A stretch of DNA of 64,000 bases, taken from positions 2,752,001 through 2,816,000 of the forward strand of contig OX638340.1 in NCBI GenBank assembly GCA_951812955.1. Direction: 5' to 3'. Positions 1 to 64,000 of this stretch are shown piece after piece. The notes beneath the pieces were generated by a model. That model did no database searches, had not been told where the DNA came from, and saw only the letters and a list, made by a program, of their open reading frames with translations. The translations under genes and the position numbers were made by a program. Each line of letters opens with the position of its first letter. Position 1 is the first letter of the stretch. The stretch is from an uncultured Gemmatimonadota bacterium (GTDB taxonomy: Bacteria > JAAXHH01).

Positions 1-172
1 AGCCTGTTGCGGGTCGTACAGGCCGCCGTCCGTCCCGTGTCTCGTCCCGTATTTCAACTTGACAGTACGCCCCGAAGCCGGGATATTTAACGTAGTAAAT
101 GGACAGGCCTTCCGTTTCCCATTCAACCAGGAATGGCTTGTCAACCAACCAAACCGATCCCGCCCTGGTCTT

Positions 173-2686
173 ATGTCCGCCCAGTCTTCGCGACCGCACC
201 GGTGTCGTACCATCCTCGCCGGAATACTCCTGTCCTGCTGCCTGCTGAGTTCCACGGCAGTCACGATGACGTCTGACGCGCAGCCGGAATCCAGGCCTGT
301 CGACACCCTGGATGCACTGCTCGCGGAAGGCATATCCCTCTACGATCAGCAGAAATTCGAGGAAGCGAAAGGGGTCTTCCAGGAAGCGGTGCGCCTGAAG
401 AGCAGGTCAGGGGAAGCCCGCTACTGGCTGGGTGTCGCCCATTATGAACTGGGCGACGACAGGGAAGCGGCGAAACAACTGCGAATCGCCGTTCGGCACG
501 AGCGGAAGAACCCGGATGTGCACTTTGCGCTGGGCCGGACGTATATGCGCATGAAGAACCGCATGGTCGACGCGCGCAAAAGCTTTAAGCAGGCCCTCCG
601 GTACGATCCGGCACACTCTGAGGTGCACTACTTTCTCGGGATCGCGTACCTGACGCAGAGCAAGCGGGATCCCGCGGCTCCGCTTTACGTCCTGCAGGCC
701 CGGAGATCATTCAGCCAGGCGGCTGCGGCGAATCCGCTGCACCCGGACGCCTACTACCGGTTGGGACTGTCCTACGAAAACCCTTCACGGGATTACAAGA
801 AGGCGCTGGCCTTGTTCTACCGGCAGCTCATGGTAAAGCCCGATCACCGGGATGCGCTTTATCACCTGGAGAGATGCAGCTACCTGCTCAAGCAGTATCA
901 GCAAGGCATCGATCTGCTGATGCAGGTGGTCGAAATCCACGGCGGCGACGTGCCGGACTACGTTCACACGTTGATCAACAAACTCAAGGCCACGATGCTG
1001 CAGTCCCAGAACCGGTTTGCCGAAGCGGATCAGGCCTACGAGGAATTCCTGGCGAAGGCAGAGCCGGAGGTACGCGTACACTACATGGACCTGGCCTACG
1101 TGGCGTCGGAGGAGGAATACCGGCAATACCGGGCTTTGGAAACGCAGGAAGACAAAGCGGAATTCAGACGCAGGTTCTGGGCGGCCCGCGATCCGAAGCC
1201 GGCCACCGCCGTGAACGAACGGCTGGTCGAACACTACCGGCGGGTCATGCATGCGCGTGAGCATTTCTCGGCGGGGCAGCAGCCATGGGATCGCCGCGGC
1301 GGAATCTACATTCGTTACGGGGAACCCGACGATCAGCAGCATTTCATCATGCAGACCGGCGAGAATGCCCTGAAGAACTACCAGCCGACCGGAGACGCCC
1401 GTATCGATGCGATCCGGGAGCGCAACTTCATGTGGAGATACCGTCTGAAGGTCGACAACGCCGGTTCGGAGTGGAGTGATCCGGCATTGCGCAGCACCCG
1501 CGATCCCGAAGCGGGAAATTACCTGCCCGAACTGGAGGAACAGCGCGTTTCAAGCTTCAACTACTTTCCGCCCAAGTCCGCGAAAACGCAGGCCCTTGGC
1601 TTCCTTGCCGAAAGCTGGGTATACCTCGAGCACGATCTCGAGTTGTTTTTCGTCGACCAGGTAGGGGTAGGCAAGTATGACTACCCGCTGCAGGTGCACG
1701 AGACGAACATCGCCGAAGCCGTCGTCCAGGACAATTATCACCCCAGGCGCCTCGCGGCCGCACTGATCAAGAAGACGCCGGAATCTTACGCCTTCGACTA
1801 CGGCGGCGTTCCGCTGCGGTTAATGTATGACATCGTGTCCTACAAGGGGAGCGGCGACCTGGCCGAAGTGGAAATCGCCTACATGGTTCCTGCCGAACAA
1901 CTGGAAACGGTGAATGACGGGCGGGGAATGCGCACCTGGTTCGACGGACACGTGGTGTTTCAGGATGACGAGTACAACCGCGTAGCCCAGACCTCCAGGC
2001 GTATCGGACCCATTGATCGGCCGCTTGTATCGGAGTCCGGAAGGGACGCGGGAATCGAACTGCACATGGGCATGATGGAGATGGAAGCGCCGCCCGGCAG
2101 CTACCGCGCCGCCATAGAGGTGCAGGACGAGGCCACCCGGCGTATCGGTATATTCGAACAGGCGTACGCCGTTCCGGAATATGACGGCGAAGCGCTGATG
2201 ATGAGCGATATCAAGCTGGCGGTGTCCATCGCGCCGGTCGACTCGATCCACGGCCCCTTCATACGCAACGGGCTTGAAATCGTACCGAATCCGGCGCGCA
2301 TGTACCAGCGCAGCGATCCCGTTCACTTCTACTACGAGATATACAATCTTACCCAGGCGGAATCCGGGCGAACGGCTTACCGGGTGGAGCTGGAAGTCAA
2401 GAACAAGGACCGGCCGCAGAACGTCTTCTGGCGTTTTCTGAAGGGTATAGACCGGCTGGTGCGGCGTTCGGACAACGAACAGTCCGTGCTCATGGTATTC
2501 GAAAACGAAGGAGACCGTCCGGACGAGTACAGTTACACCTCCATAGATACGGGCGCGACACCCACCGGCGCCTACGAAATGACGGTTCGTGTTCGGGACC
2601 TGCATTCCGGACAAACCGCCACACGGACGAAAGTCTTCGTCGTGACCAATGACCGGGTTTCGAAATCCGAGGCGCGCTCGGAATAA
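173..2686 (+). CDS. Secreted TPR-repeat protein with GWxTD domain (paralog 1)
   Basis: ORF 59..2686 has an internal Met at 173 followed by a hydrophobic signal-like segment (ILAGILLSCCLLSSTAV). TPR-like repeats (ARYWLGVAHYELGD...). GWxTD-like motif WDRRGGIYIRYGEPDD. Conserved C-terminal block shared with the downstream paralog (MSDIKLAVSIAP...FYYEIYNL). Confidence 0.75.
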   Translation: MSAQSSRPHRCRTILAGILLSCCLLSSTAVTMTSDAQPESRPVDTLDALLAEGISLYDQQKFEEAKGVFQEAVRLKSRSGEARYWLGVAHYELGDDREAAKQLRIAVRHERKNPDVHFALGRTYMRMKNRMVDARKSFKQALRYDPAHSEVHYFLGIAYLTQSKRDPAAPLYVLQARRSFSQAAAANPLHPDAYYRLGLSYENPSRDYKKALALFYRQLMVKPDHRDALYHLERCSYLLKQYQQGIDLLMQVVEIHGGDVPDYVHTLINKLKATMLQSQNRFAEADQAYEEFLAKAEPEVRVHYMDLAYVASEEEYRQYRALETQEDKAEFRRRFWAARDPKPATAVNERLVEHYRRVMHAREHFSAGQQPWDRRGGIYIRYGEPDDQQHFIMQTGENALKNYQPTGDARIDAIRERNFMWRYRLKVDNAGSEWSDPALRSTRDPEAGNYLPELEEQRVSSFNYFPPKSAKTQALGFLAESWVYLEHDLELFFVDQVGVGKYDYPLQVHETNIAEAVVQDNYHPRRLAAALIKKTPESYAFDYGGVPLRLMYDIVSYKGSGDLAEVEIAYMVPAEQLETVNDGRGMRTWFDGHVVFQDDEYNRVAQTSRRIGPIDRPLVSESGRDAGIELHMGMMEMEAPPGSYRAAIEVQDEATRRIGIFEQAYAVPEYDGEALMMSDIKLAVSIAPVDSIHGPFIRNGLEIVPNPARMYQRSDPVHFYYEIYNLTQAESGRTAYRVELEVKNKDRPQNVFWRFLKGIDRLVRRSDNEQSVLMVFENEGDRPDEYSYTSIDTGATPTGAYEMTVRVRDLHSGQTATRTKVFVVTNDRVSKSEARSE

Positions 2687-2724
2687 TACTCGTCTTCATC
2701 CGCGCGCTTCAAGGACGGCGCAAC

Positions 2725-5097
2725 ATGTCCAGCTTGAGCATACTACCCCCCCTGCTTGTCCTGCTACTGCACGTAACGTGGTTGCCGCCCGTCGCCGCCC
2801 AGGAAGCGGAATCCCTCCTGGATCGGGCAAGGACACTGTATGGCGAAGGCGAATACCGGCGGGCGGAGTCCACACTGAGAGGCCTGCTCGAACGGCAACC
2901 CGGATCGCCGCAGGCCTTGCTGTGGCTGAGTCGCACGCTCGACCGGCTGGAACGGTATGACGAGGCCGAGCACGCCGTCAAGGAAGCGCTGAGGGCCGAC
3001 AGCGCTTCCCCGGAACCCCTCATACAACTTGCACGGGTCTACATGCTCAAAGACAAGAATAAAGAAGCGCGGAAGGTCCTGGACGAGGCCGAGAAGCTGG
3101 CGCCTGACAACGCGGACGTATTCTACTATCGCGGGCGCACCTATGGAAAGGTCAGGCTCTCGTTTTTCCGGCCCGGGACGGCCGAGCGGGAATCCCGGAT
3201 CCGGGACGCGTCCTTTCGGCGCGCCATCGAGTTGAACCCGATGCATCCCGATGCTTTATTTCAATTGGGATACGACATCGAAGAGAACAGAAACGATCCG
3301 GCAACCGCGATTGACTGGTATTTAAAGCAGGCGTCCGTAAATCCAGGACATGACGAAGCGGTCAAACGCCTGGCCATCTGTGCCATAAAGGCGAAGGACT
3401 ACCTGCAGGGATACCTGCTGCTGCAGCAGGTCGCCACGGCACAGGGTTCGGCCGTCAACCCCCTGATCGAAGGACTTGCGGGACAGCTCGAAGCCTACCA
3501 CTACCATACCCTCGACCAGCACGAACGAGCTTTCGTGGCCATGCGGCGATACGTCGCGGTCCTGTCGGAAGCCTATCCCGAAGAAGCGGCCGAGTTCAAG
3601 GATCTCTCTCTGGTGGCATCCTCGAAGGAAGCCGAAGCCTTTCGCGAAGCGTCGGAACAGGAAAGGACAGCGTTGTGGCGGACTTACTGGGCAGCCCGCG
3701 ATCCTGATCCGACCACGCGCATCAACGAACGGCTGGTGGAACACTACCGGCGGATGATCTATTCCAGGCTGCAGTTTTCAGGGGGCAAGGATCCCTGGGA
3801 CCGCCGAGGCGAGATCTATGTCCGGTTCGGTCATCCGGACGACCGTCAACAGTTCATCCTGAAATCCGGGGAGGACGTGATCCAGGCGATTTTCCCGACG
3901 GGGATCCGGGACGTGGACATGATCCGCGAACTCAGTCGGCAGCGACTCAATATGCAAGTCAGCACCGGGGCTCCGATCCAGGATTTCGGCGAATTCAGCG
4001 CGCGGGCCGGACGCGAGACCAAATCGGTCGCTTTCCCGACGGAAAGCTGGGTTTACGTCCCCTTCGGCCTGGAGATATTCTTCACCGACCAGCGTAATTC
4101 ACAGGTCTTCGACTACCCGCTCCAGGTGATTGACCTGCCTGACCTGGCGGGTAATTTCGGCACGACGGACCGACTGGCGTACAACTTCCTGAATACGCCG
4201 CGAAAACAGGCGGAGGAATTGGTCAGAAAGGTGTCCGAATACCATCGCCACGACTACGGCGGAGATCCACTCAACTTCGTATACTACCTCGCGTCATTCA
4301 AGGGCACCGATGGCGGGGTGGAGGTGGAAGTGGCCTACAGCGTTCCCTCGGTCCAGCTTGGCAACGTAGAAGATGGTCTCGGAGAACGGACCTGGCTGTC
4401 CGGGCGCCTCGCTCTCCAGGACATGGACTTCAACTTCGTTCAGGGGTTGCCTTTCAAGATGGGACCGCTTCGCCGCCCCGTGTCTGAGCAGGAAAATCTG
4501 CAACTCAGTACAGGAGCGTTCCGGTTCAGCGCGCGGCCCGGGGAGTACCGGTCCGCGGTTTCTCTGCGGGATTCGATTTCGCAGAAGTACGGCATCTTCA
4601 CGTCGCCGCTTCAAATTTCGGATTACAGCGCCAATCAGATGCTGCTGAGCGACATAAAGCTCGCCGCATCCATCGTTCCCACAGATGGAACGGGACTGCT
4701 CGTTCGCAACGGCCTTTCCATTACCCCTCACCCGGCACGCATCTATTCCCACGCGACGCCGGTGTACTTCTACTACGAGATCTACAATCTGGAACGGAAT
4801 GCCGACGGCCGGACAAGATTTCGTACGGAGCTGGAGATTGCCGCCAGGGAACCCAGACGGAACCTCGTATTCAGGCTCTTGACCAACCTGGGCCGGCTGG
4901 TCGGCCAGAGTTCCGATGACCAAACGACCTACACGACCTTCGAAGACGAGGGCACGTGGGTAGACGACTTCAAATACACGTCGATCGAAACGGAGGAACT
5001 GGATCCGGGAACCTACACCCTTACGCTGACCGTCACGGATCTCCATACCGGAGAGAAGGACATGAAGATGGTTGAATTCATAGTGGTCCGGGGATGA
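2725..5097 (+). CDS. Secreted TPR-repeat protein with GWxTD domain (paralog 2)
   Basis: Signal peptide MSSLSILPPLLVLLLHVTWLPPVAAQ. TPR repeats. Motif WDRRGEIYVRFGHPDD. C-terminal region colinear with the upstream paralog. Confidence 0.8.
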   Translation: MSSLSILPPLLVLLLHVTWLPPVAAQEAESLLDRARTLYGEGEYRRAESTLRGLLERQPGSPQALLWLSRTLDRLERYDEAEHAVKEALRADSASPEPLIQLARVYMLKDKNKEARKVLDEAEKLAPDNADVFYYRGRTYGKVRLSFFRPGTAERESRIRDASFRRAIELNPMHPDALFQLGYDIEENRNDPATAIDWYLKQASVNPGHDEAVKRLAICAIKAKDYLQGYLLLQQVATAQGSAVNPLIEGLAGQLEAYHYHTLDQHERAFVAMRRYVAVLSEAYPEEAAEFKDLSLVASSKEAEAFREASEQERTALWRTYWAARDPDPTTRINERLVEHYRRMIYSRLQFSGGKDPWDRRGEIYVRFGHPDDRQQFILKSGEDVIQAIFPTGIRDVDMIRELSRQRLNMQVSTGAPIQDFGEFSARAGRETKSVAFPTESWVYVPFGLEIFFTDQRNSQVFDYPLQVIDLPDLAGNFGTTDRLAYNFLNTPRKQAEELVRKVSEYHRHDYGGDPLNFVYYLASFKGTDGGVEVEVAYSVPSVQLGNVEDGLGERTWLSGRLALQDMDFNFVQGLPFKMGPLRRPVSEQENLQLSTGAFRFSARPGEYRSAVSLRDSISQKYGIFTSPLQISDYSANQMLLSDIKLAASIVPTDGTGLLVRNGLSITPHPARIYSHATPVYFYYEIYNLERNADGRTRFRTELEIAAREPRRNLVFRLLTNLGRLVGQSSDDQTTYTTFEDEGTWVDDFKYTSIETEELDPGTYTLTLTVTDLHTGEKDMKMVEFIVVRG

Positions 5098-5211
5098 GGG
5101 GTTCGAGGTGGCCGATCACGTTCGCGGGATCATTACGTTTGGTTTTCTGATGCGCAGGACGGCCGGCAATCAGCCGGTACGCTTGGCTGATGTTACAAGC
5201 GGGTCGCGGCA

Positions 5212-8200
5212 TCAGGCTCGCTTCTGGCGAACTCCAGGTGCGATCAGGCGGTAGAGCGCGGGGGTTACGAACAGGACGAGAACCGTGGATATTGCAAGGC
5301 CGCTGAGGCCGGTGTAGGACAGGCTGGTCCAGAGATCCCGCGTGGAGGGATGTCCGGTGATGAGCAGCGGTGTGAGCCCCACGAGCGTCGTCAGGGACGT
5401 GATCAGGATGGGACGCAGGCGCTGTCCGGCCGCGGTTATGATCGCCTCATCGAGGAGCATGCCGCTTCGCTGAAGGCGGGCCATGCAGTCCACGAGCAGG
5501 ATCGCGTTGTTGACCACGATGCCGATCATGAAGACGGTGCCGAGATAGGCGCCGCGGTCGAAACTCAGATCGAAATACCAGAAAACAAGGAAAATGCCGG
5601 TCAGCCCCATGGGAACCGTCATCAGAACGACCAGGGCTCGACGGAACGATTCGAACAGGGCCGAGGTAATCAGTAAAACAAGCGCGACGGCCAAGCCTAG
5701 GGCGAAGTTCATTTCACCTCGGTCAGCCTGATCGAAATCCGACCAGTTTGGCACGTCGATGCGGTAGCCCGGCGGTAGATCGACCGACGCGAGAAATGAT
5801 CGGCGGTAGCGGTCGGCCAGGCGGATAGTTCCGACGAACTCATAAGATATCCATCGCTCGTACTGTTGCTCGCTGCGCAGAATGTCCGTCGAAACGCGCT
5901 TGAATGCCAGTACGCCGGCGTCCCCGGCGTTAATTCGGCGATCCGCGCCGCCTAGCGGGATGCGTTCGAAGCCGGTGGTTTGCTCCTTGCGGGCGACAAG
6001 CATTCGATAGGGCACGCGACGACCCTCGATCAGGAGTTCGCCGTCCGGCTGGTGTCGGTCGGTGTACGGGAACAACGCCGTGCTCAAGTCGTTCAGTCTC
6101 ATGCCGGCCCGCGCCAAGACCCGTTGCGACGGTTTCAACTGTAGCTCGTAGTATGGACCGCCGCTCCCGAACCCCCCACGGGGCGAATGGGTGATTTCGA
6201 CGTTACGCACGCGGCGGTGTCTGCCCAGTTTCAAGGCGAGGCGCTCGGCGTGATTCCGCAGGTCGTCGAAATTGTACCCCCGAAGCCGGTAGTTGATAGA
6301 AACGGCCCTTTCGCCACCCGTTGAAAACCCCTGGCCGTAACCGTAAACGCCGATATCCAACCCTCCGAACCGGGTGGCCATGTTCTCCATCTCCGCTTCC
6401 ATGGCGTAGGGCAATGGCGACCGGGCGGTCCTGTCGATGAAGAGGGTGTGCACTCTGGCCCGCGTTTCCTGTACCGTTGCGGTCACCTGGACGCCTTTGC
6501 CCCCCACCGCCAGTGCATATCGTTCGAAAGCTACCGCCACCGAATCCACGGTGGCGGTTTCCATCCCCGGGGGGCCATATATGACGACATCGATATAGGT
6601 GTAGGCGCCGCCCCAGGAGAACGACGGTCCTTTCCACACGTCTGTAATGAAGAGATACACGCTGAGACCGAAGCCGGTCACGATAGCGACCGCGATCGGC
6701 CATCGCCACCGGATCATTCGAGCGACGACGCCTTTGTACCACCGGCCGATGCGCGTTGATTTCCGCGATCCGGCCTGCAAAGTGGCACCTCGGTCCAGGA
6801 GGCGCCCGATCACGGGCACCCAGATGCCGGCGACTGCCACGGAAGCCAGGAGCGTCAGTCCGAGACCGAGCGCGAAGGGACCGATGTGTTGCTTCAACTC
6901 GTTTGAGAGATAGATGATGGGGACGAGGGCGACGACGGTCGTCAGCGTCGTCGCTGCGACGGGTATCAACATTTCCGTCGTGCCCTGCACCGTCGCACTG
7001 TCTCGATCCTCGCCTTCCTCGCGTCGACGTCGGATGTTCTCATACACGACCACCGCGTTGTCCACGAGTATACCGAAAGCCAGGGCGAGACCCGATATGG
7101 TCAACAGATCGAGACCCAATCCGAGTGCCTTGAAGCAGATCATCGCGCCAAGCGCGGAGAGGGCAATGGTGGAGAGGAGTATGACAACCGTCCGCAACTG
7201 ACGCAAAAACAGCAGCAGTAACAGGACGATAGCGATCAGGGCGACGGACACGCGCAGGGCGATGTCCCGCAATGCCAGGCGCACGTCGTCGCTGCGGTCG
7301 ACGATCAACGACAGGACGACGCCCGAAGGCAATAGATCGCCCAGGGTCTCCATTTGATTTTTTACGCGGTCGGCCACGTTGAGCATGTTGGTACCGGGTT
7401 GCCTGGCGATCTCTACGGTGATCGCCGGCAGCCCGTTCACCCGGGACACGCCCTGGGGAGTCGAGAGGGTCCACCGCGTCTCGGCTAGATCGCCAAGACG
7501 CAGGACGCGATCGCCGTCCGAGGTAACGGGCAGTCGGGCCAGGTCGTGTATCCCGACCGCCAAGGGCGCCGTCCACAAAGGGACCGACGCGCCACGTCGA
7601 CGGAGGGTGCCGGCGGCGTGGGATTCGACGCCCAGGCGCAGGGCCCTGTGGAAATCCGCAGGAGACAAGCCGGTATTTTCCATGCGGCTCGCGTCGAGCA
7701 GCAAGTGCAGTTCCTCTTCTCTGCCTCCGATGACCTCGACGTCCGAAACGCCATCGACGGCCAGCAGCGCAGGGCGGATATCCTCCAGCGCCAGTCGACG
7801 TAGCGCATGATCGGTCACAGGACCGGACAAACGATAGCTCATGAAACCATCCAGATCTCGGAAAATCTCGGGCGGTGCCTCGGATACGCGCGGCCGAACG
7901 TGGGGTGGCAGGTCTGGACGCAGGACGGCAAGCCGGTCCACGACGAGGGCGCGCGTGACGGCGACAGGAGCAGCCGGGTCGCAGCCCGCCTGAACGCGCG
8001 CGTTTCCTTCCCTGGAAACAGAGCGGACTTCGACGATGCCGGGAACGGAGGCCAACTCCGCTTCAATAGGCGCCGTCACGTGCTTGACGACGGCTTCGGA
8101 AGAAGCGCCGGGCCAGTCCGCCGAGATGACGAGGGTTGGGTAGTCTATGTCGGGCTGCAACGACAGGGGCAGTTGCGCTAAGGAAGCGACGCCCAGCGCC

Positions 8201-8268
8201 AGGACGACGAGGCCCGCCGCGCCGACGGCGATGGGACGATGAATTGCAGAGGAGAGAAATCTATCCAT
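5212..8268 (-). CDS. RND family efflux transporter permease (AcrB/CzcA superfamily), subunit 2
   Basis: 1018 aa. 12-TM RND architecture with large periplasmic loops; typical N-terminus (IHRPIAVGAAGLVVLALGVASLAQLPLSLQPDIDYP) and many RND consensus blocks. Confidence 0.9.
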   Translation of the reverse strand: MDRFLSSAIHRPIAVGAAGLVVLALGVASLAQLPLSLQPDIDYPTLVISADWPGASSEAVVKHVTAPIEAELASVPGIVEVRSVSREGNARVQAGCDPAAPVAVTRALVVDRLAVLRPDLPPHVRPRVSEAPPEIFRDLDGFMSYRLSGPVTDHALRRLALEDIRPALLAVDGVSDVEVIGGREEELHLLLDASRMENTGLSPADFHRALRLGVESHAAGTLRRRGASVPLWTAPLAVGIHDLARLPVTSDGDRVLRLGDLAETRWTLSTPQGVSRVNGLPAITVEIARQPGTNMLNVADRVKNQMETLGDLLPSGVVLSLIVDRSDDVRLALRDIALRVSVALIAIVLLLLLFLRQLRTVVILLSTIALSALGAMICFKALGLGLDLLTISGLALAFGILVDNAVVVYENIRRRREEGEDRDSATVQGTTEMLIPVAATTLTTVVALVPIIYLSNELKQHIGPFALGLGLTLLASVAVAGIWVPVIGRLLDRGATLQAGSRKSTRIGRWYKGVVARMIRWRWPIAVAIVTGFGLSVYLFITDVWKGPSFSWGGAYTYIDVVIYGPPGMETATVDSVAVAFERYALAVGGKGVQVTATVQETRARVHTLFIDRTARSPLPYAMEAEMENMATRFGGLDIGVYGYGQGFSTGGERAVSINYRLRGYNFDDLRNHAERLALKLGRHRRVRNVEITHSPRGGFGSGGPYYELQLKPSQRVLARAGMRLNDLSTALFPYTDRHQPDGELLIEGRRVPYRMLVARKEQTTGFERIPLGGADRRINAGDAGVLAFKRVSTDILRSEQQYERWISYEFVGTIRLADRYRRSFLASVDLPPGYRIDVPNWSDFDQADRGEMNFALGLAVALVLLITSALFESFRRALVVLMTVPMGLTGIFLVFWYFDLSFDRGAYLGTVFMIGIVVNNAILLVDCMARLQRSGMLLDEAIITAAGQRLRPILITSLTTLVGLTPLLITGHPSTRDLWTSLSYTGLSGLAISTVLVLFVTPALYRLIAPGVRQKRA

Positions 8269-8274
8269 GGACGG

Positions 8275-11200
8275 TCAGTTCTCATTGGCGGCGCGGACCG
8301 GTCCGGCCAGCAGTCGGTAAGCGAGGGGTACTACGAACAGGGTCAGCGCGGAACCTATGATCAATCCGCCGATGAGTGTACGCGCCAGTGGCGCGCCCAG
8401 TTCACCGCCCGCGCCGAACCCTGCGGCCAGCGGCGCGACACCGCAGACCGTGGTCACGGTCGTCATTAGAATCGGACGCAATCGGCGCCGGCCTGCCTCG
8501 TGAATGGCCTCCCTGCGGGAAAGTCCTTCTCTTTCGGCACGCACGATGAAATCGACTTTCAGGATCGCATCGTTCACGACGATACCGACAAGGACGATAG
8601 CGCCGATCCAGGTGATGACGTTGACGCTCGCCCCCCACAGGCTAAGGACGACGACAGCGCCCGCCAGCGCCAGGGGAACGACGGCGATGATGATCCACGG
8701 AAGGCGTAGCGATTCGAACTGGGCCGCCAGGATCAGGAGTACGATCAGAATCGAGAACGCCAGCGAGATCAGCATGGACCGATAGGCTGTTCGCAACGTC
8801 GACTGGGCGCCGCCGATATCGACTTCCAGACCGTCCGCCCGGTTGCTCGTCCATCCCGCGTCCGCCAGCAGGCCCCGTATGCGATCGGATACACCGATCA
8901 GGTCGTCACTGTCGATATCCGCGTTTACGATCGCTACGGGCGTCTGGTCGACGCGATACAGTTCGCCTGCGACTTCGACTGGTTCGACCGTTGCCAACGT
9001 GCGTATGGGAACCCGGCCCACGGCCGTATCGATGGGTTCGTCCAGAATGGCCTGCAACCCGGGCTGTTCCTCCTGGCTTCCCCGCACCACGATGGGTATG
9101 CGTTCATCGGTTCGGTTGAACATGGTCGCCGTCCGTCCATCCATGTAGGTACGCAACGCGTCGGCGATCTTCGCGGGCTCCACGCCGAGTTGCGCGGCGC
9201 GGCGTTCATCCACCACGACGCGATAGCCCGGTCGTCCTTCGACCCCCTGAAGGACGACATCAGCCAGCGGCAACCCGGACGCACTCAACAACGACCGCAG
9301 GACTTCCGCAACGTTTCCGGACGTGTTTTGATCGTCGCGTCCGTCGCTTCTGCGCGTGAGCACCTTGATGGATACGTCGGGTTGGTTTCCGATCAGCGCT
9401 GTCGACATGGCGGTGACCGGCGGTTTCATTTCGACCGCGGTTCCCAGGTGAACCGGAATCTGCCTCCTCAAGGTCGCCATGGCCGTTTGGACGTCGGTCG
9501 CGGTTTCATCGAGATAAACCTGTATCTGCGCCTGTTCAAGTCTCATGGCCCCCGGCGCCGACCCCGGCACGAAGGAAGACACGGCTGCGCCCGCCGTGGT
9601 CAGCGTGCCGCGCACCCCCGGGAGGGAGCGAGCGATGTCGGACAGTTCGCGTGCGGATTCCAGGGTGGCTTCCAACGAAGAACCCTGCGACAGCGAAAGT
9701 TCCATCCAGAACGCACCTTCATCGACTTTCGGAAAGAATGCCCGGGGAAGGGACCGACCCAGGTGCGCAGCGGCTGCCAAGAAAACCAGCAACAGGACCG
9801 AAGTCCGTATCGGATGATCGATGATTGCGTCCACGGCGCGGCGATACATATCATGGAACCTGGAGGACCGCGACGATACGCGGGTGGCGTCGCGCCGCGT
9901 CCATCGGGCCACGAGGGTAGGGAGCAGGGTCAGCGCCACGACCCACGCGAGCAGGAGCGTCACGGTGACGGCCAGCGCCTGATCCCGGAATAACTGTCCC
10001 GCGACGCCCGGCGTCAAGGCCATCGGCAGGAATACCGAGACGGTGGTGAGCGTAGATGCGGCCATGGGCAGTGCCACCTCCGTGGCGCCGCGTCCCGCAG
10101 CCGAATTCGCGTCGAGGCCGGTCTCCCGGTGCCGCGCGATGTTCTCGACGGAGATGATGGCGTTGTCCACCAGCATGCCGACGCCGAGTGCCAGGCCACC
10201 AATGGACATGACGTTCAATCCCACGTCTAGCGTGTCGAAAACGAAGAAGGAAGCGATAACGGCCACCGGCATGGCGATTGCTACGGGGATAGCGTAACGG
10301 ACGTTCCGGAACCAGAGAAGCAGGGCTAGGAACGCCAGCACGCCGCCGCCGGCCAGTGCCGTCAGCGCACCCCGGATGGACCGCCGGACGAAGTCGGCCT
10401 GATCGAATGCCGAGGTCAGCGCGATATCCGGATATTCGGCGTAGAATCCCACTATCACCCGATTAACATCGTCGCTGGTCGTCAGCAGATTTGCGTCCGC
10501 GGTCTTCTGGATCAGGACACCGACGGCGGGCATCCCGTCGAACAGTACGGCCCCCAGCCGCTCGCGTTCGCCCATCTCCACCTCCGCCACGTCGCGTAAA
10601 CGTATCGGTGCGGCCCCGGGTTCGCGGATCAGCACGGCTTCGCGCATATCCTCCAGGGACCGGAATGCGCCGTCAATCCTCAGGGCGTAGCGGTAGTTTC
10701 CGCGACGAAGGAGACCGGCGGGCTTGTCCTGATTATATGCCGCCAGCATTGCGTGTACGGCGTCCAGGGTCAGATCGTACGCGGAGAGACGGGTGGGGTC
10801 TATCGTGATCCGTACCTCCGGCCCGGCGCCGCCGATCACCCTGGCGCGGGCGACGCCCGGCGTCTGTTCCAGCCGGGGTCGCAGTATACGCTCTCCCATC
10901 TGTTGCAACGTAGCCAGGGAAGGTCCATCCTCCCCTGATCCGGATCTGAGCGCCAGGCCCATCATGGGCGCGTTGTCGGGATCAGTATCCAGAACCACGG
11001 GACGGTCGCTGTCCTCGGGCAGGTTAAACCGTTGCGCGTCCAGCCTTTCGCGCACGATCTGGACCGTGTTTCGAAGATCGGAGCTCCAGGCCAGTTCGAC
11101 GGTCACGAGGGATTCGCCCTCCCTGGAGATGGACCGCACCCGTTGTGCGCCGGGCAGGTTCCGCAGGGTTGATTCTATGGGTTCGGTGATCTCCCGGACG

Positions 11201-11376
11201 ACCAGACCCGGCGGGGCGTTGGCCCAGGTCGTCCACACGGTGACGGCGGGGATCTCAAGGGGCGGAAGCAGATTGACGGGAAGACGGGTCAGGGCGATGA
11301 GTCCTACGAGTACGGCGGCGCCCATAAGGCAACAAGTGGCGACAGGCCGTTGAACGGCAAGGCGGGAGAGATTCAT
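8275..11376 (-). CDS. RND family efflux transporter permease, subunit 1
   Basis: 1033 aa. N-terminus MNLSRLAVQRPVATCCLMGAAVLVGLIALTRLPVNLLPPLEIP is typical of RND permeases. Lies 7 bp upstream of the second permease. Confidence 0.9.
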   Translation of the reverse strand: MNLSRLAVQRPVATCCLMGAAVLVGLIALTRLPVNLLPPLEIPAVTVWTTWANAPPGLVVREITEPIESTLRNLPGAQRVRSISREGESLVTVELAWSSDLRNTVQIVRERLDAQRFNLPEDSDRPVVLDTDPDNAPMMGLALRSGSGEDGPSLATLQQMGERILRPRLEQTPGVARARVIGGAGPEVRITIDPTRLSAYDLTLDAVHAMLAAYNQDKPAGLLRRGNYRYALRIDGAFRSLEDMREAVLIREPGAAPIRLRDVAEVEMGERERLGAVLFDGMPAVGVLIQKTADANLLTTSDDVNRVIVGFYAEYPDIALTSAFDQADFVRRSIRGALTALAGGGVLAFLALLLWFRNVRYAIPVAIAMPVAVIASFFVFDTLDVGLNVMSIGGLALGVGMLVDNAIISVENIARHRETGLDANSAAGRGATEVALPMAASTLTTVSVFLPMALTPGVAGQLFRDQALAVTVTLLLAWVVALTLLPTLVARWTRRDATRVSSRSSRFHDMYRRAVDAIIDHPIRTSVLLLVFLAAAAHLGRSLPRAFFPKVDEGAFWMELSLSQGSSLEATLESARELSDIARSLPGVRGTLTTAGAAVSSFVPGSAPGAMRLEQAQIQVYLDETATDVQTAMATLRRQIPVHLGTAVEMKPPVTAMSTALIGNQPDVSIKVLTRRSDGRDDQNTSGNVAEVLRSLLSASGLPLADVVLQGVEGRPGYRVVVDERRAAQLGVEPAKIADALRTYMDGRTATMFNRTDERIPIVVRGSQEEQPGLQAILDEPIDTAVGRVPIRTLATVEPVEVAGELYRVDQTPVAIVNADIDSDDLIGVSDRIRGLLADAGWTSNRADGLEVDIGGAQSTLRTAYRSMLISLAFSILIVLLILAAQFESLRLPWIIIAVVPLALAGAVVVLSLWGASVNVITWIGAIVLVGIVVNDAILKVDFIVRAEREGLSRREAIHEAGRRRLRPILMTTVTTVCGVAPLAAGFGAGGELGAPLARTLIGGLIIGSALTLFVVPLAYRLLAGPVRAANEN

Positions 11377-11612
11377 GATCGCTCAGGTATAGTGGCCGTC
11401 CGCGATACGATAGACCGCGATTCGGGGGTTGGGCTCGCCGTCCTCAACGGGCGCCATATCGACCCGTACATTTCGTCGTCGAGATCAGGCGGCGTGTCGC
11501 GTACCCACTCCAGGTTGGAATCCCGCGCGGTGGCGGGGTCGGAAGATACAACCAGAAGGGCGAAGATCATCACGGGGATAACGAGTTTCAACACGTTGTC
11601 TCCTCTCGTCAC
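11373..11612 (-). CDS. Small hypothetical protein (signal/TM-anchored) inside the RND operon
   Basis: 79-aa ORF that overlaps the adaptor stop and the permease start with ATGA overlaps at both ends. GAGGAG sits upstream of an in-frame GTG. Hydrophobic N-terminus LKLVIPVMIFALLVVSS; the rest is low complexity. Unconfirmed. Confidence 0.25.
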   Translation of the reverse strand: MTRGDNVLKLVIPVMIFALLVVSSDPATARDSNLEWVRDTPPDLDDEMYGSIWRPLRTASPTPESRSIVSRTATIPERS

Positions 11613-12820
11613 TCCATCATGCTCACGCTCACCGGGACGTCATGGGCCAGCGTGACGTTTCCGGTAACGGCCACTGTATCGCCTTCGGCGAGTCCGGAGG
11701 TGATTTCTCGCCAGTCGTCTGCCTCCCGGCCCAAGGCGACGTAGGTCCACTGGGCCCGTCCATCCCGTATTCGAAAGACCAGGGGGCGCTCGTCGCGGAC
11801 GACGATGGCGCCGGCGGGCACGGCCAACCGGTTCTCGTAGAGCGTACCCTCGATTCGGATCTCGGCGTACATGCCCGGTTTCAGCCGGCCGTCGGCGTTG
11901 GGCAGGTCGGCCTCAACGTAGCCCGTGCCCCTTTCCTCGTCCACAGCGGGGTAGATACGGGCGATGCGGCCTTCGAAGGATTCTTCCGGCCAGGCGACAA
12001 CCCGAATCCGTATGCCGCGGCCGATGTCGACTGCGCCTAAGTCGCTTTCCAACACGGCGGCCTTGACGCGGATACGGGACACATCCATGATCGTGAGGCA
12101 GGTTTCCCCGGCGGCGACCTGTTGACCTTCTTCGACGAGTCGTTCTGCGATGATGCCGGAATAGGGGGCGTTGATGGCGGTTTGTTCCAGGTCCAACACG
12201 GCGCGAGCATGAGCGATCTCCGCTCCGGTAAGGCCGGTATTCTGCGCGATGAGATCATACCTGTGATCCCCGGAGAGTAACTGCACGGCTTCGTAGTCTC
12301 TGCGGGCGGTCTGAAGCGCCGCCTGATCGATTTCCTCCCGCTCGATGGCAGCTTGCGCCTTGCGCCAGGCGTTTCTCTTGGTGTGTGTCCAGGTCGTATC
12401 GGGCGCCGTGACTTCGGTAGTGTCGGTGATGAATAGCGCGTACCTGTACCGGGCGTCCATGAGCGCCGAACGGGCTTCGTCCACCTGGATGCGGAACCGT
12501 TCTTCTTCCAGTCGTGCCAGGAGTTGGCCCTCATTGACAGTTTCGCCCTCGCGTACCAGGACGCTTTGGATTCTGCCGCCTACCCCCGCGCTCAGATCGG
12601 TCCGTCGTCCGGCCAGGAGACGACCGGAGGCCACGATCGTCCTCGTCAGCGTCCTTTGGGTTGCTACCGCGGCTTCCACGGGGAAGGGCTGCGGCTCGGT
12701 TTCCACCGGGACGGCACCCATAGGCTCGTTCGAAGTACCGGTCGGTTCGGGTCGCAGGAATATGACCGCCGCGACAATGGCGAGGATGACGATAATGAGG
12801 ATGGGAATGATCGTTTTCAT
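11609..12820 (-). CDS. Efflux RND transporter periplasmic adaptor subunit (membrane fusion protein, HlyD family)
   Basis: N-terminal TM anchor (MKTIIPILIIVILAIVAAVIFL); biotinyl-lipoyl-like and beta-barrel regions; C-terminus RIRDGRAQWTYVALG...GDTVAVTGNVTLAH typical of MFPs. Confidence 0.88.
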   Translation of the reverse strand: MKTIIPILIIVILAIVAAVIFLRPEPTGTSNEPMGAVPVETEPQPFPVEAAVATQRTLTRTIVASGRLLAGRRTDLSAGVGGRIQSVLVREGETVNEGQLLARLEEERFRIQVDEARSALMDARYRYALFITDTTEVTAPDTTWTHTKRNAWRKAQAAIEREEIDQAALQTARRDYEAVQLLSGDHRYDLIAQNTGLTGAEIAHARAVLDLEQTAINAPYSGIIAERLVEEGQQVAAGETCLTIMDVSRIRVKAAVLESDLGAVDIGRGIRIRVVAWPEESFEGRIARIYPAVDEERGTGYVEADLPNADGRLKPGMYAEIRIEGTLYENRLAVPAGAIVVRDERPLVFRIRDGRAQWTYVALGREADDWREITSGLAEGDTVAVTGNVTLAHDVPVSVSMME

Positions 12821-12823
12821 GGA

Positions 12824-13273
12824 TTATCCTGAATGATTGGCATTCCCCATGAATATCATACGATGCTCGAGAATCAACTTCCGACGTATGGGTTTGCCGG
12901 GTGAATAGCTCAGATACCCCCCGAAGCCTCTTTCTCTTGCGTACACGTGCGCGACGGGTTGGAATTGTGCTCGATACACACTGTAATAGAACACCATTTG
13001 AATGGGACGGATCAGTCTGACCAACAAACTGGCCTTGATTGTGCGTCGAGGGAAATGTACGTCGCCGTCGTCATTGGTTGTCCTATCCTGGCTGCTATAG
13101 GTTTTTTCAAGGGCGAAGTGCCGCCAATACTGGTGTACGTCAACACCTTTCAGCGGGTAACCGTCCCTGTCGAACACAGTAACGCTCCAGGCAGGTACTA
13201 CGGTGGACTCTACAGGATAGCCTATTACAACTGCTGTGACAAGAATGATCACTGTCACAAAGTATTTGCGCAT
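12824..13273 (-). CDS. Hypothetical secreted protein
   Basis: 149 aa with a signal peptide (MRKYFVTVIILVTAVVIGYP). Sits in a locally AT-richer patch. Its stop lies 4 bp from the adaptor start and it overlaps the MauE gene end. No recognisable family. Confidence 0.4.
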   Translation of the reverse strand: MRKYFVTVIILVTAVVIGYPVESTVVPAWSVTVFDRDGYPLKGVDVHQYWRHFALEKTYSSQDRTTNDDGDVHFPRRTIKASLLVRLIRPIQMVFYYSVYRAQFQPVAHVYARERGFGGYLSYSPGKPIRRKLILEHRMIFMGNANHSG

Positions 13274-13731
13274 TTAAACGCCTCCCTTATTGAAAATGGA
13301 ACGTGACGCGCGTAGACAAGACTTGAAGCGGCCGCCAATATGAACGTATTCCGAACCAGCACTTCGGCAATGGAGACGTTTCTTAAGTCATCGCCTAATC
13401 CGAAACAACCGCACGGCAGGTCTGCCCCGTAATACAGCCCCCAGGCCAGCGCGCCCATAAAGGACAACATCAGCAGCACAACGATCATCGCGCTATATCG
13501 GATCCATACCCCAATCACGAGACATAAACCGGTTGAGATTTCGATCCAGGGCAACGCAAGGGCGAAAGGGACTGCCAGCGGCTCGGGTACAATGTCATAC
13601 GACCGCACGATCTGCGCGAAGAGTTCGAGCTCCGGCATCTTGGCCAACCCTGCCCAGATAAAGATACCCCCTACCACTAAACGCAGCGCCAGGAGACCGA
13701 AGGGAACTATACGATCGTGTCCGCTTGCCAT
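13255..13731 (-). CDS. MauE/DoxX family membrane protein
   Basis: Four predicted TM helices and the CGCFG motif (DLPCGCFGLGDD) characteristic of methylamine-utilisation MauE-like / DoxX proteins. Confidence 0.7.
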   Translation of the reverse strand: MASGHDRIVPFGLLALRLVVGGIFIWAGLAKMPELELFAQIVRSYDIVPEPLAVPFALALPWIEISTGLCLVIGVWIRYSAMIVVLLMLSFMGALAWGLYYGADLPCGCFGLGDDLRNVSIAEVLVRNTFILAAASSLVYARHVPFSIREAFKCANTL

Positions 13732-13755
13732 GATTCATTTACCCCCGATGCATTT

Positions 13756-14844
13756 CTACAATGTGTCGAGAGGTTGCCTGAGCGTGTATGTCACTACGGC
13801 GGGATTGGATGACTCGTCGGCGGGTTCCACCAACATGTACAGACGATCTTCCCGTGTGAAGAGCGCGTCCGGACCTCCCATGAAATCCGGCATCTGGAGA
13901 CTGCTCGCGATCTGGTTCAGATCGGCATCGTACAGATCCATGAAGACGCGGGACCCTTGCGGGTCGGCGAATACTGCGCCCAGCCACCGATCGCCGATTC
14001 TAAGGAGTTGATAGAACTGGCTCCATGAACGCATATACTCCTGCCGTTTCCGCATGTCGTCCAGGACCATCGCGTCGGGCGGGTCCCGCGGAGGCACGTA
14101 GAAGGGCGATCGACCCTGCGCGGTTTTCACGAGTTCGCCATCGGGCGTGTATTTCCTCACGGTATATTCGTACGGGGTCGCGACGTAGAGAAACCGCCCG
14201 ACCGATACAATCCCTCCACCCCGTGAAGCCGCGGCGACATTGTAGTTCTCGGACTGAGGGGCGAATTCATTGAGCGTATCGCCCTGATCGTTCAATTCGT
14301 GCACCACGTGAATTGCGCCGCTGGTATTCACGTATCCGAAAACCCGACCCTCGGCAGTTACGTGTATATCTTCCAATCGCGGCGAAGGCGAGAAGCTGTT
14401 CCTGAAAACATAGTCGTTCCCGTAGATTGAAATGCGTGACAGCGTCATGTCGTAAAGTAAAAAAACTCCATCTCGCGTAGCCGCCAATGCAAGGGGATAG
14501 CGATACTCGCCGGGACCATCGCCCGGAGCGCCGAGGTGTTTTTTGCCTCGTCCCTTCCCATCGAATACGTCGACGCGAGTGGTAACGAAGTCCAGCACGA
14601 TGCAATCACCGTTGGACGCCACGGCGCCGATCTTGGGCAAAGGACCGAGCAGGAACTCATCGCTCGAATCGAGATTGATCCTCGATTCCACCCGGTAGAC
14701 ATCGTCGAATGTCAACGGTCGCTCCTGGCTCGCGCATGCCAACGGTCCGCACAGTCCGCATAGTATGAACAGCGCAATGGCAGAACGCGAAGCGGGACAC
14801 CATCTTGTAACGGGTGTAAAGGAACTGAGGTTTTTCGTGCTCAC
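13756..14844 (-). CDS. 6-bladed beta-propeller lipoprotein, TolB-like/NHL-like (paralog A)
   Basis: Signal peptide plus lipobox-like LAC. Repeated beta-strand blades (GDCIVLDFVTTRVDVFDGKG, LYVATPYEYTVRKYTPDGELV). Clear paralog of 15566..16717. Confidence 0.7.
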   Translation of the reverse strand: MSTKNLSSFTPVTRWCPASRSAIALFILCGLCGPLACASQERPLTFDDVYRVESRINLDSSDEFLLGPLPKIGAVASNGDCIVLDFVTTRVDVFDGKGRGKKHLGAPGDGPGEYRYPLALAATRDGVFLLYDMTLSRISIYGNDYVFRNSFSPSPRLEDIHVTAEGRVFGYVNTSGAIHVVHELNDQGDTLNEFAPQSENYNVAAASRGGGIVSVGRFLYVATPYEYTVRKYTPDGELVKTAQGRSPFYVPPRDPPDAMVLDDMRKRQEYMRSWSQFYQLLRIGDRWLGAVFADPQGSRVFMDLYDADLNQIASSLQMPDFMGGPDALFTREDRLYMLVEPADESSNPAVVTYTLRQPLDTL

Positions 14845-14889
14845 GGTGCGTATCCTTTCTATGTCGCGTTGTGCTTCGCCGTCGTGGAA

Positions 14890-15531
14890 TCAACCTTGTG
14901 CCGCGATGGTATTGATGTAGACGCCAAGCTTCTCATAGAAAGTGACGGTTCCCTGTTCGTCCTGATAATCCGAGTAATTCGCCAGTAGAACTCGATTGTC
15001 ACGTCCCAGAAACACGATCAAGGGGTATCTGTTGTAATCGAACCTCTTTAACAGATGTGATTCGGCGTCCATTACGGCAACGTCTTGAATCCGGTATTGT
15101 TTCAGATGAGAGAGAAAATGGGTCTCTTGAAAATCGGAAAAAACCATAATGGCGTCTATGTTTCTTTCCCTCAAGCGACTACGATACTCGTTGAACAACC
15201 GAAGCTCCATGTCCAGACAGCGGTTGCAGTTCGTTCCCGCAAAATGGTAGATCAGCTTATAACCGCCCGTATCCGAAAACAGGTCTCTGAACCTGGTGTT
15301 GGCGCGCTGCAATCGAGCTAGATCCGGTCCCAGACCAGCGCCTTCAAGCGCATGTTCATGGATGGTCAATTGTTCGCCTATGCTCATGGTCACCTTGTTC
15401 TTCCACGTGCCGTTTTCGGCGGTTAACTCCGATACTCTTTGGAACAGCACGATATTCAATGTGAGCAAGGAAACAATTCCGGCTAAAAGCCATTTTCGAG
15501 GTATGTCGAGACTAACCGCATTCGATGACAT
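14890..15531 (-). CDS. Thioredoxin-fold protein with CxxC motif (TlpA/MauD-like redoxin)
   Basis: N-terminal TM/signal anchor (WLLAGIVSLLTLNIVLF). Redox motif GTNCNRCL (C-x-x-C) in a thioredoxin-like context. Confidence 0.6.
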   Translation of the reverse strand: MSSNAVSLDIPRKWLLAGIVSLLTLNIVLFQRVSELTAENGTWKNKVTMSIGEQLTIHEHALEGAGLGPDLARLQRANTRFRDLFSDTGGYKLIYHFAGTNCNRCLDMELRLFNEYRSRLRERNIDAIMVFSDFQETHFLSHLKQYRIQDVAVMDAESHLLKRFDYNRYPLIVFLGRDNRVLLANYSDYQDEQGTVTFYEKLGVYINTIAAQG

Positions 15532-15565
15532 GCGGACACCTCCTACGGGCTTTACTGTAATACGC

Positions 15566-16717
15566 TTAACCCGATGATTTGAGTTCGTAGACGACTACAG
15601 TTGGATTGGGCAGATTCTTAACGTCCTGCGACAACACGACGGGTGCTTCTGAACGCAGCAGATAGAGTCGGTCACCCCTGGAGACGATCCCCTGCGAACC
15701 ACCGCCAATGTGCTCGGGCAATTGCAGGTCGCCGGTAACGTAATTGAGATCTGTGTCGTAGAGATCCAAAAACACGCGACGCTCATTTGGTTCGGCCAGG
15801 ACCACTCCTATCATCTCGTCTCCTATCTTCAACAGTTGTCTTATGTGGCTCCACGTGGCGTGGTACGCTTGTCGTTTGCGGAGATCGCTCGAAATTTCGT
15901 GCTCATCAAAGTCTGTCGAAGGCGGCACATAGTGCGACGATCTGCCCCGTACCGTTCGAATCAGTTTTCCACCAAGATCGTACTTCCGAAGTTCGTACTC
16001 ATAGGGGGTGATTACATAAAGGTGTGAACCAAGCAGCAAGATACCTCCCCCTCTGGATTCTCCCACGGTACTGAACTCCTCGTATTGATCGGCGAAACTG
16101 TTCTTGATCTCTCCTGACCTAGTGCACTCGTAGACTACCCTATCGGCCCCCTTCCTGCTAGCGACACCACTCGTATAGCAAAAGAAGCGATCGTCGGCTG
16201 TCACGATAATCTGACCCAGGAAAAGAGGAAGATCGACACTGCTGTTGAACGTAAAATCTTCGCTGTACTCCTGGATTCGCAGAAGATCTCCATCGTATAC
16301 GTAGTACCTGTGTGTTTGATCGCTATAGTAAAGGTTATCGGGGTAGAGGTATTGGTCCGCATTCGTCCCAAGACTTCCAATCTTCGCCTTGCTTCCGCCC
16401 TTGGAGTCGAATACAAGTATCTGTCGAACCCCGAAGTTATCCAACACAATGAAATCGCCCTGTTCGTTTATCGCGCTGAACCAGGGCAAAGCGCTCAGCG
16501 TGAAGCCCGAATCATTGGCAAGCGGGATCTGACGTATTTCTGTATACACTTCCAAGAAAGACTGTTTATCTCCATAGGAATCGGCGAGATGAGCAATGGA
16601 TGTATTGCGGGCTTCTTCCATCGAACCATGAGTACTCTGACACGCCATTGCTCCCATGAAAAACACCATTAGCGAAAAGGACAGCAACCGTAGCGTTTCA
16701 TTCGTTCGCTCTGACAT
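15566..16717 (-). CDS. 6-bladed beta-propeller lipoprotein, TolB-like/NHL-like (paralog B)
   Basis: Signal peptide plus AMAC lipobox-like. Blades GDFIVLDNFGVRQILVFDSKG and LYVITPYEYELRKYDLGGKLI are colinear with paralog A. AGGAGG lies 9 nt upstream of the ATG. Confidence 0.7.
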   Translation of the reverse strand: MSERTNETLRLLSFSLMVFFMGAMACQSTHGSMEEARNTSIAHLADSYGDKQSFLEVYTEIRQIPLANDSGFTLSALPWFSAINEQGDFIVLDNFGVRQILVFDSKGGSKAKIGSLGTNADQYLYPDNLYYSDQTHRYYVYDGDLLRIQEYSEDFTFNSSVDLPLFLGQIIVTADDRFFCYTSGVASRKGADRVVYECTRSGEIKNSFADQYEEFSTVGESRGGGILLLGSHLYVITPYEYELRKYDLGGKLIRTVRGRSSHYVPPSTDFDEHEISSDLRKRQAYHATWSHIRQLLKIGDEMIGVVLAEPNERRVFLDLYDTDLNYVTGDLQLPEHIGGGSQGIVSRGDRLYLLRSEAPVVLSQDVKNLPNPTVVVYELKSSG

Positions 16718-16750
16718 GGTTGGATTCCCTCCTCATTAGCTTGCCTTTAA

Positions 16751-17087
16751 CAGTACAACCGGAAAGTGCTCGCTTCTTAAGTTGACGCTTATCGTGAATC
16801 GAACCACCACAATCCTATCGGTCAGGCTTGACTACGCTCAAGGCCAGGTATGAGCGCTAAATGGAGAACAATGATGAGATGTCGAGGGCTGGCAGTGGTA
16901 CACGTTATTTGCTACATGTACCCAATTGTATACTTGATTGGCTCCTGCCGGCTCCGTGGACAACGCCAGCATGCTCATTGCGCCGGCCATCGTCAATGCA
17001 CCGACGAACATTACACGAGTGAAGATGCTTCTGATTGAAGTTTTGATGACCGTGCTCCTTTCATTGTGCCTTTCCGGTTGTACTGTG
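16751..17087. repeat. Perfect 16-bp inverted repeat (cagtacaaccggaaag / ctttccggttgtactg) flanking a 305-bp AT-richer segment
   Basis: Read directly from the sequence. Left arm 16751-16766, right arm 17072-17087. The IR extends to 17 bp with one more matching base. Confidence 0.8.
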
Positions 17088-17170
17088 CAATGAATAAAAT
17101 GACACCTGACCGATAGTCATCAACAGATACATATTGGAAGTGGAAACGGCTGGATATTTAGGGTAAAACC

Positions 17171-17692
17171 CTACACCTCCATAATCTCCACCAGTTCGTC
17201 TTCAGGATACGGGAAATGCCCCTGGGTACCCCGGTTGACCCGGGCCATGCGCTCCCCGAACACCATGTCTTCTCTGATCAATTCCGAAGTCCTGTGAATG
17301 CACTCCAACGTTGGGATTCCTCCTGTCGCGATCGCTGCTTCGGCTTCCTCCAGAAGAGCCGTCATGTCGTAAAACATCTTGATATTCGGCGACAGCATCT
17401 TGCGAGCCTGTTCCGGCAGTGAGGCGCGTAACTCCAGACAGAGATCGAGGGCTTTCAGAAGATGTTCCCTCGCGATTCGAAAGCACTTCCGTGCTTTACT
17501 CAGTGAAGCGCGATACGGCAGGATATTTCCCGCCAGGCAGGCGCCCAGATCTTCTATTTCCTCCAGGGCGCCAAGTCCCATGAAATAGTGGCCCCATCCC
17601 GTAAGTGTGAGCGGATAGATCCGGTGTTCGAAGGCTTCTTTGAGCTCCACATTGTCTGGCATCGGCGGAAGTGGGCAGGTCCAATCAGACAT
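17171..17692 (-). CDS. Hypothetical protein (173 aa)
   Basis: Clean ORF with no family recognised. First gene downstream of the palindromic operator-like site at 17793-17809. Confidence 0.5.
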   Translation of the reverse strand: MSDWTCPLPPMPDNVELKEAFEHRIYPLTLTGWGHYFMGLGALEEIEDLGACLAGNILPYRASLSKARKCFRIAREHLLKALDLCLELRASLPEQARKMLSPNIKMFYDMTALLEEAEAAIATGGIPTLECIHRTSELIREDMVFGERMARVNRGTQGHFPYPEDELVEIMEV

Positions 17693-17792
17693 TGTAGGCC
17701 TCCTTCAGTACATCAATTGGTGAAGAGACTCGCGGAGATGGAACACTGGAACGATCTACCCATTAAAGAAAGGAAAGCCGGACCGGTTATCT

Positions 17793-17809
17793 ATAGGGTG
17801 TATCCCTAT
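17793..17809. promoter_or_regulatory. Palindromic operator-like site ATAGGGTGTATCCCTAT, copy 1
   Basis: Perfect 6-bp arms with a 5-bp spacer. About 100 bp upstream of the start codon of 17171..17692 (minus strand). A near-identical copy lies at 18612-18628. Confidence 0.45.
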
Positions 17810-17890
17810 TTGCTCGTTTTTTTTCACCGGAATCGAAAAAACCTGATTCCGGTCTTGAAGGAGTAGAGCGTCTCCTTTAAACGAACGTGT

Positions 17891-18526
17891 TCATTCTTCC
17901 ATTTTGATCAGACCAAGTTTGATCGCCGCTCGGATCAGATCGGGAAGGCTGTGCGTGTCTAGTTTCGCCATCAGATTTATGCGATGATTCTGCACGGTTT
18001 TTATACTGATTCGCATGGTTTCGGCTATCTGGCGATTGGATCGCCCCGATACGATCAGTCGAAGGATTTCGCGCTCACGGGGAGTAAGCCGGGGCGGTGT
18101 GCCATGGGGGTACTCCTCATACAGGTAATCGGCATGATCCATGGCCCGGGATTGGTACGTAACGCCCCTGCAAACGGTGCGTATCGCTTTGACCAACTCT
18201 TCGCCCGCTGATTTCTTGAGCACGTAGCCCCTGGCGCCGTTGTCCAGCGCTTTCCGGATCAGTGCGGGATCGGAATGCATCGACAGCATGACCACCCGGA
18301 CCTCGGAAAACGACGCGCGAATCCGCCTCGTCGCTTCGATACCGTTGATACCGGGCATCTCGACGTCCATCACTATGACGTCCGTTCGGACTCGATGCAC
18401 GGCATCGATCGCCTCCCGGCCATCCACGGCCTCGGCGACTATTCGAATATCGGACTCTTTTTCGAGCAGGTCCCGCAGCCCCTGCCGAATCAGATGATGA
18501 TCGTCTGCAATCACTACGCGTATCAT
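17891..18526 (-). CDS. LuxR/NarL-family response regulator (REC + HTH)
   Basis: MIRVVIADDHHLIRQGLRDLL...DVIVMDVEMPGINGIEA... C-terminal LuxR HTH (LTPREREILRLIVSGRSNRQIAETMRISIKTVQNHR). Confidence 0.9.
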   Translation of the reverse strand: MIRVVIADDHHLIRQGLRDLLEKESDIRIVAEAVDGREAIDAVHRVRTDVIVMDVEMPGINGIEATRRIRASFSEVRVVMLSMHSDPALIRKALDNGARGYVLKKSAGEELVKAIRTVCRGVTYQSRAMDHADYLYEEYPHGTPPRLTPREREILRLIVSGRSNRQIAETMRISIKTVQNHRINLMAKLDTHSLPDLIRAAIKLGLIKMEE

Positions 18527-18611
18527 ATGATGTTCGCGATCTCCTCTTCTGGTCGTTACATGACGAAATCCGTCGTTTGCTCAATACTAACAACAAAAAG
18601 GGGGACTATCC

Positions 18612-18628
18612 ATAGGGTGTTTCCCTAT
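18612..18628. promoter_or_regulatory. Palindromic operator-like site ATAGGGTGTTTCCCTAT, copy 2
   Basis: Located in the 196-bp gap between the two response-regulator genes, about 85-100 bp upstream of the 17891..18526 start codon. Confidence 0.45.
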
Positions 18629-18722
18629 GTTCCGCTTTTTCTTACGGTATTGGGGGGCTGAAGTGGCGAGAGAGATAGACTGCGGCCAACCGGATTGCTA
18701 CCAAGCGGGGAAAGACGACGGT

Positions 18723-19376
18723 TCATTCATCCAGGAAAGCGAGACGGTGCTTGAGGGCCAGGAGTATGAGATCCGGCAGATTGTGGACTTTCAACTTCTT
18801 CATCAGGATCGCGCGGTGTTTTTCCACGGTCTTGTCGCTGATGTTCAGGACCTCCGCCGCGGCCTGATTGGTATGTCCCTCGACGATGAGCTGAAGTATC
18901 TCCCGTTCGCGGGATGAAAGCTGCTCCAGAACGGCCTTTGACTCATTCGCCGATTCCGTCTGCAGGAATCCCGATAGCACGGTTTGAGCAATCGAAGGTG
19001 AAAGATAGATTTCGCCCTTGTTGGCGGACCGGATGGCGATCAGGAGTTCCTCCACGACGGATCTCTTGAGGAGATACCCGCTGGCCCCGCATCTGAGCGC
19101 CTGGCGCACCACGTCCTCATCCGAATGCATGGATAGTATGACGACGCGGGTATCGACGGACAGCGTCTGAATCCGCCGCGTGGTCTCGATACCGTTCAGC
19201 AAAGGCATGGCGATATCCAACATGGCGACGTCCGGTCTCTTCCGTTGTACCAGGTTCAGGGTCTCGTGACCATCGGCCGCTTCGCCGACAACTTCCATAT
19301 CCTCGGCCTTTTCGATTAGAGACACGATGCTTTGACGGACCAGTTGGTGATCGTCGGCAATAACGATCCTGATCAT
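18723..19376 (-). CDS. LuxR/NarL-family response regulator (REC + HTH), paralog
   Basis: MIRIVIADDHQLVRQSIVSLIE... LSSREREILQLIVEGHTNQAAAEVLNISDKTVEKHR. Its start overlaps the kinase stop (ATGA). Confidence 0.9.
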   Translation of the reverse strand: MIRIVIADDHQLVRQSIVSLIEKAEDMEVVGEAADGHETLNLVQRKRPDVAMLDIAMPLLNGIETTRRIQTLSVDTRVVILSMHSDEDVVRQALRCGASGYLLKRSVVEELLIAIRSANKGEIYLSPSIAQTVLSGFLQTESANESKAVLEQLSSREREILQLIVEGHTNQAAAEVLNISDKTVEKHRAILMKKLKVHNLPDLILLALKHRLAFLDE

Positions 19377-22159
19377 TTCTCCTCCAAAGGAATTGTAGCG
19401 ACCAGACGGGCTCCCGCGCCTGGTTTCGAGTAAACATTCATGCGGCCATTCAGCGATTCAAGGCGTTCCTGCATATCTATCAAACCGATTCCTGTTTCAT
19501 TCTGATCCGAAAGTGTATCTGCAAGATCAAAACCCTGGCCGTTATCCTGTATCGATAGTTGTACGACTTCGCCATTGCGTTTCAAGCTAACTTCCACATG
19601 AGAGGCTTGTCCGTGTTTGACGCAGTTCGTCAGCCCTTCCTGCAGTATACGATACAGGCAGATATCGATTGGATTGGAGATTTCCGTAGTATCCATGCCA
19701 ACGTATGAGACCGGCATTTGAGTTCGTTGTGTTAAACTCTTGCATAGTCCTTCCAATGCTGTATTCAGCCCGACTGTATCCAGTGTCGGGGGACGGAGAT
19801 TATGGGAGATCGCACGTAGTTTCTCCAGCGTCTCGTCGGTTAGCGCCACGGCGTCGCTCAGCCGTTCTGCCGTATGATCGGAGACCCCGGACAACTCGTT
19901 CCGGGTTATTTCAAGGCTCATCTTCAGCGCCGTGAGCGCTTGTCCCGTATCGTCATGGAGATCCCGCGCCAGCCGGCTTCTTTCCGATTCCTGAATGTCG
20001 ATGAGTCGTCTGGAGAGTCTCTTCAATCCCAGGGCCTGATGCCGTAGCGATGTTGCCATATCGAGGTTCTTCAACGCCAATTCCAATTCGGCCGACAGGA
20101 CCAGCAACTGTTCTTTTTCATCGCTGTTGAACGGTTCTTCGCTGAGTTTTGCACCCAGTGCAATACATCCTTGACGGTCAGATCCTTGTCCGAGTACGAC
20201 CATGAGTTCGCACCCGGTGTCTCTCATACTTTCATTTGCGTACAGTTCGCGATACTCGACCAACGATTGCTCGGGGGGTATCGATCGCAGAAGGCCTTCG
20301 ACCTTGCCGGCTGCTTCAGTGAAGAACGTTTCATTTCTCTTGAGATCCTGCTCCGGCTTCTCACGCACTGCGTACCATCGGACCGAAAGCGATTCCTGAG
20401 GACTTTCTGCAAGGTATATCGCCAGATAGCAAACGTCCAATCCCTCCAGCAACTCTTGCCCGGTGGCGCTCAAAAGCGCATTACGATCCTGGTATTGCGT
20501 TAAGGATTGCTCGAGTCTGAAAAGGCGTTGTCGGTTTTCATATTCATCACGCAAAAGATATTGATTCAGTAAGCGGATGACGGGCGTCTTCACCCAGGTC
20601 CACCCTCCGACGAGTATCAAGGTGAATCCAGCGGCAGCGCTGGCGATCAGAAGATCGGAGGTTTCCATACCGGTCGGCCACACGGATATCAGTTCAAATA
20701 GTGCGATTAACGTCCAGAAGCTGAATATGAGATATATGCTCTTGGCATTGGCCAGGTAACGCAGACCACTTCCGAAGACGAACTTCAGGCCGAACACTCG
20801 GTGTGCCAGAATGGTATAGACAAAGGCGAGCGGCAGTCCACACTGCAGTACTACGTGGATGATCCGATCGAAGAGCCAGACTAATACCGGCAGGGCGGCC
20901 CCCCTTATTGGAATCAGGTCCCAACTGGCCAGAAGTGTACCAGGTTGCGTAATAGTCCACACGGGAGCCAAAATGAGGGCCGAGATGAATCCTGCCTTGA
21001 TGATATGCAGTCGCGTGCGTTGCTGATGCCGCGCGACGGAACGTTGGGCTATCATAAGACATCCCGCGGCGATGACAACGAGGGTGGGCAGCGCGGGAAC
21101 GGGCACTGGTTCAACGATTTCCGTGATGATACCAACTCCTGCGTGGTCCCACCCATAGGTCAGACTCAGCAAATAGATCAGACGGCACGATAGCCAGACA
21201 ATCAGGGGCGTCAGGATGAACCACCGGTTTTTGAGCAGCCATGATCCGAAAGCCGTCGCACTGGGGAAGACGGCAAGAATCCGAAACATGAGAACGATTT
21301 CCAGTAAGGATGCCGCGACGATGGCGAATATGCTGAGGAACAGTACCCAGTCCGGCCATCCGGCTATCATGGGATGGAAAGCGGGCGAGGAGGAAAGCGC
21401 CATAGCGAGGAAGAGCAACGCGCATCGAAAGGCAAGGGGACTGTGCGGACTCCTGAACCCCATCCAGGTTCCGAAGACCAGCAGGACCATCGGTAAAATC
21501 AGATACGGCCCCCGTTGGAACCACGTCATCGCGCCTACGCCCAGTACGAGTTCCTCCTGATTGACCTCGACTGCGTATCGTACCTGTTCCGTGGCCTCAA
21601 GCGTGAGTATACCAGCGTGCATGCTGCCGTCGCGAAGCCAGGCAAGATTGAAACGTTCACCGGGCTTGCTCCGCAAACGCGCCTGGAAATAGGCTTCGGG
21701 ACGTGTCCCGAGATCCGTGCCATCAATAGAGATCACCAGGTCACCCGGTCGCAATCCGGCTTTGTCCGCAGGGCTGTCCGCGTCTACTTGCGTGACGGTA
21801 ATACCGCCGTCCTCGCGTATGCGAACGAGGTGGAACCACGTGCCCTCCTGCAGATTGCTCACCGCACTTTTCGTGAGTCCCTTCGTCTGTATCATTTCAT
21901 TTCCGAAGAACTGGATACCCGGTGACCAGTGCTCGATTTGCGTGAACCGTACCAGCGTCCACGTGACCAGTCCTAAATGCATACACGTGAACATGACCAG
22001 TGCGCTGAGTGCGACGTATCGGCGGATGAGTGTCTTCAACCGAGAGCTACTCAATTGCGAGGGAATTGTATTTGAAGAGTCATTCATGTCAACATACAGA
22101 TTGCTTTTCGAGAAGCATCCTGAAGCAATTTCGGAAAACAGGTGGACTTGACTCAACAA
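19373..22159 (-). CDS. Membrane sensor histidine kinase with N-terminal PDZ domain, multi-TM region, GAF-like and HisKA_3/HATPase_c domains
   Basis: PDZ-like segment VTQVDADSPADKAGLRPGDLVISIDGTDL after TM1. About 8-10 hydrophobic helices. H-box ERSRLARDLHDDTGQALTAL (NarL-type HisKA_3). Then N/G boxes (DNGQGFD, GIGLIDMQERL). Confidence 0.85.
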   Translation of the reverse strand: MLSQVHLFSEIASGCFSKSNLYVDMNDSSNTIPSQLSSSRLKTLIRRYVALSALVMFTCMHLGLVTWTLVRFTQIEHWSPGIQFFGNEMIQTKGLTKSAVSNLQEGTWFHLVRIREDGGITVTQVDADSPADKAGLRPGDLVISIDGTDLGTRPEAYFQARLRSKPGERFNLAWLRDGSMHAGILTLEATEQVRYAVEVNQEELVLGVGAMTWFQRGPYLILPMVLLVFGTWMGFRSPHSPLAFRCALLFLAMALSSSPAFHPMIAGWPDWVLFLSIFAIVAASLLEIVLMFRILAVFPSATAFGSWLLKNRWFILTPLIVWLSCRLIYLLSLTYGWDHAGVGIITEIVEPVPVPALPTLVVIAAGCLMIAQRSVARHQQRTRLHIIKAGFISALILAPVWTITQPGTLLASWDLIPIRGAALPVLVWLFDRIIHVVLQCGLPLAFVYTILAHRVFGLKFVFGSGLRYLANAKSIYLIFSFWTLIALFELISVWPTGMETSDLLIASAAAGFTLILVGGWTWVKTPVIRLLNQYLLRDEYENRQRLFRLEQSLTQYQDRNALLSATGQELLEGLDVCYLAIYLAESPQESLSVRWYAVREKPEQDLKRNETFFTEAAGKVEGLLRSIPPEQSLVEYRELYANESMRDTGCELMVVLGQGSDRQGCIALGAKLSEEPFNSDEKEQLLVLSAELELALKNLDMATSLRHQALGLKRLSRRLIDIQESERSRLARDLHDDTGQALTALKMSLEITRNELSGVSDHTAERLSDAVALTDETLEKLRAISHNLRPPTLDTVGLNTALEGLCKSLTQRTQMPVSYVGMDTTEISNPIDICLYRILQEGLTNCVKHGQASHVEVSLKRNGEVVQLSIQDNGQGFDLADTLSDQNETGIGLIDMQERLESLNGRMNVYSKPGAGARLVATIPLEEK

Positions 22160-22307
22160 GCAAGTTTACTCGATCCAGGCCCGATACACCACCGGCGGTT
22201 TTCCCCGATCTCTGTACGACGACATGACCGCTTACATACAGCGGCCGGAACAGTGGCGTCACGTTCATGGGGTCGGTACGAGGTCGGGGCATGTCAGGGA
22301 AGGGATA

Positions 22308-22703
22308 TTAGCCGTCCGGTTCGGCGACATAGGTGTAGAGGATCGTTCCATCCCGGTCAAGCTGGAAGACCTCGTACCGCTTGGAGGGCGAGTATAGAAT
22401 ACGGCCATCAGGTGTTTGCGACAGATGGTTAAAGTTGGTTCGCACAGGTATGGTTGGTTTGCCGCCTATCACGAACTTACCGATTCCGTAACGAAGATTA
22501 CCGCCCATTTCGTAAACGGCGAAAATCGGTTCGTCCCATACGGAATTCACGGCGATCTCTCCGTCGTTCCCGGCCAGGATTCCGCTGGGAGGCAACAGAT
22601 TCTCGATGCGAAAATCCGAGAGGTGCGCGCCGTTCATCGTAAAGACCGTAATACGATTGTTTCCCGAGTCAAGAACAATGACTTTCTCATTGGATATGGC
22701 CAC
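22308..22703 (-). pseudogene. Fragment of a 6-bladed beta-propeller protein (same family as 13756..14844)
   Basis: VIVLDSGNNRITVFTMNGAHL...YEVFQLDRDG aligns to internal blades of the intact paralogs. It lacks the N-terminal signal and the C-terminal third, and flanking frames are broken. Confidence 0.55.
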
Positions 22704-23032
22704 ACCTAGAGGTCGATTCAGCTCTCCGGGACCAGACCTCCCATACTATTCCGATGAGAAACCGCCCCTGATGATTCGACCACCCAGATCGTGTGATGCC
22801 GGTCGTCAGCCAGAAAGAAACGGCCATCCGCGTCCATGTTTTCATGATGTCTGTGACCGATAGTATCTGGGCATTGGGCGGATAGTTAAGCTTGCCGTAA
22901 CCTGGGGCAATCGGCCTCGTAAGTCGCGATGACGGTACCGTCCCACTTCATTCTGAATACGGGGTATTCCTTGACCGCAGAATATAGAATATGACCCTCA
23001 GGCGTCTGGTTGAAATGCTGATCGCCCTGGTC

Positions 23033-23566
23033 CTATCCAACAGTCTGGTCTGGCACTCTTTCACCTCGGCTTCCTACAACGCTACCACACAAATCGTAGA
23101 CCGTAAAAAGTGTTTGCCCCCAGAGAGAATTGACCGCGATCTGGCCGTTCTTGCTCGCCAGTATTCCGGATGTCATTTGAAATTCCAACCGGAAGTCGTC
23201 TAAATACATACCATCCATCTTGAATATCATTACCCGGCTATTGCCGGAATCGTTCACGATGACTTTGTTTTCAAATACAGCTGCTCCTCCTGGACGCAGC
23301 AGTTCACCGGGGCCGGCCCCGTCCCGGCCAATGCGGCTGATCAGTTTGCCCTCTGAGTCACAAATCCAGACTGTATTCTGCTGCCCGTCCGTCAGGTAAA
23401 ACCGGCCGTCGTTGTCCCGTATCAGGTCTCCGATTTTTCCAGCAATCTCATCTTCAAGATCCAGCGGAATTGCACTGACTTTCTCGACTGCGAATGGCTG
23501 GGCATTTGCGGAACCCAAAAGTAACCACCATGATACAGGTTGATACAACCATGATAAGAACGGCAA
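23033..23566 (-). pseudogene. N-terminal fragment of a 6-bladed beta-propeller protein (signal peptide retained)
   Basis: Signal peptide, then VIVNDSGNSRVMIFKMDGMYLDDFRLEF...QIAVNSLWGQTLFTVYDL, highly similar to fragment 22308..22703 and to the intact paralogs. Truncated after about 177 aa. Confidence 0.55.
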
Positions 23567-23619
23567 AGTCGTTTACGCCTTTCTTCAAGAATTCACGTGT
23601 AAGGCGCCTCATTCCCACA

Positions 23620-23796
23620 ACCGTACCCGGACCGGCACGTGTGGGCCAGTGTAGTGTTGCCGGTGTCGGCCACCGTGTCGCCCTCGCTGATCCCTGAGGT
23701 CACTTCCCGCCAATTGTCGCCTTCCTTACCCAGGTTGACGTACGTCCACTGGGCCCTTCCACTACGAATTGAAGTAAGAATACCCGGGAATCCCAC
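23620..23796 (-). pseudogene. C-terminal fragment of an RND adaptor (MFP) gene
   Basis: IRSGRAQWTYVNLGKEGDNWREVTSGISEGDTVADTGNTTLAH versus the intact adaptor C-terminus IRDGRAQWTYVALGREADDWREITSGLAEGDTVAVTGNVTLAH. Nothing upstream of it is adaptor-like. Confidence 0.6.
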
Positions 23797-25289
23797 TACA
23801 ACCCCGGCCGCTCCACGTCCTCAGCCGCCGGTCCCTGCAGGTTGACGTTGTCCGTGGTGGGCCAGCGCACGGTATACTGTGCGGAGCGGTCCCGCTTGTA
23901 TCCGGCGTGCCAGTAGTTGCTGGCGGCCAGCCACTCCAGCAGGTCTTCCTTCATCTTCGTCTTGATCCCCGCATACGCATCGTCGTCCCACCGGTTCCAC
24001 AGCTCCCCGGGATCGCCTTCCAGGTCGTATAGCTCGCCCTCCTCCTGGCCGATGTAGTAGACCATCTTGTGGGTCGGGCCGCGCATCATGATCTGGTAGT
24101 TGTCCTCGCAGAAGACATAATCCCGCGGAACGACCGCTCCATCCGGGTCGGCGTAGGGCATGAGGGAACGCCCTTCCAGGTAAGTGGGGACCGGAACGCC
24201 CGCCGCTTCGAGGATGGTGGGGCCCAGATCCATGAGGGAAACCAGGTCGCTTACGTGGTCGCCCCGGCGCCGGCGGTCCGGGTAGCGGATGATGAGCGGA
24301 ATGTGGGTGATGGTGTCGTACATGAGCCACTTGTAGGCCATGGCGTGGTCGCCTAGATTCTCGCCGTGGTCCGAACAAAAGACGACCAGCGTGTTGTCCA
24401 GGTAGCCTCTTGCCTCCAGGGCGTCCATGATTTCGCCCATCTTCTCGTCCACCGTGGTGACTTTCGCGTAATAGTGGCGGCGCATGCTATCGATGCGGTC
24501 GTCGTTCGCCAGGTACATGTTGATGCCGGATTCGTGGCCGGCCGTGGAGAACATCTTCTTCAGCGCTTCATGCTGTCGCGGTTTCTCCGCCAGTTCGTTC
24601 TCCCGGGTTACCGGCCGGGGTATCTCCACTCCGTCGTACTGGCTCAGATGGCGGGGCAGCGGGTCCCAGGGTTCGTGGGGACCCGTAAAGCCGATTTCGA
24701 GGAAGAAGGGTTTGTCGCCGCGGTGGTTGCGGATCCAGTTGAGCGCCGAATTGCCGATGAAGACGTCGCTGTGGAACCGCTCTTCCTCGTGCCACGGCAC
24801 GCCCTGCAGTTTCGTCCACCAGTCCGGGTCGGTCTTGTGCCGGTCGTTGGGCCGTTCCACCCCGTGGAAGGTCATGTACCGGCCCCAGTCGTCGTCCGCG
24901 CCGCCGCCGGCCAGGTTCATGTTGGTCGGATTCTCGACGACGACCCGTTCGTGGAACCCGCCGGGCATGTCCCGAGGCATGAAATGCATCTTGCCGATGC
25001 TGGCGCACCAGTAGCCGTTATCCGCGAGGTCCTGCACCCAGTTGCGGTGGAGTCCCCAGGGCTGGAAACTGTAGACGCCCGTGTTATGGGGGTACATGCC
25101 GGTGAAGATGGCGGCCCGCGAGGCAACGCAGGTGGCGCCAGGACAGTAGGCCTGCCGGAAGGAAACCCCTTCCCGGACGAGCCTGTCGTGGGCCGGGGTG
25201 GTCATGTGGGGATTGTCCCAGCCGCGGATCGTATCGACGCGCTGCTGGTCGGTCATGATGAGGATGATATTCGGGCGATCCGAGGGCAT
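23796..25289 (-). CDS. Sulfatase family protein (arylsulfatase-like)
   Basis: PNIILIMTDQQRVD N-terminus, metal-binding Asp cluster, and the formylglycine motif region AYCPGATCVASRAAIFTG (C-V-A-S-R). Length 497 aa. Confidence 0.85.
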   Translation of the reverse strand: MPSDRPNIILIMTDQQRVDTIRGWDNPHMTTPAHDRLVREGVSFRQAYCPGATCVASRAAIFTGMYPHNTGVYSFQPWGLHRNWVQDLADNGYWCASIGKMHFMPRDMPGGFHERVVVENPTNMNLAGGGADDDWGRYMTFHGVERPNDRHKTDPDWWTKLQGVPWHEEERFHSDVFIGNSALNWIRNHRGDKPFFLEIGFTGPHEPWDPLPRHLSQYDGVEIPRPVTRENELAEKPRQHEALKKMFSTAGHESGINMYLANDDRIDSMRRHYYAKVTTVDEKMGEIMDALEARGYLDNTLVVFCSDHGENLGDHAMAYKWLMYDTITHIPLIIRYPDRRRRGDHVSDLVSLMDLGPTILEAAGVPVPTYLEGRSLMPYADPDGAVVPRDYVFCEDNYQIMMRGPTHKMVYYIGQEEGELYDLEGDPGELWNRWDDDAYAGIKTKMKEDLLEWLAASNYWHAGYKRDRSAQYTVRWPTTDNVNLQGPAAEDVERPGL

Positions 25290-25386
25290 CCGCGGGCTCC
25301 ATGGTGAAAATGATCAGGGAAGAAGCGCGATTTACGAAGGACGGGCCCCGGTGTGGTCGGCCCGACCCGAACGTCGACAGACCGGG

Positions 25387-26757
25387 CTATGCCACTCGGT
25401 CCTCCATCGCGCCGTTTTCGCCCGCTTCTGACCGGGGATGCAGCCTGTTCACCTCGGCCTTGATGATACGTTGCCCTTCGACTTCGCGTACCACGATTCT
25501 GGCATTTCTGAATGGCACTTCCTCACCGGATTCGGGCACCCGGCCGAGTTCATTGAAAATCAGGCCGCCTACGGTTTCGAACCCGTCCGGCGTGATATCG
25601 AGATCCAGGATGTCGTTCAGCGTATCGATATTGAGCCGGGCATGCACGATGTACGAGCCGTCGGGCATCGCCTCATACATGGGGTCCTCGTCGTCGTATT
25701 CGTCCTGTATCTCGCCGACGATCTCCTCGAGCAGGTCCTCCAGGGTCACCAGCCCCGCGGTGGTCCCGTGTTCGTCGACGACGATGGCCAGATGGATCTT
25801 GTCCTGCTGGAACTCCTTCAACAACTCGGCGGCTTTCTTGGTCTCCGGCACGACATAGGGCGGACGGAGCAACGCATCCAGATCCTTCTCTCCTTCCGGA
25901 TCTTCGCTGAGTTGAAGCAGATCCTTGGCGTAGACGACCCCCACTATATCATCGACGGAATCGCCGTAGATTGGAATCCGCGAGTGTCCCATCTCACGGA
26001 TGAGTTCCAGCAGTTCCGGTACGGGCCTGGACCTTTCGGCGCATACCATATCCACTCTCGGGACCATCACCTCGCGCACGCTGGTGTCGTGCAATTCGAT
26101 GATGCTGCTGATCATCTCCTTGTCGTCGGGTTTCAGCTCGCGGGTTTCTTCCAGCTCGAGTACCCGGTGCAGTTCGTCGTCTAACCAGTAAGGATTGCGT
26201 CCGCTGCTGAAAAGCCCCGCGCGTGCCATGCGCCGGTTGAGTAACAGCAGCGGCGTAATCAGTGGCCAGAACAGCCAGTAGCTGATGAGTACGAGTACGG
26301 CCGAGACGCGAACGGTCGGCTCGGAGTAGCGCGACACGATCAATCTCGGCAGCCATTCGATGAGCACCAGCAGCAGCCCGATGGCGAACAGTCCCGAGAA
26401 GGTCAATGTGAGTGCCGATCCGATTGATTCGGTGAGCGGCGGGGTCAGGAAAAGGGCTACCACGGAGATCACGACACCGGCCGTGGTAATGATTTTCCCG
26501 ATCAGCAAGGTAGTGAAAAGGCGTTCCTGATTGTCCAGCCACCGGGTAACGCGGTTGGACTGTCCACCCTCGTGGGCGGCCTTAAGTTCCTGGAGCGTAT
26601 TTTTGGGCAGGCTGGAAAACGCGGATTCCGCTCCGGTCAGGAGCATGGCGTAGATGGTGCACCCTGTGAGGACAAGCCATTCGACCAATAGGGGAATGTC
26701 GTCATCCACAACATTTTTCTCCCATGTGACCTTCCGGAATCCCGCTGGCGGCCGCAT
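25387..26757 (-). CDS. HlyC/CorC family transporter (DUF21-CBS-CorC_HlyC)
   Basis: N-terminal DUF21 4-TM domain, a tandem CBS pair, and a C-terminal CorC_HlyC transporter-associated domain (TLEDLLEEIVGEIQDEYD). Confidence 0.85.
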   Translation of the reverse strand: MRPPAGFRKVTWEKNVVDDDIPLLVEWLVLTGCTIYAMLLTGAESAFSSLPKNTLQELKAAHEGGQSNRVTRWLDNQERLFTTLLIGKIITTAGVVISVVALFLTPPLTESIGSALTLTFSGLFAIGLLLVLIEWLPRLIVSRYSEPTVRVSAVLVLISYWLFWPLITPLLLLNRRMARAGLFSSGRNPYWLDDELHRVLELEETRELKPDDKEMISSIIELHDTSVREVMVPRVDMVCAERSRPVPELLELIREMGHSRIPIYGDSVDDIVGVVYAKDLLQLSEDPEGEKDLDALLRPPYVVPETKKAAELLKEFQQDKIHLAIVVDEHGTTAGLVTLEDLLEEIVGEIQDEYDDEDPMYEAMPDGSYIVHARLNIDTLNDILDLDITPDGFETVGGLIFNELGRVPESGEEVPFRNARIVVREVEGQRIIKAEVNRLHPRSEAGENGAMEDRVA

Positions 26758-27172
26758 CCGCCGAATAGACCCGTTCCTTCTCCCGCATCACTTTGCGCTG
26801 TGACGCGTTGTGGTGGTCATATCCGAGCAGATGCAGGCACCCATGGACCACGAGCCGATGCAACTCGTCGTCCAGGGACACATGATAACGGTCGGCCTGG
26901 TCCCGGGCCCGGTCGACGGAGATGTACACGTCGCCCAGGGTTTCCTCTTCCGACCCGGGTTCGTCGTCCATTTTGAACGACAGCACGTCCGTTGCGCGAT
27001 CCAGATGGCGGTACCTGTGATTCAACTGCCGGATATAAGGGTCATCGACCAGTACAACGGTCACGGCCGCATGGTCTCGGCCCTCGCCCCGAAGTACCCG
27101 GCAAGCTGCACTCCAAAGCGCCTCGCGCCGAACGTCCGGCGCGGGCAGCACGGTCTCGATATCGATATTCAA
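26702..27172 (-). CDS. ybeY: rRNA maturation RNase YbeY
   Basis: Signature HGCLHLLGYDH zinc-binding motif; 156 aa. Confidence 0.9.
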   Translation of the reverse strand: MNIDIETVLPAPDVRREALWSAACRVLRGEGRDHAAVTVVLVDDPYIRQLNHRYRHLDRATDVLSFKMDDEPGSEEETLGDVYISVDRARDQADRYHVSLDDELHRLVVHGCLHLLGYDHHNASQRKVMREKERVYSADAAASGIPEGHMGEKCCG

Positions 27173-27190
27173 GCGTCGTCGCGGGTGGAA

Positions 27191-28153
27191 TTACAGATTT
27201 TCACAGCGTTCGTAGGCCTTGATGATGTCCTGCACGAGCCGATGCCTGACCACGTCCGTTTCCGTCAGATAGACGAAGGAGATACCCCGTATGTCCGCGA
27301 GCACATCCTGCACGTGTACCAGTCCGGAAACTTTGTCCTTGGGCAAATCGATCTGGGTTATATCGCCCGTGATGATCGCCTTTGAGTTCGCTCCCAGACG
27401 GGTCAGGAACATTTTCATCTGCGCCGTCGTCGTGTTCTGGGCTTCGTCGAGTATGACGAAGGCGCTGTTCAGCGTACGGCCGCGCATATACGCCATGGCG
27501 ATGATTTCAATGGTCCCGTCTTCGATGAGGCGCCCGGCCTTGTGGTTCGGGATCATGTCGTGCAGCGCGTCATAGAGCGGCTTCAGGTACGGGTCCACTT
27601 TTTCCCGTGGATCGCCGGGAAGAAACCCGAGACTCTCTCCCGCTTCCACGGCCGGCCGCGCCAGCACGATCCGGTCGACTTCTCCCCTGCGGAGGGCCGA
27701 GATGGCCATCGCGACGGCCAGGTAGGTCTTCCCCGTGCCCGCGGGTCCTATGGAGAATACGATATCACATTTCCGAACCTGGTCCACGTACTGCTGCTGA
27801 TTGGGACTCCGCGCGTGGATCCGTTCCTTCCGGGAAAGCACTTCGATGCCATCTCCGGCAGGCGGACCCTGATCTCCTCCGTTTTTCTTTCCCAATCGCG
27901 TTGCCCGGATAATGTCGTCCACTTCCTGTGTCCTGCCCTGCTGGACGGACTTGATCATTTCGCGCAGCACGCTGGTGATCTGCCTTACCTCTTCCGCTCT
28001 GCCCGTGATCACGACTTCTTCGCCCCGGGCCGTGATTTTCGCGTCGAATTCGCTTTCGATGGCACGCAGCCTGGAATCGTACTGGCCGTAGAGCGCGAGG
28101 GGATCGATACCCTTGGCCGATAATCGATGCGTAACCGTGTTTTTCAATGATGG
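27191..28153 (-). CDS. phoH: PhoH family protein (PhoH/YbeZ ATPase)
   Basis: Walker A GPAGTGKTYLAVAMA and conserved RPAVEAGESLGFLPGD. ORF 27191..28342 has an unlikely N-terminal extension; the probable start is Met at 28153 (MPSLKNTV...). Confidence 0.85.
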   Translation of the reverse strand, partial: PSLKNTVTHRLSAKGIDPLALYGQYDSRLRAIESEFDAKITARGEEVVITGRAEEVRQITSVLREMIKSVQQGRTQEVDDIIRATRLGKKNGGDQGPPAGDGIEVLSRKERIHARSPNQQQYVDQVRKCDIVFSIGPAGTGKTYLAVAMAISALRRGEVDRIVLARPAVEAGESLGFLPGDPREKVDPYLKPLYDALHDMIPNHKAGRLIEDGTIEIIAMAYMRGRTLNSAFVILDEAQNTTTAQMKMFLTRLGANSKAIITGDITQIDLPKDKVSGLVHVQDVLADIRGISFVYLTETDVVRHRLVQDIIKAYERCENL

Positions 28154-28347
28154 CATAGATTGGCAGGTCAATACATGTACGGTGCGACTCGCCTGCCTGT
28201 TCCCATTAGCCCTGAACAGGCAACGCCTTTCGCCTCGTTTCTGTAACTGAAATCTACGGGAAAAGCCGGCCGGTGTCAAGCGGATTCCGCCTGCCTTGCC
28301 GGCGATGGACCACCACCTGTCGGCGGGACCGGCGTGATGCACCGGGG

Positions 28348-28854
28348 TCAGCCGGAATGCGTCCCGATCCCAAGGCTGGCGAGCAACCCGTCGAAATTCG
28401 TCACGATCCCGTGTATTTCGCCCATGACCTCCGCGGCGGATGTCCGTACGCGATCCGCCGTCCGCCGGTCGATCAGTCCCTTGTCGCAGGCCTGGCGCAG
28501 TTCATCTTCGTCCAGTATCCGGCTGTCGCCGTCCGGGAAGAACCACAGGTCCAGCAACTGGTCGTCGTATTCCACGCGGTCAGGTCCGATTCTGACCCGG
28601 TCGCAGAGGTGGACGTAGTGCCCCGCGAGGTTCCCGTCCGGCCCGATCATCTTCCAGAGTACGTAGGGAAGCCCTTCCTCGTAGTAGGCCAGGGTCAGCG
28701 TGCCGGAAGGTATCCGGATGTCCCTGTGGCGGTACGCCCGGTCGGAACGGTAGGAAATGACCATGCGGTTGCCGCCGTGGTGGAGCAGGTCGCACGGGAA
28801 GGACTGGTCGGGCTTGCCGAGGTTGTGCTTGATCTCCGTAACGGTGGCGGTCAT
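28348..28854 (-). CDS. DUF402 (FomD/YgaC-like) domain protein
   Basis: About 170 aa. Acidic cluster DLWFFPDGDSRILDEDEL resembles DUF402 nucleotide-phosphatase-like proteins. Assignment is tentative. Confidence 0.45.
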   Translation of the reverse strand: MTATVTEIKHNLGKPDQSFPCDLLHHGGNRMVISYRSDRAYRHRDIRIPSGTLTLAYYEEGLPYVLWKMIGPDGNLAGHYVHLCDRVRIGPDRVEYDDQLLDLWFFPDGDSRILDEDELRQACDKGLIDRRTADRVRTSAAEVMGEIHGIVTNFDGLLASLGIGTHSG

Positions 28855-28861
28855 GGAGGGA

Positions 28862-29389
28862 TTACGCGATCCGTTCAAGGACTTCCCGCATTTCCTTCAC
28901 GAGGGGGCCGTTTCCGTTCTGCCTGTACCAGGTGCGGATGCGGGGGTAGATTTCTTCCATGGGGATCTTGCCCTTGTTGTCCCGCATGATCGCCTGGCAC
29001 TCCTCCGGCCGCGGTCCCCAGCGGGCCAGTTCGTTCAGGCCGTCGTCCATGAAGATGAGATAGGGAATGGCCCGCGAACCGTCGGTGAGGTACCTGTCCA
29101 TGATATCGAGGTTCTCGTCCCTGCGGAAGATCCTGTACGCGATGGAGGGACTGCGCTCCAGCAAGCGGATGATGGGCGGGAGGCTCTGTACCACGTCGCC
29201 GCACCAGTCCTCCCCGAGGATGAGCACCTTCAGGGGCGTGGCAAAGCCGGCAAAGAAACCCGCATCCTCCGGATCCAGCGACATCTCCCGGTAATTCTCG
29301 TTGAATCTCTCGAGATTCTTCTCGCTGTTCCGCATGTAGTCTTCCCAGCTGAATCCCGCGGCGAATCGATCGTCGGAAACTACGGACAT
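28862..29389 (-). CDS. Thioredoxin-like fold protein (single-Cys WCGDV motif)
   Basis: LILGEDWCGDVVQSLP in a thioredoxin-like context; 175 aa. Confidence 0.5.
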   Translation of the reverse strand: MSVVSDDRFAAGFSWEDYMRNSEKNLERFNENYREMSLDPEDAGFFAGFATPLKVLILGEDWCGDVVQSLPPIIRLLERSPSIAYRIFRRDENLDIMDRYLTDGSRAIPYLIFMDDGLNELARWGPRPEECQAIMRDNKGKIPMEEIYPRIRTWYRQNGNGPLVKEMREVLERIA

Positions 29390-29438
29390 GGCAACTCCAG
29401 GCTGTTTACAGGTTGAAATGAAGCGGGGTGCATATACA

Positions 29439-30005
29439 TCAAATGAACCACTCGGTGCGTTCCGAGGCGGGTACTCTTTTCTGCGCGGGGACCTGCGAAG
29501 GATAGCCGGTGTAGAGGAAACCGATGATTTCTTCCACCTGGGGATCGATATTCAGTAGCCTCAGTGTATCGGGATCCCGTATCAGCCCTCCCGTGCTCCA
29601 CTGCATGCCGATGCCTTCCTCCCAGGCGGCCAGCGAGATGTTATGGATCGCGCAGCAGGTGGCGGCGTAATCCTCCCGCGCCCGGAAGTCGTCCTCGTCC
29701 TTCTTGCAGACCACGCCGATGACGACAGGCTTGGACATGATCTTGGCATACCCCTTCTCGGTGGCCTTACGCAGTATGCCGGTATCGTCCGACTTGGTTT
29801 TCTTCCGCTGGATCTTGCAGTAAATTTCTGCCAGGTACTCCTTGGTTTTCCCCGTGACGACCAGGAAGCGCCAGGGTTCCGTCAACTTGTGGTTCGGCGC
29901 CCACACGGCCGTTTCAAGTACCCGGGCGATCGCCTCGCGGGGGACCGGTTCGGACTTGAACTCGTATATAGACCTTCTGTTGCGGATTGTGTCGAATACG
30001 GTCAT
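29439..30005 (-). CDS. Nitroreductase family protein
   Basis: RRSIYEFKSEPVPREAIARVLETAVWAPNHKLTEPWRF is a classic nitroreductase N-terminus; 188 aa. Confidence 0.85.
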   Translation of the reverse strand: MTVFDTIRNRRSIYEFKSEPVPREAIARVLETAVWAPNHKLTEPWRFLVVTGKTKEYLAEIYCKIQRKKTKSDDTGILRKATEKGYAKIMSKPVVIGVVCKKDEDDFRAREDYAATCCAIHNISLAAWEEGIGMQWSTGGLIRDPDTLRLLNIDPQVEEIIGFLYTGYPSQVPAQKRVPASERTEWFI

Positions 30006-30026
30006 TTGGTTCCCGGTCCATTGAAG

Positions 30027-30224
30027 CTACTTCGGGACCGAATCCTCCACCTGGATCGACTCCACCTGGATCAGATCGCCTTCTTGCTGCGCGCCGGAGC
30101 CGCCGTGGGCGCAACTCGAGCATCCTTTCCTGCCCCGGGACGTGAACTGCCGCGTGAAGGTGCGGACGACAAAGGCAGCCGCGAGTCCAACGGTTATGGC
30201 GACGATCAGGGTTTGAAGATCCAT
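30027..30224 (-). CDS. FeoB-associated Cys-rich membrane protein
   Basis: 65 aa: one TM helix (LIVAITVGLAAAFVV) followed by GCSSCAHGG. Lies immediately downstream of feoB. Confidence 0.7.
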   Translation of the reverse strand: MDLQTLIVAITVGLAAAFVVRTFTRQFTSRGRKGCSSCAHGGSGAQQEGDLIQVESIQVEDSVPK

Positions 30225-30303
30225 GATTATAAGATAACGGGGAAATGGTTATATGCCAAATGGTCCAGGGGCGGGTTACCCGTGCCCAATGGTCCAAGGT
30301 GGG

Positions 30304-32592
30304 TTACCCGTACCCCAGGAGACGTCCCCCCTGGTAGACAATAAAGGACCCCACATAGGCCAGGGCCGTCATGTACAGGACCATGACGATGGGCCATTTC
30401 CAGCCTTTGGTCTCTCGCTTCACGATGGCGACCGTGGCCATGCACTGGCAGGCCAGGGCGAAGAAGACCATGAGGGCGACCGCGACCAGCGGCGTGTAAA
30501 CCCGTTCGCCCGTTTCCGGGTCCACCTCGTTCTGCAGGGCCGACCTGAGATCGACCGAAGTCTCGTCGGCCTCCTCCACGTTGTAGATCGTGGCCATGGT
30601 GCTGACCAGCACTTCCCGGGCCACGAAGGAAGTGATCAGCCCGATGCCCACCTTCCAGTCGAACCCCAGGGGTTCGATGGCCGGTTCGATGAGTTGACCG
30701 AGCTGGCCGGCGTAACTCTGTTGTATGCGCGACCTGGACGACATGGAGTCGAAGTCGTCGGGTTGTGGGTAGGAGGCGAGGAACCAGAGGACGACCGATA
30801 TGGCGAGTATGATCTGGCCTGCTTCCGTCACGAAGACCTTCGCCCGTTCGAACATCTGCAGCAGAACCCACTTGAGAGAGGGACGCCGGTAGGGCGGCAG
30901 TTCCATGACGAAACTGGTGGAAACGGCATCCTTCATAAAAAACCGCTTGAACACCAGCGCGGCGCCGATGGCGACGACGATCCCGAATATATACATGGCG
31001 AACAGCATGAGCCCCTGGAGCGTAAACACGCCTAAGATCGTCATGGATGGGAAGAACGCGCCGATCAGCAGGATATACACGGGCAGGCGGGCGCTGCAGC
31101 TCATCAGCGGCGCGATCATGATCGTGATGAGGCGGTCCTTCCAGTTCGAGATCGTCCGGGTCGCCATGATGCCCGGTATCGCGCAGGCGAAGGACGAAAG
31201 CAGCGGCATGACCGAATGGCCGGACAGTCCCATGCTCTTCATGAAACGGTCCATGAGAAATGCGACACGGGCCATGTAGCCCGTGTCTTCGAGCAGGGCC
31301 AGGAAGAAGAATAGAAAGAGAATCTGGGGAAGAAAGACCAGCACGGCGCCGACACCCGCTATGACGCCGTCCACGAGCAGGTTACGCAGCAGGCCTTCAG
31401 GCAGGAATTGGTAGACAAAGGCGCCCAGGGCGCCGATCCCGTCCTCGATCAACGCCATGGGCGCTTCGGCCCAGGAAAAAACAGACTGGAAGACCAGCGC
31501 GAACACCATCAGCACGATGGCGGGGCCGGCGGCACGGTGGGTGAACACCCGGTCCAGCCGGACGCTCAGGCTGGCCTGGGCGTTTCGTTCTTCCCGAACG
31601 ACCTTCGAATACAGTTCGTCGATCTGGTCATACCGGAGTATGGTCTCCAGCATCCGCCAGGGCACCTGCATCTCGTCCAGCCTGCCCCGCGTCTGCTCCA
31701 CGATGCGTTTCAGGTCTTCCTTGCAGGAGGGATCCTGGCGGCCTTCCATCCACGTCTGAAGCGCCTGGTCGCTTGAAGTCACGCGCAGCGCTTCCGAAGT
31801 CTGCGCCACTTCGTTCAGGTTCGTATGTTCTGCAAACCAGGCCGCCGCCGGGGAGAGCGCTTCGTCGAGCAGGCCGCCCAGCAGGCGCCGCCTCGGAAAC
31901 CGTTCGGCGAAGGAGACGTTGGCCCTGCCTGATTCCGAACCGGTTGGCGCCGGTCCGGCATCCATCGGTGATCCGGGCGTGGTTTCTTCCGGCGATCCGG
32001 ATAAACCGGGCGTGGCTTCTACCGGCGATCCGGATGATCGCGTATTCGACCCCACCTGGTCGAACATCATCTGGCGCAGTTCGTCGATTCCCTGCTGCCG
32101 GGAGGCGATTACGGGGACGATCGGGACCTTAAGTTGATCGGAGAGCGCGTCCAGGTCGATGTGGACGCCGCTGCTGACGGCGTTGTCCATCATGTTCATG
32201 GCCACGGCGACGGGGATTCCGAGGTCGATGAGCTGAGTGACCAGGTAGAGGTTACGGTTGAGATTCGAGGCGTCCGCCACGACCACGATGAGCCGGACGT
32301 CCAGGTCCTCGTCCGCTTCTCCGATCAGCACCTCCCGGGCGATGGAATCGTCGAGGGACTTCGGGGTAAGGCTGTACATTCCCGGCATGTCGTGCAGACG
32401 TAGCGAGCCGCCGTCAGGACCCGTTACGATGCCCGTCTTCTTTTCCACGGTCACGCCGGGATAGTTGCCGGTTTTCTGGCGGAGTCCGGTCAGTGAATTG
32501 AACACGGACGTCTTGCCGGTATTCGGATTACCGACAAGGAGCACGTCGATGACGGATTCACGGGCTGCGAATGTATCGGTTGTTTCGGCCAT
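30304..32592 (-). CDS. feoB: Ferrous iron transporter FeoB
   Basis: G-domain VLLVGNPNTGKTSVFNSLTG and a large polytopic membrane domain. ORF extends to 32787, but the conserved start is MAETTD at 32592. Contains a low-complexity insert (SSGSPVEATPGLSGSPEETTPGSP). Confidence 0.9.
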   Translation of the reverse strand: MAETTDTFAARESVIDVLLVGNPNTGKTSVFNSLTGLRQKTGNYPGVTVEKKTGIVTGPDGGSLRLHDMPGMYSLTPKSLDDSIAREVLIGEADEDLDVRLIVVVADASNLNRNLYLVTQLIDLGIPVAVAMNMMDNAVSSGVHIDLDALSDQLKVPIVPVIASRQQGIDELRQMMFDQVGSNTRSSGSPVEATPGLSGSPEETTPGSPMDAGPAPTGSESGRANVSFAERFPRRRLLGGLLDEALSPAAAWFAEHTNLNEVAQTSEALRVTSSDQALQTWMEGRQDPSCKEDLKRIVEQTRGRLDEMQVPWRMLETILRYDQIDELYSKVVREERNAQASLSVRLDRVFTHRAAGPAIVLMVFALVFQSVFSWAEAPMALIEDGIGALGAFVYQFLPEGLLRNLLVDGVIAGVGAVLVFLPQILFLFFFLALLEDTGYMARVAFLMDRFMKSMGLSGHSVMPLLSSFACAIPGIMATRTISNWKDRLITIMIAPLMSCSARLPVYILLIGAFFPSMTILGVFTLQGLMLFAMYIFGIVVAIGAALVFKRFFMKDAVSTSFVMELPPYRRPSLKWVLLQMFERAKVFVTEAGQIILAISVVLWFLASYPQPDDFDSMSSRSRIQQSYAGQLGQLIEPAIEPLGFDWKVGIGLITSFVAREVLVSTMATIYNVEEADETSVDLRSALQNEVDPETGERVYTPLVAVALMVFFALACQCMATVAIVKRETKGWKWPIVMVLYMTALAYVGSFIVYQGGRLLGYG
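31964..32050. repeat. Short imperfect tandem repeat (about 33-36 bp x about 2.5) inside feoB
   Basis: Repeated cggcgatccgg...ccgggcgtgg(t/c)ttct(t/a)c units, read from the sequence. Encodes a Ser/Gly/Pro/Thr/Glu-rich insert. Confidence 0.5.
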
Positions 32593-32807
32593 GGCCAGGG
32601 TTTGGATCAGAATGGAACGGTGTCGCGATCGGATGTGGAAACCCGATGCGTCCGGATCGGACCAATATAACGCGGTACAATCAAAAAGGGAACAAAAAGC
32701 AGTCCAGGAGCTCGCGAAACTCACCCGTCGATAAGGCGATATTGGTACGCCGGTAAATAACATGGACGTGGCCGGACTGGCAGGCAAATACCCGTGTCTG
32801 ATTGTCT

Positions 32808-34067
32808 TTATCCTGGGCGAGCAAGGTGTGGCTCTTCATCGAATGCTCCCGTTGTATCGAATTCCTCCGTCGAATCAAATTCTTCTGTCGTATCGAATAC
32901 CCTCGTTGGATACCGGGTTTCCTGCTCCTCCTGGCGTCGAGAGGCTTTGAATCTCCGAAATCGTCTCCATGCCAGGGAAAGACCGGTCCATACCAGGACC
33001 ACGGCGCCGGCTGACGCCACGCCCGCGATGAGCTGACCGAACCATCCGGCCGCTTCGCCCGTGTGTATCCAGCGCAGCCAGGTGCGGATCTGCCGTCCCA
33101 TGTTCAAGCTGGTGAAGGGTATCCATTCGACCACCCCTGCATCGCTCGTGGATACGGTGAGCGTCGATCGAGTCAGCGGAATGCGGTTGTCCATTTCAGA
33201 AACGGTCAGCGTGGTGGTTTCCGCGCCTTCTTTCGGCAGGTTCAGCGTGATGTACGCCCATTCCGGTACCTGCCTGCGCGCCGCGTCCAGAAAAGATTCG
33301 GAGGGAGCGACCGGCAACGGCGTGGTTTCATCCCCGGGCGTTGCCGGTTCAGACGCGGTTTGCGCTGCCCGTTGGGGCGGTTCCGTACCCGTAAGCGTGT
33401 AGACCAGGTCGCCCGCCCAACGATAGGAAATGACGACCCCGCTCAGCGAGATCAGGAAGAGGGCGGGAAGACACCAGAATCCGAAGGAATTGTGCCAGTT
33501 GAAATCCCGGTTTTTCCCCTTGATTTTGAAGTTCGGTACGAAGACTGCCTTGAACGCCGCCCATGTCCACCGGCGGGGCCACCAGATGTACAGACCCGTG
33601 ATGGTCAACAGGCAGAACGCCAGGTTGCAGGCACCCGTAACCGCGCGGGCGACCGCCCGGTTTTCGCCTTCCGCGCCGAACCAGCGGTGCCAGTACATGA
33701 TCTCCCGGAGGAAATCGCGGACGGCAATGTTTCCTTCGCCCCGAACATCCCCGGTATAGGGATCGACGAAGACGGTTTTCGCGCGGCCGTACCGCACGAC
33801 GTACGCCTCGGCCGGATCCGGACGTATGGTAACGGAGGCTGGCTCCGCTTCGGGATCGGCGTTCCGGACCGACGTGAGCACTGCGTCCATATCCATCCGC
33901 GCGGCGCCGGGATGGGGAGGATGGACCGTGGCGTAATTCCGGTTGGCGTAATCGACGATCTGACTCTGGAATGTGAGCAGCACGCCGGTTACCGACATGA
34001 ACAGGATGACGACGCCGGTGACGACGCCCGACGAGAGGTGGATCCAGAAGATGGTTTTTCGAATCAT
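32808..34067 (-). CDS. PepSY-associated TM helix domain protein (PiuB-like)
   Basis: MIRKTIFWIHLSSGVVTGVVILFMSVTGVLLTF typical N-terminus; 4 TM helices with periplasmic loops; 419 aa. Confidence 0.75.
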   Translation of the reverse strand: MIRKTIFWIHLSSGVVTGVVILFMSVTGVLLTFQSQIVDYANRNYATVHPPHPGAARMDMDAVLTSVRNADPEAEPASVTIRPDPAEAYVVRYGRAKTVFVDPYTGDVRGEGNIAVRDFLREIMYWHRWFGAEGENRAVARAVTGACNLAFCLLTITGLYIWWPRRWTWAAFKAVFVPNFKIKGKNRDFNWHNSFGFWCLPALFLISLSGVVISYRWAGDLVYTLTGTEPPQRAAQTASEPATPGDETTPLPVAPSESFLDAARRQVPEWAYITLNLPKEGAETTTLTVSEMDNRIPLTRSTLTVSTSDAGVVEWIPFTSLNMGRQIRTWLRWIHTGEAAGWFGQLIAGVASAGAVVLVWTGLSLAWRRFRRFKASRRQEEQETRYPTRVFDTTEEFDSTEEFDTTGAFDEEPHLARPG

Positions 34068-34237
34068 AATGCCCCGCGGTTATTCGATGGAATTGACACC
34101 GAGAACCAGGGGGCTTATATTCAAATACAGGCCGGGACCGGATTGTACTCGCCAAACGTACGTATCCCCCTGGTCCAGGGACTATCGGGGAGAGCCGGCC
34201 AGCCGAACCGATAGTCCTTTTTTTATTACCCTTCAGT

Positions 34238-34501
34238 TCAGATTCTTTCCACCAAAACCGAACGAGCCTCCGCGCATCGAATAGACAGGTGATAGTTCCG
34301 TACGCGTATCTCGATAGGGTCACCCATCGGTGCACGCTTGATCAATTCTACGGTCGTGCCCGGAAGCAGCCCCAGTTCCATCAGGTGCACTTCTTCCCCC
34401 GCCGTGCCCTTGATCTGCCTGATCGTTCCTTTTTCGCCAGGCTTCAGTTCATCCAGGCGAATCGTCTGCGCCGTTGTACTGGTAAAGAGTTCGGAGTGCA
34501 T
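34238..34501 (-). CDS. feoA: FeoA family protein
   Basis: 87 aa; SH3-like FeoA motif (LDELKPGEKGTIRQIKG...LGLLPGTTVELI). Confidence 0.8.
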   Translation of the reverse strand: MHSELFTSTTAQTIRLDELKPGEKGTIRQIKGTAGEEVHLMELGLLPGTTVELIKRAPMGDPIEIRVRNYHLSIRCAEARSVLVERI

Positions 34502-34671
34502 GGGTTATCTCGTGTCAGAGGGTCCTATGCCGGTACTAGCTACGGAACTGAAAGGTGTTATCCGAATAGGCAGGATCTCCTGTCGGTGGAATCGATCCGT
34601 TATAGTATGAATTTGACCTGACACGACGGTCTCCTTAAAACCCGCCGCCGGTCTACCGAATACCTCGTTCC

Positions 34672-35202
34672 TCACGCAGACTCCGATCGGATTACCAGGC
34701 ATTCACCCACTTCCTCGCATACCGCGCAGGAATCGAAATCGCAGATTGACAGCACGTTGGCGTCCCAGTAGGACTTGAGGAACGCCTTGCCGTGGGGGTC
34801 GTCCGAAAGGAGGAACTGCAGGAAGAGCAGTAACCGTTCCCCCGTCTTCGTACTGATCAGGTGCTCGATCTTGCACGCGTCGATTTCCGCCTGATCCGCG
34901 TCGATATGCAGGACGCCCTTGAGAAAGGCGATGAGGATCTGCCGGTGCGACCAGACCGACTGCGCCAGCCGGTTTCCCTCTTCCGACAGCAGGAGAAACC
35001 GGTTCCGGTCTTCCTCGAGATATCCCTTCTCCCGGAGCGACTTGATCATGATCGACGCGCTGCCGGGCGTGATGTGCATTTCCCGGGCGACATCCGACAC
35101 GCGGGCGTATCCCTGGTCCTCGATCAACTGCTGGACCGTCATCAGGTAGTGCGCGCCGCTGTGCGTGATCTCGTTGTGCTCGAATTCTCTCCAGACATCC
35201 AT
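34672..35202 (-). CDS. DtxR/MntR family metal-dependent transcriptional regulator with Cys-rich C-terminal tail
   Basis: HTH SGAHYLMTVQQLIEDQGYARVSDVAREMHITPGSASIMIKSL and dimerisation/metal-site region (HRQILIAFL...DACKIEH). C-terminal tail ICDFDSCAVCEEVGEC. ORF runs to 35247; start chosen at the internal Met. Confidence 0.75.
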   Translation of the reverse strand: MDVWREFEHNEITHSGAHYLMTVQQLIEDQGYARVSDVAREMHITPGSASIMIKSLREKGYLEEDRNRFLLLSEEGNRLAQSVWSHRQILIAFLKGVLHIDADQAEIDACKIEHLISTKTGERLLLFLQFLLSDDPHGKAFLKSYWDANVLSICDFDSCAVCEEVGECLVIRSESA

Positions 35203-35355
35203 AATCCTGTTCGATTCGTTATGGCAACCATCGTGTTGCCGTCGCATAGAAATGTTTGGCTACTCAAATATGACTTTGCATTATATAACCTTCCGTTGGG
35301 GTGTCAAGAAAAAAGAAGGCGAGCAGTGTTTTTTTCGCAATGACAAGTTTTGTAC

Positions 35356-35384
35356 TTGACGGGCGGACCGGGCCATGGTATATT
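35356..35384 (+). promoter_or_regulatory. Sigma70-like promoter candidate (TTGACG-N17-TATATT)
   Basis: Near-consensus -35/-10 hexamers with 17-nt spacing, 47 bp upstream of the transposase ATG, in an AT-richer patch. Confidence 0.35.
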
Positions 35385-35431
35385 GAGGGTAGATAAGGAC
35401 AACAAACCATTTACCCTGTTGGAGTTATACC

Positions 35432-36307
35432 ATGAACTTGCACGAAGTGTTTACCCGATTCCCCGATCAGAAAGCCTGTATCGACCACCTGGAAGCGATC
35501 CGTTTTGCAAACGGCGCATATTGCCCGTTGTGCGGGAGCATGGAGAACGTCCGCCGGTCCAACCTGAAAAGCCGTGTCGGACGCTGGAACTGCCATGACT
35601 GCAAATCCTCGTTTAACGTCCTATCCGGTACGCCGTTATCCGGTACGCATATCCCGTTGCCCCGATGGTTCGCGGTCATGGCCCTGATGGTCAATGCCAA
35701 GAAGTCGCTGTCGAGCCACCAGTTGGCGCGGGATCTCGGATTGACCCAGCCTACGGCCCTGTACATGCAGGAACGCCTACGGGCGGTTATGGCATCCGAT
35801 CAAGCCGGTATGCTGGCCGGCATCATCGAAGCGGACGAAACCTACGTGGGCGGACGCCCGCGCAAGCAGAACAAGCGCGACGATTCCCCGACCGGCGGAC
35901 AGGGTAAATCGGACAAGACCCCGGTAATCGGCGCAGTCGAACGAGATGGCAAGGTCGTGGCGAAGATCGCCGATGACATGACCGGCAAGGGCGTGCTGAA
36001 CTTCATCCAGACCGCCGTAAGTCCGGCGGCTCAGATACTGGTTACCGATGAGAACAAGGCATATCGGGCGGTACGCGGCATGATGGCGCACAGCGTGATC
36101 AATCACCGTTACGAGTACGTCAACGGGCCGGTACACACGAACACGATTGAAGGGTTTTGGAGCCTGTTAAAACGGGCGTGGTACGGCAGTCATCACAAGT
36201 ACACGGTCGGACGTATGCCGTTGTTTATCGCGGAAGCGGCTTGGAAGTACAACCACCGGAAAGACGGATGCGCGTGGGACAGTTTCACGCGTGCATTGTT
36301 CGCGTAG
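35432..36307 (+). mobile_element. IS1595-family transposase gene (IS ends not defined)
   Basis: 291 aa. N-terminal zinc-finger (CPLCGS...CHDCKS) and DDE region (ADETYVGG...DENKAY...NTIEGFWSLLKR) typical of the IS1595/ISXO2-like family. Local GC drop. Confidence 0.8.
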
Positions 36308-36325
36308 ACAGGAACTCGTTTTCGC

Positions 36326-37576
36326 TTAGACGGGCGATAAGATACTCCATAGGCCGGTCGCCCTTGATCTTGTTGCAATGACCACATAGCAGTTGCAGGT
36401 TGCCGATATGACCCCCCCCCCCTTCGACTGTGGCACGACATGATCGACCTCGAAATGCCGGTAATCGAACGAGTATTTACACCCGTTGCATTGCCCCTCT
36501 TGCTCTCCGAACAGGATATGCTTCGTCTCCCTGTTCTTGTACATCACGTCCAGCACGCCCTCTTGCTTCGGTATATCCTTCCGGTGGATGATATCCCCGA
36601 ACAGCCCGTGATGATCCCGTAGACGATGCTCCACGAGTTCCACGGCCTTCTCCGACAGGTCGATCCCCGCCCATTGCCTCAAGTGCGTTTCAGCCGAAAC
36701 ACACGCGGTAGCGCATCCACAGAACGGATCCAAGACCACGTCGCCCTCGTTGCTGGATGCAAGGATGATGCGTTCCAACAACGCAAGGGGCTTCTGGGTT
36801 TTGAACCCCGTATATTCCTTACCTCTGAGGAAGGGTATATGCGTAATCCAATCTTCAGGAAACTTGCCATTTGGGTTTAGTTCGCAAATCCCTGAAGATG
36901 GTCTCCCAGAACCCAAAGACGATTTAGCGTAGCCCGACCGATTTCGGGATGATTCAGCGTATGGAAGACGTATCGGATCGACGTTGAACGTCCACTGGTC
37001 GGTCTTAGCGTAGAAAAGTATAGTATCGTGCGCCCTCGACAATTGCCGTTGCCTGTTACCGGCCATTCGAGAATAACACCATACAATCTCGTTTCGGAAG
37101 CCAGACCGCCCGAAAACTACATCCATGAGCGTTTTAAGGTAGTGGCTGGCCGTCGGGTCGCAATGCAGATATATCGACCCCGTAGACTTCAATACGCGGC
37201 GCATCTCGATCAAACGCACGGCCATCATGCACAGATACGATTGTGTGTGTTTCCCATGCGCCAAGCCCGCCGTTTCCACTACTCGATACAATGCCGGTTC
37301 CGTGTCTGCGATCAGTCCCATCCAGGCCACATCCAGGTCGGAGAGGGTCCATGTATCCTTGAACGCGGCCCCGGCCGCCTTGCTGCCGATGGGCGCCGCA
37401 TAGTTCCGGTTCGAGTTGAACGGCGGATCAAGGTATATCAGGTCCACGGATTCGGAGTTCATGCCGCGTAGAATGTGCAGGTTGTCGCCCGTCCATATGG
37501 TACGGTTGACCCAGTTAGGAGCAGCCATAGACGCCCTTTCGACAACGGCCCCGAAGTTCCCCCCGGAGCCGTTCAC
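36326..37576 (-). CDS. Beta-class DNA amino-methyltransferase (N6A or N4C) fused to a C-terminal HNH nuclease domain; HNH frame disrupted at a G11 homopolymer
   Basis: Motif IV DPPF (DLIYLDPPFNSNRNY) precedes motif I (VVLDPFCGCATACV). C-terminal CNGCKYSF...VDHVVPQSKGG starts an HNH motif. The as-read frame then gives VISATCNCYVV. A +1/-2 shift at the homopolymer restores GNLQLLCGHCNKIKG. Confidence 0.75.
   Translation of the reverse strand: MNGSGGNFGAVVERASMAAPNWVNRTIWTGDNLHILRGMNSESVDLIYLDPPFNSNRNYAAPIGSKAAGAAFKDTWTLSDLDVAWMGLIADTEPALYRVVETAGLAHGKHTQSYLCMMAVRLIEMRRVLKSTGSIYLHCDPTASHYLKTLMDVVFGRSGFRNEIVWCYSRMAGNRQRQLSRAHDTILFYAKTDQWTFNVDPIRLPYAESSRNRSGYAKSSLGSGRPSSGICELNPNGKFPEDWITHIPFLRGKEYTGFKTQKPLALLERIILASSNEGDVVLDPFCGCATACVSAETHLRQWAGIDLSEKAVELVEHRLRDHHGLFGDIIHRKDIPKQEGVLDVMYKNRETKHILFGEQEGQCNGCKYSFDYRHFEVDHVVPQSKGGGVISATCNCYVVIATRSRATGLWSILSPV
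36412..36422. repeat. C11 (G11 on coding strand) homopolymer tract inside the HNH-coding region
   Basis: Eleven consecutive C residues counted from the sequence. Confidence 0.9.
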
Positions 37577-37966
37577 CGCGTGATTGTGGATTGTTTGTGA
37601 ATAAATCGGGGTTGCGCTGCCCTGTCAAGCGTAACGTACACGGTAGTCGGGTTCGTGCCTAATCTCATACATAGTTAAAGGACCGGAGATCATGCACGAT
37701 CCCCGGTCCTTTAACTATAGTCCTCTGCGATCTAACCGTCAATCGGCTCTATCAGTCCGGACGGCGATACTTTCCTGCATCAACCACGGCCCATACCATG
37801 ACTACGAGCGGAACGGCGTACCGTCAACATTACGGGCGGAGGGTTGCGCGGTAAGTACAAAACTTGTCATTGCGGTTTTTTTTCGCGGGGCGGGTGCGAG
37901 GTGGGTACGTACGCGCACAAGCGTGCGCGCGTTCCGTAGTTGTGCTAAAAAGGAGTTGAATGTATT

Positions 37967-40321
37967 TTGTATCATAGGAGTTCTATGCCCCGTAAACTAC
38001 ACCGGGACCTCGGCATGACGAATACGATACCTTTTGCGGAACTTTCGGACCGGCTCAAGGACGACGATTTGCCGGAGATCCTGGTTCGGGATCATCTCGA
38101 CAGGATGGAGCCGGCCTATTTCGAGCGTTACGAGCCCGGGGTGATCCGTAGCCACATCGCGATGATCAGCCGGCTGGGACCTGAGAACGCCGCGGAGATC
38201 GAGGTAGAACCCCTGGGCGATTCGACGTGGCGGCTAACCGTCGTCGCTTTCGACAACCTGTCGGTGATGTCCATCCTGTCGGGACTCCTGGCGACCAGCG
38301 GATTGAGCATTCGCCGCGGGGACGTATTCACCTACGTGGACGCGGAACCGGCAAGCGATGCTCGCAAGCGGTCCCGTCGCCCTCAACGGCGGCGGCGCGT
38401 CGGTTCGGGCGCTCCGGCCGCTCCGCAGGGCATCACCTCGTCGTCGTTGCGTTCCCAGCGAAAGATCGTAGACGTATTCCGCGTGCACGCGCCATCGGAG
38501 TCGCCGTCGGACTGGCCCGCCGTTACGCGGGAAATCAAGGACGCCATGGGCAACCTGCGGTCGAACAGCGCCGGGGCGTTGCAGAGAAGGCTCAACGAGC
38601 GCGTCGTGGATTACCTCCGTCACGAGCGGGACGCGGAGCACTCCTCCATGTTCCCGGTGCATGTGGGGATCGACAATGATACCGTGTCCGGGGCGACCCG
38701 GCTCGACATCACGGGGCAGGACACGCCGGCGTTTCTGTACGCCCTTTCTACCGCCCTGGCCCTGCGCAATATTAACATTCGACGAATCGATATCGCGGCC
38801 GCCGGGATACAAGTGCAGGATACGCTCGAGGTGACCGACCGGCGGGGATCGAAAATCACCGATCCGCGGAAACTTCAGGAACTGCGATTCGTTATCACGC
38901 TCATCAAGCAGTTCACCCACCTGCTGACCCGGGCGCCGAATCCCGCCCAGGCCCTGGAACACTTCAATCAATTGATCGACCAGGTCCTGGCCAACGTACA
39001 GTCCGGCCGGGCGATGGAGGAGATGTTCGACCAGTTGGAGAAGCAGGAAGTAATCAGCGCGATGGCAAAGATTTTCGGCACGAGCGATTTCCTGTGGAAG
39101 GACTTCCTCAGGATGCAATACAAGAACCTGTTCCCCGTGCTGCAGGACATCAGGGTGGTGGGTATCGTAAGGTCGAGGGAGCAGATGGAAAGCGAACTGG
39201 CCGCGCGGTTGTCCAGGGTCGGAAGTTACGCCCGCCGCAAGGAACTGTTGAACCGGTACAAGGATAAGGAGATGCTGCGGATCAGCATGCGCCAGATCCT
39301 GGAGAATAACGAGGACATCCAGGCCTTTTCCCATGAACTCACCACGCTGGCCGAGGTGGTCCTGGAATCGGCCTTCGAGATCTGCGACCGGGAGCAGCGC
39401 CTTCAGTACGGTGGCCCGCTTTTGCCGTCCGGCGAGCCCTGCGTCTTCAGTATCTGCGCGCTGGGAAAATGCGGCGGCCGGGAACTGGGCTGGGCTTCAG
39501 ATATAGAACTGATGTTCGTTTACGCGGGACAGGGCACTACGCAAGGCCCCCAGGCCGTGTTGAATTCGGAGTATTACGAGCGTCTCGCGCGCATGATCTG
39601 CGGCACGATCGAATCACGGCGAGAGGGCCTGTTCGAGATCGACCTCAGGTTGCGGCCCTATGGCGACAAGGGTGCGCTGGCGTCGTCCCTGGAGAAGTTC
39701 AACGCGTATTTCAACGAAAAGGGAGGCGCTTTGCCCTACGAGCGCCACGCCCTGATCAAGCTGCGCGCCATCGGAGGCGATCCGGTCCTGGGCGCCGCCG
39801 TGGAAACAGCCCGCGATACATTCGTGTACAACGACGCCCCGGTCGACGGCAGGTCGTGGACCCACCTTCGCGAGCGTCAGAACGACGAACTGGTCGAAAC
39901 CGGCGCCATCAACGTCAAATACAGTTACGGTGGATTGATCGACATCGAGTATTACGTACAGGATCTGCAGATCCTCTACGGTGCTACGAACCCCTCTGTG
40001 CGCGGTCCGACGACCCTGGAGGCCATGGACGCCCTCAGCCGGGCCGGATACCTTGCAGACGAAGCGCGCAGCATGCTGGAACGGGCGTACGGGTTCCTTG
40101 TCAGGCTGATCAACGCCCTACGCATGGTACGCGGAAACGCAAAAGACCTGGTCCTTCCGGAAAAGTCGTCCCAGGAATTCCTGTTTCTCGCCCGTCGCCT
40201 CGGATACGAGGAGGGGAGCGGACCGGGACCGGACGAACAACTGCGGCAGGACATTGAACGGAACATGGAATGGGCGGCCATGGCGATGAGAACACGGTTC
40301 GTCCATAAGCTGTTCGACTGA
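37967..40321 (+). CDS. GlnE/GlnD-family nucleotidyltransferase with two N-terminal ACT-like domains
   Basis: NTase motif GKCGGRELGWASDIELMFVY and GlnE-domain signature FEIDLRLRPYGDKGALAS in the C-terminal half. Two ACT-like segments in the N-terminal half (LTVVAFDNLSVMSILSGLLATSGLSI; TPAFLYALSTALALRNINIRRIDI). Confidence 0.65.
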   Translation: MYHRSSMPRKLHRDLGMTNTIPFAELSDRLKDDDLPEILVRDHLDRMEPAYFERYEPGVIRSHIAMISRLGPENAAEIEVEPLGDSTWRLTVVAFDNLSVMSILSGLLATSGLSIRRGDVFTYVDAEPASDARKRSRRPQRRRRVGSGAPAAPQGITSSSLRSQRKIVDVFRVHAPSESPSDWPAVTREIKDAMGNLRSNSAGALQRRLNERVVDYLRHERDAEHSSMFPVHVGIDNDTVSGATRLDITGQDTPAFLYALSTALALRNINIRRIDIAAAGIQVQDTLEVTDRRGSKITDPRKLQELRFVITLIKQFTHLLTRAPNPAQALEHFNQLIDQVLANVQSGRAMEEMFDQLEKQEVISAMAKIFGTSDFLWKDFLRMQYKNLFPVLQDIRVVGIVRSREQMESELAARLSRVGSYARRKELLNRYKDKEMLRISMRQILENNEDIQAFSHELTTLAEVVLESAFEICDREQRLQYGGPLLPSGEPCVFSICALGKCGGRELGWASDIELMFVYAGQGTTQGPQAVLNSEYYERLARMICGTIESRREGLFEIDLRLRPYGDKGALASSLEKFNAYFNEKGGALPYERHALIKLRAIGGDPVLGAAVETARDTFVYNDAPVDGRSWTHLRERQNDELVETGAINVKYSYGGLIDIEYYVQDLQILYGATNPSVRGPTTLEAMDALSRAGYLADEARSMLERAYGFLVRLINALRMVRGNAKDLVLPEKSSQEFLFLARRLGYEEGSGPGPDEQLRQDIERNMEWAAMAMRTRFVHKLFD

Positions 40322-40406
40322 TATGCTCGACGGACGACTTTCAACAGACGCTTACGACTGAGGCTTTCGACGGACGGCTCTGATTTTCACTACCTGGAAT
40401 GGCACA

Positions 40407-43400
40407 ATGAATCTGCGGCAAAACAAAATGAAGGTGGCATTGGTCCTGTCGGCCTCGTTGATCATGGCCGCGAGTCTTGCCGTCCTCATCCTGCTGAGTA
40501 CCGGCTGGGGCATGAACCTGGTCCGCCAGGCCGTGTTGCGGAATGTCCAGGAACGGCTCAACGGGCAGATTACGATCGAACGGATCGAGCTTGGTTTGAA
40601 GACGCACCTGGCGGTGCGGGGCGTATCTCTAGCCCTGGCGGAAAACCAGGGCGGCACGGAAGTCATGGGAGCGGATGAAATCCGGATTGGCTTCAACGCC
40701 TGGGACGCCCTGGTCGATGATGCGCCTCTCTACAGCGTCGATATCGACGGATTCCGCATGGCCTACTTCGAAGATGCCGCGGGGAGCGGGAAGAATACTC
40801 TGGACCTGCTGCTGGAGAGTCCGGCGCGCGGCGCGGAAGCGGCCGGGTCGTCTGAGGGAGAACAGTCCGGCCTGCCGATCGATCTGCGCGACCTGCGGAT
40901 CCGGAACGGACAGTTCCGCTATTTCGACCCCGCGGATTCCACGGCGGTGAGCGCCGGGGAAGTCGGTTTCCGCGGTGCCCTGCTCCAGCCGTTCAAGGTG
41001 GATGGCGAAATAGCCGCGGGGCATGTGGCTTTCAATATAGGAGGCTATGAAGACGCCGTCACGAATATGGAAGCGGCCGTTTACTTCGAAGAGGATGCCC
41101 TGACCATTCACGATCTGACGATGGAATTCGCCTATGGCCCCCCGATAGCGTTCCACGCGACCGGCGAGATCTCGACAGCGCGCGGGAATCCCGCCACACT
41201 GGATTTCGCCGCGAACGGACAGGTAGGCGCCATTCTGCGCGTCATAGGTTTTGAGAACGACATGCCCGGGATTTTCAGCATGACCGGGTCGCTGCGAAAC
41301 AGCCTTTCCGACCCCGACGTGAAGACCAGATTCATCTCGCCGGTGGTGCGAACGGAGTACGGCCCGTTCAATCTGGCCGCGGTGGACATGGCATATGGGC
41401 AGCATGTACTCACGGTAAGCCGGTTCCGGGGTAAGCATGAGGCCGGATGGATATCGGGAAGGGGCCTGCTCGATTTTAGCGGGGAATCAACCGGATACCG
41501 CCTGCAGTTGGAGTCTCCCGGAATCGCACTCCACGCATTGCCGCCGGTCCTCGCCGACAGCGGGAGCGAATTGGAGGGAGACGTGGGTCTGGCCTTCGAA
41601 ATGGAAGGAAGAGGGTTCGACGGCCCGCCTCGCCGGGCGGATCTGAACGCTTCTTCCTCCCTGGTGAGCATAAACGGCCTGCCGTTGCGGGAAGTCACGG
41701 CAATGGCCGAGTACCGCCGCGGACTGCTCTGGGCCGACCTTAGGGAAGCGTCTTTCCGGGCCGACGCCGAAGGCCGGCTCGGTACGGATGGAGAACTCCA
41801 GCTGACCGGTTCGGTCGACGTGAATGACATTGGAAACCTGCCCCCTCCGCTGGACATCGCCGGGCTTCGAGGTACGGCCAGACTGGATACCTACCTGCTG
41901 GGCACGCTGCGGCGGCCGACCGTCCGACTGGCCGGTTGGGTCAGCGAAATGGCCTATGGCGATGTCCCGTTCGGTGAGACGAAGATCGAGGGATTCCTCG
42001 ACGAAGTACGCAACCTGACGATCAATGCCGTGCTGGACAGGCTGGAGATCTATGCCAGGACGAGCCTGGCCGGGGACCCGGCCGTCACCGGTTATTTCAA
42101 CCTGCATGATCTCAGACTCGGCGATTACCTCTGGGACGATCCCGGCTGGGGGCTGGATGCCATCCTTCGCATGCAGGGCGATATTTCCGGTACCGTTCAG
42201 CAGCCTGTCGTTACCGGAAAGGGTACTGTACGGAGCCTGGTGATCCGAAACGAAGACCTGGGCGGCACCGATCTGGACATGACGATTACCAGGGACCGCC
42301 TGGAATTCTCCATGACGCGAAACCCAGGACCTACTGTTTCGGCGGAAGGGTCCATCGAGCTGACCGGGCAATACCCCTACGATTTGCGGCTCGAACTTCT
42401 TCAGACTTCGCTGTCTCCGCTCCTCTCCATACTCTCCAAAAAACCGATTGAGGGCGGCACCGGCACGTTCAGCGGGAACATACATGCCGTGGGACTGGCC
42501 GGATATCCGGACCGGTCCACCGTAACGGTCTCCCTCGATTCGCTGGGTATCCTGATGGACGGCCGCGAACTGCATTTCGCCGCTCCCTCCACCGTGAAAC
42601 TCGAGAACCAGGTCGTTACCGTGGACGAATTCAGACTGACGGGTGATTTCGGCGAGGTAACGGTCAACGGTACGGCGAGTCTGGCCGCCGAAGGCCGGGT
42701 CGACCTCGAAACCGTTCTGGAGGGCGTACGGCTGGAGTTTTTCTCGCCTTTCCTTGTGTCCGACGGTACGTTCAGCGGCTCCACGGATGGGGTGATCTCC
42801 CTGAGTGGGACCCCGGCCGTCCCCAGGATCAACGGCCTGTTTACTATTTCGGACGTGAGTTACACATTGAACGAAAAAACGAACCTCCTGGGTACGGTGA
42901 CCGGATCGGTGCTCTACTCAGACCGGTCGATCAAGGTCCCCGTCCTGTCCCTGCATACCCTGCTGGGATTGTCGGAGATCAATCTGACCTATCCCATCGA
43001 TCTCGGGTGGGCGCCGGGCGGTCAGCCGGAATCACCTCCGCCCGGTGACAGATACGCGGCCGCCCTGGTCATGGATAACCTGGCCGTAGCGCCCCTGAGG
43101 GAGTTCTTCGAGGTGGTGCCGGCCGATCTGGACGGATACATCAAGGGCAGGATCGACATGAACGGCTCGGTCCGGGACCGGAGCGATCTGGCGGGGAACG
43201 TGGCACTGGATTCACTGAAGCTGTTCGGCCTGCAAAACGAGTTCGTCAATACCCATCCGGTCAGTCTGCAATTCGACGGGACCCATATCCATATGGATTC
43301 GCTGTCCGCCGTGATACGCAATAAAAACCAGCCCGATGACGAGCGGGGCCGCCTTACGTTGAACGGCCGCCTGGCGTACGGCATCGGCGGGACCGAAACG

Positions 43401-45119
43401 GGTGAGTCCGATTTCACCATCCGGGGCGAGGCCTTCCGTATGGACGCCGTCATGGCGCTTACGAATCTCGACCTGCCTCTGGGGGGTAACGTGAATACCC
43501 GGATCGAAGTCACCGGACCGGCATCCGCCCAGGTCATTGACGCCCGCGTTTCCGTGGATCAACTGAGATACAACGAGGCCGTCCTGGACAGCGTAGCCGC
43601 CCATATGGTGCATAGCGGTGGGGAAATCGACATCCGGGATCTGCGAATCCGCAAGGGGGACGATACCATCACCGCCCACGGCATCATACCCTTGGACACC
43701 GGCCGCGACGAACGGACAGGTAATGCGGCCGGATCGGGGGATATCGCCCTGACCGTGGAAGGAGAGGACGTCGACCTGTCGTTCCTGAGTGGTATTGTCT
43801 ACGATCTCGAACGCATCGAGGGTAAGGCCGACATCCGCCTGTCCATCGGTGGAACGCCATCTGCTCCACGGTCGGTTGGCCGGATTTCCGTGCGAAACGC
43901 GGCGCTGCGGTTCCGTGAGATCGAGCCGATGTTCCGGGCCGGCGAACTCGAGATTGAAGTCGACGGAAGTGCTTTCAAGTTAAATCCGGTTGCGATCCGC
44001 GCGGGTGACGGCACGGTCCGTTTGTCCGGCGACATCATGACGGATAATCTGTCCTTTGCCGAAATCAAAGCATATGCCGATTTCAGTCAGGCTGAAGTGG
44101 AGCGCCTCGGTTCGGCATTGCTCGTAATCGACGGATCGCTGGCCTGGACCGGAACCCGGGATCGTTCACGGGTTTACAACGTGGCCGACCCGCTCGTCAT
44201 AAGCGGAGTGGTCATGCATCCGCTTAATCTGGGTGAATTACTGCTCGACAACGCGATCATACGTCCGCAGGACGCGCCCGACCCATTCCTGGAAAGCATC
44301 GCGTTGGACATCGCCGTGGACGTGACCAATCTGGATGTCGAGAACAACGTCGCCCAATTGACCGTCGAAGGGGGCGTGGCCTTCGGCAATACGGCGCAGA
44401 ATCCCCTGGTGACCGGAAATGCCATCGCCAGGGAAGACGGACTGATCAAGTACCTCGGTACCACCTTCGAACTGGATGCCGGCCGGATCGACCTGACCAG
44501 GCGTGTGCCGCTGGAGAGCTTCACCGCGTTGATCGAGTACCCTGTGGCACAGCTCGACCCGGTGCTCACCATACAAGCCCGAGCCCCCCGCGTGCGGGAC
44601 ATATATGGGACCGATTACGAAGTGGAACTGCTCGCGTCAGGACCGGTATCGACGGTAACGCCTCAGTTACGGGCGGTGCCGTTCGACGAATCCAGTCCGA
44701 CCTACTGGGCTTCCGGGCCGCTGGCCGGTCCCGAGGTCATATCCCTGTTGACTTTCGGCATGGCCGGACTCACCTCCCTGGGCACGCCGGATGCGATGGC
44801 CGGTATGGGAAGCAGGGCTATTTTGATGGCCACCGGGGCATCGGCGGAGCGGTTTTTGAAAATCGACCAGGTCCAGATCGAGGGTGATCTTTTCTCGGGA
44901 GGCGGCGACGAAACCGGATCGCCCGCGCAGATTACACTAAGCAAGCGGATCAACCGGCGCGCCCGGGTCAGCTACACCCGTCTGTTCGAATCTTCGGAAT
45001 ACACGTTGCGGGTAGGATACCAGTTGACGGATTTCGTGTTCATCGAGACCTTTTCCGAACAACTGGGCGAACATCCTCAGAATGGGATAGACCTCCGAGT
45101 TAAATTCCGATTTCGCTAA
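40407..45119 (+). CDS. tamB: Translocation and assembly module protein TamB (DUF490/AsmA-like)
   Basis: 1570 aa. N-terminal TM anchor, long beta-rich periplasmic region, and a C-terminal DUF490-like block (RINRRARVSYTRLFESSEYTLRVGYQLTDFVFIETFSEQ...LRVKFRFR). Confidence 0.8.
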   Translation: MNLRQNKMKVALVLSASLIMAASLAVLILLSTGWGMNLVRQAVLRNVQERLNGQITIERIELGLKTHLAVRGVSLALAENQGGTEVMGADEIRIGFNAWDALVDDAPLYSVDIDGFRMAYFEDAAGSGKNTLDLLLESPARGAEAAGSSEGEQSGLPIDLRDLRIRNGQFRYFDPADSTAVSAGEVGFRGALLQPFKVDGEIAAGHVAFNIGGYEDAVTNMEAAVYFEEDALTIHDLTMEFAYGPPIAFHATGEISTARGNPATLDFAANGQVGAILRVIGFENDMPGIFSMTGSLRNSLSDPDVKTRFISPVVRTEYGPFNLAAVDMAYGQHVLTVSRFRGKHEAGWISGRGLLDFSGESTGYRLQLESPGIALHALPPVLADSGSELEGDVGLAFEMEGRGFDGPPRRADLNASSSLVSINGLPLREVTAMAEYRRGLLWADLREASFRADAEGRLGTDGELQLTGSVDVNDIGNLPPPLDIAGLRGTARLDTYLLGTLRRPTVRLAGWVSEMAYGDVPFGETKIEGFLDEVRNLTINAVLDRLEIYARTSLAGDPAVTGYFNLHDLRLGDYLWDDPGWGLDAILRMQGDISGTVQQPVVTGKGTVRSLVIRNEDLGGTDLDMTITRDRLEFSMTRNPGPTVSAEGSIELTGQYPYDLRLELLQTSLSPLLSILSKKPIEGGTGTFSGNIHAVGLAGYPDRSTVTVSLDSLGILMDGRELHFAAPSTVKLENQVVTVDEFRLTGDFGEVTVNGTASLAAEGRVDLETVLEGVRLEFFSPFLVSDGTFSGSTDGVISLSGTPAVPRINGLFTISDVSYTLNEKTNLLGTVTGSVLYSDRSIKVPVLSLHTLLGLSEINLTYPIDLGWAPGGQPESPPPGDRYAAALVMDNLAVAPLREFFEVVPADLDGYIKGRIDMNGSVRDRSDLAGNVALDSLKLFGLQNEFVNTHPVSLQFDGTHIHMDSLSAVIRNKNQPDDERGRLTLNGRLAYGIGGTETGESDFTIRGEAFRMDAVMALTNLDLPLGGNVNTRIEVTGPASAQVIDARVSVDQLRYNEAVLDSVAAHMVHSGGEIDIRDLRIRKGDDTITAHGIIPLDTGRDERTGNAAGSGDIALTVEGEDVDLSFLSGIVYDLERIEGKADIRLSIGGTPSAPRSVGRISVRNAALRFREIEPMFRAGELEIEVDGSAFKLNPVAIRAGDGTVRLSGDIMTDNLSFAEIKAYADFSQAEVERLGSALLVIDGSLAWTGTRDRSRVYNVADPLVISGVVMHPLNLGELLLDNAIIRPQDAPDPFLESIALDIAVDVTNLDVENNVAQLTVEGGVAFGNTAQNPLVTGNAIAREDGLIKYLGTTFELDAGRIDLTRRVPLESFTALIEYPVAQLDPVLTIQARAPRVRDIYGTDYEVELLASGPVSTVTPQLRAVPFDESSPTYWASGPLAGPEVISLLTFGMAGLTSLGTPDAMAGMGSRAILMATGASAERFLKIDQVQIEGDLFSGGGDETGSPAQITLSKRINRRARVSYTRLFESSEYTLRVGYQLTDFVFIETFSEQLGEHPQNGIDLRVKFRFR

Positions 45120-45242
45120 ACCTCTATCTTTGCTTGAAGAAACGACAGGGCACCAGACGGTCAGGCGATTCACATGGTAGAAGGTATGCGTCTTTCCTCG
45201 AAGTCATCCGGTTCCACACGGTGCGGGCCCAATCCATACTGG

Positions 45243-47048
45243 ATGAGGTACCTGGTTGCGGCCTGTCCGCTCCTGGTCCTGTCGATCCTGGTCGCCGCTC
45301 CGGCGCATCCCCAACAGTCCCTCATCGTCGACCGCATCCTGATCGAAGGCAATGCGGCCATCCCGGAAGACCGGATTCTCGATCTGATCGAGACCAGAAC
45401 GGACGGGATACTGCGCAGCGGAAGGATGAACAACGCCGTATGGCGGACCGACCTGGACGCGATCGGGAGTTTCTACATGAACAGCGGATTTCTGGAAGCC
45501 CGGATCCGGTACATTCGCGAGCGTATTGAAGCGGATCGGATCGAGTTGAGGATCGTTATCGACGAGGGCCCCAGATACACCGTGCGCGCGGTCAATCTGC
45601 ATGGCTTCGGATTCCTTGCCGAGGATGAGATCAGGCAAAGCCTTCTGACGAGGGAAGGCCAGGTATTCTACCGGCTGTTCACCGCGACGGACAAGCGCTA
45701 TATCCAGCGTCTCGGCGACCGCAGGGCATTGCTCGACATGACGGTTGACTATCAAGTCGTGCAGCATCCGGAAGATCATACGGTGACGGTCAATTTCCTG
45801 GTCGTCGAAGGCCATCCGATCCGTGTGGGCGACATAAGGGTCGGGGGTCTGAGGAAGACGCAGCGAAACGTGGTGATCCGTGAATTGGAGATCGAATCGG
45901 GAGAGCTGTACGATAACGGGAAAATATCTTTGAGCCAGACCCGGCTCTTCCAGACGGGATTGTTCCGAAGCGTGCGCCTGTCACCCGTGGAAAGCGACAC
46001 CGCCGCCAACGTGCGGGACCTGGTGGTGGAGGTTACCGAACTGCCCGGGGGGGAGGTGAGCTTCGGCGCCGGGTTCGCCTCGGCCGAACACTTCAGGGGC
46101 AGCTTCAGCGTCGCCTACCGGAACTGGCTGGGGCAGGGGATCACCATCGGCTCCAACGGTCAGATCAGCTCGCTATTGCAGCAAGTGGACACCGGAATCA
46201 CGCAGCCGTGGTTGTTCAGGACCCGGACGACGGGCATACTGCGGGCGTTTTACCGTCGTGAGGACCGGACCAGCCACTCCGAGCGCGAAGTAGGAATGTC
46301 CGTAGCGGTCAACCGCGAACTCTCCCGCACGTACCAGAGTCAACTGATCTATACCCTGAAAAACATCGAAGTTTCATCGCTCAGCGAGGAATTGACCGAA
46401 CTGCTTCGAAGCGGTTCGGAACCGGACAGCCTCCGGACCAGGCGCGAGGGCAGTCTGACCGGGGTCGTTACCTACGACACCCGGGACGATATCCTGAACC
46501 CGACGAGGGGATTCTACGGACAATTCCAAAGCAGCCTGGCCAGTCCGCTGCTCGGCAGTTCCACCCAGAATCGCAACTCGGTACTGACGATTATTGCCGT
46601 AGCCCGCAAATACCTGTCCGTTCCCAACGCCCCGGATTTCTCCACTTCCCTGACGTTCAGCTACGTGAAGGCGCTGGACGATAACCGGGTGCCCCTCGAT
46701 CGGAAACTCTTTATCGGCGGCGACCGGTCGGTGCGGGGTTTCAGGATCAACCAGATCGGCCAGCCCGATGGCGGACTGATCGCCATCAGCGCACAGAATG
46801 AAGTCCGTATTCCATTTCCCCTGTTTAGCCTGGCCGTGTTCGCGGACTGGGGCGGAGTTGGAAAGACAGTGGACACTTTCAGCTTCGACGATCTCCTCCT
46901 GGGCTACGGCGGCGGAATAAGGGTAAATTCGCCGATCGGGCTGATTCGAGGCGACGTGGGATTTCACAATCAAAGCAAGATCGACGTGCCAAATTCGAGA
47001 AAGTACGACCGGACCTTCTTCTACTTCGGCCTCGGCCAGGCGTTTTGA
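45243..47048 (+). CDS. tamA: Omp85-family outer membrane protein assembly factor (TamA/BamA-like; POTRA + beta-barrel)
   Basis: Signal peptide MRYLVAACPLLVLSILVAAPAHP. POTRA-like repeats. C-terminal beta-barrel ending ...DRTFFYFGLGQAF (aromatic terminus). Adjacent to tamB. ORF begins at 45174; an internal Met was chosen. Confidence 0.75.
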   Translation: MRYLVAACPLLVLSILVAAPAHPQQSLIVDRILIEGNAAIPEDRILDLIETRTDGILRSGRMNNAVWRTDLDAIGSFYMNSGFLEARIRYIRERIEADRIELRIVIDEGPRYTVRAVNLHGFGFLAEDEIRQSLLTREGQVFYRLFTATDKRYIQRLGDRRALLDMTVDYQVVQHPEDHTVTVNFLVVEGHPIRVGDIRVGGLRKTQRNVVIRELEIESGELYDNGKISLSQTRLFQTGLFRSVRLSPVESDTAANVRDLVVEVTELPGGEVSFGAGFASAEHFRGSFSVAYRNWLGQGITIGSNGQISSLLQQVDTGITQPWLFRTRTTGILRAFYRREDRTSHSEREVGMSVAVNRELSRTYQSQLIYTLKNIEVSSLSEELTELLRSGSEPDSLRTRREGSLTGVVTYDTRDDILNPTRGFYGQFQSSLASPLLGSSTQNRNSVLTIIAVARKYLSVPNAPDFSTSLTFSYVKALDDNRVPLDRKLFIGGDRSVRGFRINQIGQPDGGLIAISAQNEVRIPFPLFSLAVFADWGGVGKTVDTFSFDDLLLGYGGGIRVNSPIGLIRGDVGFHNQSKIDVPNSRKYDRTFFYFGLGQAF

Positions 47049-47108
47049 ACGGCGTAACCGGTCAAGTTTCCAAAATCGAGATGCCGCGAAGTCGCTGGGA
47101 GATGGGGC

Positions 47109-47699
47109 TTATTCGAGATTGGCATGGCGATCGAACATGTCGCCTTCGGTTTCATCGAGCCGCGCCATGATCAGCAGGACGCCGGCATCGAGAACCACAC
47201 CGAGGCTCTGTTCGAACAGCGTGCCCATCGGCTGGCGGGACTGGAGTTCCCGGTCGCCCGACACTTTCGTAGATTTCGGCGTAGGCGCTGGTATGACGAC
47301 GACGATGTCCGCCATCCGGGCGACGGGAGACGCGGAATCCGCGGTCGCTAACGCAACGCGCGCGCCGGCCTCGGCGGCTTTACCGGCATAGTGGACCAGC
47401 CGTTCCGTCACGCCCGATCCCGATCCGATCAGCAGCAAATCTCCCGATCCGATCGCCGGCGTGGTTGTTTCGCCCACCACGTGGACGGGCAGACCGAGTT
47501 GAGCAAGCCGCATGGCGAAGCTCCTCATGACCAGCCCGGAACGTCCCGCTCCTGCGACAAAGACCCGCCGGGCCTCGGTGACTTCCCGTGCCAGCGCTTC
47601 GACCTCTTCGCAGGAGACCTGGTTCAGAGTCCGCCGTATCTCGTCGAGAACTGTCCGCCGGATGTCGTCAAATGGGGAAGGGGATTTCTGGTTATTCAT
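47109..47699 (-). CDS. hxlB: 6-phospho-3-hexuloisomerase (SIS domain)
   Basis: SIS motifs VFVAGAGRSGLVMRSFAMRL and LLLIGSGSGVT; 196 aa. Overlaps the HPS gene. Confidence 0.75.
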   Translation of the reverse strand: MNNQKSPSPFDDIRRTVLDEIRRTLNQVSCEEVEALAREVTEARRVFVAGAGRSGLVMRSFAMRLAQLGLPVHVVGETTTPAIGSGDLLLIGSGSGVTERLVHYAGKAAEAGARVALATADSASPVARMADIVVVIPAPTPKSTKVSGDRELQSRQPMGTLFEQSLGVVLDAGVLLIMARLDETEGDMFDRHANLE

Positions 47700-48345
47700 C
47701 GATTCGATCCATGACCTCCCTGATCCGTCGGATAGCTTGGCCGGGATCGGCGTTTCCGGTAACGTAACCTCCTACGATCACGATATCCGGTTCATGGGGA
47801 ACCAGGCGCTCGATCATCCTGGGATTCAGTCCACCCGCGACGGCCCGCCCCGCCCGTTCAACAACCGCGTTGACCCGGTCGAAACCTTCCAGGGTCCGCT
47901 CGGGATCGCTCTGCCCCTGGTTGTCAAAAGCCGTGTGCACACAGATGTAGTCCAGCCCGGACAGATCCAATTCGCGGGCCAGGAAGACGGCCTCGTCCAC
48001 TTCGCGTGCGGCGATCAGGTCGGCCATGATCTGGCCGCCGGACCGCTTCGCCCGTTCACAGGATTCTCGAAGCGTAGCCTGGTGGGCCGTCCCAAGCACG
48101 GTAACGATATCCGCTCCCGCATCGAATGCGAGGCCCGCTTCCATAGCGCCGGCATCCACGATCTTGAGATCCGCCAGCAACTTCCTGTCGGGATATTCCC
48201 GCTTGATCTCGGAGATGATGTCGATCCCGTAACGGATCAGCAGGGGGGTTCCGAGCTCGATGATGTCCACGTGGACGGCGGTCTGCTCCAACAGGCGGCG
48301 AACCGCCCCCGCTTGAGGCTTGTCCAGGGCGAGTTGGAGCAACAT
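47692..48345 (-). CDS. hxlA: 3-hexulose-6-phosphate synthase (OMP-decarboxylase fold)
   Basis: MLLQLALDKP...VDIIELGTPLLIRYG...KLLADLKIVDAG is characteristic of HPS/KGPDC family members; 217 aa. Confidence 0.75.
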   Translation of the reverse strand: MLLQLALDKPQAGAVRRLLEQTAVHVDIIELGTPLLIRYGIDIISEIKREYPDRKLLADLKIVDAGAMEAGLAFDAGADIVTVLGTAHQATLRESCERAKRSGGQIMADLIAAREVDEAVFLARELDLSGLDYICVHTAFDNQGQSDPERTLEGFDRVNAVVERAGRAVAGGLNPRMIERLVPHEPDIVIVGGYVTGNADPGQAIRRIREVMDRIDE

Positions 48346-48401
48346 GATGGCCGGGCTCGCTTGGAGGAGGCGGACTTCGCATCCTGTCCGCCTGACCTGA
48401 T

Positions 48402-49178
48402 TTATTCCGGGTGGTCGCCGATACAGACCCGGAGCAGGTTAGGGTGTCCCGGTATATCCTTCGTACCGGCGCCGTAACCGATTTTTCTCAACACCATCTT
48501 TGGCGGAACACCGTGCCCGTCGGCCGTGGCTTTAAGAAACGCGGCGCCGGTCGGAGTGACCAACTCACCCTCGATACCGGTGTGGTAAACTGGCATGTCC
48601 CGCATCAGTTCCAGCGCGCCCGGGGCGGGTACCGGCATAAGACCGTGTGCACAATGGATAAAGCCCCTTCCCATCGGCAGCGCCGAGGCGTACACCATTT
48701 CTATGTCAAGCAGGGCCAGGCCTATGCATGCGCCCACGATGTCGACGATGGCATCGACCCCGCTGACTTCGTGCAGGTGGACCTCCCGTTTCGAAATGCC
48801 GTGTACCTTGCTTTCCGCCGTCGCCAGATGATCGAATACCTGGATCGCCCGCCGCCTGACAGCTCCGTCAATCGTGCTGCCTTCGATTATGGAAGTCAGA
48901 TCTTCGAGGTGCCTTGCTTCTCCGTGGTCGTGGTAAGGCCCGTCCTCGCCGGGTCCCTCGATGATTTCACGACCCTCCGCGGTCTGGACGATGACGTCGA
49001 CCTTGGTCCCGGCGATGTATTGCCGGGTCACTGTTTTCCGGGTGAGCCGATAACCGTCGAGAGGAAGTTTTTGCAGTTCGCCGCTCAGCGCGTCGAAATC
49101 CAGGCCGGCGTCCACCAGTGCGCCGAGGATCATATCGCCGCTGATTCCGGAGAAACAGTCGAAGTACGCTATGGCCAT
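48402..49178 (-). CDS. larC: LarC-like (DUF111) nickel-insertion protein, N-terminal domain only
   Basis: MAIAYFDCFSGISGDMILGALVDAGLDFDAL is the hallmark DUF111 N-terminus. 258 aa, so only the LarC1-like part. No LarC2 is evident nearby. Confidence 0.6.
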   Translation of the reverse strand: MAIAYFDCFSGISGDMILGALVDAGLDFDALSGELQKLPLDGYRLTRKTVTRQYIAGTKVDVIVQTAEGREIIEGPGEDGPYHDHGEARHLEDLTSIIEGSTIDGAVRRRAIQVFDHLATAESKVHGISKREVHLHEVSGVDAIVDIVGACIGLALLDIEMVYASALPMGRGFIHCAHGLMPVPAPGALELMRDMPVYHTGIEGELVTPTGAAFLKATADGHGVPPKMVLRKIGYGAGTKDIPGHPNLLRVCIGDHPE

Positions 49179-49258
49179 GCATCCGCCCCATACATAAATG
49201 ACCGGACGATCTGAGTAAATCGTCCGGCCATGAGAAACTACAGAATAGGCTGGTCCGG

Positions 49259-49996
49259 CTACCTGCGGGAGTCGCCGTCGGCATTCGTTTCACCGCCCGT
49301 TTCCCCGGCGTCGCCCGCGTCACCCGCGTCCGCACCGCCGTCGGCATTCGCTTCACCGCCAGCGTTCCCGGTGTCGCCCATGCCACCCGTGTCCGCGCCG
49401 CCGTCGGCATTCGCTTCACCGCCAGCGTTCCCGGCGTCGCCCATGCCACCCGTGTCCGCGCCGCCGTCGGCGTTCGCTTCACCGTCAGCGTTCCCGGCGT
49501 CACCATCATCGCCAACCCCTTCGGTCATTTCCTCTTCGGTCATTTCGGCTTCTTTCAATTCCAGGGCGACGAGCAGTTCATCCACGTCTTCGGGCCAGGC
49601 TTCGTTCATTTCCAGCGCGATCGTCAGTTGATCGGCAACGAGTTCCATGGCCTCTTCCGCGATGCCCATTTCTCCCAGGCTTTCCTTAAAACTCTTCCCG
49701 TCGTACTCGATCTCACCCCCGGCGACCAATGTGAATTGGGCCAGCAGGTCCGCTTTCCACGCATCCTGGTCGACCCCTTCGAGTTGGCCCTTCAACTGCT
49801 CTTCTTCCACGGCCGCGTCGACGAAATCATCGATCACGCCCATAATCATTTCTTCACCGCCCAGGCGGTCATAGAGGGGACCGTCCATCACCCATTCCAT
49901 GTTCGGGTCGTCATGCTGGGCATGCAGGGGTGCGGCGGTACCGATCAGCAGGAATAGCGCGGGAAGCGCCACGGAAGTCAAAGCCATGCGAATCAT
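49259..49996 (-). CDS. Secreted truncated-hemoglobin (group I trHb) homolog lacking the proximal His, with acidic Gly/Asp/Asn tandem-repeat tail
   Basis: Signal peptide MIRMALTSVALPALFLLIGTAAPLHAQ. LYDRLGGEEMIMGVIDDF...FTLVAGGE colinear with HbN-type trHbs, but Leu replaces the expected F8 His and FV replaces the B10 FY. C-terminal about 21-aa repeats GGMGDAGNAGGEANADGGADT. Confidence 0.55.
   Translation of the reverse strand: MIRMALTSVALPALFLLIGTAAPLHAQHDDPNMEWVMDGPLYDRLGGEEMIMGVIDDFVDAAVEEEQLKGQLEGVDQDAWKADLLAQFTLVAGGEIEYDGKSFKESLGEMGIAEEAMELVADQLTIALEMNEAWPEDVDELLVALELKEAEMTEEEMTEGVGDDGDAGNADGEANADGGADTGGMGDAGNAGGEANADGGADTGGMGDTGNAGGEANADGGADAGDAGDAGETGGETNADGDSRR
49270..49505. repeat. 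About 63-bp tandem repeat x about 3.5 (coding the acidic tail of the trHb-like protein)
   Basis: Repeated unit ccgccgtcggcattcgcttcaccgccagcgttcccgg(t/c)gtcgcccatgccacccgtgtccgcg, read from the sequence. Confidence 0.8.
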
Positions 49997-50159
49997 TTGG
50001 TATTCTCCTTGTTCCCCGGTCGGGGCGCGTTGTTTCAATCCAGACCCAGTTACTCGCCGTATTTCGTCGTACACGTCAACGGGGTTTTACCGGAAGATAG
50101 TGGTAAACCTTTAAAAAATCAACGAATTCTCCCCTGGGCCGACTGGATCGGGTACGCGT

Positions 50160-50990
50160 TTACAGGAGACAGGTGTCGATTACATGAGCGACACCGTCCG
50201 CGTCGTTGGTCGGCGCGACCAGGTCCGCCGCGCGCCGAACCGTGTCCGGCGCGTTCCCCATGGCGACGCCGAGTCCGGCGTATTCGATCATGTCCAGGTC
50301 ATTGAAGTTGTCGCCGATGCTGATCATTCGCTCGGATCCGATACCGTAGCGTTCGCCGAGGAATGCGAGGGACTTCGCCTTGGACACGCCGGCAGGTACG
50401 ATTTCCATGCACCAGTAGTCGCCCACCAGGGTGCTTCGCGACAGGATAATGCCGATCCGGTCGCCGAATTCAGCCAGTTCCGCCTTCAGCTCATGCATGG
50501 ACGATCCCCTTCCGGCCACGGCGATCTGCGCAGGGTCCCGGCTGAGCACCTGTTCCAGGCCGTCCACCTGAAAGACCTTGTCTGCGTTGGCCTCCAGGTA
50601 GCGTTCCCGCCAGCCGTTCGCCGAGCGGGGCAGTTCAACCCAGATGTACCGGCTTTCCGGTACCGGTTCGTAAACGAGGGGATCGTGTCCGCGCCGTTTG
50701 CAGAAATCAACCAGGTCGACTGCCAGTGCCCGCGGCATGTTTACCGCCCTGAGCAAAGGACCGTCGAGGGATTCGAGTATGAGCGCGCCGCTGTGGAAGA
50801 TCAGCGTCGTGGAAGGCGGTACCTTTTCCGCCGCGGCCCGGCCGGAGTTGAGGCTTCTCCCGGTGCAGAGCGCCACGCGCTTTCCCGCCGAGACGGCTCT
50901 TCGAAGGGCCTGGAGCGTTCCGGCGGAGATCTCGCGCCGGGACGTCAGCAGCGTGCCGTCGATGTCGATGGCGATCAGGTCGTAGGACAT
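50160..50990 (-). CDS. Cof-type HAD-IIB family hydrolase (sugar-phosphatase-like)
   Basis: MSYDLIAIDIDGTLL motif I, CTGR motif II region, and GDNFNDLDM motif IV; 276 aa. Confidence 0.8.
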   Translation of the reverse strand: MSYDLIAIDIDGTLLTSRREISAGTLQALRRAVSAGKRVALCTGRSLNSGRAAAEKVPPSTTLIFHSGALILESLDGPLLRAVNMPRALAVDLVDFCKRRGHDPLVYEPVPESRYIWVELPRSANGWRERYLEANADKVFQVDGLEQVLSRDPAQIAVAGRGSSMHELKAELAEFGDRIGIILSRSTLVGDYWCMEIVPAGVSKAKSLAFLGERYGIGSERMISIGDNFNDLDMIEYAGLGVAMGNAPDTVRRAADLVAPTNDADGVAHVIDTCLL

Positions 50991-51008
50991 TTCCGAGGTT
51001 CTTTCGGG

Positions 51009-51838
51009 TCAGGGTATGAAGCGCTCGATAGCCCGGGCGACGCCGTCGTCGTCCACGGAAGCCGTGACATGGTCCGCAAGGGCGCGGACTTCGGGTGGTC
51101 CGTTTCCCATGGCCACGCCCAGGCCCGCCACGTCGAGCATTTCCAGGTCGTTCAGGTTGTCTCCCACCGCCATGACCTCGGTGAGATCGATCCCGAGTAG
51201 CTGGGCCAGTCTGCGCAGTCCGTCGCCCTTGGACACGCCAAAAGGCATGACCGTGATGACACTGTAGCAACGATCCCATGGACTGATTTCGAAGACCACG
51301 CTCGTGTTCGGAAGATGTGCCCTGATGTGTGATTCCCGGCATCTGACCCGTTCGTTGCGCTCGGCGACCGTTATGCAGGTGACGTCCTGCCCGAGATAGT
51401 CGCACAGGTCGTCCACCCGGTGAACGCGGTCGGCGTTCTGCGCGGCGTAGTCGATAAACGCGTGGTTGTCCGGATCTAAGGAATCATAGTAGAAGTATCG
51501 CACTTCAGGTAGCGGGCCGTACACGATGGGATGAAACCCGATGCTGCGAAACACGCGCACGGAATCCATCGCGAGATGATTCGAAAGGTGTCGCAAATAC
51601 CTGGCGCGACGATTGGGGGCGTCGTAAATCATGGCGCCGTTGTTCAGCACGTACGGTACGTTCAACGGTAGATGCCGCACGGCCTCTTCAGCGGATGGCA
51701 GGCTACGCCCCGTGCATACCGTGACGAAGACGCCGCGGCCGACCGCGTGCCGCACCGCGTCCGCCGTGGCGACGGTCATGACCTTTCTTCCGTCGATCAG
51801 CGTGCCGTCGATGTCCAGGGCGAGGAGACGATACATGA
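51009..51838 (-). CDS. Cof-type HAD-IIB family hydrolase (paralog)
   Basis: MYRLLALDIDGTLI...VCTGRSL...GDNLNDLEM. ORF extends upstream through the tRNA genes; start set at the conserved Met (276 aa, same length as its neighbour). Confidence 0.8.
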
Positions 51839-51906
51839 TATAACGGATTAAAAAAAACGGAGACTTATGGAAAGCCTCCGCCTTTCGTTTCAGACCTTGT
51901 ACCCGA

Positions 51907-51980
51907 TGGGCGCTAGTGGACTCGAACCACTGACCTCCACGATGTGAGCGTGGCACTCTAACCGGCTGAGCTAAGCGCCC
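51907..51980 (-). tRNA. tRNA-Val (anticodon CAC)
   Basis: Manual fold of the reverse complement: acceptor GGGCGCT/AGCGCCC; D-arm GCTC...GAGT; anticodon stem CCACG/CGTGG with loop CTCACAT; T-arm AGTGG TTCGAGT CCACT; discriminator A. Confidence 0.7.
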
Positions 51981-51986
51981 GGCAAA

Positions 51987-52060
51987 TGGGCCCGCCAGGA
52001 CTCGAACCTGGGACCGTCCGATTATGAGTCGGATGCTCTAACCAACTGAGCTACAGGCCC
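51987..52060 (-). tRNA. tRNA-Met (anticodon CAT; elongator type, tRNA-Ile2/lysidine not excluded)
   Basis: Reverse complement GGGCCTGTAGCTCAGTTGGTTAGAGCATCCGACTCATAATCGGACGGTCCCAGGTTCGAGTCCTGGCGGGCCCA. G1:C72 is paired, so not an initiator. Loop CTCATAA. Confidence 0.7.
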
Positions 52061-52148
52061 ATGTTTGCGACCCAGTCAGCCTACCCGACAGATTGGATCA
52101 ATATAGGCGAACGGGGGGGCATCGTCAAGCAAAAGATGGGGGTGAAGC

Positions 52149-53915
52149 TCAATCTCCCCGGGCCGATTGCAGCAGGACTTTTTCCTGTTGCTTGAGCTCC
52201 ATGTAAGTGGCCATGGCGTCGTTCAATTCGTCGCTTCGCCCACCCTTTTCCATCTGCTTTATCTGTTCCATGAGTCGGGCCATGCTTTCCTTGAGCCGTT
52301 TCTGTTTTATCCGGATGATATGGTCCCGGGCTCTTTGTTCAAGGTTTACGCCGGAGTCCGATGCATTGATCAGTTCCGTCATCATCCGTGCGGCCTCGTC
52401 ATCGCCGATGGTATCGATCAGGCCGGAAAGGTCGTACGTTCCCTCGCCGCCCAGTCTCGCGAAACACAGCTCGACGATCCGGCGGTACAGGGGGTGCTTG
52501 AAATCCCGAGGTTCCAGTTGGTTTTCGACGAGTTCGGCTATGGCCCGGCCGTCGAGCATGAGTTGCACCAGGTCCCGTTCCACCATCGCGTCGCCGTCCG
52601 GCGCCCCCTCGGCTCGAGGCGCTCGGCGATCGCGTTGCACGGCGCCCGGGCTGCGCAGTTCGGAGGCCAGCAATCCCTGCAGTGCCGGAAACCGGCGTTC
52701 GGCTTCTTCCCGGTACGTTTCCCGGTGGACCAGGTTCGTTGTTTTTCGGATGAGTTCGGTCAGCGTACGAAACACTTCCTCCCGGTCGCCCGAACCCTGG
52801 AGGTTGGCGTGGTGTCCCATGAAATCGGCGATGGAATCGGCGCTGTCGACGAGTTTCATGAACCCGTCCGGCCCGTGTTCTCTCACGTAGGAATCGGGAT
52901 CGTAGTCTTCCGGCAGGCGTACGATCCGGGTCCACAGCCCCGATTCCACGAGGGGTTCGATCGCGCGCCAGGTCGCCCTCACCCCGGCCTGGTCGGAGTC
53001 GTAGACCAGAAACGCCTGCTGTCCGTACCGCGCCAGGAGCCGGGCCTGTTCCCGCGTCAACGCCGTTCCGCAAAGGGCGACCGCCCCGTGGATGCCCTGC
53101 TCGTACAGGCCGAGCAGGTCCATGTATCCCTCCACGACGAGTACCCGTCCCCGTTGCCGCAGCGCATCCCGGGCCTGGTACAGTCCGTAAAGCACCTGGC
53201 TCTTGCGGTAGATGGGGGATTCCGACGAATTCAGATACTTGGGCTGGTCCTCGTCGGAAAGCGCTCTCCCGCCGAATCCGACCACGCGGCCACTGGGCGC
53301 CTGAATGGGAAAGATGAGCCGTTTCCTGAAGGCATCGTAGGTACGCTGCTCGCCGGTCTTGGCCAGTCCGGCCTTAACGAGCAAGGCCGCGTCGATGCCC
53401 TGATTCCGGGCCGCGTTCAGAAGGTCGTTCCATGAATCGGGCGCGTAACCGAGCCCAAAGGACTTGACCGTCTCTTCGGATAGCCCGCGTCGTTCGGTGT
53501 AACGCCGGACGATCGAATCGCGGCCGGCGTTGAGCAGGCGTTCGTGGAAGAACCGGGCGGCGAACCGGGTTACCTGCGCGAGGCTTTCCGCCTCGCTTCC
53601 GGCCTCGCGCTGCCGGTACGTATCGGGTATGGTGATATTGAGGCGGCGGGCGATGTGGCGGACCGCTTCCACGAACGTGACGTTTTCGTGCTCCATGAGG
53701 AAGGAGAATACGTTGCCGCCCTTGCCGCATCCGAAACAGTGGTAAATCTGCCGTTCCGGGTTGACGCTGAAGGAAGGGGTCTTCTCGTCGTGAAACGGAC
53801 AGAGTCCCTTGTAGTTTTTACCCGCTTTTCGCAGCGTGACGTAGTCGGAGACGACGTCCACGATGTCCGCTTGCGACCGGATCGAATCGATGAGCTCTTC
53901 CGGTATCCGCGCCAA
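52149..53915 (-). CDS. dnaG: DNA primase DnaG
   Basis: Zinc-binding CPFHDEKTPSFSV...YHCFGCGKGGNVFSFLME, TOPRIM region (VLVVEGYMDLL), and a C-terminal helicase-interaction domain; 588 aa. Confidence 0.92.
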   Translation of the reverse strand: MARIPEELIDSIRSQADIVDVVSDYVTLRKAGKNYKGLCPFHDEKTPSFSVNPERQIYHCFGCGKGGNVFSFLMEHENVTFVEAVRHIARRLNITIPDTYRQREAGSEAESLAQVTRFAARFFHERLLNAGRDSIVRRYTERRGLSEETVKSFGLGYAPDSWNDLLNAARNQGIDAALLVKAGLAKTGEQRTYDAFRKRLIFPIQAPSGRVVGFGGRALSDEDQPKYLNSSESPIYRKSQVLYGLYQARDALRQRGRVLVVEGYMDLLGLYEQGIHGAVALCGTALTREQARLLARYGQQAFLVYDSDQAGVRATWRAIEPLVESGLWTRIVRLPEDYDPDSYVREHGPDGFMKLVDSADSIADFMGHHANLQGSGDREEVFRTLTELIRKTTNLVHRETYREEAERRFPALQGLLASELRSPGAVQRDRRAPRAEGAPDGDAMVERDLVQLMLDGRAIAELVENQLEPRDFKHPLYRRIVELCFARLGGEGTYDLSGLIDTIGDDEAARMMTELINASDSGVNLEQRARDHIIRIKQKRLKESMARLMEQIKQMEKGGRSDELNDAMATYMELKQQEKVLLQSARGD

Positions 53916-53966
53916 GGCGCTCCCCCGCGTTCCCCCGCCGGTTCCGGGCGGGACTGTTCAAGGTCC

Positions 53967-54548
53967 TCACACCAGGTCGCACGCCTCGGGCGGCATCCAG
54001 TGCGCGTCCCGGTTCTCCCATTTGACGTTGCACCCGATGGGATTGGTGAGCGGCGTCCTGACCGGACGCCCCGCCGTCACGTCGTCAAGGGCTGCTTCCA
54101 GGTCGTTCGCCGTTATGCCGTCCGCGTCTCTGGGACTGTCGACGCCGCGGCCGGTATAGACCAGGCTGCGGTCCGGGTCGAATACATAGAAGTGGGGTGT
54201 TCTGAGGGCGCCATACGCCCGCGCGACATCCTGGGACGCGTCGCGCACGTAGACCCAGGGGAAGCGATGGACATTCATCCGGGAGACCATATGATCGAAA
54301 TCGTCGTCGGGATGCGTGACCTCGCTGTTGGAATTGATCCCGACGAACCGGACTCCGCGGGAGGCATACCTTTCCGCGGAAACGCGGGTGACCTCGTCGG
54401 AACCGGTTACGAAGGGACAGTGGTTGCAGGTGAAAAACACCACCAGCGTCTCCGCGGCGGAGAAATCGTCCAGGCTGTAGGTCCTGCCGTCCGTCGCCGG
54501 AAGCGAGAACCCCGGCGCGGTTTCACCCAATTGCAGCGTAAAGGCCAT
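53967..54548 (-). CDS. Thioredoxin-family protein (AhpC/TSA-like, CNHC motif)
   Basis: [13 protein letters not shown] redox motif. Start set at [14 protein letters not shown] (ORF runs to 54596). Confidence 0.7.
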
Positions 54549-54649
54549 GATCACCCTCCTGTCGAAACGATGTAACGCAATAACGAAGACGCACACCCCG
54601 GCTTGCGCGGTTCGAACCGGTTCGCCGCGGCGTCATCCCGCGAAAGCGC

Positions 54650-57130
54650 TTAATCTCTCATCTCCACGATGGTTACCCCGGTCCCCCCATCGCGCTCTTC
54701 GGCGAAATGGGACGATTTGACCAGGGGATGGTGTTGCAGAAACTCCCGGATCGCGCTGCTCAGGGCCCCGGTACCCTTTCCGTGCAGGATTCGGATTTCG
54801 TTGAGGTCATCGAGGGCGGTCCGGTCGATGCAGCGGTCCACGGCGTCGATGGCCTCCCTGGCGCGATAACCCCTCACGTCCAGTTCCGACAGGGGATCGC
54901 GGGGACGGTCCACCTGTACTTTGACGCGATTCGCGGTAGTCCCGGTTGAGGCCGCCGGATCGGGTTTGTGGAGACTGACTTCGGACCTCCGCGCCGTGAT
55001 CTCCATCCTGCCGGTCTGGATGCGCAGGCGGTCTCCCTGGTCCTGGAGTACCCTGCCCGCCTGCCGCAATGACTCCAGCCATACCTCGTCGCCCGCCGAG
55101 ATCACCTCCCCACCTGTGCGTTCGGGAACGGTATCCCTGGAATCCCCTCCGGCGCGTTTTGGAACCCGGTCCCCGGTATCCGCGTCCGCCGCGGCCGTAT
55201 CGGTATCAATGGCATCGAGCATGCTCTGAAGCAGAACGCGCTGGTCCCTGACCGCCTTGTGTGATTCCTCGACAGCCCCGGACGCGGCCTGTTCCCTGCG
55301 GACCTCGGCCACTGCCCGGTCGATGGCGGCCTGGGCGTCTTTCAGCATCCGGTCCATCTTCTCGCGGCTGGAATCGATCACGTCGCGTTCTTTCTGCTTG
55401 TATGAAGCGATCCGGTCTTCGTAGGACCGTTTCAAGGCATCGAGTTCAACGCGAAGCCGGTCCGCCTGCTCCTGCGCGGCGACGAGCTGTTCGTGCTTCC
55501 GGTCCACGTCCGTGATCAATTCGTCCAGCCGCCGTTCGGGGGTCCCCATGTACCGGGCGGACCGCACGAGGACTTCTTCGGGCATGCCGAGCCGGCGTCC
55601 GATCTCGATGGCGTAGCTGGCCCCCGGGATGCCCTGCCGGAACTGGTAGGTCGGCGCGAGGGTTTCGACGTGGAAGACCATCGATCCGTTTTCCACCCGA
55701 CCGGTCCGGTTGGCGAAGGCCTTGAGCGCGTCAAGGTGGGTCGTCGCCGCCGTGACGGTCCCCCGCAGGGTAAGCGATTCCAGGATGGACATGCCCATGG
55801 CCGCCCCCGCTGAAGGGTCCGTGCCGGCCCCCAGCTCATCGAGGAGCACCAGGGTGTGTTCGTCGGCGTCTTCCAGGATGGTGCGTATATGCCCCATGTG
55901 GGCCGAAAAGGTACTCAGATTCGCCTCGATCGACTGCTCATCCCCGATGTCCGCGAAGATGGAATCGAACACGGCGATATCCGTGTCGTCGTCAGCGGGT
56001 ATGTGCAAACCGGCCTGCGCCATCATGGTCAGGATTCCGATGGACTTCAGGGCGACCGTCTTGCCGCCCATGTTGGGACCGGTAATCACGAGCGTTCGCA
56101 TGGCTTCGCCGATTTCCAGGTTCAGCGGAACGACCGCCTCGCACTGGTCCGCCTGTTGAAGGATGGGATGCCGTGCGTTGCGCAGGATAACGCGGCCGTC
56201 GGAATTCAGCCTCGGCGGTGCTGCCCGCAGGTCAATCGAAAGCACGGCGGCCGCGTGATAGAAGTCGAGCTGGCCCAGGAGGCCGTAGGAAACGGCTATG
56301 GAATCCGCCTGACGGTGTATCTGGTCGGTCAGGGTTAACAGAACGCGTTCGATTTCGCGGCCTTCCTCCACGATCAGTTCGCGCAGCCGGTTGTTGAATT
56401 CGACGACACCCATGGGTTCGATGAATACCGTGGCGCCGCTCGCGGACTGGTCATGGACCACGCCCTGGACCTGGCCGCGGTGATCCATGCGTACCGGGAC
56501 CACGTACCGCCCGTCCCGCATGGTGATGACCGGGTCCTGCAGCGCCCGGGCTCCTGTTTCGGACTGAACGAACCGCTGAAGCCAGTTTCGCGCGCGTTCC
56601 CGCATGGTCTGTTGATCCGCGCGGATCCGGCGCAGCGCGGGACTGGCGTGATCGCGTACGTTGCCGTCGGCGTCGATCGCTTGCCCGATCGACGTTTCGA
56701 TCTCCTGGAAATCTCCCAGCCCGGATGTGAGGGACCGGACATGGGGCTCGGTGGAACGACTCCTCAACCGCAGGCCGAATGCCCGCATGAGGCGGCTTAC
56801 ACGGAGGGTGTCCGCCACGTCCAGCAGGACCTTCGGATCCAACATGGCACCGGCCGCGCCGGCCTGTTCCAGGGCCTGGCCAATGTCTTTGATGCCTCGC
56901 AGGGGAACGGTTTCCCGCTTGTCGAGGAATCCCCGCATCTCGGTGACGGTCTGGAGGTTCTTCCGGATTACGCCGATCTCGTTTGCCGGATCCAGGGACA
57001 TCGCCCGGCGATGACCCTGAACGGAGACCGTCCTTTCCGATACCATCGTCCTGACGGCGTCGAATTCCAGGACCTGCAGCGTGTGGGGAGGTATTCCGGG
57101 TTTCATGTTCGGTCGTTGGTGATTCGCCAC
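54650..57130 (-). CDS. mutS2: Endonuclease MutS2 (MutS domain III/V + Smr)
   Basis: Walker A ITGPNMGGKTVALKSIGIL; DELGAGTDP; C-terminal Smr (RILHGKGTGALSSAIREFL); 826 aa. Confidence 0.9.
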   Translation of the reverse strand: MANHQRPNMKPGIPPHTLQVLEFDAVRTMVSERTVSVQGHRRAMSLDPANEIGVIRKNLQTVTEMRGFLDKRETVPLRGIKDIGQALEQAGAAGAMLDPKVLLDVADTLRVSRLMRAFGLRLRSRSTEPHVRSLTSGLGDFQEIETSIGQAIDADGNVRDHASPALRRIRADQQTMRERARNWLQRFVQSETGARALQDPVITMRDGRYVVPVRMDHRGQVQGVVHDQSASGATVFIEPMGVVEFNNRLRELIVEEGREIERVLLTLTDQIHRQADSIAVSYGLLGQLDFYHAAAVLSIDLRAAPPRLNSDGRVILRNARHPILQQADQCEAVVPLNLEIGEAMRTLVITGPNMGGKTVALKSIGILTMMAQAGLHIPADDDTDIAVFDSIFADIGDEQSIEANLSTFSAHMGHIRTILEDADEHTLVLLDELGAGTDPSAGAAMGMSILESLTLRGTVTAATTHLDALKAFANRTGRVENGSMVFHVETLAPTYQFRQGIPGASYAIEIGRRLGMPEEVLVRSARYMGTPERRLDELITDVDRKHEQLVAAQEQADRLRVELDALKRSYEDRIASYKQKERDVIDSSREKMDRMLKDAQAAIDRAVAEVRREQAASGAVEESHKAVRDQRVLLQSMLDAIDTDTAAADADTGDRVPKRAGGDSRDTVPERTGGEVISAGDEVWLESLRQAGRVLQDQGDRLRIQTGRMEITARRSEVSLHKPDPAASTGTTANRVKVQVDRPRDPLSELDVRGYRAREAIDAVDRCIDRTALDDLNEIRILHGKGTGALSSAIREFLQHHPLVKSSHFAEERDGGTGVTIVEMRD

Positions 57131-57139
57131 CGGCCAAAG

Positions 57140-57754
57140 TTAACCGCTTCGGACCGGTAGCGCGGGACGTTCGTCCGACAATGCGCGCGGTTGACCGGGG
57201 TCGGCCGGCGCGGGGGGTGCCTGGGTGGAACGCAGATATCGCTCCAGTTCCTCCATGAAAGGCGGGGAACCGGGTTCCAGTCGGTCCATTACGGAATCGA
57301 TGATGGTCGGGATGATGGTCATGGCCTCCGGGGCAAGGGACGATCGGTCAATCTCCGCCCTGGCCGTACCGGTGAACGGCATGAATGCATAGAGGATCAA
57401 CAAAAGGCTCGAGATGACATATCCCCGCGCACCCCCGATCAACATGCCGGCCAGGCGGCTGAGCAGGGACCTGGAACCGGCCCGGAAAGACCGGCCGGCC
57501 GCGCCGGTTACAGCGTTGGCCAGCGCGAGCGACAGTATCAGGCAGGCGAACAGGCTGAACCAGTGCAGCCAGCCGGGGGGTAAGCCCGTCAGGCGGCCGA
57601 GGAGACCGGACACGAGACCGAACTGGGTCAGGGCGATGACCAGGGCCGAGACGATCCCCGCCAGGTCCAGCAGGCTCCTGGCAGGACCCTTGCGGAAGCC
57701 GGTAGCCGCCTGGTAAAGGACGAGGATCACGATGGCGATATCGATCCAGTTCAT
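57140..57754 (-). CDS. cvpA: CvpA family membrane protein
   Basis: MNWIDIAIVILVLYQAATGFRKG N-terminus; 4 TM helices; 204 aa. Confidence 0.75.
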   Translation of the reverse strand: MNWIDIAIVILVLYQAATGFRKGPARSLLDLAGIVSALVIALTQFGLVSGLLGRLTGLPPGWLHWFSLFACLILSLALANAVTGAAGRSFRAGSRSLLSRLAGMLIGGARGYVISSLLLILYAFMPFTGTARAEIDRSSLAPEAMTIIPTIIDSVMDRLEPGSPPFMEELERYLRSTQAPPAPADPGQPRALSDERPALPVRSG

Positions 57755-57835
57755 GGCATCAAAACACGGAAAGCCTCTCCGGGGTTTCGGAGAGGCTTCG
57801 CAAGAGGACCGGCGCTGACCGCAATCAGAAAGGGA

Positions 57836-58318
57836 CTATACCGTCCGCTCGGTCTGCCCGGTCTGCGTGGTTCCCATGGTCAGGCATTCCCGCACGATGT
57901 GGTTGACGAGCCTGCCGTCCGCCCGGCCCTTGACTCGAGGCATGACCGCCCCCATGATCCTGCCCAGGTCTCCCGGCCCCGCGGGGCCGGCCCGGTCGAT
58001 GACATCCCTTACCACGGATCTGATCTCTTCTTCGGACAACTGATCCGGCAGGTAGGACGCGAGGATCTCGAGTTCTTCATCGGCCTGTGCGATCAGGTCC
58101 TTACGATCGCCCTTGACGGCGAACTCCCGCGCTTCTCTCCGAGACTTGATCAGGGAGGAGATCACTTCGACCGTTTCCTCGTCCGGCAAATCTTTGCCCT
58201 TTGCGATCTCCCGGTTCTTGATCTGAGCGCGTATCATGCGGATCAGACCGAGACGTACGGTCTCCCGGTTCCTGAGCGCGGATTTCATATCTTCCGCCAA
58301 ACGCTCTGTTAGCGCCAT
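57836..58318 (-). CDS. GatB/YqeY domain protein
   Basis: MALTERLAEDMKSALRNRETVRLGLIRMIRAQIKNREI is the canonical YqeY N-terminus; 160 aa. Confidence 0.85.
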   Translation of the reverse strand: MALTERLAEDMKSALRNRETVRLGLIRMIRAQIKNREIAKGKDLPDEETVEVISSLIKSRREAREFAVKGDRKDLIAQADEELEILASYLPDQLSEEEIRSVVRDVIDRAGPAGPGDLGRIMGAVMPRVKGRADGRLVNHIVRECLTMGTTQTGQTERTV

Positions 58319-58335
58319 GACCCGCTCCGGTTTGA

Positions 58336-58533
58336 TCAGTATCTTTCCTGCTGGAGCCGCTTCTGATTCTTCCGCTTCGCCGCGTTCAGCTTGCGCTTGC
58401 GTTTCGCGCTCGGTTTCTCAAAATGCTGATGCTTGCGTATTTCAGACATGATGCCGACTTTCTCGCAAGTCTTGGTAAAACGACGCAGGGCCTTTTCGAA
58501 CGGTTCTCCTTCCCTGACACGAATACCTGGCAT
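58336..58533 (-). CDS. rpsU: 30S ribosomal protein S21
   Basis: [42 protein letters not shown]... is near-consensus S21. Confidence 0.92.
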
Positions 58534-58688
58534 CCTCACACCCCCTCTCTCGCCACTCGAATCGGGTGAACCAAGTCTTACTCTCCGTCTCTATTCCAAC
58601 CTTTCCAATATGCCATGGGCCGGTTGAAATAGCAAGGAGTTTAATTCGTTCGATCCCGGTACCCACCCTTCGTCCGGCCCATCGCCGT

Positions 58689-59048
58689 TCAAGCGGCCAG
58701 TTCGGGCATTTGGCGTCCCCCGAGCAGATGCATATGGAGATGAAATACGGTCTGTCCCCCGTCCCGGCCGCAATTGACGATCAGCCGGTACCCGCCGTTG
58801 TGAATTCCGGCGTCCCGGGCGATCCGGTTCGCCGCCGCGGTGAGCCGGCTCATGATCCCGGCCGTATCGCCGCCCAGGTCGGCGACCGTTTCGATATGCG
58901 CTCGCGGTACGACAAGCACGTGCACCGGCGCCGCGGGATTTATGTCCCGAAAGGCCACGACGTGTTCGTCCTCGTAGACGAATTCGGTCGGGAGCGTTCC
59001 GGCAATTATGCGGCAGAACAGACACTCGGACATGGTATCGTCCTCCAA
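58689..59048 (-). CDS. HIT family protein (histidine triad nucleotide-binding)
   Basis: CLFCRIIAG...VHVLVVPRAHI...HLHMHLLGG histidine triad. Confidence 0.88.
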   Translation of the reverse strand: MEDDTMSECLFCRIIAGTLPTEFVYEDEHVVAFRDINPAAPVHVLVVPRAHIETVADLGGDTAGIMSRLTAAANRIARDAGIHNGGYRLIVNCGRDGGQTVFHLHMHLLGGRQMPELAA

Positions 59049-59091
59049 TGCTTGGCGCGCGACGCGGTACGGTGACGCCCACCGGCCGTTT

Positions 59092-59838
59092 TCACGCGGA
59101 ATCGAGGGCCGCCATAAGCAGAGCCAACCCCGCGATGGAGGCCGTATCGGCCCGTAGGCGCGAGCGTCCCAGCGAAACCGATTGCATGCCGGCTTCCCGG
59201 GCCATATCGAGCTCCTCCCGGGCGAAACCCCCTTCGGGACCGATCATCAACAGGATGCGCCTTGCTTCCACGACCAGGCACGATGTGAGCGCCGGCCCCG
59301 TTCCCCTTTCTTCTTCCGAGGCGATCAGGGCCAGGTCGTAGGATGACGCGGTGCCCACGACTTCCTGCAGGCTCATGACCGGGACAATCAGCGGCAGCCG
59401 GGCGCGCAGCGACTGTTTCATTGCGCTCAGGGCGATACGCCGCCAGCGTTCCAGCCGTTGTCCGCCCGGTTCGCCTCCGCCCGCCACCGTGCGGGAACTG
59501 CGCATGGGTATGATGCCGGCAACGCCCAGTTCCGTCGCTTTCTCGACGACCGTGTCCAACCGCGGCCCCTTGAGCAGCGACGGGACGAGCGTCACTTCGG
59601 CCGATCCCCCCTCGCCGTCTCTCCGGCGGTCGAGAATCTCGATTTCCACCTCGGGTTTCATGCGGACGAGCACGCCTTCGTAGATCCAGCCTTCGCCGTC
59701 CACGAAATGCACGGAGTCCCCTGGTTTCTTGCGCAGTGCGCGCGCCAGGTGATTCCGTTCGTCCCCGTCCGGAACGAAAGCCGAGTTCCCCACGATCTGG
59801 TCCGGAGGTACATAACTGAATTCCATCATATCCGCCAT
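59092..59838 (-). CDS. rsmE: 16S rRNA (uracil1498-N3)-methyltransferase RsmE
   Basis: N-terminal PUA-like region (MEFSYVPPDQIVG...HLARALRKKPGDSVHFVDGEGWIYEGVLV) and a C-terminal SPOUT region (LMIGPEGGFAREEL). Start set at the internal Met. Confidence 0.8.
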   Translation of the reverse strand: MADMMEFSYVPPDQIVGNSAFVPDGDERNHLARALRKKPGDSVHFVDGEGWIYEGVLVRMKPEVEIEILDRRRDGEGGSAEVTLVPSLLKGPRLDTVVEKATELGVAGIIPMRSSRTVAGGGEPGGQRLERWRRIALSAMKQSLRARLPLIVPVMSLQEVVGTASSYDLALIASEEERGTGPALTSCLVVEARRILLMIGPEGGFAREELDMAREAGMQSVSLGRSRLRADTASIAGLALLMAALDSA

Positions 59839-59855
59839 TCGCCCGGGCCGCCGGG

Positions 59856-60743
59856 TTAACCGGGCGGCCTGCCGGCCGCGCCGGCCCACCAGACTCCCAG
59901 GGTCTCCCGCTCCAGCAACGCGAAACCATGGTCTTCCAGCGCCGTTTCAAATGCCCTGGCTTCCTCGATGAGCAAACCGGAGAGGATCAACTCGCCGTCG
60001 GGGTGAAGAAGGGCTTTGAAGCCGGGAAGCATGGCGGTCAGACTGGATGCGCCGATGTTGGAGACGATGATCCGGTATTGTCCGCCGACCGAGGGATGGT
60101 CCAAGCGGCCGGCATAGGTATCGACCCGGCCGGCCATCCCGTTCAGCCCGGCGTTTTCCAGCGCGTTTCCGATGGTCTCGGGATCGATGTCGATGCCCGT
60201 TGCCCTGGAGGCGCCCAGGAGCGCCGCGGTGATGGAAAGTACGCCGGATCCCGATCCCACGTCGAGCACCCGGTCGCCCGGCCGTATCCGTTTTTCCAGT
60301 TGCCGAAGGCAAAGCTGCGTGGTTTCGTGCCCGCCCGTACCGAATCCGGCGCCCGGGTTGATCCGGACTACGAGAAGGCCATCGGAACGGGTCACCTCGG
60401 ACCAGGGCGGAGCGACCAGGAGCCGTTCCGATACCCGCACGGGCCCCAGCTGTGTTTTCCATTGCCCGGCCCAGTCGGCTTCGGACACCCTGCGCGTGGC
60501 GATCCGGCATTCTCCGTCCACCATGCCCAGTTCGCGAAGCGCATCCCAGAGGCGGGAGATCCGGTCGATCTTTTCGTTCACGCCGGGCCGGTCGGGCCAG
60601 AACCCGGTAAGGCATTCCGATCCGGTGGCGGGCGGACCCGCGGACTGAACGACCCCGGTGGCGCCCAGTTCCCAGAACGCGTTGGCGATCGCCTCTTCGG
60701 ATTCGGGCGTGGTGGCTATGGTTATTTCGACCCAGTGACGCAT
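59856..60743 (-). CDS. prmA: Ribosomal protein L11 methyltransferase PrmA
   Basis: MRHWVEITIATTPESEEAIANAFWELGATGV... and SAM-binding VLDVGSGSGVLSI. Confidence 0.85.
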   Translation of the reverse strand: MRHWVEITIATTPESEEAIANAFWELGATGVVQSAGPPATGSECLTGFWPDRPGVNEKIDRISRLWDALRELGMVDGECRIATRRVSEADWAGQWKTQLGPVRVSERLLVAPPWSEVTRSDGLLVVRINPGAGFGTGGHETTQLCLRQLEKRIRPGDRVLDVGSGSGVLSITAALLGASRATGIDIDPETIGNALENAGLNGMAGRVDTYAGRLDHPSVGGQYRIIVSNIGASSLTAMLPGFKALLHPDGELILSGLLIEEARAFETALEDHGFALLERETLGVWWAGAAGRPPG

Positions 60744-60792
60744 AGGCGAGGGATGGGCGGCATTCGAACCGGGTCCGCGTTCCCGCAGCGGT

Positions 60793-61944
60793 TCAGTCGC
60801 CGAACAACTCTTCCCTGATCCGGTTGAAGAATCCCCGGTCGTTCTCCGGCGTCTTAGTCCTCCCGCTGTCCAACCCGGACAACTCCCGGTACAGTTCCTT
60901 TTCCCTGCCGGACAGTTCGGTGGGCGTCCAGACGATGACTTTCACGAGCTGGTCGCCCTGGCCGTACCCGTTCAGGTGGGGCATGCCCTTGGCGCGCAAC
61001 CGGAAGACCTTGCCGAACTGGGTGCCGGGAGGAATGGTAAGGCGTACCTTGCCCGTAAGGGTCGGGACCTCCGCCTGGTCGCCCAGGGCCGCCTGGCTGA
61101 AACTGAGGGGCAACACGTAAACGATGTCGTCGTCCTGGCGTTCGAAGAACTCGTGGGGTTCCTGTTCGATGACGACGAGCACGTCTCCGGCCGCTCCGCC
61201 GCGGACACCGGCGTGGCCCTGTCCCTGGAGGCGCATGTAGTTCCCGTCGCCGGCGCCGACCGGGATATCCACCTTGACCGTGACCGTCTTCATCTGCCGC
61301 CCCTGTCCCTCGCACGTGCCGCAGGGCCGGTCGATCGTCTTTCCCTGGCCCTGGCAGTTCGGACAGGTCGTGACGTTCATCACGACACCGAAGAGGGAGG
61401 ACGCGCGTTGCTGGACCTGTCCCTGCCCGTGGCAGGTCGGACAGATTCGCACGCTGTTAGGTTCGGCGGCGCCGCTGCCGTCGCACGGCTCGCAGGGCAT
61501 ATACCGCTTGATGCGGATCGTCTTGCTGACGCCCCGGGCCAATTCCTCCAGGGTCAGCTTCAGGTTTACCCGGAGATCCGTGCCCCGGTTGCTTGCCCTT
61601 CCACGGGTCCGACCGCCGAAGAAGTCACCGAAAATACCGCCCAGGTTTCCCAGAATGTCTTCGAAATCCCCCGCGTGGGAGAAATCCGTCCACTGGAAAC
61701 CGCCCGATCCGAAGTCGCCCGCCACGCCCTGGTGGCCGAACTGGTCGTATCGCGTGCGCTTTTCCGGATCGCTGAGTACCTCGTAGGCTTCGGCGGCCGT
61801 CCTGAATTTCTCTTCGGCCGCCTCGTCGCCCGGGTTCCGGTCCGGATGAAACTGCATGGCCAGCTTCCGGTACGCCTTCTTGATCTCGTCCTCGGATGCC
61901 GAGCGCGCAACGCCCAGGGTATCGTAGTAGTCCCGTTTATTCAT
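60793..61944 (-). CDS. dnaJ: Molecular chaperone DnaJ
   Basis: J-domain with HPD ([10 protein letters not shown]...AMQFHPDRN); G/F region; four CxxCxGxG zinc-finger repeats; 383 aa. Confidence 0.93.
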
Positions 61945-62749
61945 CTTCAGCGGAATCCCGTATCCGACCGTTGTCCCGGTCCGGCGTTTTCGCCGGCGTG
62001 CGCGTCACGATGACCTTGGCCGCGCGAAGGACCTTTTCGTTGAGTGTGTAGCCCTTTTCGACCACGTTGATTACCGTGTCGGCCGGATGTTCTTCGTTAT
62101 CGACGGCCATGACGGCTTCGTGCAGCGTGGGATCGAAGGGCGCGCCTTCAGCGGTGATCTCCTTCATGCCCGCCTTCACCAGTTTTTCCAGGAACTGCTG
62201 GCGGATCATCTCGAAACCCTGGGCGAAGGACCGGGTTTCATCGGATGTCTGCGGCGCCTGGAGGGCCCGTTCTATGTTGTCCAGTATGGGCAGCAACTCG
62301 GTGATCAGCGATTCCCCGGCGTTTTTAACCAGCGCGGTGAATTCGCGCCCGGTGCGCTTCTTGTAGTTGTCGAACTCGGCGGCCAGGCGCACCAGACGAT
62401 CCTTGTAGCGCAGGGCCTCCTCGGCCAGTCTGGCCTGTTCATCCCCGGGCGCGTCCTCGGAGGCGCCGACAGGCTTCTCCCCGGGGGCGGCTGCTCCTTC
62501 AGGCGCGTCCTCGGAGGCGCCGACAGGCTTCTCTCCGGGGGCCGCTTCTCCTACTGGTGCGTCCTCGGCGGTCCGCCTTGCCCGGTCCTCCGCCGCGGTC
62601 GCCGGTCCATTTCCCGGTCCGGCGCGACGGTCCGTCCCCGGTCCGGAATCCGACCCGGCTCCGGATTCGCTCTCGTGCGCGGTAGTCTCCGTCGCTTCGA
62701 CTGCTTCTTCCTGTGTACCTGCGACTTCGACTTCTTGCTCCTTGCTCAT
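61937..62749 (-). CDS. grpE: Nucleotide exchange factor GrpE (with N-terminal low-complexity repeat)
   Basis: Conserved C-terminal block [11 protein letters not shown]...[16 protein letters not shown]-terminal 18-aa tandem repeats [18 protein letters not shown]. Confidence 0.9.
62450..62575. repeat. 54-bp tandem repeat x about 2.3 inside the grpE 5' region
   Basis: gcgcgtcctcggaggcgccgacaggcttctc(c/t)ccgggggc... repeated, read from the sequence. Confidence 0.8.
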
Positions 62750-62879
62750 GACTCGAATTTCCCCTTACAGGATGAAAGGCCCGTTCCTTTGCCGGCGTGT
62801 CCCGTCCGGTACCAAAAGGAAGCGGGCGTGATCACTCACGTCCGCTGGAATACCGATCCGGGGCGAAAACAGACCTGTT

Positions 62880-63911
62880 TCACGCGAACTTCATATTCAG
62901 ATACCGCGCCGTATACCCGACGACGGACATCAGGCGCGCATAGGGCATGCGGGTCGGTCCGATGACCCCGATAATGCCAGCCATGTCGCCAATTCGATAG
63001 GTCGAAGTCACCACGCTGCAGGACTTTACTTCGTTCTGTCCGTTCTCCCGTCCGATGGTGACGGCGATCCGGTTTTCGTGATGGCGCTCGCTCAGCCAGT
63101 GGGCCACCGTACGCTTGTGCTCGAGGAACTGAAGCAGCGACGAGAGCTTCGTGTAATCCGTCACGAACTCCGGCTGAGAAACGATATAGGTCGTACCCCC
63201 GATATGGGTTTTCTCGTTCTCCTCGAAATCGAAGAGGTAATCGCTGTACTGGATGAACAGCTGGACGATCTTCCGCTTGGACTGCGGCGCGTCCTCCAGG
63301 CGTTCATCGAGCTGCCCCTTGATCTCCCTGAGGGAGCAGCCGTTCAATCGCTCGTTCAGGAACCAGGTGGCATCGGCGAGCCGGTCCGCGGGAATTTCCG
63401 CGTCGAGTTCGGCGACGATGCTCCTGACCAGTCCGGAAGTGAGGGTCAGCACCAGCAGCACCTTCCGGTGGGCCACCGGTATGAATTCCACGCGTTCGAG
63501 TCTGCCGTCATACAACTTCGGCGCCAGCGCCACACCGACTTCCCTGCATACCAGTCCGAGTATGTGCGCGGTATGGCTCAGAAGCTCCTGGACGCTCAAC
63601 CAGTCGTTTTCAAGCTCGAGATGGATCCGTTCCCTATCCCGCTTGGCGATGGGGCGCACGCGGAGGAGGGTGTCCACGTAATACCTGTAGCCCTTGTCCG
63701 TCGGAACACCGCCGGACGAGGGATGAGGGCGGGCGATGTACCCGGCGTCTTCGAGGTTCACCATGGCATTGCGCACCGTCGCCGGACTGACGGCGTGGGG
63801 CGACTGGCTGGCTATCGACTTGGAACCAACGGGCTGGCCCGTGGAAACATGGTGTTCAACCAGGCTTCGGAGAATATCCTTGTCCCGGTCGGTCTGAAGT
63901 GTATACGCCAT
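62880..63911 (-). CDS. hrcA: Heat-inducible transcriptional repressor HrcA
   Basis: MAYTLQTDRDKDILRSLVEHHVSTGQPVGSKSIA winged-helix N-terminus. hrcA-grpE-dnaJ gene order. Start set at the internal Met (ORF runs to 63992). Confidence 0.88.
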   Translation of the reverse strand: MAYTLQTDRDKDILRSLVEHHVSTGQPVGSKSIASQSPHAVSPATVRNAMVNLEDAGYIARPHPSSGGVPTDKGYRYYVDTLLRVRPIAKRDRERIHLELENDWLSVQELLSHTAHILGLVCREVGVALAPKLYDGRLERVEFIPVAHRKVLLVLTLTSGLVRSIVAELDAEIPADRLADATWFLNERLNGCSLREIKGQLDERLEDAPQSKRKIVQLFIQYSDYLFDFEENEKTHIGGTTYIVSQPEFVTDYTKLSSLLQFLEHKRTVAHWLSERHHENRIAVTIGRENGQNEVKSCSVVTSTYRIGDMAGIIGVIGPTRMPYARLMSVVGYTARYLNMKFA

Positions 63912-64000
63912 GACGATCCTGAAACCTGTATTGGGAAGTGCCATGCACGGCGAAGGTTCGGCAGTGGGATGAACCTCGTCCGGACCACGCAACGCAAATC

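Follow-up and report, generated by a model that had tools for sequence, protein, structure and literature searches.

We identified three copies of a palindromic element, TAGGG-N5-CCCTA, within a two-component signalling cassette of an uncultured bacterium. The element is probably an operator through which a NarL/LuxR-type response regulator encoded in the cassette itself acts, and its three copies would turn on three promoters. It would then be a palindromic NarL/LuxR-type operator at a class II-like position, that is, an element of a well-known kind, from an uncultured marine phylum. The analysis covered a window of 64,000 nucleotides (the whole stretch of DNA under study) together with 15 further loci, apparently from Candidatus Latescibacterota, which were drawn from the contigs of homologues of a 173-aa protein and from a scan of species-representative genomes, giving 16 loci with the window. 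The sole named relative is a Candidatus Latescibacterota MAG (L015). Literature searches returned no description of the motif or of the signalling system.

The cassette lies entirely on the minus strand and is transcribed in the order histidine kinase, RR1, site 2, RR2, site 1, 173-aa gene, site 3, peptide ORF and downstream cluster, where RR1 and RR2 are response regulators and the sites are the palindromes:

19373-22087, minus strand: sensor histidine kinase with a PDZ domain, membrane segments, HisKA_3 and HATPase_c
18723-19376, minus strand: RR1, a NarL/VraR-type response regulator of 217 aa (REC + GerE HTH)
18612-18628, minus strand: site 2, ATAGGGTGTTTCCCTAT on the forward strand and ATAGGGAAACACCCTAT on the gene strand, core 18613-18627
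17891-18526, minus strand: RR2 (REC + GerE), 211 aa, a paralogue 47% identical to RR1
17793-17809, minus strand: site 1, ATAGGGTGTATCCCTAT on the forward strand and ATAGGGATACACCCTAT on the gene strand, core 17794-17808
17171-17692, minus strand: 173-aa gene, no family match, the conserved first target of the predicted operator
17159-17173, minus strand: site 3, TAGGGTAAAACCCTA on the forward strand and TAGGGTTTTACCCTA on the gene strand, found with the relaxed core
16838-17011, minus strand: small peptide ORF with a signal peptide and two Cys, 57 aa here and 69 aa in L013
13255-16717, minus strand: downstream cluster of two DUF5128 beta-propellers, a thioredoxin-like protein and a MauE/DoxX protein

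The kinase likely starts at the ATG at 22087 (904 aa, as in L013), and the end of its gene overlaps RR1 by 4 nt. Its PDZ domain, an unusual sensor module for a HisKA_3 kinase, is N-terminal (residues ~104-180 of the 928-aa ORF), stands before the many membrane segments and is kept in all orthologues.

The original prediction placed two copies of the 17-mer ATAGGG-N5-CCCTAT at 17793-17809 and 18612-18628, and both are found exactly there. They are the sole exact matches in the 64-kb window, compared with none expected and none among 100 dinucleotide-preserving shuffles of the window, and a search of the same 64 kb for the full 17-mer with up to three mismatches returned no match beyond these two. 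The shorter core TAGGG-N5-CCCTA has three exact 15-mer matches in 64 kb, all within the cassette. A count of two is thus right for the 17-mers, but overlooked the third core copy at 17159-17173. The predicted similarity of the distances to the start codons was also borne out, as the near edges of sites 1 and 2 lie 101 nt from the ATG of the 173-aa gene (17692) and 86 nt from that of the 211-aa LuxR-type regulator (18526), respectively. From site centre to downstream ATG, the distance is 109 nt for site 1, whose spacer, from RR2 to the 173-aa gene, measures 198 nt, and 94 nt for site 2, whose spacer, from RR1 to RR2, measures 196 nt. Site 3 overlaps the TAG stop of the 173-aa gene and is ~100-150 nt upstream of the small secreted-peptide ORF at the head of the downstream cluster. 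Sites 1 and 2 are alike over 37 nt at 78% identity (17788-17824 versus 18607-18643) and show no likeness beyond. An A-rich tract, GTGAAAAAAAACGAGCAAA on the gene strand, lies upstream of site 1 (17810-17828, minus strand). All three copies sit between co-directional genes, and no site was found in the window ahead of the pair formed by the kinase and RR1.

The element is conserved with the cassette. The block of kinase, RR1, RR2 (where present) and 173-aa gene is kept in all 16 loci, with different genes beyond it from locus to locus, and RR1 is represented in every one by the gene or its end (the contig of L009 holds the 3' end only). A site occurs upstream of the 173-aa orthologue in 16 of 16 loci, its position kept, and in every one of the 11 spacers that separate an RR1 from an RR2, although the loci are phylogenetically related and site counts therefore exceed the number of independent observations. 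Identity among the 173-aa orthologues falls to 55% across the loci and the core still holds its position. In the alignment upstream of the 173-aa gene, the spacer sequence around the core is unalignable, and the palindrome is the best-conserved block apart from the ribosome-binding site. From 34 distinct sites, the consensus on the gene strand is aaaa-TAGGG-WWAC-A-CCCTA-T-nG, with an A-rich 5' flank at motif positions -4 to -1. Both five-base arms carry ~1.5-1.8 bits per position in this set, and such a symmetric core with equally strong arms fits binding by a regulator dimer. Conservation of positions 10 (A), 16 (T) and 18 (G) is confined to the downstream side, which indicates that the element is directional and points toward the downstream gene.

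Site 3 appears to belong to the genes that follow it. In L013, the closest relative, its counterpart CAGGGGTTTACCCTA is kept ahead of the same small-peptide gene, where the 173-family protein is six residues longer, so that its stop lies upstream of the motif, which stands 24 nt past it. In L002 the downstream genes differ and the third site is absent. That the site is retained in L013 despite another coding context and is missing from L002 argues that it goes with the small-peptide/DUF5128 cluster and not with the end of the 173-aa gene, and its retention in L013 points to selection on the site itself. The peptide ORF is the probable first gene driven from site 3. The peptide gene starts with ATG in L013 (10688-10724, corresponding to 17011-17047 of the window), where the window has ATC; 12 codons downstream of this ATC, an ATA has become ATG, which opens the 57-aa ORF. 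Such an apparently compensatory shift of the start codon argues that the peptide ORF is a real gene.

Placement and specificity of the motif point in the same direction as its conservation. The cassette loci total 319 kb and contain 24 exact cores and 12 with one mismatch; 35 of these 36 fall in non-coding sequence, which makes up 12% of the total (P ~5e-31). As a control, 367 kb around 80 other NarL-family regulator genes contained two exact and five one-mismatch cores; these genes came from a metagenome scan with the RR1 alignment, in which receiver-domain peptides drove the matches, and are mostly generic NarL-family regulators. One control locus, L017, encodes a regulator 59% identical to RR1 with the same recognition helix (KTVEKHR) and carries caaaggTAGGGCAATCCCCCAtagata 63 nt past the regulator's stop; its 3.3-kb contig holds no 173-family gene. 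Additional sites occur within the cassette loci themselves. At L007 5539, L008 5337-5351 and L011 4468-4482, the kinase gene and a divergent gene for a giant Big_2/LRR surface protein (1565-1851 aa) have a site between them, and each of these sites scores better in the orientation that faces the Big_2/LRR gene. Others precede an unclassified membrane protein (L004 19951, L005 18241) or a small gene (L008 383), or lie beside an ion-channel gene (L016 13918).

A (G/T)AGGGT-like block recurs ~22 nt, or roughly two helical turns, upstream of the palindrome (e.g. aaaaTAGGGTgtttatatccaaaaggTAGGGAATCACCCTA). It is seen at L004 19922-19965 and L005 18218-18255 and upstream of the 173-aa gene in L003-L008, L011, L012 and L014-L016, and is absent at the window's own sites. 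From its sequence and spacing, this block may be an auxiliary half-site on the same helix face.

We aligned the 36 sites without gaps, anchored on the core, and judged the neighbouring hexamers by their likeness to -35 and -10 elements, which may not be the rules of this phylum. A TAnnnT hexamer occurs 22-24 nt after the core in 21 of the 36 sites, and at exactly 23 nt in 13 of them, whereas nearly all other offsets have a count of 0-2. The spacing is exactly 23 nt in most sites of the RR2 class. AT content at this position is 0.81-0.85, versus ~0.5 elsewhere. The six bases right after the core read T[AGT]G[A].. (e.g. TGGATA, TAGATA), and at the Big_2/LRR site of L007 they form a perfect TTGACA. 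The post-core hexamer thus looks like a weak -35 element followed by a 17-nt spacer, and a -35-like element that abuts the core would account for the one-sided T and G in the logo. Taken with the spacing to the -10-like hexamer, this arrangement would put the core at about -50 to -36, its centre near -43. Two promoters are predicted in the window on this basis:

18584-18612, minus strand: predicted promoter of RR2, TGGATA at 18612-18607, a 17-nt spacer and TAGTAT at 18589-18584
17762-17793, minus strand: predicted promoter of the 173-aa gene, TAGATA at 17793-17788 and a weak -10-like hexamer, TTCTTT at 17770-17765 or TTTAAT at 17767-17762

Site 2 is the clearest promoter case in the window, with RR2 presumably transcribed from it and a predicted start near 18577; the -10-like hexamer of site 1 is weaker, and the -35-like hexamer of site 3 is poor (AATATC). 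Scanned for the sigma-70 consensus, the region gave no match at the stringency used, and the promoter assignments therefore rest on the core-anchored alignment.

Both regulators are typical phospho-accepting REC + GerE proteins, the receiver domain of RR2 included. Their nearest solved relatives are VraR, NarL, DesR and DevR, with VraR scoring best for both, and both fall below every NCBIfam equivalog cut-off, that of NarL included. Across 15 orthologues of RR1 the recognition helix reads KTVE[KR]HR without exception, whereas that of RR2 varies (KTVQNHR, KTVEIHR, NTVRNHR and others), and RR2 is missing altogether from L006 and L015, both of which keep the site. Because its helix is invariant and it is found at every locus, RR1 is the likelier candidate for the palindrome-binding protein. 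As we picture it, the kinase would phosphorylate RR1, and perhaps RR2, and a regulator dimer would occupy the two-fold symmetric core. A weak -35-like hexamer would directly abut this core, its first base being the T that ends CCCTAT, so that the core centre would stand ~30 bp upstream of the -10 hexamer, near -43. The bound dimer would then recruit RNA polymerase in the fashion of a class II activator, and the three copies in the window would drive RR2, the 173-aa gene and the small-peptide/DUF5128 cluster. Activation is the effect we infer for the putative operator.

The original prediction had read the palindromes as the operator of an autoregulated response regulator that also controls the downstream cluster. 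Conservation, intergenic placement, fit to the predicted promoters, specificity and the lack of RNA covariation all favour the operator itself. Autoregulation has a more limited basis, as site 2 precedes RR2 and not the kinase and RR1. If RR1 is the binder, RR2 would be its target through site 2, which would make a cascade or feed-forward arrangement and not autoregulation; and without a site before the kinase and RR1, the window gives no sign that the system as a whole is autoregulated in the classical way. Control of the downstream cluster is likewise plausible, but through the separate site 3 and not through the two copies on which it had been founded.

Could the palindrome act in RNA instead, as an intercistronic hairpin in a long transcript from the kinase to the 173-aa gene, serving processing, stability or attenuation? 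The co-directional setting of all three copies in the window would suit such a role, as would the 6-7-bp hairpins they form, whose folding energies are -7 to -11.7 kcal/mol and of which two have z ~-4. Yet not one compensatory change is found in the six pairs across the 34 distinct sites, and each of the 13 core pairs that are broken has changed on one side only. A search by sequence match, which supplied most of the sites, is biased against doubly changed (compensated) variants; this does not apply to the set anchored by position upstream of the 173-aa gene, which is equally one-sided (e.g. TAGTG, CACTA, GACTA, TCCTA, CCTTA, CCCCA). What has been conserved across deep divergence is the arm sequence itself, beyond its pairing. 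Moreover, no U-tract follows the stem, no terminator-like site was called, no Rfam match was significant, the sites between divergent genes in L007, L008 and L011 cannot be intercistronic, and a role in RNA leaves the fixed 23-nt spacing to TAnnnT unexplained. We regard this possibility as very unlikely. Less credible still, indeed barely worth entertaining, is that the two copies are a functionless remnant of the tandem duplication of RR1 and RR2, or a small dispersed repeat. The regulators are indeed paralogues (47% identity) and the copies share 37 nt at 78%, but the likeness ends there, the core persists in spacers that have otherwise diverged beyond alignment, even where protein identity is as low as 55%, and neither site 3 nor the Big_2/LRR sites are linked to a duplication of regulator genes.

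Other alternatives accept a protein-binding site and differ over what binds it and to what effect. The extra sites at genes outside the four-gene core (L004 19951, L005 18241, L008 383, L016 13918) could suggest a transcription factor encoded elsewhere, or the unclassified 173-aa protein, with the linkage to the cassette incidental, and RR1 and RR2 are themselves putative binders. However, the motif goes with the cassette at each locus, also where one genome has two paralogous copies, and the control loci nearly lack it. The 173-aa model is a plain helical bundle in which no DNA-binding fold is recognisable, and L017 has an RR1-like regulator and a site with no 173-family gene on its 3.3-kb contig; we therefore think it improbable that the binder lies outside the pair of regulators. 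A better case, though one we would still call unlikely, can be made for a real operator that represses, or that has RR2 or an RR1-RR2 heterodimer as its binder, in a negative-feedback or switch circuit. A dimer on a core that abuts the -35-like hexamer could exclude RNA polymerase, RR2 has an intact receiver domain and a site-bearing promoter of its own, and two paralogous regulators per cassette suggest divided labour. Against repression, weak -35-like hexamers (TGGATA, TAGATA) are typical of activator-dependent promoters, and NarL activates from a comparable position; against RR2, its helix varies where the motif is constant, and two site-bearing loci have no RR2. On balance, activation by RR1 remains the reading we prefer.

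Three known kinds of element were compared and rejected. An intrinsic terminator does not fit, because no terminator-like site occurs in 16700-19500 and the palindromes are followed by AGAUAA or GGAUAG on the gene strand. A structured cis-regulatory RNA or attenuator was set aside for want of covariation (6 pairs, 34 sequences), a U-tract or a significant Rfam match, and a dispersed repeat of the REP/MITE type because only three copies occur in 64 kb, all in the cassette, with a likeness of at most 37 nt. The original prediction had also pointed to an adjoining hairpin:

17827-17852, no strand assigned: 8-bp hairpin, ccggaatc-N10-gattccgg, -14 kcal/mol, z ~-3

This hairpin exists but is not conserved, with a mismatch in L013 and no counterpart in L002 or in the second cassette of L016; only its 3' arm and the A-tract after it are kept. 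Lacking both conservation and a U-tract, it was rejected as a terminator, and it is probably irrelevant.

The NarL/NarP operators are among the closest known systems. In E. coli the NarL/NarP heptamer has the consensus TACYYMT, with the C-run first. Both systems have two inverted half-sites of ~7 bp for a REC + GerE dimer with a HisKA_3 kinase as its partner, and a CCC/GGG triplet in the half-sites. The polarity differs, however, with the G-run first in the present motif (TAGGG...CCCTA), and so do the recognition-helix residues of RR1 and RR2, which are unlike those of NarL. The NarL site is an inverted 7-base repeat with a 2-bp gap, and a single site suffices for activation when its centre is at -44.5, which is 32 bp from the -10 element (PMC9314961). 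Its distance thus resembles the ~30 bp that separate the present core centre from the -10-like hexamer, whereas the spacing here is 7-3-7 (or 5-5-5) and not 7-2-7. Because polarity and spacing differ, the palindrome is not a NarL 7-2-7 site proper.

As a lead, the G-first polarity is shared with the DevR/DosR box of Mycobacterium tuberculosis, a 20-bp palindrome (GGGAC...GTCCC) bound by a NarL-family dimer, proximal copies of which lie beside the -35 region. DevR is among the nearest solved relatives of the two regulators and its box also has the G-triplet first and the C-triplet second, but the triplets are 8 bp apart there and 5 bp apart here, the flanking bases differ, and the hypoxia regulon biology and the phylum are unrelated. 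The lux box, a 20-bp palindrome centred near -42.5, serves class II-type activation by LuxR-type quorum-sensing activators. It resembles the present element in that the GerE/LuxR C-terminal HTH superfamily is involved and the palindrome overlaps or abuts the -35 region; in contrast, LuxR is activated by a ligand and not by phosphorylation, and the palindrome is longer and unrelated in sequence. The LiaR/VraR regulators of envelope stress, which induce small target genes, likewise have a dedicated, strongly linked target gene immediately downstream, with a site within their own gene string. Unlike them, the present system has a kinase with a PDZ domain and many membrane segments, lacks a LiaF-like partner and has an unrelated presumed target, the 173-aa protein without a family match.

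The 173-aa protein has no Pfam or NCBIfam match. Its 39 homologue clusters, at 56-92% identity, are all metagenomic, and an exhaustive profile search of 1.8 billion representatives recovered only 24 clusters, so that the family is small and says little about function. Its confident AlphaFold model (pLDDT 86) is a helical bundle, without a recognisable DNA-binding fold. Within the family His133 and His159 are invariant, and Cys6, Cys52, Cys85 and Cys131 nearly so. Its place as a constant, separately promoted target suggests, speculatively, an accessory or feedback role.

Some genomes carry the cassette more than once. A single 3.9-Mb chromosome (OY762445.1) contains both L013 and L014, so that one genome has two paralogous cassettes, while in L016 (8271-10534, 18130-19700) and L012 (19754-20522) a second cassette is found ~10 kb from the first. 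With one palindrome common to all the copies, the cassettes may regulate one another.

A wider reading, which we offer only tentatively and as a whole think doubtful, is that the kinase, RR1, RR2 and the 173-aa protein form an undescribed, self-contained Latescibacterota signalling module. Its parts would be a HisKA_3 kinase with a PDZ domain, a pair of paralogous regulators of the NarL type and an unclassified helical-bundle protein bearing Cys and His residues. With several copies per genome and one common operator, the modules would amount to a cross-wired network. Within it, RR1 may induce RR2, as a cascade or as a feed-forward loop, the 173-aa protein would assist or feed back on two-component signalling as a factor of a new kind, and the secreted two-Cys peptide driven from site 3 could be sensed by the PDZ domain of the kinase, closing an autoinducing loop.

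Should the operator reading be right, it would supply a testable cis-element, with a consensus, an orientation rule and a promoter spacing, for a poorly understood uncultured phylum, and the motif could be used to annotate Latescibacterota promoters and regulons. The minimal regulon would consist of RR2, the conserved 173-aa protein and lineage-dependent targets, the latter being either the secreted-peptide/beta-propeller cluster or the giant Big_2/LRR surface proteins, and an unclassified protein, that of 173 aa, would be tied to signal transduction. The known working of NarL/LuxR-type regulators is left unchanged by the finding.

Several features of the loci deserve separate mention. The RR1-RR2 spacer of L011 (7963-9155) is 1.2 kb long and opens with the palindrome and what appear to be the first RR2-like codons, ATGATTCGAATAGTTATAGTAGACGATCATCAC; unrelated sequence follows, after which RR2 resumes as a 200-aa ORF. 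With its start thus split from the remainder, the gene has apparently been broken up by an insertion. At L008 9671-9775, about five tandem copies of a 17-nt unit like CATCCGCGTTACACAG open the spacer that runs from RR2 to the 173-aa gene. In the window, the peptide ORF is flanked by a perfect 17-nt inverted repeat (16750-16766 / 17070-17086, ACAGTACAACCGGAAAG / CTTTCCGGTTGTACTGT) and by a perfect 12-nt inverted repeat (16815-16826 / 17105-17116), the arms of which cross (X, Y, X', Y'), and all four arms lie in blocks conserved in L013. These repeats could reflect long-range mRNA pairing of the leaders of the peptide and DUF5128 genes, or an invertible segment. Upstream of the kinase, two minus-strand ORFs (22308-22703, 131 aa; 23033-23566, 177 aa) match the NHL / DUF5128 six-bladed propeller only partly and may be fragments of a disrupted propeller gene.

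Follow-up and report, generated by a model that had tools for sequence, protein, structure and literature searches.

The intergenic gap between two adjacent response-regulator genes, referred to here as RR2 and RR1, contains a palindrome (ATAGGGTGTTTCCCTAT, 18612–18628, assigned to neither strand) that we propose to be an operator before RR1. It is likely, with a probability of roughly 0.78, that this site is bound by a dimer of the locus's own NarL/LuxR-type regulator or regulators, with RR2 the likeliest binder, and that binding activates an inducible RR1 promoter; we infer from the sequence which of RR2 and RR1 binds, that binding activates and does not repress, and where transcription starts. 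The site is an inverted repeat of two short half-sites, TAGGG-N5-CCCTA, frequently extended to TAGGGT-N3-ACCCTA, and its conserved core spans positions 18613–18627, with the centre at 18620, which is 94 nt upstream of the ATG of the co-directional RR1 gene. All positions are those of the window, by which we mean the whole 64-kb stretch of DNA that was analysed.

The genes around this site and around two further sites like it all lie on the minus strand. The sensor histidine kinase gene (19373–22159, minus strand; up to 928 aa by its longest ORF) encodes a PDZ domain, a long hydrophobic region, and HisKA_3 and HATPase_c domains, and a domain search of the kinase gave no PAS match. RR2 (18723–19376, minus strand) is a 217-aa response regulator with REC and GerE/LuxR HTH domains, and its first 4 nt lie within the kinase gene; RR1 (17891–18526, minus strand), a 211-aa response regulator with the same two domains, is downstream of the palindrome. 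The distance from the RR2 stop at 18723 to the RR1 start at 18526 is 196 bp, exactly the gap length originally given. The two regulators are 47% identical and both keep the phospho-acceptor residues D8, D9, D54 and K104. Among solved structures, RR2 is closest to VraR, NarL, DevR and DesR (NarL 1a04, E = 3e-35; DevR 3c3w, E = 2e-27), and the 25 best NCBIfam families listed for each regulator include no match to NreC and no equivalog model that reaches its cutoff. RR1 is separated by a 198-bp gap from ORF173 (17171–17692, minus strand), a gene for a 173-aa predicted four-helix bundle that is the target gene next to a box in all of the loci discussed below; after it come a small secreted-peptide ORF, a gene for a DUF5128 beta-propeller, and a thioredoxin-like gene.

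The original prediction placed a second copy of ATAGGG-N5-CCCTAT between the two response-regulator genes, and it is indeed found there (copy 2). Copy 1 (ATAGGGTGTATCCCTAT, 17793–17809, likewise without strand) lies in the RR1-ORF173 gap, upstream of ORF173, and is the universally conserved copy. The two had been said to differ only in the central base; they do differ by a single base, but this is position 10 of 17, inside the 5-nt spacer and one off the exact centre. A third copy of the core, missing from the earlier list, is an exact 15-bp match (TAGGGTAAAACCCTA, 17159–17173, no strand assigned) that overlaps the ORF173 stop codon and is upstream of the small secreted-peptide ORF and the DUF5128 and thioredoxin-like genes; its counterpart in one related locus, L002, has one mismatch. 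Copies 1 and 2 are the sole matches to ATAGGG-N5-CCCTAT with no more than one mismatch in the 64-kb window, and shuffled sequences contained a mean of 0.03 matches, with two or more in 0 of 100 shuffles. The pentamers TAGGG and CCCTA occur 31 times in the window, and six of these occurrences make up the three sites. When two to three mismatches were allowed, matches in the window did not outnumber those in shuffled sequence, and the region upstream of the kinase gene had none; TAGGG and CCCTA at other spacings, from N2 to N9, were not found in the first eleven loci (L001–L011).

Using ORF173 as an anchor we identified 39 homologues at 56–92% identity, all of them in metagenomes or MAGs, and gathered 19 related loci, 15 of which are non-redundant. 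The sole MAG among these to carry a phylum name is a Candidatus Latescibacterota, and the related loci are apparently Latescibacterota MAGs and metagenomes. The loci keep the order PDZ-kinase, RR2, (RR1), ORF173, and their kinases have the domain architecture of the kinase in the window, while the outer neighbours vary from one locus to the next. All 15 of the non-redundant loci have the core TAGGG-N5-CCCTA, with no more than one mismatch, about 115–165 nt upstream of the ORF173 homologue. A core box between RR2 and RR1 is present in nine of the 12 non-redundant lineages with two response-regulator genes (the carriers being the window, L002, L003, L005, L006/7, L011, L012, L015, L016/17 and L019), and it is missing from the lineages with a short gap, namely L010 (20 nt), L018 (72 nt) and L013/14 (108 nt); the box upstream of RR1, being absent from three of 12 two-regulator lineages, is not essential to the system. 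An alignment of the RR2-RR1 gaps shows 100% identity over the ten arm positions in every pairwise comparison, and the remainder of the gap is 42–55% identical to that of the window. Conservation at orthologous loci had been named in advance as the check on the palindrome, and it is kept at the same position while the flanks have diverged.

The exact boxes are also closely confined. Of these, 22 fall within the 77 kb that run from kinase to ORF173 in the loci, and a single one is counted as outside, at L019:468, just upstream of the L019 kinase gene; a box upstream of the kinase gene is a feature of both L011 and L019. There are no exact boxes in the other ~93 kb of flanks, nor in the window outside of the locus (~150 kb examined). 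We note that copies 1 and 2 resemble each other past the palindrome, with 78% identity over 37 nt, as might be seen in a dispersed repeat of the REP or MITE type; this extended likeness is absent from the other lineages. Such a repeat, or a palindrome arisen by chance, is a reading to which we give practically no credence, as the matches expected by chance are so few, the window contains only three copies, all within 1.5 kb, and many lineages whose flanks are unrelated keep the site at the orthologous position.

The loci also provide clues as to which protein binds. RR2 and RR1 are the only DNA-binding proteins that accompany the box through the differing neighbourhoods. Two loci are informative in that L009 has a single response regulator and L004 has only a decayed RR1 remnant in a 590-nt gap, and both of them keep the ORF173 box; the surviving regulator in each is the RR2 orthologue, with 70–71% identity to RR2 versus 45–46% to RR1. 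Because RR2 and the box are retained together in these single-regulator loci, RR2 is the partner that never varies, and we regard it as the protein most likely to recognize the box. The recognition helix of all the RR2 orthologues conforms to S-x-K/R-T-V-E-(K/R)-H-R-x-x-L-M-K-K-L, and that of all the RR1 orthologues to S-x-K-T-(V/I)-x-x-H-R-x-x-L-M-x-K-L; this shared helix pattern means that RR1, too, may bind these sites. A binder encoded elsewhere, such as a global factor, or ORF173 itself, would be a different explanation, and we note that ORF173 always adjoins a box. We consider this to be very unlikely indeed, given that the exact boxes are restricted to the locus in the ~150 kb examined, that they follow the kinase-RR2 pair into differing neighbourhoods, and that the box is of the kind used as an operator by NarL-family regulators. 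ORF173 is moreover predicted to be a plain four-helix bundle, with nothing that obviously marks it as a DNA binder; Pfam and NCBIfam searches assigned it to no family, and its AlphaFold model (pLDDT 83) has no significant match in the PDB (best E = 0.6).

The closest characterized counterparts are the operators of NreC, a 217-aa REC and GerE regulator that activates transcription and whose binding is improved by phosphorylation (PMC8139620, PMC9918477); the nar, nir and narT promoters carry GC-rich palindromes to which NreC~P binds (PMC8139620). The NreC operator consensus is TAGGG...CCCTA, and the printed S. carnosus operators include nar OP1, TAGGGAATACCCCTA, and also AAGGGGATTCCCTA (PMC9918477 Suppl. 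Fig. 11b). In B. licheniformis there is an NreC site, IR9 (IR-9 OP), upstream of sqr-pdo, TAGGGGAGTTCCCTA (PMC9918477 Suppl. Fig. 11b). Its prediction drew on the S. carnosus NreC operators, and EMSA supports it: mutation of the site to CGATA-GAGTT-GACGT abolished NreC~P binding (PMC9918477). The box described here fits the consensus when its 28 aligned instances are compared with the printed operators. The half-sites and their orientation are the same, and nar OP1 and IR-9 OP are printed with the N5 spacing, although most of the S. carnosus sites are printed as 14-nt (N4) sequences and the spacing in the sites described here is always N5. A literature search for the literal string TAGGGN4CCCTA gave no match. 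Likeness to the IR9 site may extend further, since as we read the printed figure it has a TAACTT hexamer (a TAnnnT) 23 nt after CCCTA, the spacing seen here, with the exact value slightly uncertain because a line break in the machine-read figure allows for one more C.

The regulators also resemble NreC, though RR1 and RR2 are only 37–40% identical to staphylococcal NreC proteins, taken as database entries named as such by their source. In the recognition helix, RR1 and RR2 have in common with NreC the pattern S-x-K-T-V-(E/Q)-x-H-(K/R)-x-x-(I/L)-M-x-K-L, which does not vary among the RR1 and RR2 orthologues, and NarL (TESTVKVHVKHMLKKM) and VraR (TLKTVKTHVSNILAKL) are without its H-(K/R) and M positions. 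The two systems differ in other respects: the kinase here is a membrane PDZ/HisKA_3 protein without PAS, whereas NreB is a cytoplasmic PAS/Fe-S kinase; the targets here are a second response regulator, the four-helix-bundle protein, and the small-peptide/DUF5128 genes, as opposed to nitrate and nitrite respiration and sulfide oxidation for NreC; and the phylum is apparently Latescibacterota rather than Bacillota. The site is thus predicted to work like an NreC box, in a system that is evidently not NreBC, having a kinase without PAS and unrelated targets.

Other well-known boxes of this regulator family show more distant resemblance. The E. coli NarL 7-2-7 sites have the sequence TACYYMT-NN-AKRRGTA, and they are similar to the sites here in being inverted short half-sites rich in CCC/GGG that are bound by a dimeric REC and GerE regulator; however, the half-sites are reversed (ACCC...GGGT as against GGGT...ACCC here), the spacing is different, and the NarL helix lacks the K-T-V-x-x-H-(K/R) pattern of RR1 and RR2. 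The DosR/DevR box of Mycobacterium tuberculosis is a 20-bp palindrome, GGGAC...GTCCC, whose regulator activates its own operon. This too is a GGG...CCC palindrome for a NarL-family regulator, but 8 nt separate its GGG and CCC triplets, versus 5 nt here, and the flanking bases differ.

The sequences between the box and RR1 are consistent with a promoter positioned by the palindrome. Reading on the minus strand, a putative -35-like hexamer TGGATA (18607–18612) abuts the box, sharing its first T with the last T of the 17-mer, and matches TTGACA at four of six positions; in the orthologues this region has the consensus TgGg.a. A predicted -10 hexamer, TAGTAT (18589..18584, minus strand), is preceded by TGT, which resembles the TGn of an extended -10 (18592..18590), and the spacer between the -35-like hexamer and the -10 is 17 nt in the window. 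All nine of the non-redundant RR1-upstream copies have a TAnnnT hexamer 23 nt after CCCTA, in the variants TAGTAT, TAATTT, TATAAT/TATATA, TAACTT, TAGTTT, TAGATT and TATATT, of which positions T1, A2 and T6 are the most conserved. The box and this hexamer are absent together in L013/L014 and in L018, and their joint loss from loci with short gaps is the pattern expected of a separate RR1 promoter module. We infer the -35 and -10 from positional conservation only: a scan for consensus sigma-70 promoters across 16700–19500 reported nothing, with the proposed promoter scoring 8/12, below the 9-of-12 threshold. The RR1 transcription start would then be near 18577, with a 5′ leader of about 50 nt and the centre of the box at about -43. 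The organism also has canonical -35 and -10 elements, as illustrated by its tRNA-Met/tRNA-Val operon promoter, TTGACG-17-TATATT. Neither Bacteroidota-type -33/-7 motifs (TTTG / TAnnTTTG) nor a sigma-54 -24/-12 motif were found by eye around copies 1 and 2.

A poor -35 abutted by a palindrome that is centred near -43 is the classical activator-dependent (class II) layout. The lux box is an example of this, in that LuxR-family proteins act by class II activation from a site centred near -42.5, and it is like the present site in that the palindrome abuts or replaces a poor -35 about 42–44 bp upstream of the start and is recognized by a member of the same HTH superfamily; it differs in being 20 bp long and unrelated in sequence, and LuxR-type regulators are activated by a ligand and not by phosphorylation. 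The proposal that RR1 has its own inducible promoter is supported, as a prediction, by the conserved box, by TAnnnT at 23 nt, and by the match to the NreC operators.

The geometry is less uniform at the other boxes. The third copy has an A/T-rich -10-like hexamer about 23 nt downstream (CAATAT in the window and TAAATA in L002), and the -10 for copy 1 is ambiguous: the window offers both TTTCTT at +22 and TTTAAT at +26, and the other loci offer TATCTT at +22 and another candidate near +38. The boxes upstream of the kinase genes in L011 and L019 are without TAnnnT at 23 nt, so that one geometry does not hold for all of the copies. This last observation could be accommodated if the same operator acts negatively, either repressing or roadblocking read-through from the kinase-RR2 operon, or mediating negative autoregulation through RR1. 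There is no terminator-like element between RR2 and RR1, which makes read-through likely and would give a roadblock a target, and the -35/-10 assignment is weak, at 8/12. Nonetheless, the box is upstream of the conserved -10-like hexamer and does not lie over it, and it replaces or abuts a poor -35, which is the usual geometry of an activator; the box and hexamer are lost as a unit, and the closest characterized boxes, those of NreC, are activating. We regard negative action as improbable, and favor activation of RR1.

The palindrome could alternatively form an RNA hairpin on the minus-strand transcript, acting as a terminator, an attenuator or a processing site between RR2 and RR1, or as a site for an RNA-binding protein. 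Like any palindrome it would fold as RNA, its 7-bp stem having an energy of -10.2 kcal/mol (z = -4.4), and downstream on the gene strand there is a short U-run (UUUUUGUUGUU), with moderate conservation of a T-run at +13 to +18; however, the U-run begins 12–13 nt past the stem rather than 0–2 nt, and a terminator scan of 16700–19500 finds nothing. The pattern of variation also speaks against a hairpin. Among the 28 aligned instances (24 of them distinct) there are zero pairs changed on both sides, and thus no compensatory changes; the six departures in the outer five TAGGG/CCCTA pairs correspond to four broken pairs and two G-U pairs, and in 13 of the 24 distinct instances the inner, sixth pair does not form. 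In addition, the box that precedes the kinase gene in L011 and L019 has no neighbour other than a divergent gene, which leaves nothing for a terminator to stop, and an Rfam search of 16500–19500 (E ≤ 1) returned two sub-threshold chance matches, neither of them on the palindrome. It would appear that sequence rather than structure is under selection, which points to a DNA site recognized by a protein, and we judge an RNA role to be very unlikely. The T-run on the plus strand (TTTTT, 18636–18640) had been dismissed as a terminator at the outset, and we concur; it exists but is unconserved, the orthologues having TTCATCAGAAT-type sequences there in gene orientation.

These observations suggest a simple circuit. 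The PDZ-containing kinase would phosphorylate RR2, and RR2~P would bind TAGGG-N5-CCCTA before RR1, before ORF173 and, in this lineage, before the small-peptide/DUF5128 genes. Bound RR2~P would then recruit RNA polymerase at a class II-like sigma-70 promoter, such that RR1 would be made from its own signal-inducible promoter, besides any read-through from the kinase-RR2 operon. The locus had also been described as autoregulated, which is loosely right, but the window has no box upstream of the kinase-RR2 operon, so with RR2 as the binder the arrangement is a cascade from RR2 to RR1; for the same reason the circuit is best described as RR2 inducing RR1, ORF173 and the small-peptide/DUF5128 genes. 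Autoregulation in the strict sense would apply only if RR1 binds its own box. Induction of a paralogue and a small protein by a kinase-coupled regulator is a common, if rarely documented, design for delayed or amplified responses.

The palindrome is, in our assessment, a conserved site of the operator type, and although it is a solid example, the biology it would represent is ordinary and of a well-known type; the box found between RR2 and RR1 does not overturn current understanding. A broader and more tentative interpretation, which we think possible but doubtful, is that this is an undescribed module with relatives so far only in Latescibacterota MAGs, in which a membrane PDZ kinase is coupled to a two-tier cascade from RR2 through the box to RR1 using one operator code, that its universal output is a family-less four-helix-bundle protein with conserved Cys, His and Glu residues that might feed back, and that the NreC code, pairing the helix K-T-V-x-x-H-K/R with TAGGG half-sites, is ancient, crosses phyla, and has been reused here for an unrelated signal. 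To our knowledge no regulator-operator pair is known in this uncultured phylum, and the site described here offers a concrete cis-element together with a promoter model for one of its two-component systems. The box may be used for regulon prediction by scanning complete MAG chromosomes, and it suggests that the TAGGG...CCCTA code of NreC-type regulators reaches well past the Bacillota.

A third exact copy of the TAGGG-N5-CCCTA core palindrome (the box), TAGGGTAAAACCCTA, lies at window positions 17159–17173, where it overlaps the stop codon of ORF173, and is an addition to the copies listed in the original prediction. An A/T-rich hexamer is situated approximately 23 nt downstream, a spacing that recurs in the window, and the copy is followed by a small ORF and then by DUF5128/thioredoxin-like genes. 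The related locus L002 has a counterpart with one mismatch, at 6564–6578.

This small ORF, for a secreted peptide (about 57–69 aa, with a signal-peptide-like N-terminus and several Cys and His residues), is flanked on both sides by a perfect 17-nt inverted repeat (16750–16766 and 17070–17086) with its arms 303 nt apart. A second perfect inverted repeat of 12–16 nt (16815–16826 and 17105–17116 in the window) crosses the first, and both are retained in L002 (6649–6665 with 6966–6982, and 6618–6633 with 6906–6921, respectively). The pair could represent an invertible cassette, or alternatively could reflect long-range RNA pairing.

Alignment of the regions upstream of ORF173 homologues (alignment A4) reveals an element, TTTTGAGGGTAG, strongly conserved approximately 22 nt (two helical turns) upstream of the box, in loci including L003, L005, L006, L012, L013, L015, L016 and L018; by its sequence it resembles an extra half-site (xAGGGTA). 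The element is absent from the window, which has in its place a 9-bp hairpin, ACCGGAATC/GATTCCGGT (about 17829–17857), followed by an A-run. The same alignment shows a hairpin or palindrome at a conserved position in the 5′ leaders (columns about 535–565), for example CAACTGTTCGAACAGTTG in L013, AACCGTTCACACGGTT in L012, ATCTGTTTGATCAAACAGAT in L006, and GATGGAAATCAC...TGATTTCCATC in L004 and L009; in the window no such feature stands out. Its sequence varies by lineage while its position is kept, the differences look compensatory, and it could be either an RNA structure of the leader or another operator, the second of the region. As to promoters, a near-consensus sigma-70 sequence, TTGACG-17-TATATT (52128..52100), lies upstream of two paired minus-strand tRNA genes, tRNA-Val(CAC) and tRNA-Met(CAT) (51907–52128 with the promoter), and is a useful guide to the promoter type of this organism.

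ORF173 itself (17171–17692) has 39 homologues, all of them metagenomic, and the family has no match in Pfam or NCBIfam. The predicted structure is a four-helix bundle (pLDDT 83) with no significant PDB match; because Cys, His, Glu and Asp residues are invariant or nearly so at C6, H23, E22, E44, C52, C85, C131, H133, E147 and H159, a metal or redox site is suggested.

The organization of the module varies among the related loci. L004 (JAJEHX010000017.1, a Candidatus Latescibacterota MAG) has a 590-nt gap between RR2 and ORF173 (5414–6003) in which the C-terminal part of RR1 survives in decayed form (translation ...LIASGQTNRQISGRLSVSGKTIEHYRNNLMAKLDAHSL...); this lineage is losing RR1 and keeps the box upstream of ORF173. 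The RR2–RR1 gap of L019 is unusually long, at about 1.2 kb (3962–5156), with the box (4068–4082) and a TATATT hexamer located at its start; no gene is called within it, and it may therefore contain an uncalled gene or an insertion. Finally, L002 and L003 both lie on the MAG chromosome OY762445.1, about 650 kb apart. The full kinase-RR2-RR1-ORF173 module is present twice in this single genome, as paralogues whose ORF173 products are 92% and 76% identical, respectively, to that of the window. Because both modules have the same box, they raise the question of cross-talk versus insulation between the two systems.

Follow-up and report, generated by a model that had tools for sequence, protein, structure and literature searches.

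A sensor histidine kinase gene followed by two genes for NarL/LuxR-type response regulators is found in the window, a stretch of 64,000 nucleotides from an uncultured Gemmatimonadota bacterium. An earlier note on this DNA had described the architecture of the kinase as unusual and its low GC content as a hint at acquisition. This raises the question of what kind of receptor it is, how it reached its present form and what it would sense. As a whole, the locus is probably best explained as a two-component cassette built round a ComP-type receptor kinase.

Layout and topology of the kinase

The open reading frame 19373..22159 on the minus strand, given for the kinase before, exists. Translation probably starts with a TTG at 22039, not at 22159, as the same TTG is kept in the homologs. 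A promoter-like TTGACA-16-TACAAT element at 22092-22065 lies within the maximal frame, while promoter and terminator scans were overall at or under chance. The gene is composed as follows.

19373..22039, minus strand: ComP-like sensor histidine kinase, 888 aa from the conserved TTG (maximal ORF to 22159)
21950..22015, minus strand: TM1, aa 49-70 of the 928-aa ORF (hydropathy, positive-inside count, AF2 helix)
21512..21943, minus strand: predicted extracytoplasmic loop with PDZ domain (Pfam core aa 121-176 = 21632-21799)
20597..21511, minus strand: nine-helix TM block, TM2-TM10 (hydropathy, AF2 model)
20060..20551, minus strand: cytoplasmic GAF-fold domain and start of the S-helix, the second variable module
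19781..19984, minus strand: HisKA_3 (DHp) domain with the phospho-acceptor His in LARDLHDD (Pfam profile)
19382..19657, minus strand: HATPase_c (CA) domain (profile); a divergent allele takes its place in the syntenic ortholog L005

Ten transmembrane helices (1+9) were obtained from hydropathy and the AF2 model, in which confidence is moderate (pLDDT 70.5) and the loops 411-432 and 487-496 are weak. In the short loops of TM2-TM10, nine K+R were counted in predicted-inside loops and one in predicted-outside loops. Together with a short K/R-rich cytoplasmic tail before TM1, which carries an RLKTLIRRY cluster, this bias places the PDZ domain outside the cytoplasm and the kinase domains inside. 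The kinase is predicted to have its N-terminus inside and an extracytoplasmic PDZ domain between TM1 and the nine-helix block, followed by a cytoplasmic GAF fold, an S-helix and the HisKA_3/HATPase_c core. Every catalytic motif is present in this core. The TM block is covered by no Pfam model.

The PDZ domain, already proposed in the earlier note, was confirmed with 48.9 bits for PDZ_6, 45.9 bits for PDZ_2 and 32.4 bits for PDZ, each exceeding its curated cut-off. Since it passes the profiles and is predicted outside the cytoplasm, neither a failed profile match nor a cytoplasmic location speaks against it. The GAF assignment could be supported at the fold level, but none of the Pfam models GAF, GAF_2 and GAF_3 matches the kinase itself at E<=0.1. 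The aligned region of PP2C homologs matches Pfam GAF_3 in 47 of 54 sequences.

Kinship with ComP and PP2C phosphatases

The domain order TM1-PDZ-~9TM-alpha/beta-HisKA_3-HATPase_c has been published for ComP, the quorum-sensing receptor of Bacillus (PMC9620489; PMC6411480). ComP is counted among four non-protease PDZ families (PMC6411480), and the role of its PDZ domain has been modelled only (PMC9620489). As this order is identical and homology to ComP was computed, the architecture cannot be called unusual; it is that of ComP and not novel.

Judging from the alignments, the window kinase and ComP are distantly related and agree in their domain layout. In full-length hhalign comparisons, the window family was aligned to ComP with 99.9% (E 2.4e-33) over 704 collinear columns from the PDZ domain onward, a score to which the kinase core contributes. 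A sensor-only profile gave a borderline result (P 1.7e-4, 50% probability), and BLASTP detected 32% identity to ComP in the kinase core alone and nothing beyond it. The window family, represented by a pure kinase alignment, matched a PP2C phosphatase family with 100% (E 1.1e-75) over 608 columns from TM1 to GAF, and ComP matched the PP2C family with 98.9% (E 3.8e-17) over 508 columns. The full-length alignment and the transitive link via the PP2C family argue strongly that the sensor half, besides the kinase core, is homologous to the sensor of ComP. ComP was located via a ComA sequence that is 100% identical to a named B. subtilis entry.

The PP2C proteins are PDZ-multiTM-GAF-SpoIIE (RsbU-like) phosphatases of Acidobacteriota, Eisenbacteria and others. 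Their sensor half of TM1, PDZ, TM block and GAF is homologous to that of the window kinase and of ComP, while they end in a PP2C phosphatase, for signalling of the partner-switching type, and not in a histidine kinase. A census of the module yielded 14,842 representative clusters at E<=1e-3. Among 54 sampled clusters, SpoIIE was present in 50 and PDZ in 36, and the PP2C phosphatase is the numerically dominant context. No characterised PDZ-multiTM-GAF-SpoIIE member was found in a literature search. As the sensor half is homologous in ComP and the phosphatases, it is a portable module for sensing, which in the window is joined to a NarL-type kinase. The sensor of ComP is a single branch within an unnamed PDZ-10TM-GAF module of very large size (about 14,800 representative clusters). 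PP2C phosphatases are its usual output, in phyla of which few members have been cultured, e.g. Acidobacteriota, so that ComP could open experimental access to thousands of membrane sensors that are still uncharacterised.

ComP resembles the window kinase in its N-in TM1, extracellular PDZ, nine further TMs, cytoplasmic alpha/beta (GAF-like) domain, HisKA_3 and HATPase_c, and in a partner NarL/LuxR-type regulator encoded directly downstream. In the window, a REC+GerE regulator (RR1), as in ComP systems, lies immediately behind the kinase and is followed by RR2. In both, the membrane domain varies more than the cytoplasmic core, a polymorphism described for ComP (PMC4008528). The window cassette differs by lacking comQ and comX, by having two regulators instead of one and by occurring in multiple copies per genome. 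Its outputs are transporters, peptidases or a 173-aa protein, those of ComP competence and surfactin genes. In contrast to the window, the loci L003 and L004 have the authentic order comQ-comX-comP-comA. The window family occurs in Gemmatimonadota-type MAGs and thus in another phylum than ComP; a census of comQXPA found no locus outside Firmicutes (PMC4008528).

Regulators, recombination and the low-GC tract

The following features describe the regulators and the variable part of the kinase gene.

18723..19376, minus strand: RR1, NarL/LuxR-type response regulator, 217 aa; its start overlaps the kinase stop (ATGA)
17891..18526, minus strand: RR2, NarL/LuxR-type response regulator, 211 aa, with its own promoter region; missing from some cassettes
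20010..21500, minus strand: recombinant segment, 55-73% DNA identity to L001, L006, L007 and L018, 87-99% on both flanks

By its overlap, RR1 appears translationally coupled to the kinase. Both regulators have the composition REC+GerE and share 47% identity, and they can be regarded as paralogs as suggested before. A recent tandem duplication is rejected, because the 217-aa and 211-aa pair is kept across genomes with its spacer of ~197 bp and each regulator is far nearer to its ortholog than to its partner: compared with their own orthologs, both show 86-97% identity in closer cassettes (RR1 92-97%) and 59-73% in more diverged ones, against ~47% to each other. A structured RNA in the spacer was considered and rejected (z = -0.44), and Rfam gave no match in 12-24 kb of the window.

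The TM-block and GAF modules of the kinase appear to be swapped by recombination within a conserved cassette of kinase and two regulators in uncultured Gemmatimonadota. Mosaicism is supported by per-domain identities, sharp DNA breakpoints and incongruent module types as well as by dS values of 0.12-0.42 versus 1.2 to saturation. Besides the recombinant segment, the PDZ region is divergent too in L010, and further breakpoints were located near 20800 (versus L002a) and near 19860 and 19450 (both versus L005). Within the sensor, conservation is highest in the PDZ domain, with a dN of about 0.04-0.055, and the variation lies in the TM block and GAF. Gross dN/dS values do not point to positive selection on the variable modules, which seem to be old and not fast-evolving. 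PDZ, DHp, CA and both regulators would form a young shared backbone, onto which old divergent alleles of the TM block, of GAF and sometimes of CA have been exchanged. All family genomes are MAGs, so that chimeric assembly could in principle account for part of the mosaicism. Against this stand several single-chromosome assemblies, repeats that are 90-97% identical and not identical, and module types that recur in independent genomes.

RR1, DHp and operators are nearly identical between copies within one genome, so these copies are probably parallel sensors feeding one regulon. A more far-reaching reading, which is a long shot, takes the cassettes as a recombining multi-allelic receptor array with ancient TM-block/GAF 'specificity modules' shuffled among paralogs and genomes on a fixed PDZ/kinase/regulator/operator backbone, which could serve communication or discrimination in the manner of pherotypes, outside Firmicutes and without ComQ and ComX. 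If this were true, combinatorial ComP-like receptors would feed one regulon in uncultured bacteria, and a conserved small secreted-looking ORF behind site 3 (see below) would be a candidate signal. No second cassette was found in the window. Read as ComP-type cassettes with exchanged modules, the loci are a clean case of domain-level recombination in a sensor kinase and bear on how signal specificity diversifies while the kinase-regulator pairing stays fixed.

The lower GC content noted earlier is real, with 0.535 in the kinase compared to a window mean of 0.596 and 0.60-0.65 in the flanks, but the limits of 19.4-22.2 kb were drawn too narrowly, since the low-GC tract extends over ~12.8-23.8 kb. 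That the tract is a recently acquired foreign island bearing the kinase is very unlikely. GC3 is 0.54-0.71 over the tract and 0.74-0.86 in flanking genes, a 129-nt imperfect direct repeat (73%) is found on both sides, gene debris lies at the upstream edge, and the cassette is multi-copy in varied contexts with an IS200-type Y1 transposase near the L001 copy; all this would fit an island. One copy of the repeat is a fragment of an HlyD-like C-terminus. However, the sister genome L005 has a syntenic tract with an identical GC step, the cassette is equally low in GC in all genomes examined, full-length relatives were found only in a narrow lineage, and no tRNA or integrase was found at the tract borders.

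Candidate operators, output genes and the input signal

Three palindromes and a recurrent gene accompany the regulators.

18613..18627, no strand: operator-like palindrome site 1, TAGGG-N5-CCCTA, in the conserved RR1-RR2 spacer
17794..17808, no strand: operator-like palindrome site 2, ~85 bp past the RR2 stop
17159..17173, no strand: operator-like palindrome site 3, at the stop codon of the 173-aa gene
17171..17692, minus strand: 173-aa conserved hypothetical protein, recurrent output gene behind site 2, also in L005, L011, L012 and L017

The window contains three exact palindromes compared to 0.02 expected, and L001 and L002 have two per cassette (0.02-0.04 expected). In most of the remaining full-length loci, related sites deviate by one mismatch or none, and their distance from a -10-like element is kept. 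A -10-like TAGTAT implies a transcription start, and the centre of site 1 lies ~43 nt upstream of this start. Behind site 2, ~60 nt are conserved across loci despite a differing next gene, and site 3 precedes the small ORF and propeller/thioredoxin genes. From their position and conservation, the palindromes are candidate operators; they could instead be recombination or termination elements. The ComA box is a comparable inverted repeat (6-N4-6).

In the mechanism proposed for the ComP-type cassette, the PDZ domain together with the TM block would read a periplasmic or membrane-borne ligand, and GAF and S-helix would relay the signal to the DHp domain. The kinase would phosphorylate the coupled RR1 and probably RR2, and the phosphorylated regulator(s) would bind the palindromes roughly at a class-II activator position. 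RR2 could thereby be switched on in a feed-forward step, as could the gene behind site 2, which in the window encodes the 173-aa protein and in other cassettes an FtsX/MacB-type permease, an ABC transporter or a probable S41 peptidase. Site 3 possibly switches on the small-ORF/propeller/thioredoxin/DoxX genes of the window. The cassettes give a clear and testable regulatory unit: a kinase, two regulators, a palindromic candidate operator and output genes that can be exchanged.

The 173-aa protein has no family in Pfam, NCBIfam or PADLOC, and its single-sequence structure model was poor (pLDDT 59). T7 gp14 as a relative (weak PDB sequence match, E 0.003) was judged spurious. None of the genes of the tract matched a defence-system family.

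Because the Gly (G41) of the SPGIQ carboxylate-binding loop is invariant in the family, a DegS/RseP-type envelope stress response has to be considered as a minor possibility. Here, the PDZ domain would bind C-termini that become accessible when envelope proteins misfold or are cleaved, and directly activate the kinase. DegS, RseP, HtrA and Prc likewise carry their PDZ domain in the periplasm, and it is of the same bacterial PDZ_6/PDZ_2 type; the principle that C-terminal peptides are recognised outside the cytoplasm would be common to them and the window kinase. The window PDZ matches their models, all under the cut-offs. Its predicted location and strong conservation agree with this role, as do sister outputs that include envelope transporters and probable S41 C-terminal processing peptidases (Pfam confirms one of them, in L002). 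However, the likeness is confined to the PDZ domain, and the output of these proteins is proteolysis instead of phosphorylation. No protease domain was found among the profile matches of the kinase, which thus does not belong to the DegS/RseP type (PDZ + protease). A family-specific insertion of ~27 aa adjoins the binding loop, the closest characterised relative ComP senses a lipidated peptide pheromone, and a PDZ-only sensor would leave the multiple ancient TM-block and GAF alleles unexplained.

A self-made pheromone is an unlikely input, and true ComQXPA-like quorum sensing by a self-produced, secreted and possibly modified peptide, with the TM-block alleles as pherotypes, is quite improbable. 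The homology to ComP, the variable membrane domain on a conserved core as in ComP polymorphism (PMC4008528) and the conserved small ORF with its signal-like N-terminus behind site 3 would be consistent with it. However, neither comQ (polyprenyl transferase, PF00348) nor comX (PF05952) adjoins the kinase in the window, L001 or L002. The DNA upstream of the kinase lacks conservation, with propeller and HlyD-like fragments in the window and permease, EF-G and ABC membrane protein genes in L001/L002. The small ORF is limited to this locus and its syntenic ortholog, with different start codons in the two genomes and no co-variation with the TM-block type, and near-identical regulators across several cassettes would blur pherotype privacy.

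Bce/Lia-style detoxification of antimicrobial peptides or bacteriocins, in which the kinase senses a membrane-active compound and induces the adjoining transporter, is another minor possibility. FtsX/MacB-type duplicated permeases or ABC transporters are found behind site 2 in at least seven cassettes, and the kinase core is closest to LiaS, VraS and DesK-type HisKA_3 kinases. The window copy, however, has the 173-aa protein and no transporter behind it. Bce and Lia sensors have minimal sensing domains, and those of LiaS, VraS and DesK are small (intramembrane-sensing or 5-TM) without PDZ and GAF, unlike the 10-TM+PDZ+GAF sensor of the window kinase. For the ComP-type cassette, an envelope-directed signal (peptide, lipid-like compound or antimicrobial) is tentatively favoured as the most likely input, since the outputs have envelope and transport functions.

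Kinase, regulators and their topology

The kinase was followed by two NarL/LuxR-type response regulators, RR1 and RR2, which together with it make up the cassette.

19373..22159, minus strand: kinase, maximal ORF present in the window
18723..19376: RR1, REC and GerE domains, ATGA overlap with the kinase stop codon
17891..18526: RR2, REC and GerE domains, 196 bp after RR1

Since homologues are mostly 888 aa long from a conserved TTG (window 22039) and a sigma-70-like promoter match (TTGACA-16-TACAAT, 22092-22065) lies within the maximal ORF, the gene was taken as 19373..22039. Pfam scores for PDZ_6 (48.9 bits), PDZ_2 (45.9), PDZ (32.4), HisKA_3 (55.5) and HATPase_c (53.8) were all over the curated cut-offs. 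By hydropathy, TM1 (aa 49-70 of the maximal ORF) is followed by a 144-residue loop with the PDZ domain and about nine helices as far as aa 521. In the short loops linking TM2 through TM10, nine Lys and Arg fall on the predicted inside and one on the predicted outside, and an RLKTLIRRY cluster in the cytoplasmic N-terminal tail adds positive charge, which argues for a predicted N-in, PDZ-out, kinase-in topology. The periplasmic PDZ domain of the earlier note was thus upheld by three profiles and by the predicted topology.

Receiver residues are intact in both regulators, which are 47% identical. The pair (217 and 211 aa) recurs in other genomes with a 197-198-bp spacer, and orthologs of either regulator share 86-97% identity in closer cassettes and 59-73% in more diverged ones, compared to ~47% between neighbours. 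Because pair and spacer are kept and orthologs are closer than neighbours, the arrangement is old; the tandem paralogs are real, but they do not stem from a recent duplication.

Relation to ComP and distribution of the sensor module

Bacillus ComP has ten TM segments, the first two separated by a PDZ fold, then an alpha/beta 'Part 1', HisKA_3 and HATPase_c (PMC9620489). This is exactly the layout of the window kinase, so that of the earlier observation, otherwise largely confirmed, the 'unusual' architecture has to be dropped. The entry 'sensor histidine kinase ComP' is also one of the four non-protease PDZ families named in a 2019 survey of PDZ proteins in microbes (PMC6411480).

To distinguish homology from mere resemblance, authentic comQ-comX-comP-comA loci were obtained via ComA. 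The BLASTP alignment of the kinase with ComP was limited to the kinase core (32%, E 1e-25). Against a 20-sequence ComP profile, the window family matched with 99.9% probability (E 2.4e-33) over 704 collinear columns from PDZ to C-terminus; a sensor-only profile was borderline (P 1.7e-4, 50% probability). A family with PP2C output matched the window family with E 1.1e-75 over 608 columns, the shared part being the sensor only, and ComP with E 3.8e-17 over 508 columns, both matches spanning TM1, PDZ, TM block and GAF. Judged by these profile matches, one sensor module is common to the three families.

Neither comQ nor comX was found near the kinase in the window or at the related loci L001 and L002, and a comQXPA census reported none outside Firmicutes (PMC4008528). 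By its gene content, the window system is not of the ComQXPA type. From sequence, the kinase is best described as a ComP-like receptor that lacks ComQ and ComX partners; its two-regulator cassette carries operator-like palindromes, and its sensor modules recombine.

The kinase-wired family comprises ~114 clusters at 90% identity with named sources all from Gemmatimonadota. Among species-representative genomes, full-length relatives occur at 15 loci in ~11 MAGs (~3.5-4 Mb assemblies as well as bins labelled Gemmatimonadetes, Latescibacterota and Caldilineaceae), some genomes having up to three kinase copies. A TM-block+GAF profile, built with two PP2C-family sequences included, matched 14,842 representative clusters at E<=1e-3. 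SpoIIE was present in 50, GAF_3 in 47 and PDZ in 36 of 54 sampled matches; named ones were 'SpoIIE family protein phosphatase' or RsbU from Acidobacteriota and Eisenbacteria. The GAF domain proposed earlier gave no Pfam match in the kinase itself, but is carried as GAF_3 by most of these aligned PP2C-family sensors. In proteins outside the window (P0121-P0268), the PDZ-10TM-GAF module is mostly fused to SpoIIE/PP2C phosphatases, and Ser/Thr-kinase or HisKA outputs are rare. The membrane block has no Pfam model, and a literature search found no paper describing the module.

Palindromes and putative output genes

Across three genomes, the DNA of the RR1-RR2 spacer shows 91% identity; ahead of the kinase gene, by contrast, the DNA is not conserved. 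Within the spacer lies a perfect palindrome. Its core, TAGGG-N5-CCCTA, has exactly three copies in the whole 64 kb, where 0.02 would be expected.

18613-18627: site 1, precedes RR2
17794-17808: site 2, ~85 bp beyond RR2
17159-17173: site 3

L001 and L002 have two cores per cassette and most other full-length loci related sites with <=1 mismatch. The palindrome is read as the predicted operator of the regulators. A conserved -10-like TAGTAT implies a transcription start ~43 nt downstream of the centre of site 1, which would put this site roughly where a class-II activator binds. After site 2, ~60 nt are conserved before the loci diverge into different genes.

Genes behind site 2 at the cassette loci (a and b, the two L002 cassettes)
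173-aa protein: window, L005 (syntenic sister genome), L011, L012, L017
FtsX/MacB-type duplicated permeases: L001, L009, L010, L015, L018
ABC ATPases: L002a, L007
Probable S41 peptidases: L002b, L006, L008

The 173-aa protein (17171-17692, minus strand) is highly conserved, with 68-92% identity in four other cassettes and numerous Cys, His, Trp and Gly residues that do not vary. No Pfam, NCBIfam or PADLOC family matched it, and a low-confidence prediction makes it all-helical.

In L006 (2950-3756), a unit of site 1, RR2 and site 2 stands alone 2.3 kb upstream of the kinase, and in the second L002 cassette (17923-18090) both sites are 153 bp apart with RR2 missing. Together, they suggest that RR2 was gained or lost between the palindromes.

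Between site 3 and a propeller gene lies a 57-aa ORF (16838-17011, minus strand; MFVGALTMAGAMSMLALSTEPAGA / NQVYNWVHVANNVYHCQPSTSHHCSPFSAHTWP) with a signal-like N-terminus and a His/Trp-rich tail with two Cys. It is intact in L005 (91% aa identity; nine synonymous and seven nonsynonymous changes), where the ATG lies 13 codons earlier and yields a K/R-rich n-region, and is missing from the other cassettes. The low-GC run downstream of the cassette (12824-16717, minus strand) encodes two DUF5128/NHL six-bladed propellers (40% mutual identity), a membrane-anchored thioredoxin-like protein (CNRC motif), a 149-aa hypothetical protein and a DoxX-like protein. In NCBIfam, the last of these matched BT_3928 (1e-11) and the HvfX Cu-RiPP maturation family (2e-5), both below threshold. 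The run is syntenic in L005, except for the 149-aa protein, which falls past the locus end, and is possibly co-regulated via site 3.

Mosaic kinases and the low-GC tract

Some cassettes have RR1 proteins with 94-96% identity although their kinases share only 70-76% overall and 64-72% over the sensor region. Compared to homologues P0008, P0017, P0025 and P0033, the window kinase is conserved in PDZ (85-92%), HisKA_3 (DHp, 87-91%) and HATPase_c (CA, 91-95%) and variable in TM block (57-74%) and GAF (48-52%); homologue P0002 has the opposite pattern (sensor ~90%, CA 59%). To tell ancestry from constraint, dS was used. It was 0.12-0.42 in PDZ, DHp, CA, RR1 and RR2. For some pairs the TM block reached 1.2-1.3 and the GAF domain 2.2 up to saturation, other pairs staying at backbone level. 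Sliding-window DNA identity gave sharp junctions near 21500, 20800, 20010, 19860 and 19450, and among 33 family members the module types do not agree with each other. With dN/dS at ~0.15-0.25, the variable modules are old alleles shifted by recombination and not fast-evolving sequence. The family genomes are MAGs, but several are single-chromosome assemblies and shared segments are non-identical, which argues against an assembly artefact.

Even between the syntenic orthologs of window and L005, the CA domain has been replaced. DNA identity at 19450-19860 is 63-78%, flanked by 89-99% on either side, and paralogous cassettes of other genomes carry CA domains ~94% identical to that of the window.

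The kinase has a GC of 0.535 and a GC3 of 0.60, compared to 0.63-0.64 and 0.74-0.86 in flanking genes. The lower GC noted earlier for 19.4-22.2 kb is therefore correct, but the tract extends from ~12.8 to 23.8 kb. Cassette copies in other genomes match in base composition, and synteny with L005 reaches from the sulfatase gene to the DoxX gene inclusive, with an equal GC step and an identity of 95.5% in the flank and 89.9% in the tract. The acquisition suggested earlier is thus not supported as a recent import; the tract is accessory, faster-evolving DNA with a rearrangement scar.

A 1.6-kb segment (22161-23795) is specific to the window, the sister genome having 151 bp at that place. It consists of gene debris: two truncated propeller ORFs (22308-22703 and 23033-23566) that cover the same blades and share homology there, and a ~47-aa HlyD-like C-terminus fragment with 70% identity to the complete gene (11609-12820). 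An imperfect direct repeat of 129 nt (11643-11771 and 23642-23770; 73% identity, spacing 11,999 bp) brackets the low-GC tract, and this fragment is one of its copies. Of the two copies, one falls within the HlyD-like adaptor gene at its 3' end, and one adjoins the sulfatase gene.

Follow-up and report, generated by a model that had tools for sequence, protein, structure and literature searches.

Gene relics upstream of an intact propeller/RND cassette

The window, the whole stretch of 64,000 nucleotides analysed from an uncultured Gemmatimonadota bacterium, contains between a sulfatase gene and a TPR protein gene an intact gene cassette and, upstream of it, a block of ~1.6 kb (22161-23795, minus strand). 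The block consists of relics of three genes: an RND adaptor (the last ~59 codons), a propeller of the DUF5128 family, P1 (~255 codons), and a different propeller, P3 (~220 codons). The order of the intact cassette is HK-RR-RR-173aa-69aa peptide-prop1-Trx-prop2-MauE-149aa-adaptor'-RND'-RND'. In the following list, genes of the type found at the same site in related genomes (among them L001, L005 and L006) are called native.

2725..5097, plus strand: TPR protein gene, 790 aa, right flank; follows RND2 in L001, L006 and L011
5212-8268 and 8275-11376, minus strand: two intact RND pumps, deep-branching and non-orthologous to the relatives' same-site genes
11609-12820, minus strand: intact adaptor (adaptor'), likewise deep-branching and non-orthologous to the relatives' same-site genes
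12824-13273, minus strand: 149-aa protein
13255-13731, minus strand: MauE/DoxX protein
13756-14844, minus strand: propeller prop2, P0-like
14890-15531, minus strand: thioredoxin-like protein
15566-16717, minus strand: propeller prop1
16841-17047, minus strand: ORF of a 69-aa secreted Cys/His peptide
Between the 69-aa peptide ORF and the second response regulator, minus strand: 173-aa protein
18723-19376 and 17891-18526, minus strand: two LuxR-type response regulators
19373..22039, minus strand: PDZ-domain histidine kinase, first gene of the cassette; likely TTG start at 22039, 888 aa as in its homologues
22147..22176, minus strand: left junction of the resident cassette; native P3 homology fades by ~22176 and sister-cassette homology runs from 22160 (CTTGTTGAGTCAAG)
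22176..22836, minus strand: native propeller P3 relic, ~codons 48-267 of 324, from the alignment to L001 P3
22830..22836, minus strand: P1/P3 deletion junction, with a 7-nt microhomology, TGGACGC, in both L001 parent genes
22836..23592, minus strand: native propeller P1 relic (DUF5128), ~codons 4-259 of 330-346; not of the lipoprotein type
23596..23790, minus strand: native RND periplasmic adaptor relic, ~last 59 codons, from DNA identity and alignment to native adaptors
23796..25289, minus strand: sulfatase gene, left flank, conserved in all relatives

A first-pass annotation had recognised decaying gene fragments here, and these are real pseudogenes in which frameshifts, stops and deletions can be mapped against full-length orthologues. 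The adaptor relic begins a few bases past the sulfatase stop codon and carries a -1 frameshift at ~23640 (CCCAC-ACGTG) that alters its final residues. In the P1 relic, a frameshift at ~23519 parts the signal-peptide hydrophobic region from the mature part, a TAG nonsense codon lies at 23033-23035 and a +1 insertion at ~22908, and the 3' end is deleted. The "signal peptide" previously assigned to the 177-aa ORF is not the native one, whose hydrophobic region lies in another frame (23588-23520). At the P1/P3 junction, where the TGGACGC motif corresponds to codon ~259 of P1 and codon ~48 of P3 in the L001 parents, ~1.66 kb is gone, comprising the 3' end of P1, the whole of P2 and the 5' end of P3. 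The P3 relic is shifted by -1 at ~22738 and shows an insertion of 6 nt at ~22290; its codon at 22308-22310 is the nonsense codon TAA, which reads TAC in two contigs of the same species, and its 3' end is deleted as well. In total, this amounts to four frameshifts, three of them in the propeller relics and one in the adaptor relic, plus two nonsense codons and three deletion junctions. Both propeller fragments are wider than first annotated: the P1 fragment (fragment A) reaches ~22836, beyond the TAG and a +1 frameshift, and the P3 fragment (fragment B) extends from ~22836 (ORF 22718-22837 plus the -1 frameshift), beyond the TAA, to ~22176.

The identity of the relics is supported by profile and protein searches. 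When repaired, the P1 relic scores 48 bits against Pfam PF17170 (gathering cut-off 22.9), and in a database of 5.8 billion proteins its full-length homologues are ~330 aa long and 65-79% identical (E=3e-106). Neither this match nor those of the adaptor fragment to the intact adaptor and of the two propeller fragments to each other are due to chance or low complexity. The repaired P3 relic scores 17.3 bits against PF17170, below 22.9, but 40.2 bits against the NHL repeat PF01436 (cut-off 20), and is 71% identical to a full-length PF17170 protein. Neither relic encodes a complete six-bladed domain (~320-350 aa in one frame); each retains about four blades and is frame-broken. The ORF at 23593-23796 (minus strand) does match, as previously noted, the last 43 residues of the intact adaptor at 11609-12820 (77% aa, 74% DNA over 132 nt, tblastn E=1.5e-17). 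This 67-aa ORF scores 13.2 bits against TIGR01730, below the cut-off of 94.9, and aligns to profile positions 272-313 of 322, which is what a C-terminal remnant of 43 residues would give; intact adaptor' reaches 204 bits. As the relics are truncated and frame-broken relative to full-length orthologues, and are reproduced as such in independent assemblies, we infer that they are non-functional pseudogenes. A search of 21.5-24.5 kb for RNA families returned nothing credible.

The same site in related genomes

In L001, L005 and L006 alike, the site reads PhoH-YbeY-CNNM-sulfatase-P0-adaptor-propellers-RND-RND-TPR, with one propeller gene, P0, ahead of the adaptor and four to five tandem propeller genes (P1 onwards) between adaptor and RND. 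These tandem paralogues are 40-60% identical and their membership is variable, in agreement with an earlier suggestion that the propeller system is under turnover. The window has the same flanks on both the sulfatase and the TPR side. Its sulfatase, for which an exact-match look-up returned no record, is 91% (DNA) and 91-92% (aa) identical to those of the three relatives, and the end of the TPR gene with the intergenic region has an identity of 0.73-0.84 to L001 and L006.

The relics are collinear with the same-site layout of these three Gemmatimonadota genomes at 77-89% DNA identity. For instance, a single HSP (L001 9830-10781 against window 23762-22830, 80.5%) extends from the 3' end of the adaptor across the intergenic region and on into P1. 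The DNA identity of the adaptor relic to native adaptors over ~160 nt is 88.8% (L001), 86.3% (L005) and 84.1% (L006); to the non-native adaptor' it is 74% for the window's copy and 69% for that of L014. Similarly, the adaptor relic is 79-81% identical in protein to the three native adaptors over 43 residues, and its dS is 0.29 to L001 versus 1.34 to adaptor'. The P1 relic is 81%, 75% and 73% identical in protein to the P1 orthologues of L001, L006 and L005, versus 44-49% to other array members. The P3 relic is 77% identical in DNA to L001 12446-13080 and 71% identical in protein to L001 P3, versus at most 53% to every other propeller. Within the window, the two propeller fragments had been described as highly similar to each other; they are homologous (44-52% aa, E 1e-25 to 1e-35), but the similarity is not high (DNA 69% over 86 nt). 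A high similarity to the intact propeller lipoproteins was not recovered at all, as prop1 and prop2 gave no tblastn or blastp match to either fragment (E<=1e-3), and all four have in common only the Pfam family PF17170/DUF5128.

The intact adaptor and RND genes behave differently. They are only 59-69% identical in protein to those of the three relatives, which are 71-85% identical among themselves, whereas flanking genes in the same identity matrix are 89-94% identical in every pair. The adaptor' clade has members at 85-100% identity, followed by a gap to at most 64%, and a search for adaptor' homologues found no donor closer than this clade itself. The dS of the intact genes is 1.07-1.28 versus 0.28-0.72 for flanks and relics, a contrast that is suggestive only, because dS is uneven from gene to gene, with 0.93 already separating the native adaptors of L001 and L006. 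By these comparisons, the intact system is a deep-branching, non-orthologous version in the old locus. At the opposite end of the cassette, cassette-specific homology to L014 stops at ~5234, and native-like identity to L001 and L006, which resumes somewhere within 5230-5650, is present from ~5650 on. Reading the increase in identity at the 3' end of RND2 as a mapped crossover was considered and rejected, as L014 versus L001 rises there too; the last ~400 bp of RND2 are conserved in all types, and the crossover is therefore not placeable.

The sister genome OY762445.1, the sole return when genome contigs were scanned with prop1, has the same cassette. There, the 1635-bp block (window 22161-23795) is absent and replaced by 151 unrelated bp, with both sides collinear at 90-95%; on the sulfatase side the match is 95% and stops exactly at 23796. 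Compared with the window block, native sulfatase-P0 spacers and HK upstream regions, the 151-bp filler is no more similar than shuffled controls. Between the window and the sister genome, the omega of cassette genes is 0.08-0.39, indicating purifying selection on a functional cassette common to both. Independent gain of the cassette by the two lineages was considered and finds no support, as dS in the cassette (0.05-0.42) overlaps that of the flanks (0.11-0.33). Near-identical copies of the block (98-99%) occur in one species only, within which the block has just six SNPs and both TAA and TAC occur at 22308-22310. All indels, the TAG and both junctions recur in three assemblies made independently from different samples (ENA ERZ23492359, Logan ERR3887492 and ENA ERZ27263416).

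Displacement of the resident locus and competing explanations

The block is the leftover of the lineage's original propeller/RND locus, and in all probability a divergent version of the system displaced that locus at this site, after which the original decayed to relics. Because the relics are closer to the relatives' genes while the intact genes are the outliers, it is the newcomer that survived and the resident that decayed. The divergent system took the sulfatase-TPR site in an ancestor of the window organism and OY762445.1 and removed the native RND genes. The leftover native genes (P0, adaptor and P1-P3), being redundant or without a pump of their own, would then have decayed. In the window lineage, this would have involved one deletion from the sulfatase stop to adaptor codon ~346, a second from P1 codon ~259 to P3 codon ~48 over the 7-nt microhomology and a third from P3 codon ~267 to the cassette edge, together with four frameshifts and two nonsense mutations, while the sister lineage would have lost the entire block. 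The kinase keeps its own promoter-like site, a near-consensus TTGACA-16-TACAAT at 22092-22065, upstream of HK and within the cassette. A role of the relics as the HK promoter was considered and is unnecessary given this site.

Since the window and OY762445.1 have different left junctions and the primary one is lost, the mechanism of arrival is not readable from the sequence. Most likely, the conserved RND2 3' end would have anchored the recombination, the opposite side being joined illegitimately, in homology-facilitated illegitimate recombination (HFIR) or a comparable double event. A different lineage could have supplied the cassette DNA, or else a different place in the same genome. Low G+C (13-23.8 kb) was rejected as a mark of foreign DNA, since the native L001 propellers (0.54-0.56) and the L008 HK (0.54) are equally low. 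Signs of a mobile element were sought within 4.5-26 kb: no transposase or integrase was matched among ten proteins scanned, no meaningful direct or inverted repeats were found save the two adaptor 3' ends, and no tRNA lies closer than 51.9 kb.

An intragenomic source is possible, if on balance doubtful: an old paralogous locus of the same genome, such as an HK/MacB locus as in L014, may have moved in by RND2-RND2 recombination and a second break, without horizontal transfer. Such loci do exist, as the prop1...RND2' cassette of L014 is preceded by HK-RR-MacB-RR and followed by a truncated ABC-ATPase gene, not by TPR, and in two relatives (L008 and L009) the HK-RR-RR module adjoins a PcRGLX-family gene and MacB genes; in L010 and L016 this module is beside other cassettes, and every cassette homologue found is from Gemmatimonadota. 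The window genome was compared within the 64 kb, and copies elsewhere in it are possible. However, a paralogue of this kind is not general in the group, because the complete 3.94-Mb genome of L005 carries an adaptor of the native type only (62%) and is without adaptor', and one reciprocal exchange between two loci cannot yield both junctions.

Much less probable is the reading of the first-pass annotation, that the intact system was duplicated within the genome and one copy decayed into fragments. In its favour, the fragments and the intact propellers share a Pfam family, the adaptor fragment is 77% identical in protein to the intact adaptor, and both sets are on one strand within 12 kb. A recent duplicate should be closer to its partner in the genome than to orthologues, and this holds for neither the adaptor nor the propeller relics: the DNA identity of the former is 84-89% with the adaptors of the relatives and 74% with that of the window, and the latter are 71-81% identical in protein to the relatives' genes, with no BLAST match to the intact propellers. 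Additionally, the adaptor precedes the propellers in the relics whereas the propellers precede the adaptor in the cassette, adaptor' branches outside all native adaptors, and the signal-peptidase site, as read from the sequences, is of the Ala-x-Ala type in the relics as opposed to a Cys after the hydrophobic segment in prop1 and prop2. What stands of the proposed decayed second copy is that two homologous systems once coexisted at the locus; the relics are the ancestral resident and not a duplicate echoing the intact locus. Likewise, the search of syntenic regions for an intact second copy did find an intact collinear locus at the same site in L001, L005 and L006, but this corresponds to the ancestral resident.

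It is slightly more improbable still that selection has kept the fragments as functional short genes, such as a partial propeller with four blades (161-177 aa) and a peptide of 67 aa. Gene calls in several assemblies include ORFs of 67, 161-177 and 131 aa, SNPs within the species are few, and the omega of the relics versus L001 is 0.18-0.36, similar to that of intact orthologue pairs (0.15-0.22). A low omega would, however, follow from an inactivation that is recent on the scale of a dS of ~0.7, and would imply recent inactivation only. Near-identical copies are confined to one species and the sister genome is without the block; no intact short genes conserved elsewhere were found, each more distant homologue being full-length (~330 aa). 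The native signal peptide is out of frame, and the ORF ends are set by frameshifts and nonsense codons, one of them polymorphic. Finally, that the lesions are sequencing or assembly errors, or the junctions a chimeric assembly, is scarcely credible: the source genome is metagenome-derived and the related long-read contigs L007 and L009 have split genes that are possibly errors, but the lesions recur in the three independent assemblies and a closed 3.9-Mb chromosome supports the cassette between sulfatase and TPR genes.

Displacement of the resident locus leaves room for a more tentative proposal, which we consider rather unlikely, that the HK...RND' unit or the prop1...RND2' core is a mobile cassette without mobility genes of its own, moving from locus to locus in Gemmatimonadota by one-sided homology and displacing resident homologous export systems. 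If so, the adaptor and propeller relics and the 3' fragment of the L014 ABC-ATPase gene would be scars at cassette borders, and the pattern of displacement with orphans would extend from toxin-immunity loci to an efflux-type system.

Significance and comparison with known systems

The direction of the replacement matters for annotation: the survivor is the newcomer and the wreckage the original resident, and the intact adaptor and RND genes would otherwise be mistaken, in annotation and comparative studies, for orthologues of the relatives' genes at this site. The decay series, from intact relatives through 1.6 kb of relics with one polymorphic stop in the window to a cleared sister genome, could be used to illustrate how a locus is replaced and then decays by deletion in an uncultivated phylum. 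Additionally, two architectures, one with soluble propellers between adaptor and pumps and the other with lipoprotein-like propellers, Trx and MauE upstream of the adaptor, appear interchangeable at one locus, which constrains ideas on the role of the propellers. Beyond the direction, the decay series and the architectures, this is ordinary genome evolution. The relics and intact propellers belong to the same family as tandem PF17170 arrays, and here, in Gemmatimonadota, such arrays sit between an RND adaptor and two RND pumps; a literature search on DUF5128/PF17170 associated with RND found nothing relevant.

Natural transformation is, to our knowledge, not known for these organisms. The displacement resembles that of type VI secretion system (T6SS) effector-immunity modules in Vibrio cholerae, which leaves orphan immunity genes and effector 3' ends and for which HFIR has been proposed (PMC5361080); orphan C-terminal arrays of Rhs/CDI loci are related, as cited there. 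In both cases, an incoming homologous module takes a conserved locus, the resident 3' end and its neighbours persist beside the newcomer, and one conserved stretch can be the recombination anchor. Unlike in V. cholerae, the relics here lie upstream of the newcomer and are decaying, not kept by selection, the sister genome having lost them; the locus is apparently a two-component-regulated propeller/RND export locus and not a toxin-immunity pair, and the window is without an array built by repeated displacement. HFIR is defined in PMC3240628, with the original work credited to de Vries & Wackernagel 2002 and Meier & Wackernagel 2003 as cited in PMC5361080. As in HFIR, there would be a single homologous anchor, presumably the conserved RND2 3' end at which native-like identity resumes, and opposite it a non-homologous join; a short microhomology (7 nt) is present at one later deletion junction. 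The locus differs in that later deletions erased the primary illegitimate junction, and in that native and cassette types have only ~80% identity over the presumed anchor.

The subsequent process is ordinary pseudogene decay after locus displacement, unusually well recorded. Redundant bacterial genes gain frameshifts, nonsense mutations and deletions and are finally removed, and decay of bacterial pseudogenes under deletional bias was reportedly described by Mira, Ochman & Moran in 2001 and by Kuo & Ochman in 2010. As in such decay, lineages are found at different stages, with 1.6 kb of relics in the window and nothing in OY762445.1. There is no essential difference from typical pseudogene decay; the comparative series at this locus is unusually clear.

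Gene remains between the sulfatase and the histidine kinase

The genes discussed here are all on the minus strand, except for the TPR genes, and are arranged as follows.

Gene order in the window
26757-25387, minus: CNNM
25289-23796, minus: sulfatase
23795-22161, minus: relic block
Next, minus: PDZ-type histidine kinase (HK), then two LuxR-type response regulators (RR)
Next, minus: 173-aa protein, then a 69-aa ORF
Next, minus: propeller prop1, thioredoxin-like protein (Trx), propeller prop2
Next, minus: MauE/DoxX protein, then a 149-aa protein
12820-11609, minus: RND adaptor
11376-8275 and 8268-5212, minus: two RND pumps
Beyond the pumps, plus: two TPR genes

Three-frame translation of the relic block reveals more gene remains than the first-pass annotation had listed. 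The 177-aa ORF (fragment A) goes on in the same frame beyond a TAG ("...DQTVG*DQGDQHFNQTPEGHILYS..."), and "MDADGRFFLADDRHHTIWVV...", a blade also present in fragment A, is found in another frame ahead of the 131-aa ORF (fragment B). With repaired fragment A as the query, about 33 proteins were retrieved; they are ~330 aa long and 61-79% identical, and those few with a name are from Gemmatimonadota. Three long contigs with such homologues, L001, L005 (3.94 Mb), and L006, match the neighbourhood of the window. Each has the upstream flank PhoH-YbeY-CNNM-sulfatase, and in L001 and L006 a TPR gene closes the other side. Between the flanks is the native locus, consisting of a propeller (P0), an adaptor, four to five tandem propellers (including P1-P4), and two RND genes.

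In comparison to L001, the window is 83% identical at the DNA level (blastn) in the upstream block and 91% in the sulfatase. A single HSP (80.5%) joins L001 9830-10781, comprising the adaptor 3' end, the spacer, and the first 780 nt of P1, to window 23762-22830, and L001 12446-13080, inside the third propeller (P3), matches window 22838-22199 at 77%; the L001 adaptor and RND genes match their window counterparts at 69-71%. The fragment A protein is 81, 75, and 73% identical to P1 of L001, L006, and L005, respectively, and 44-49% to most other array members; fragment B reaches 71% with L001 P3 and at most 53% with everything else. The DNA of the adaptor relic is 88.8, 86.3, and 84.1% identical to the native adaptors of L001, L005, and L006, as opposed to 74% for the adaptor of the window itself and 69% for that of L014, a locus in another genome. 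Taken together, these HSPs, best protein matches, and adaptor identities show that the fragments are what is left of three separate genes in the resident locus, with ancestral position and order kept.

The propeller array numbers four genes in L001 and five in L005 and L006, and its membership differs among genomes. The fifth propeller of L006 (8981-9973, between adaptor and P1) is full-length, stop-free, and 74.5% identical in protein to the neighbouring P1; the gene caller's ORF there has just 154 aa. The arrays therefore vary in size.

Relative to L001, L005, and L006, the following lesions were mapped.

Lesions in the relic block (minus strand)
(a) Sulfatase stop to adaptor codon ~346: deletion, with loss of P0 and 85% of the adaptor
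(b) ~23640: -1 frameshift near the end of the adaptor relic
(c) ~23519: frameshift placing the P1 signal-peptide hydrophobic region (23588-23520) out of frame with the mature part
(d) 23033-23035: TAG
(e) ~22908: +1 insertion
(f) 22830-22836: ~1.66-kb deletion joining P1 codon ~259 to P3 codon ~48, with 7-nt microhomology (TGGACGC)
(g) ~22738: -1 frameshift
(h) 22308-22310: TAA
(i) 22160-22176: truncation of P3 at codon ~267, at the cassette start

All indels, the TAG, and the junctions recur in three contigs of the same species (L002-L004), which come from other samples and are 98-99% identical. Six SNPs distinguish these sequences within the relic block, one of which turns the TAA into TAC (Tyr) in two contigs, where L001 has TAT. 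The lesions are thus genuine, and decay is still in progress. On either side of the block (1.6 kb), SNPs relative to the same contigs are clustered: ~310 bp at the 3' end of the sulfatase (23853-24165) contain 16, and ~170 bp near the 5' end of HK (21572-21739) contain ~19. The pattern suggests short tracts of recombination within the population.

A second version of the system

The intact genes are not orthologues of those in the native locus. Among the window, L001, L005, and L006, CNNM and sulfatase are 89-94% identical in protein in every pair. The window adaptor, RND1, and RND2 are 59-69% identical to those of the three relatives, which are 71-85% identical among themselves. A database search with the intact adaptor found relatives at 100%, 91%, and 85-86%, and none above 64% beyond them; in a neighbour-joining tree these form a small clade outside the one containing all native-type adaptors. 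Additionally, prop2 is the counterpart of P0 (49-52% protein identity). Thus, the window holds a second version of the system, arranged differently: propellers, Trx, and MauE precede the adaptor, and soluble propellers between adaptor and pumps are absent. Estimates of dS relative to L001, which are noisy, are 1.07-1.28 for this divergent adaptor (adaptor') and pumps (RND') and 0.28-0.72 for flanks and relics.

The first-pass annotation had taken the fragments for a decayed second copy of the intact system. Its adaptor match holds, at 77% protein identity to the C-terminal 43 residues of the intact adaptor and 74% DNA identity over 132 nt. The two propeller fragments are homologous, as proposed (44-52%, E down to 1e-35), but their DNA is merely 69% identical over 86 nt, and the high similarity claimed to the intact propellers was not recovered: at E<=1e-3, neither tblastn nor blastp matched prop1 or prop2 to a fragment. 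Both fragments, prop1, and prop2 belong to one Pfam family, PF17170 (DUF5128, "6-bladed beta-propeller"). The similarities are real. The observation is confirmed in part, and the interpretation has partial support. The relics are genuine gene remains, of an ordinary kind, but their meaning is the opposite: they are what is left of the resident system, and the intact set is a divergent replacement.

Read by eye, the propellers appear to fall into two subfamilies. P0 (L001 7588-8643, with a clear L-T-S-C), prop1 (15566-16717), and prop2 (13756-14844) have a Cys directly after the N-terminal hydrophobic segment and are lipoprotein-like. P1-P4 (L001 10001-14308) and the relics have a signal peptide ending in A-x-A, then Q, without Cys; none of this second type is left intact in the window.

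The cassette in other genomes

The adaptor' relative at 91% is on a closed 3.91-Mb chromosome, OY762445.1 (L011/L015); prop1 was found in no other GTDB species representative. The chromosome is collinear with the window, at 95% identity as far as the sulfatase stop (23796) and 90% from 22160 onward, with 92-95% in the RND genes and 92% over a longer stretch continuing into the TPR genes. In place of the 1635-bp relic block are 151 AT-rich bp (G+C 0.38) with no detectable homologue among the sequences retrieved. This spacer (L015 4368-4518, sulfatase stop to cassette) contains TTGACA-like motifs. Comparison of the two genomes gives omega of 0.08-0.39, and hence purifying selection, for the genes of the cassette, i.e. 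the set from HK to the second pump (RND2'). The dS ranges of these genes (0.05-0.42) and of the flanks (0.11-0.33) overlap; therefore, the cassette was probably already present in the common ancestor, and native leftovers have probably been cleared to an unequal extent in the two lineages.

L014, with an adaptor' at 85%, reads HK-RR-74aa-MacB-RR-69aa-prop1-Trx-prop2-MauE-149aa-adaptor'-RND'-RND', and homology to the window ends ~20 bp short of the RND2 stop. Directly after RND2' is a 66-aa ORF (17394-17594), whose last 38 residues are an ABC ATPase C-terminus, 74% identical to the complete gene of L009. Here, too, a truncated gene adjoins the border of a cassette, at a locus other than that of the window.

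The HK-RR-RR module (window 17171-22039) has different export or peptide cassettes downstream of it from one genome to another. It is partnered with the propeller/RND cassette in the window, OY762445.1, and L014. It adjoins a PcRGLX-family gene in L008 (from the L005 genome) and L009, with MacB/ABC permease genes on one or both sides, and S41-peptidase/radical-SAM clusters in L010 and L016. A 173/174-aa protein follows it in the window and L016 (92% identical). Evidently, the regulatory module and the export core have recombined repeatedly.

Lying between prop1 and the gene for the 173-aa protein, the 69-aa ORF (16841-17047, minus strand) encodes an N-terminus resembling a signal peptide and a tail rich in Cys and His (...VYHCQPSTSHHCSPFSAHTWP). 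Protein identity to the L014 version is 93%, with dN/dS of 0.09-0.13 relative to L014 and OY762445.1. Its neighbours include the Trx-like and MauE/DoxX genes and the RND pumps, and its product may be a substrate or a precursor of the system, or a metal-binding peptide.

Probable displacement of the resident locus

The relics are orthologues of native-locus genes, and they are disrupted and dispensable. A role for them in HK expression was rejected, as HK would be served by its own promoter-like site (22092-22065). HK probably starts at TTG 22039, downstream of this site (888 aa, as in homologues); a mechanical ORF call begins at TTG 22159 (928 aa), which makes it overlap the cassette junction.

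Displacement of the resident locus is considered likely. The segment from HK to RND2' would have taken the place of native P4, RND1, and RND2, with a right join inside the conserved final ~400 bp of RND2, at some point within 5230-5650, and a non-homologous left join, leaving the native genes orphaned and then decaying. The rise in identity at the RND2 end reflects conservation and was rejected as a mapped crossover, and G+C content has no diagnostic value. The cassette borders showed no tRNA, repeat, or Rfam signals, and the proteins scanned included no transposase or integrase. The primary left junction has been lost from the sequence and no cassette donor was found; therefore, the exact route, whether homology-facilitated illegitimate recombination from outside or an intragenomic move, is held with far less confidence than displacement itself. 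That an export cassette without mobility genes displaces resident homologues, leaving scars, is put forward as a rather doubtful proposition. The literature provided no link between DUF5128 arrays and RND pumps.

The proposed route, with one join in a conserved end and one non-homologous join, resembles homology-facilitated illegitimate recombination (PMC3240628). Similarly, displacement of a resident module is known from T6SS effector-immunity modules, where orphan genes and effector 3' ends remain (PMC5361080).
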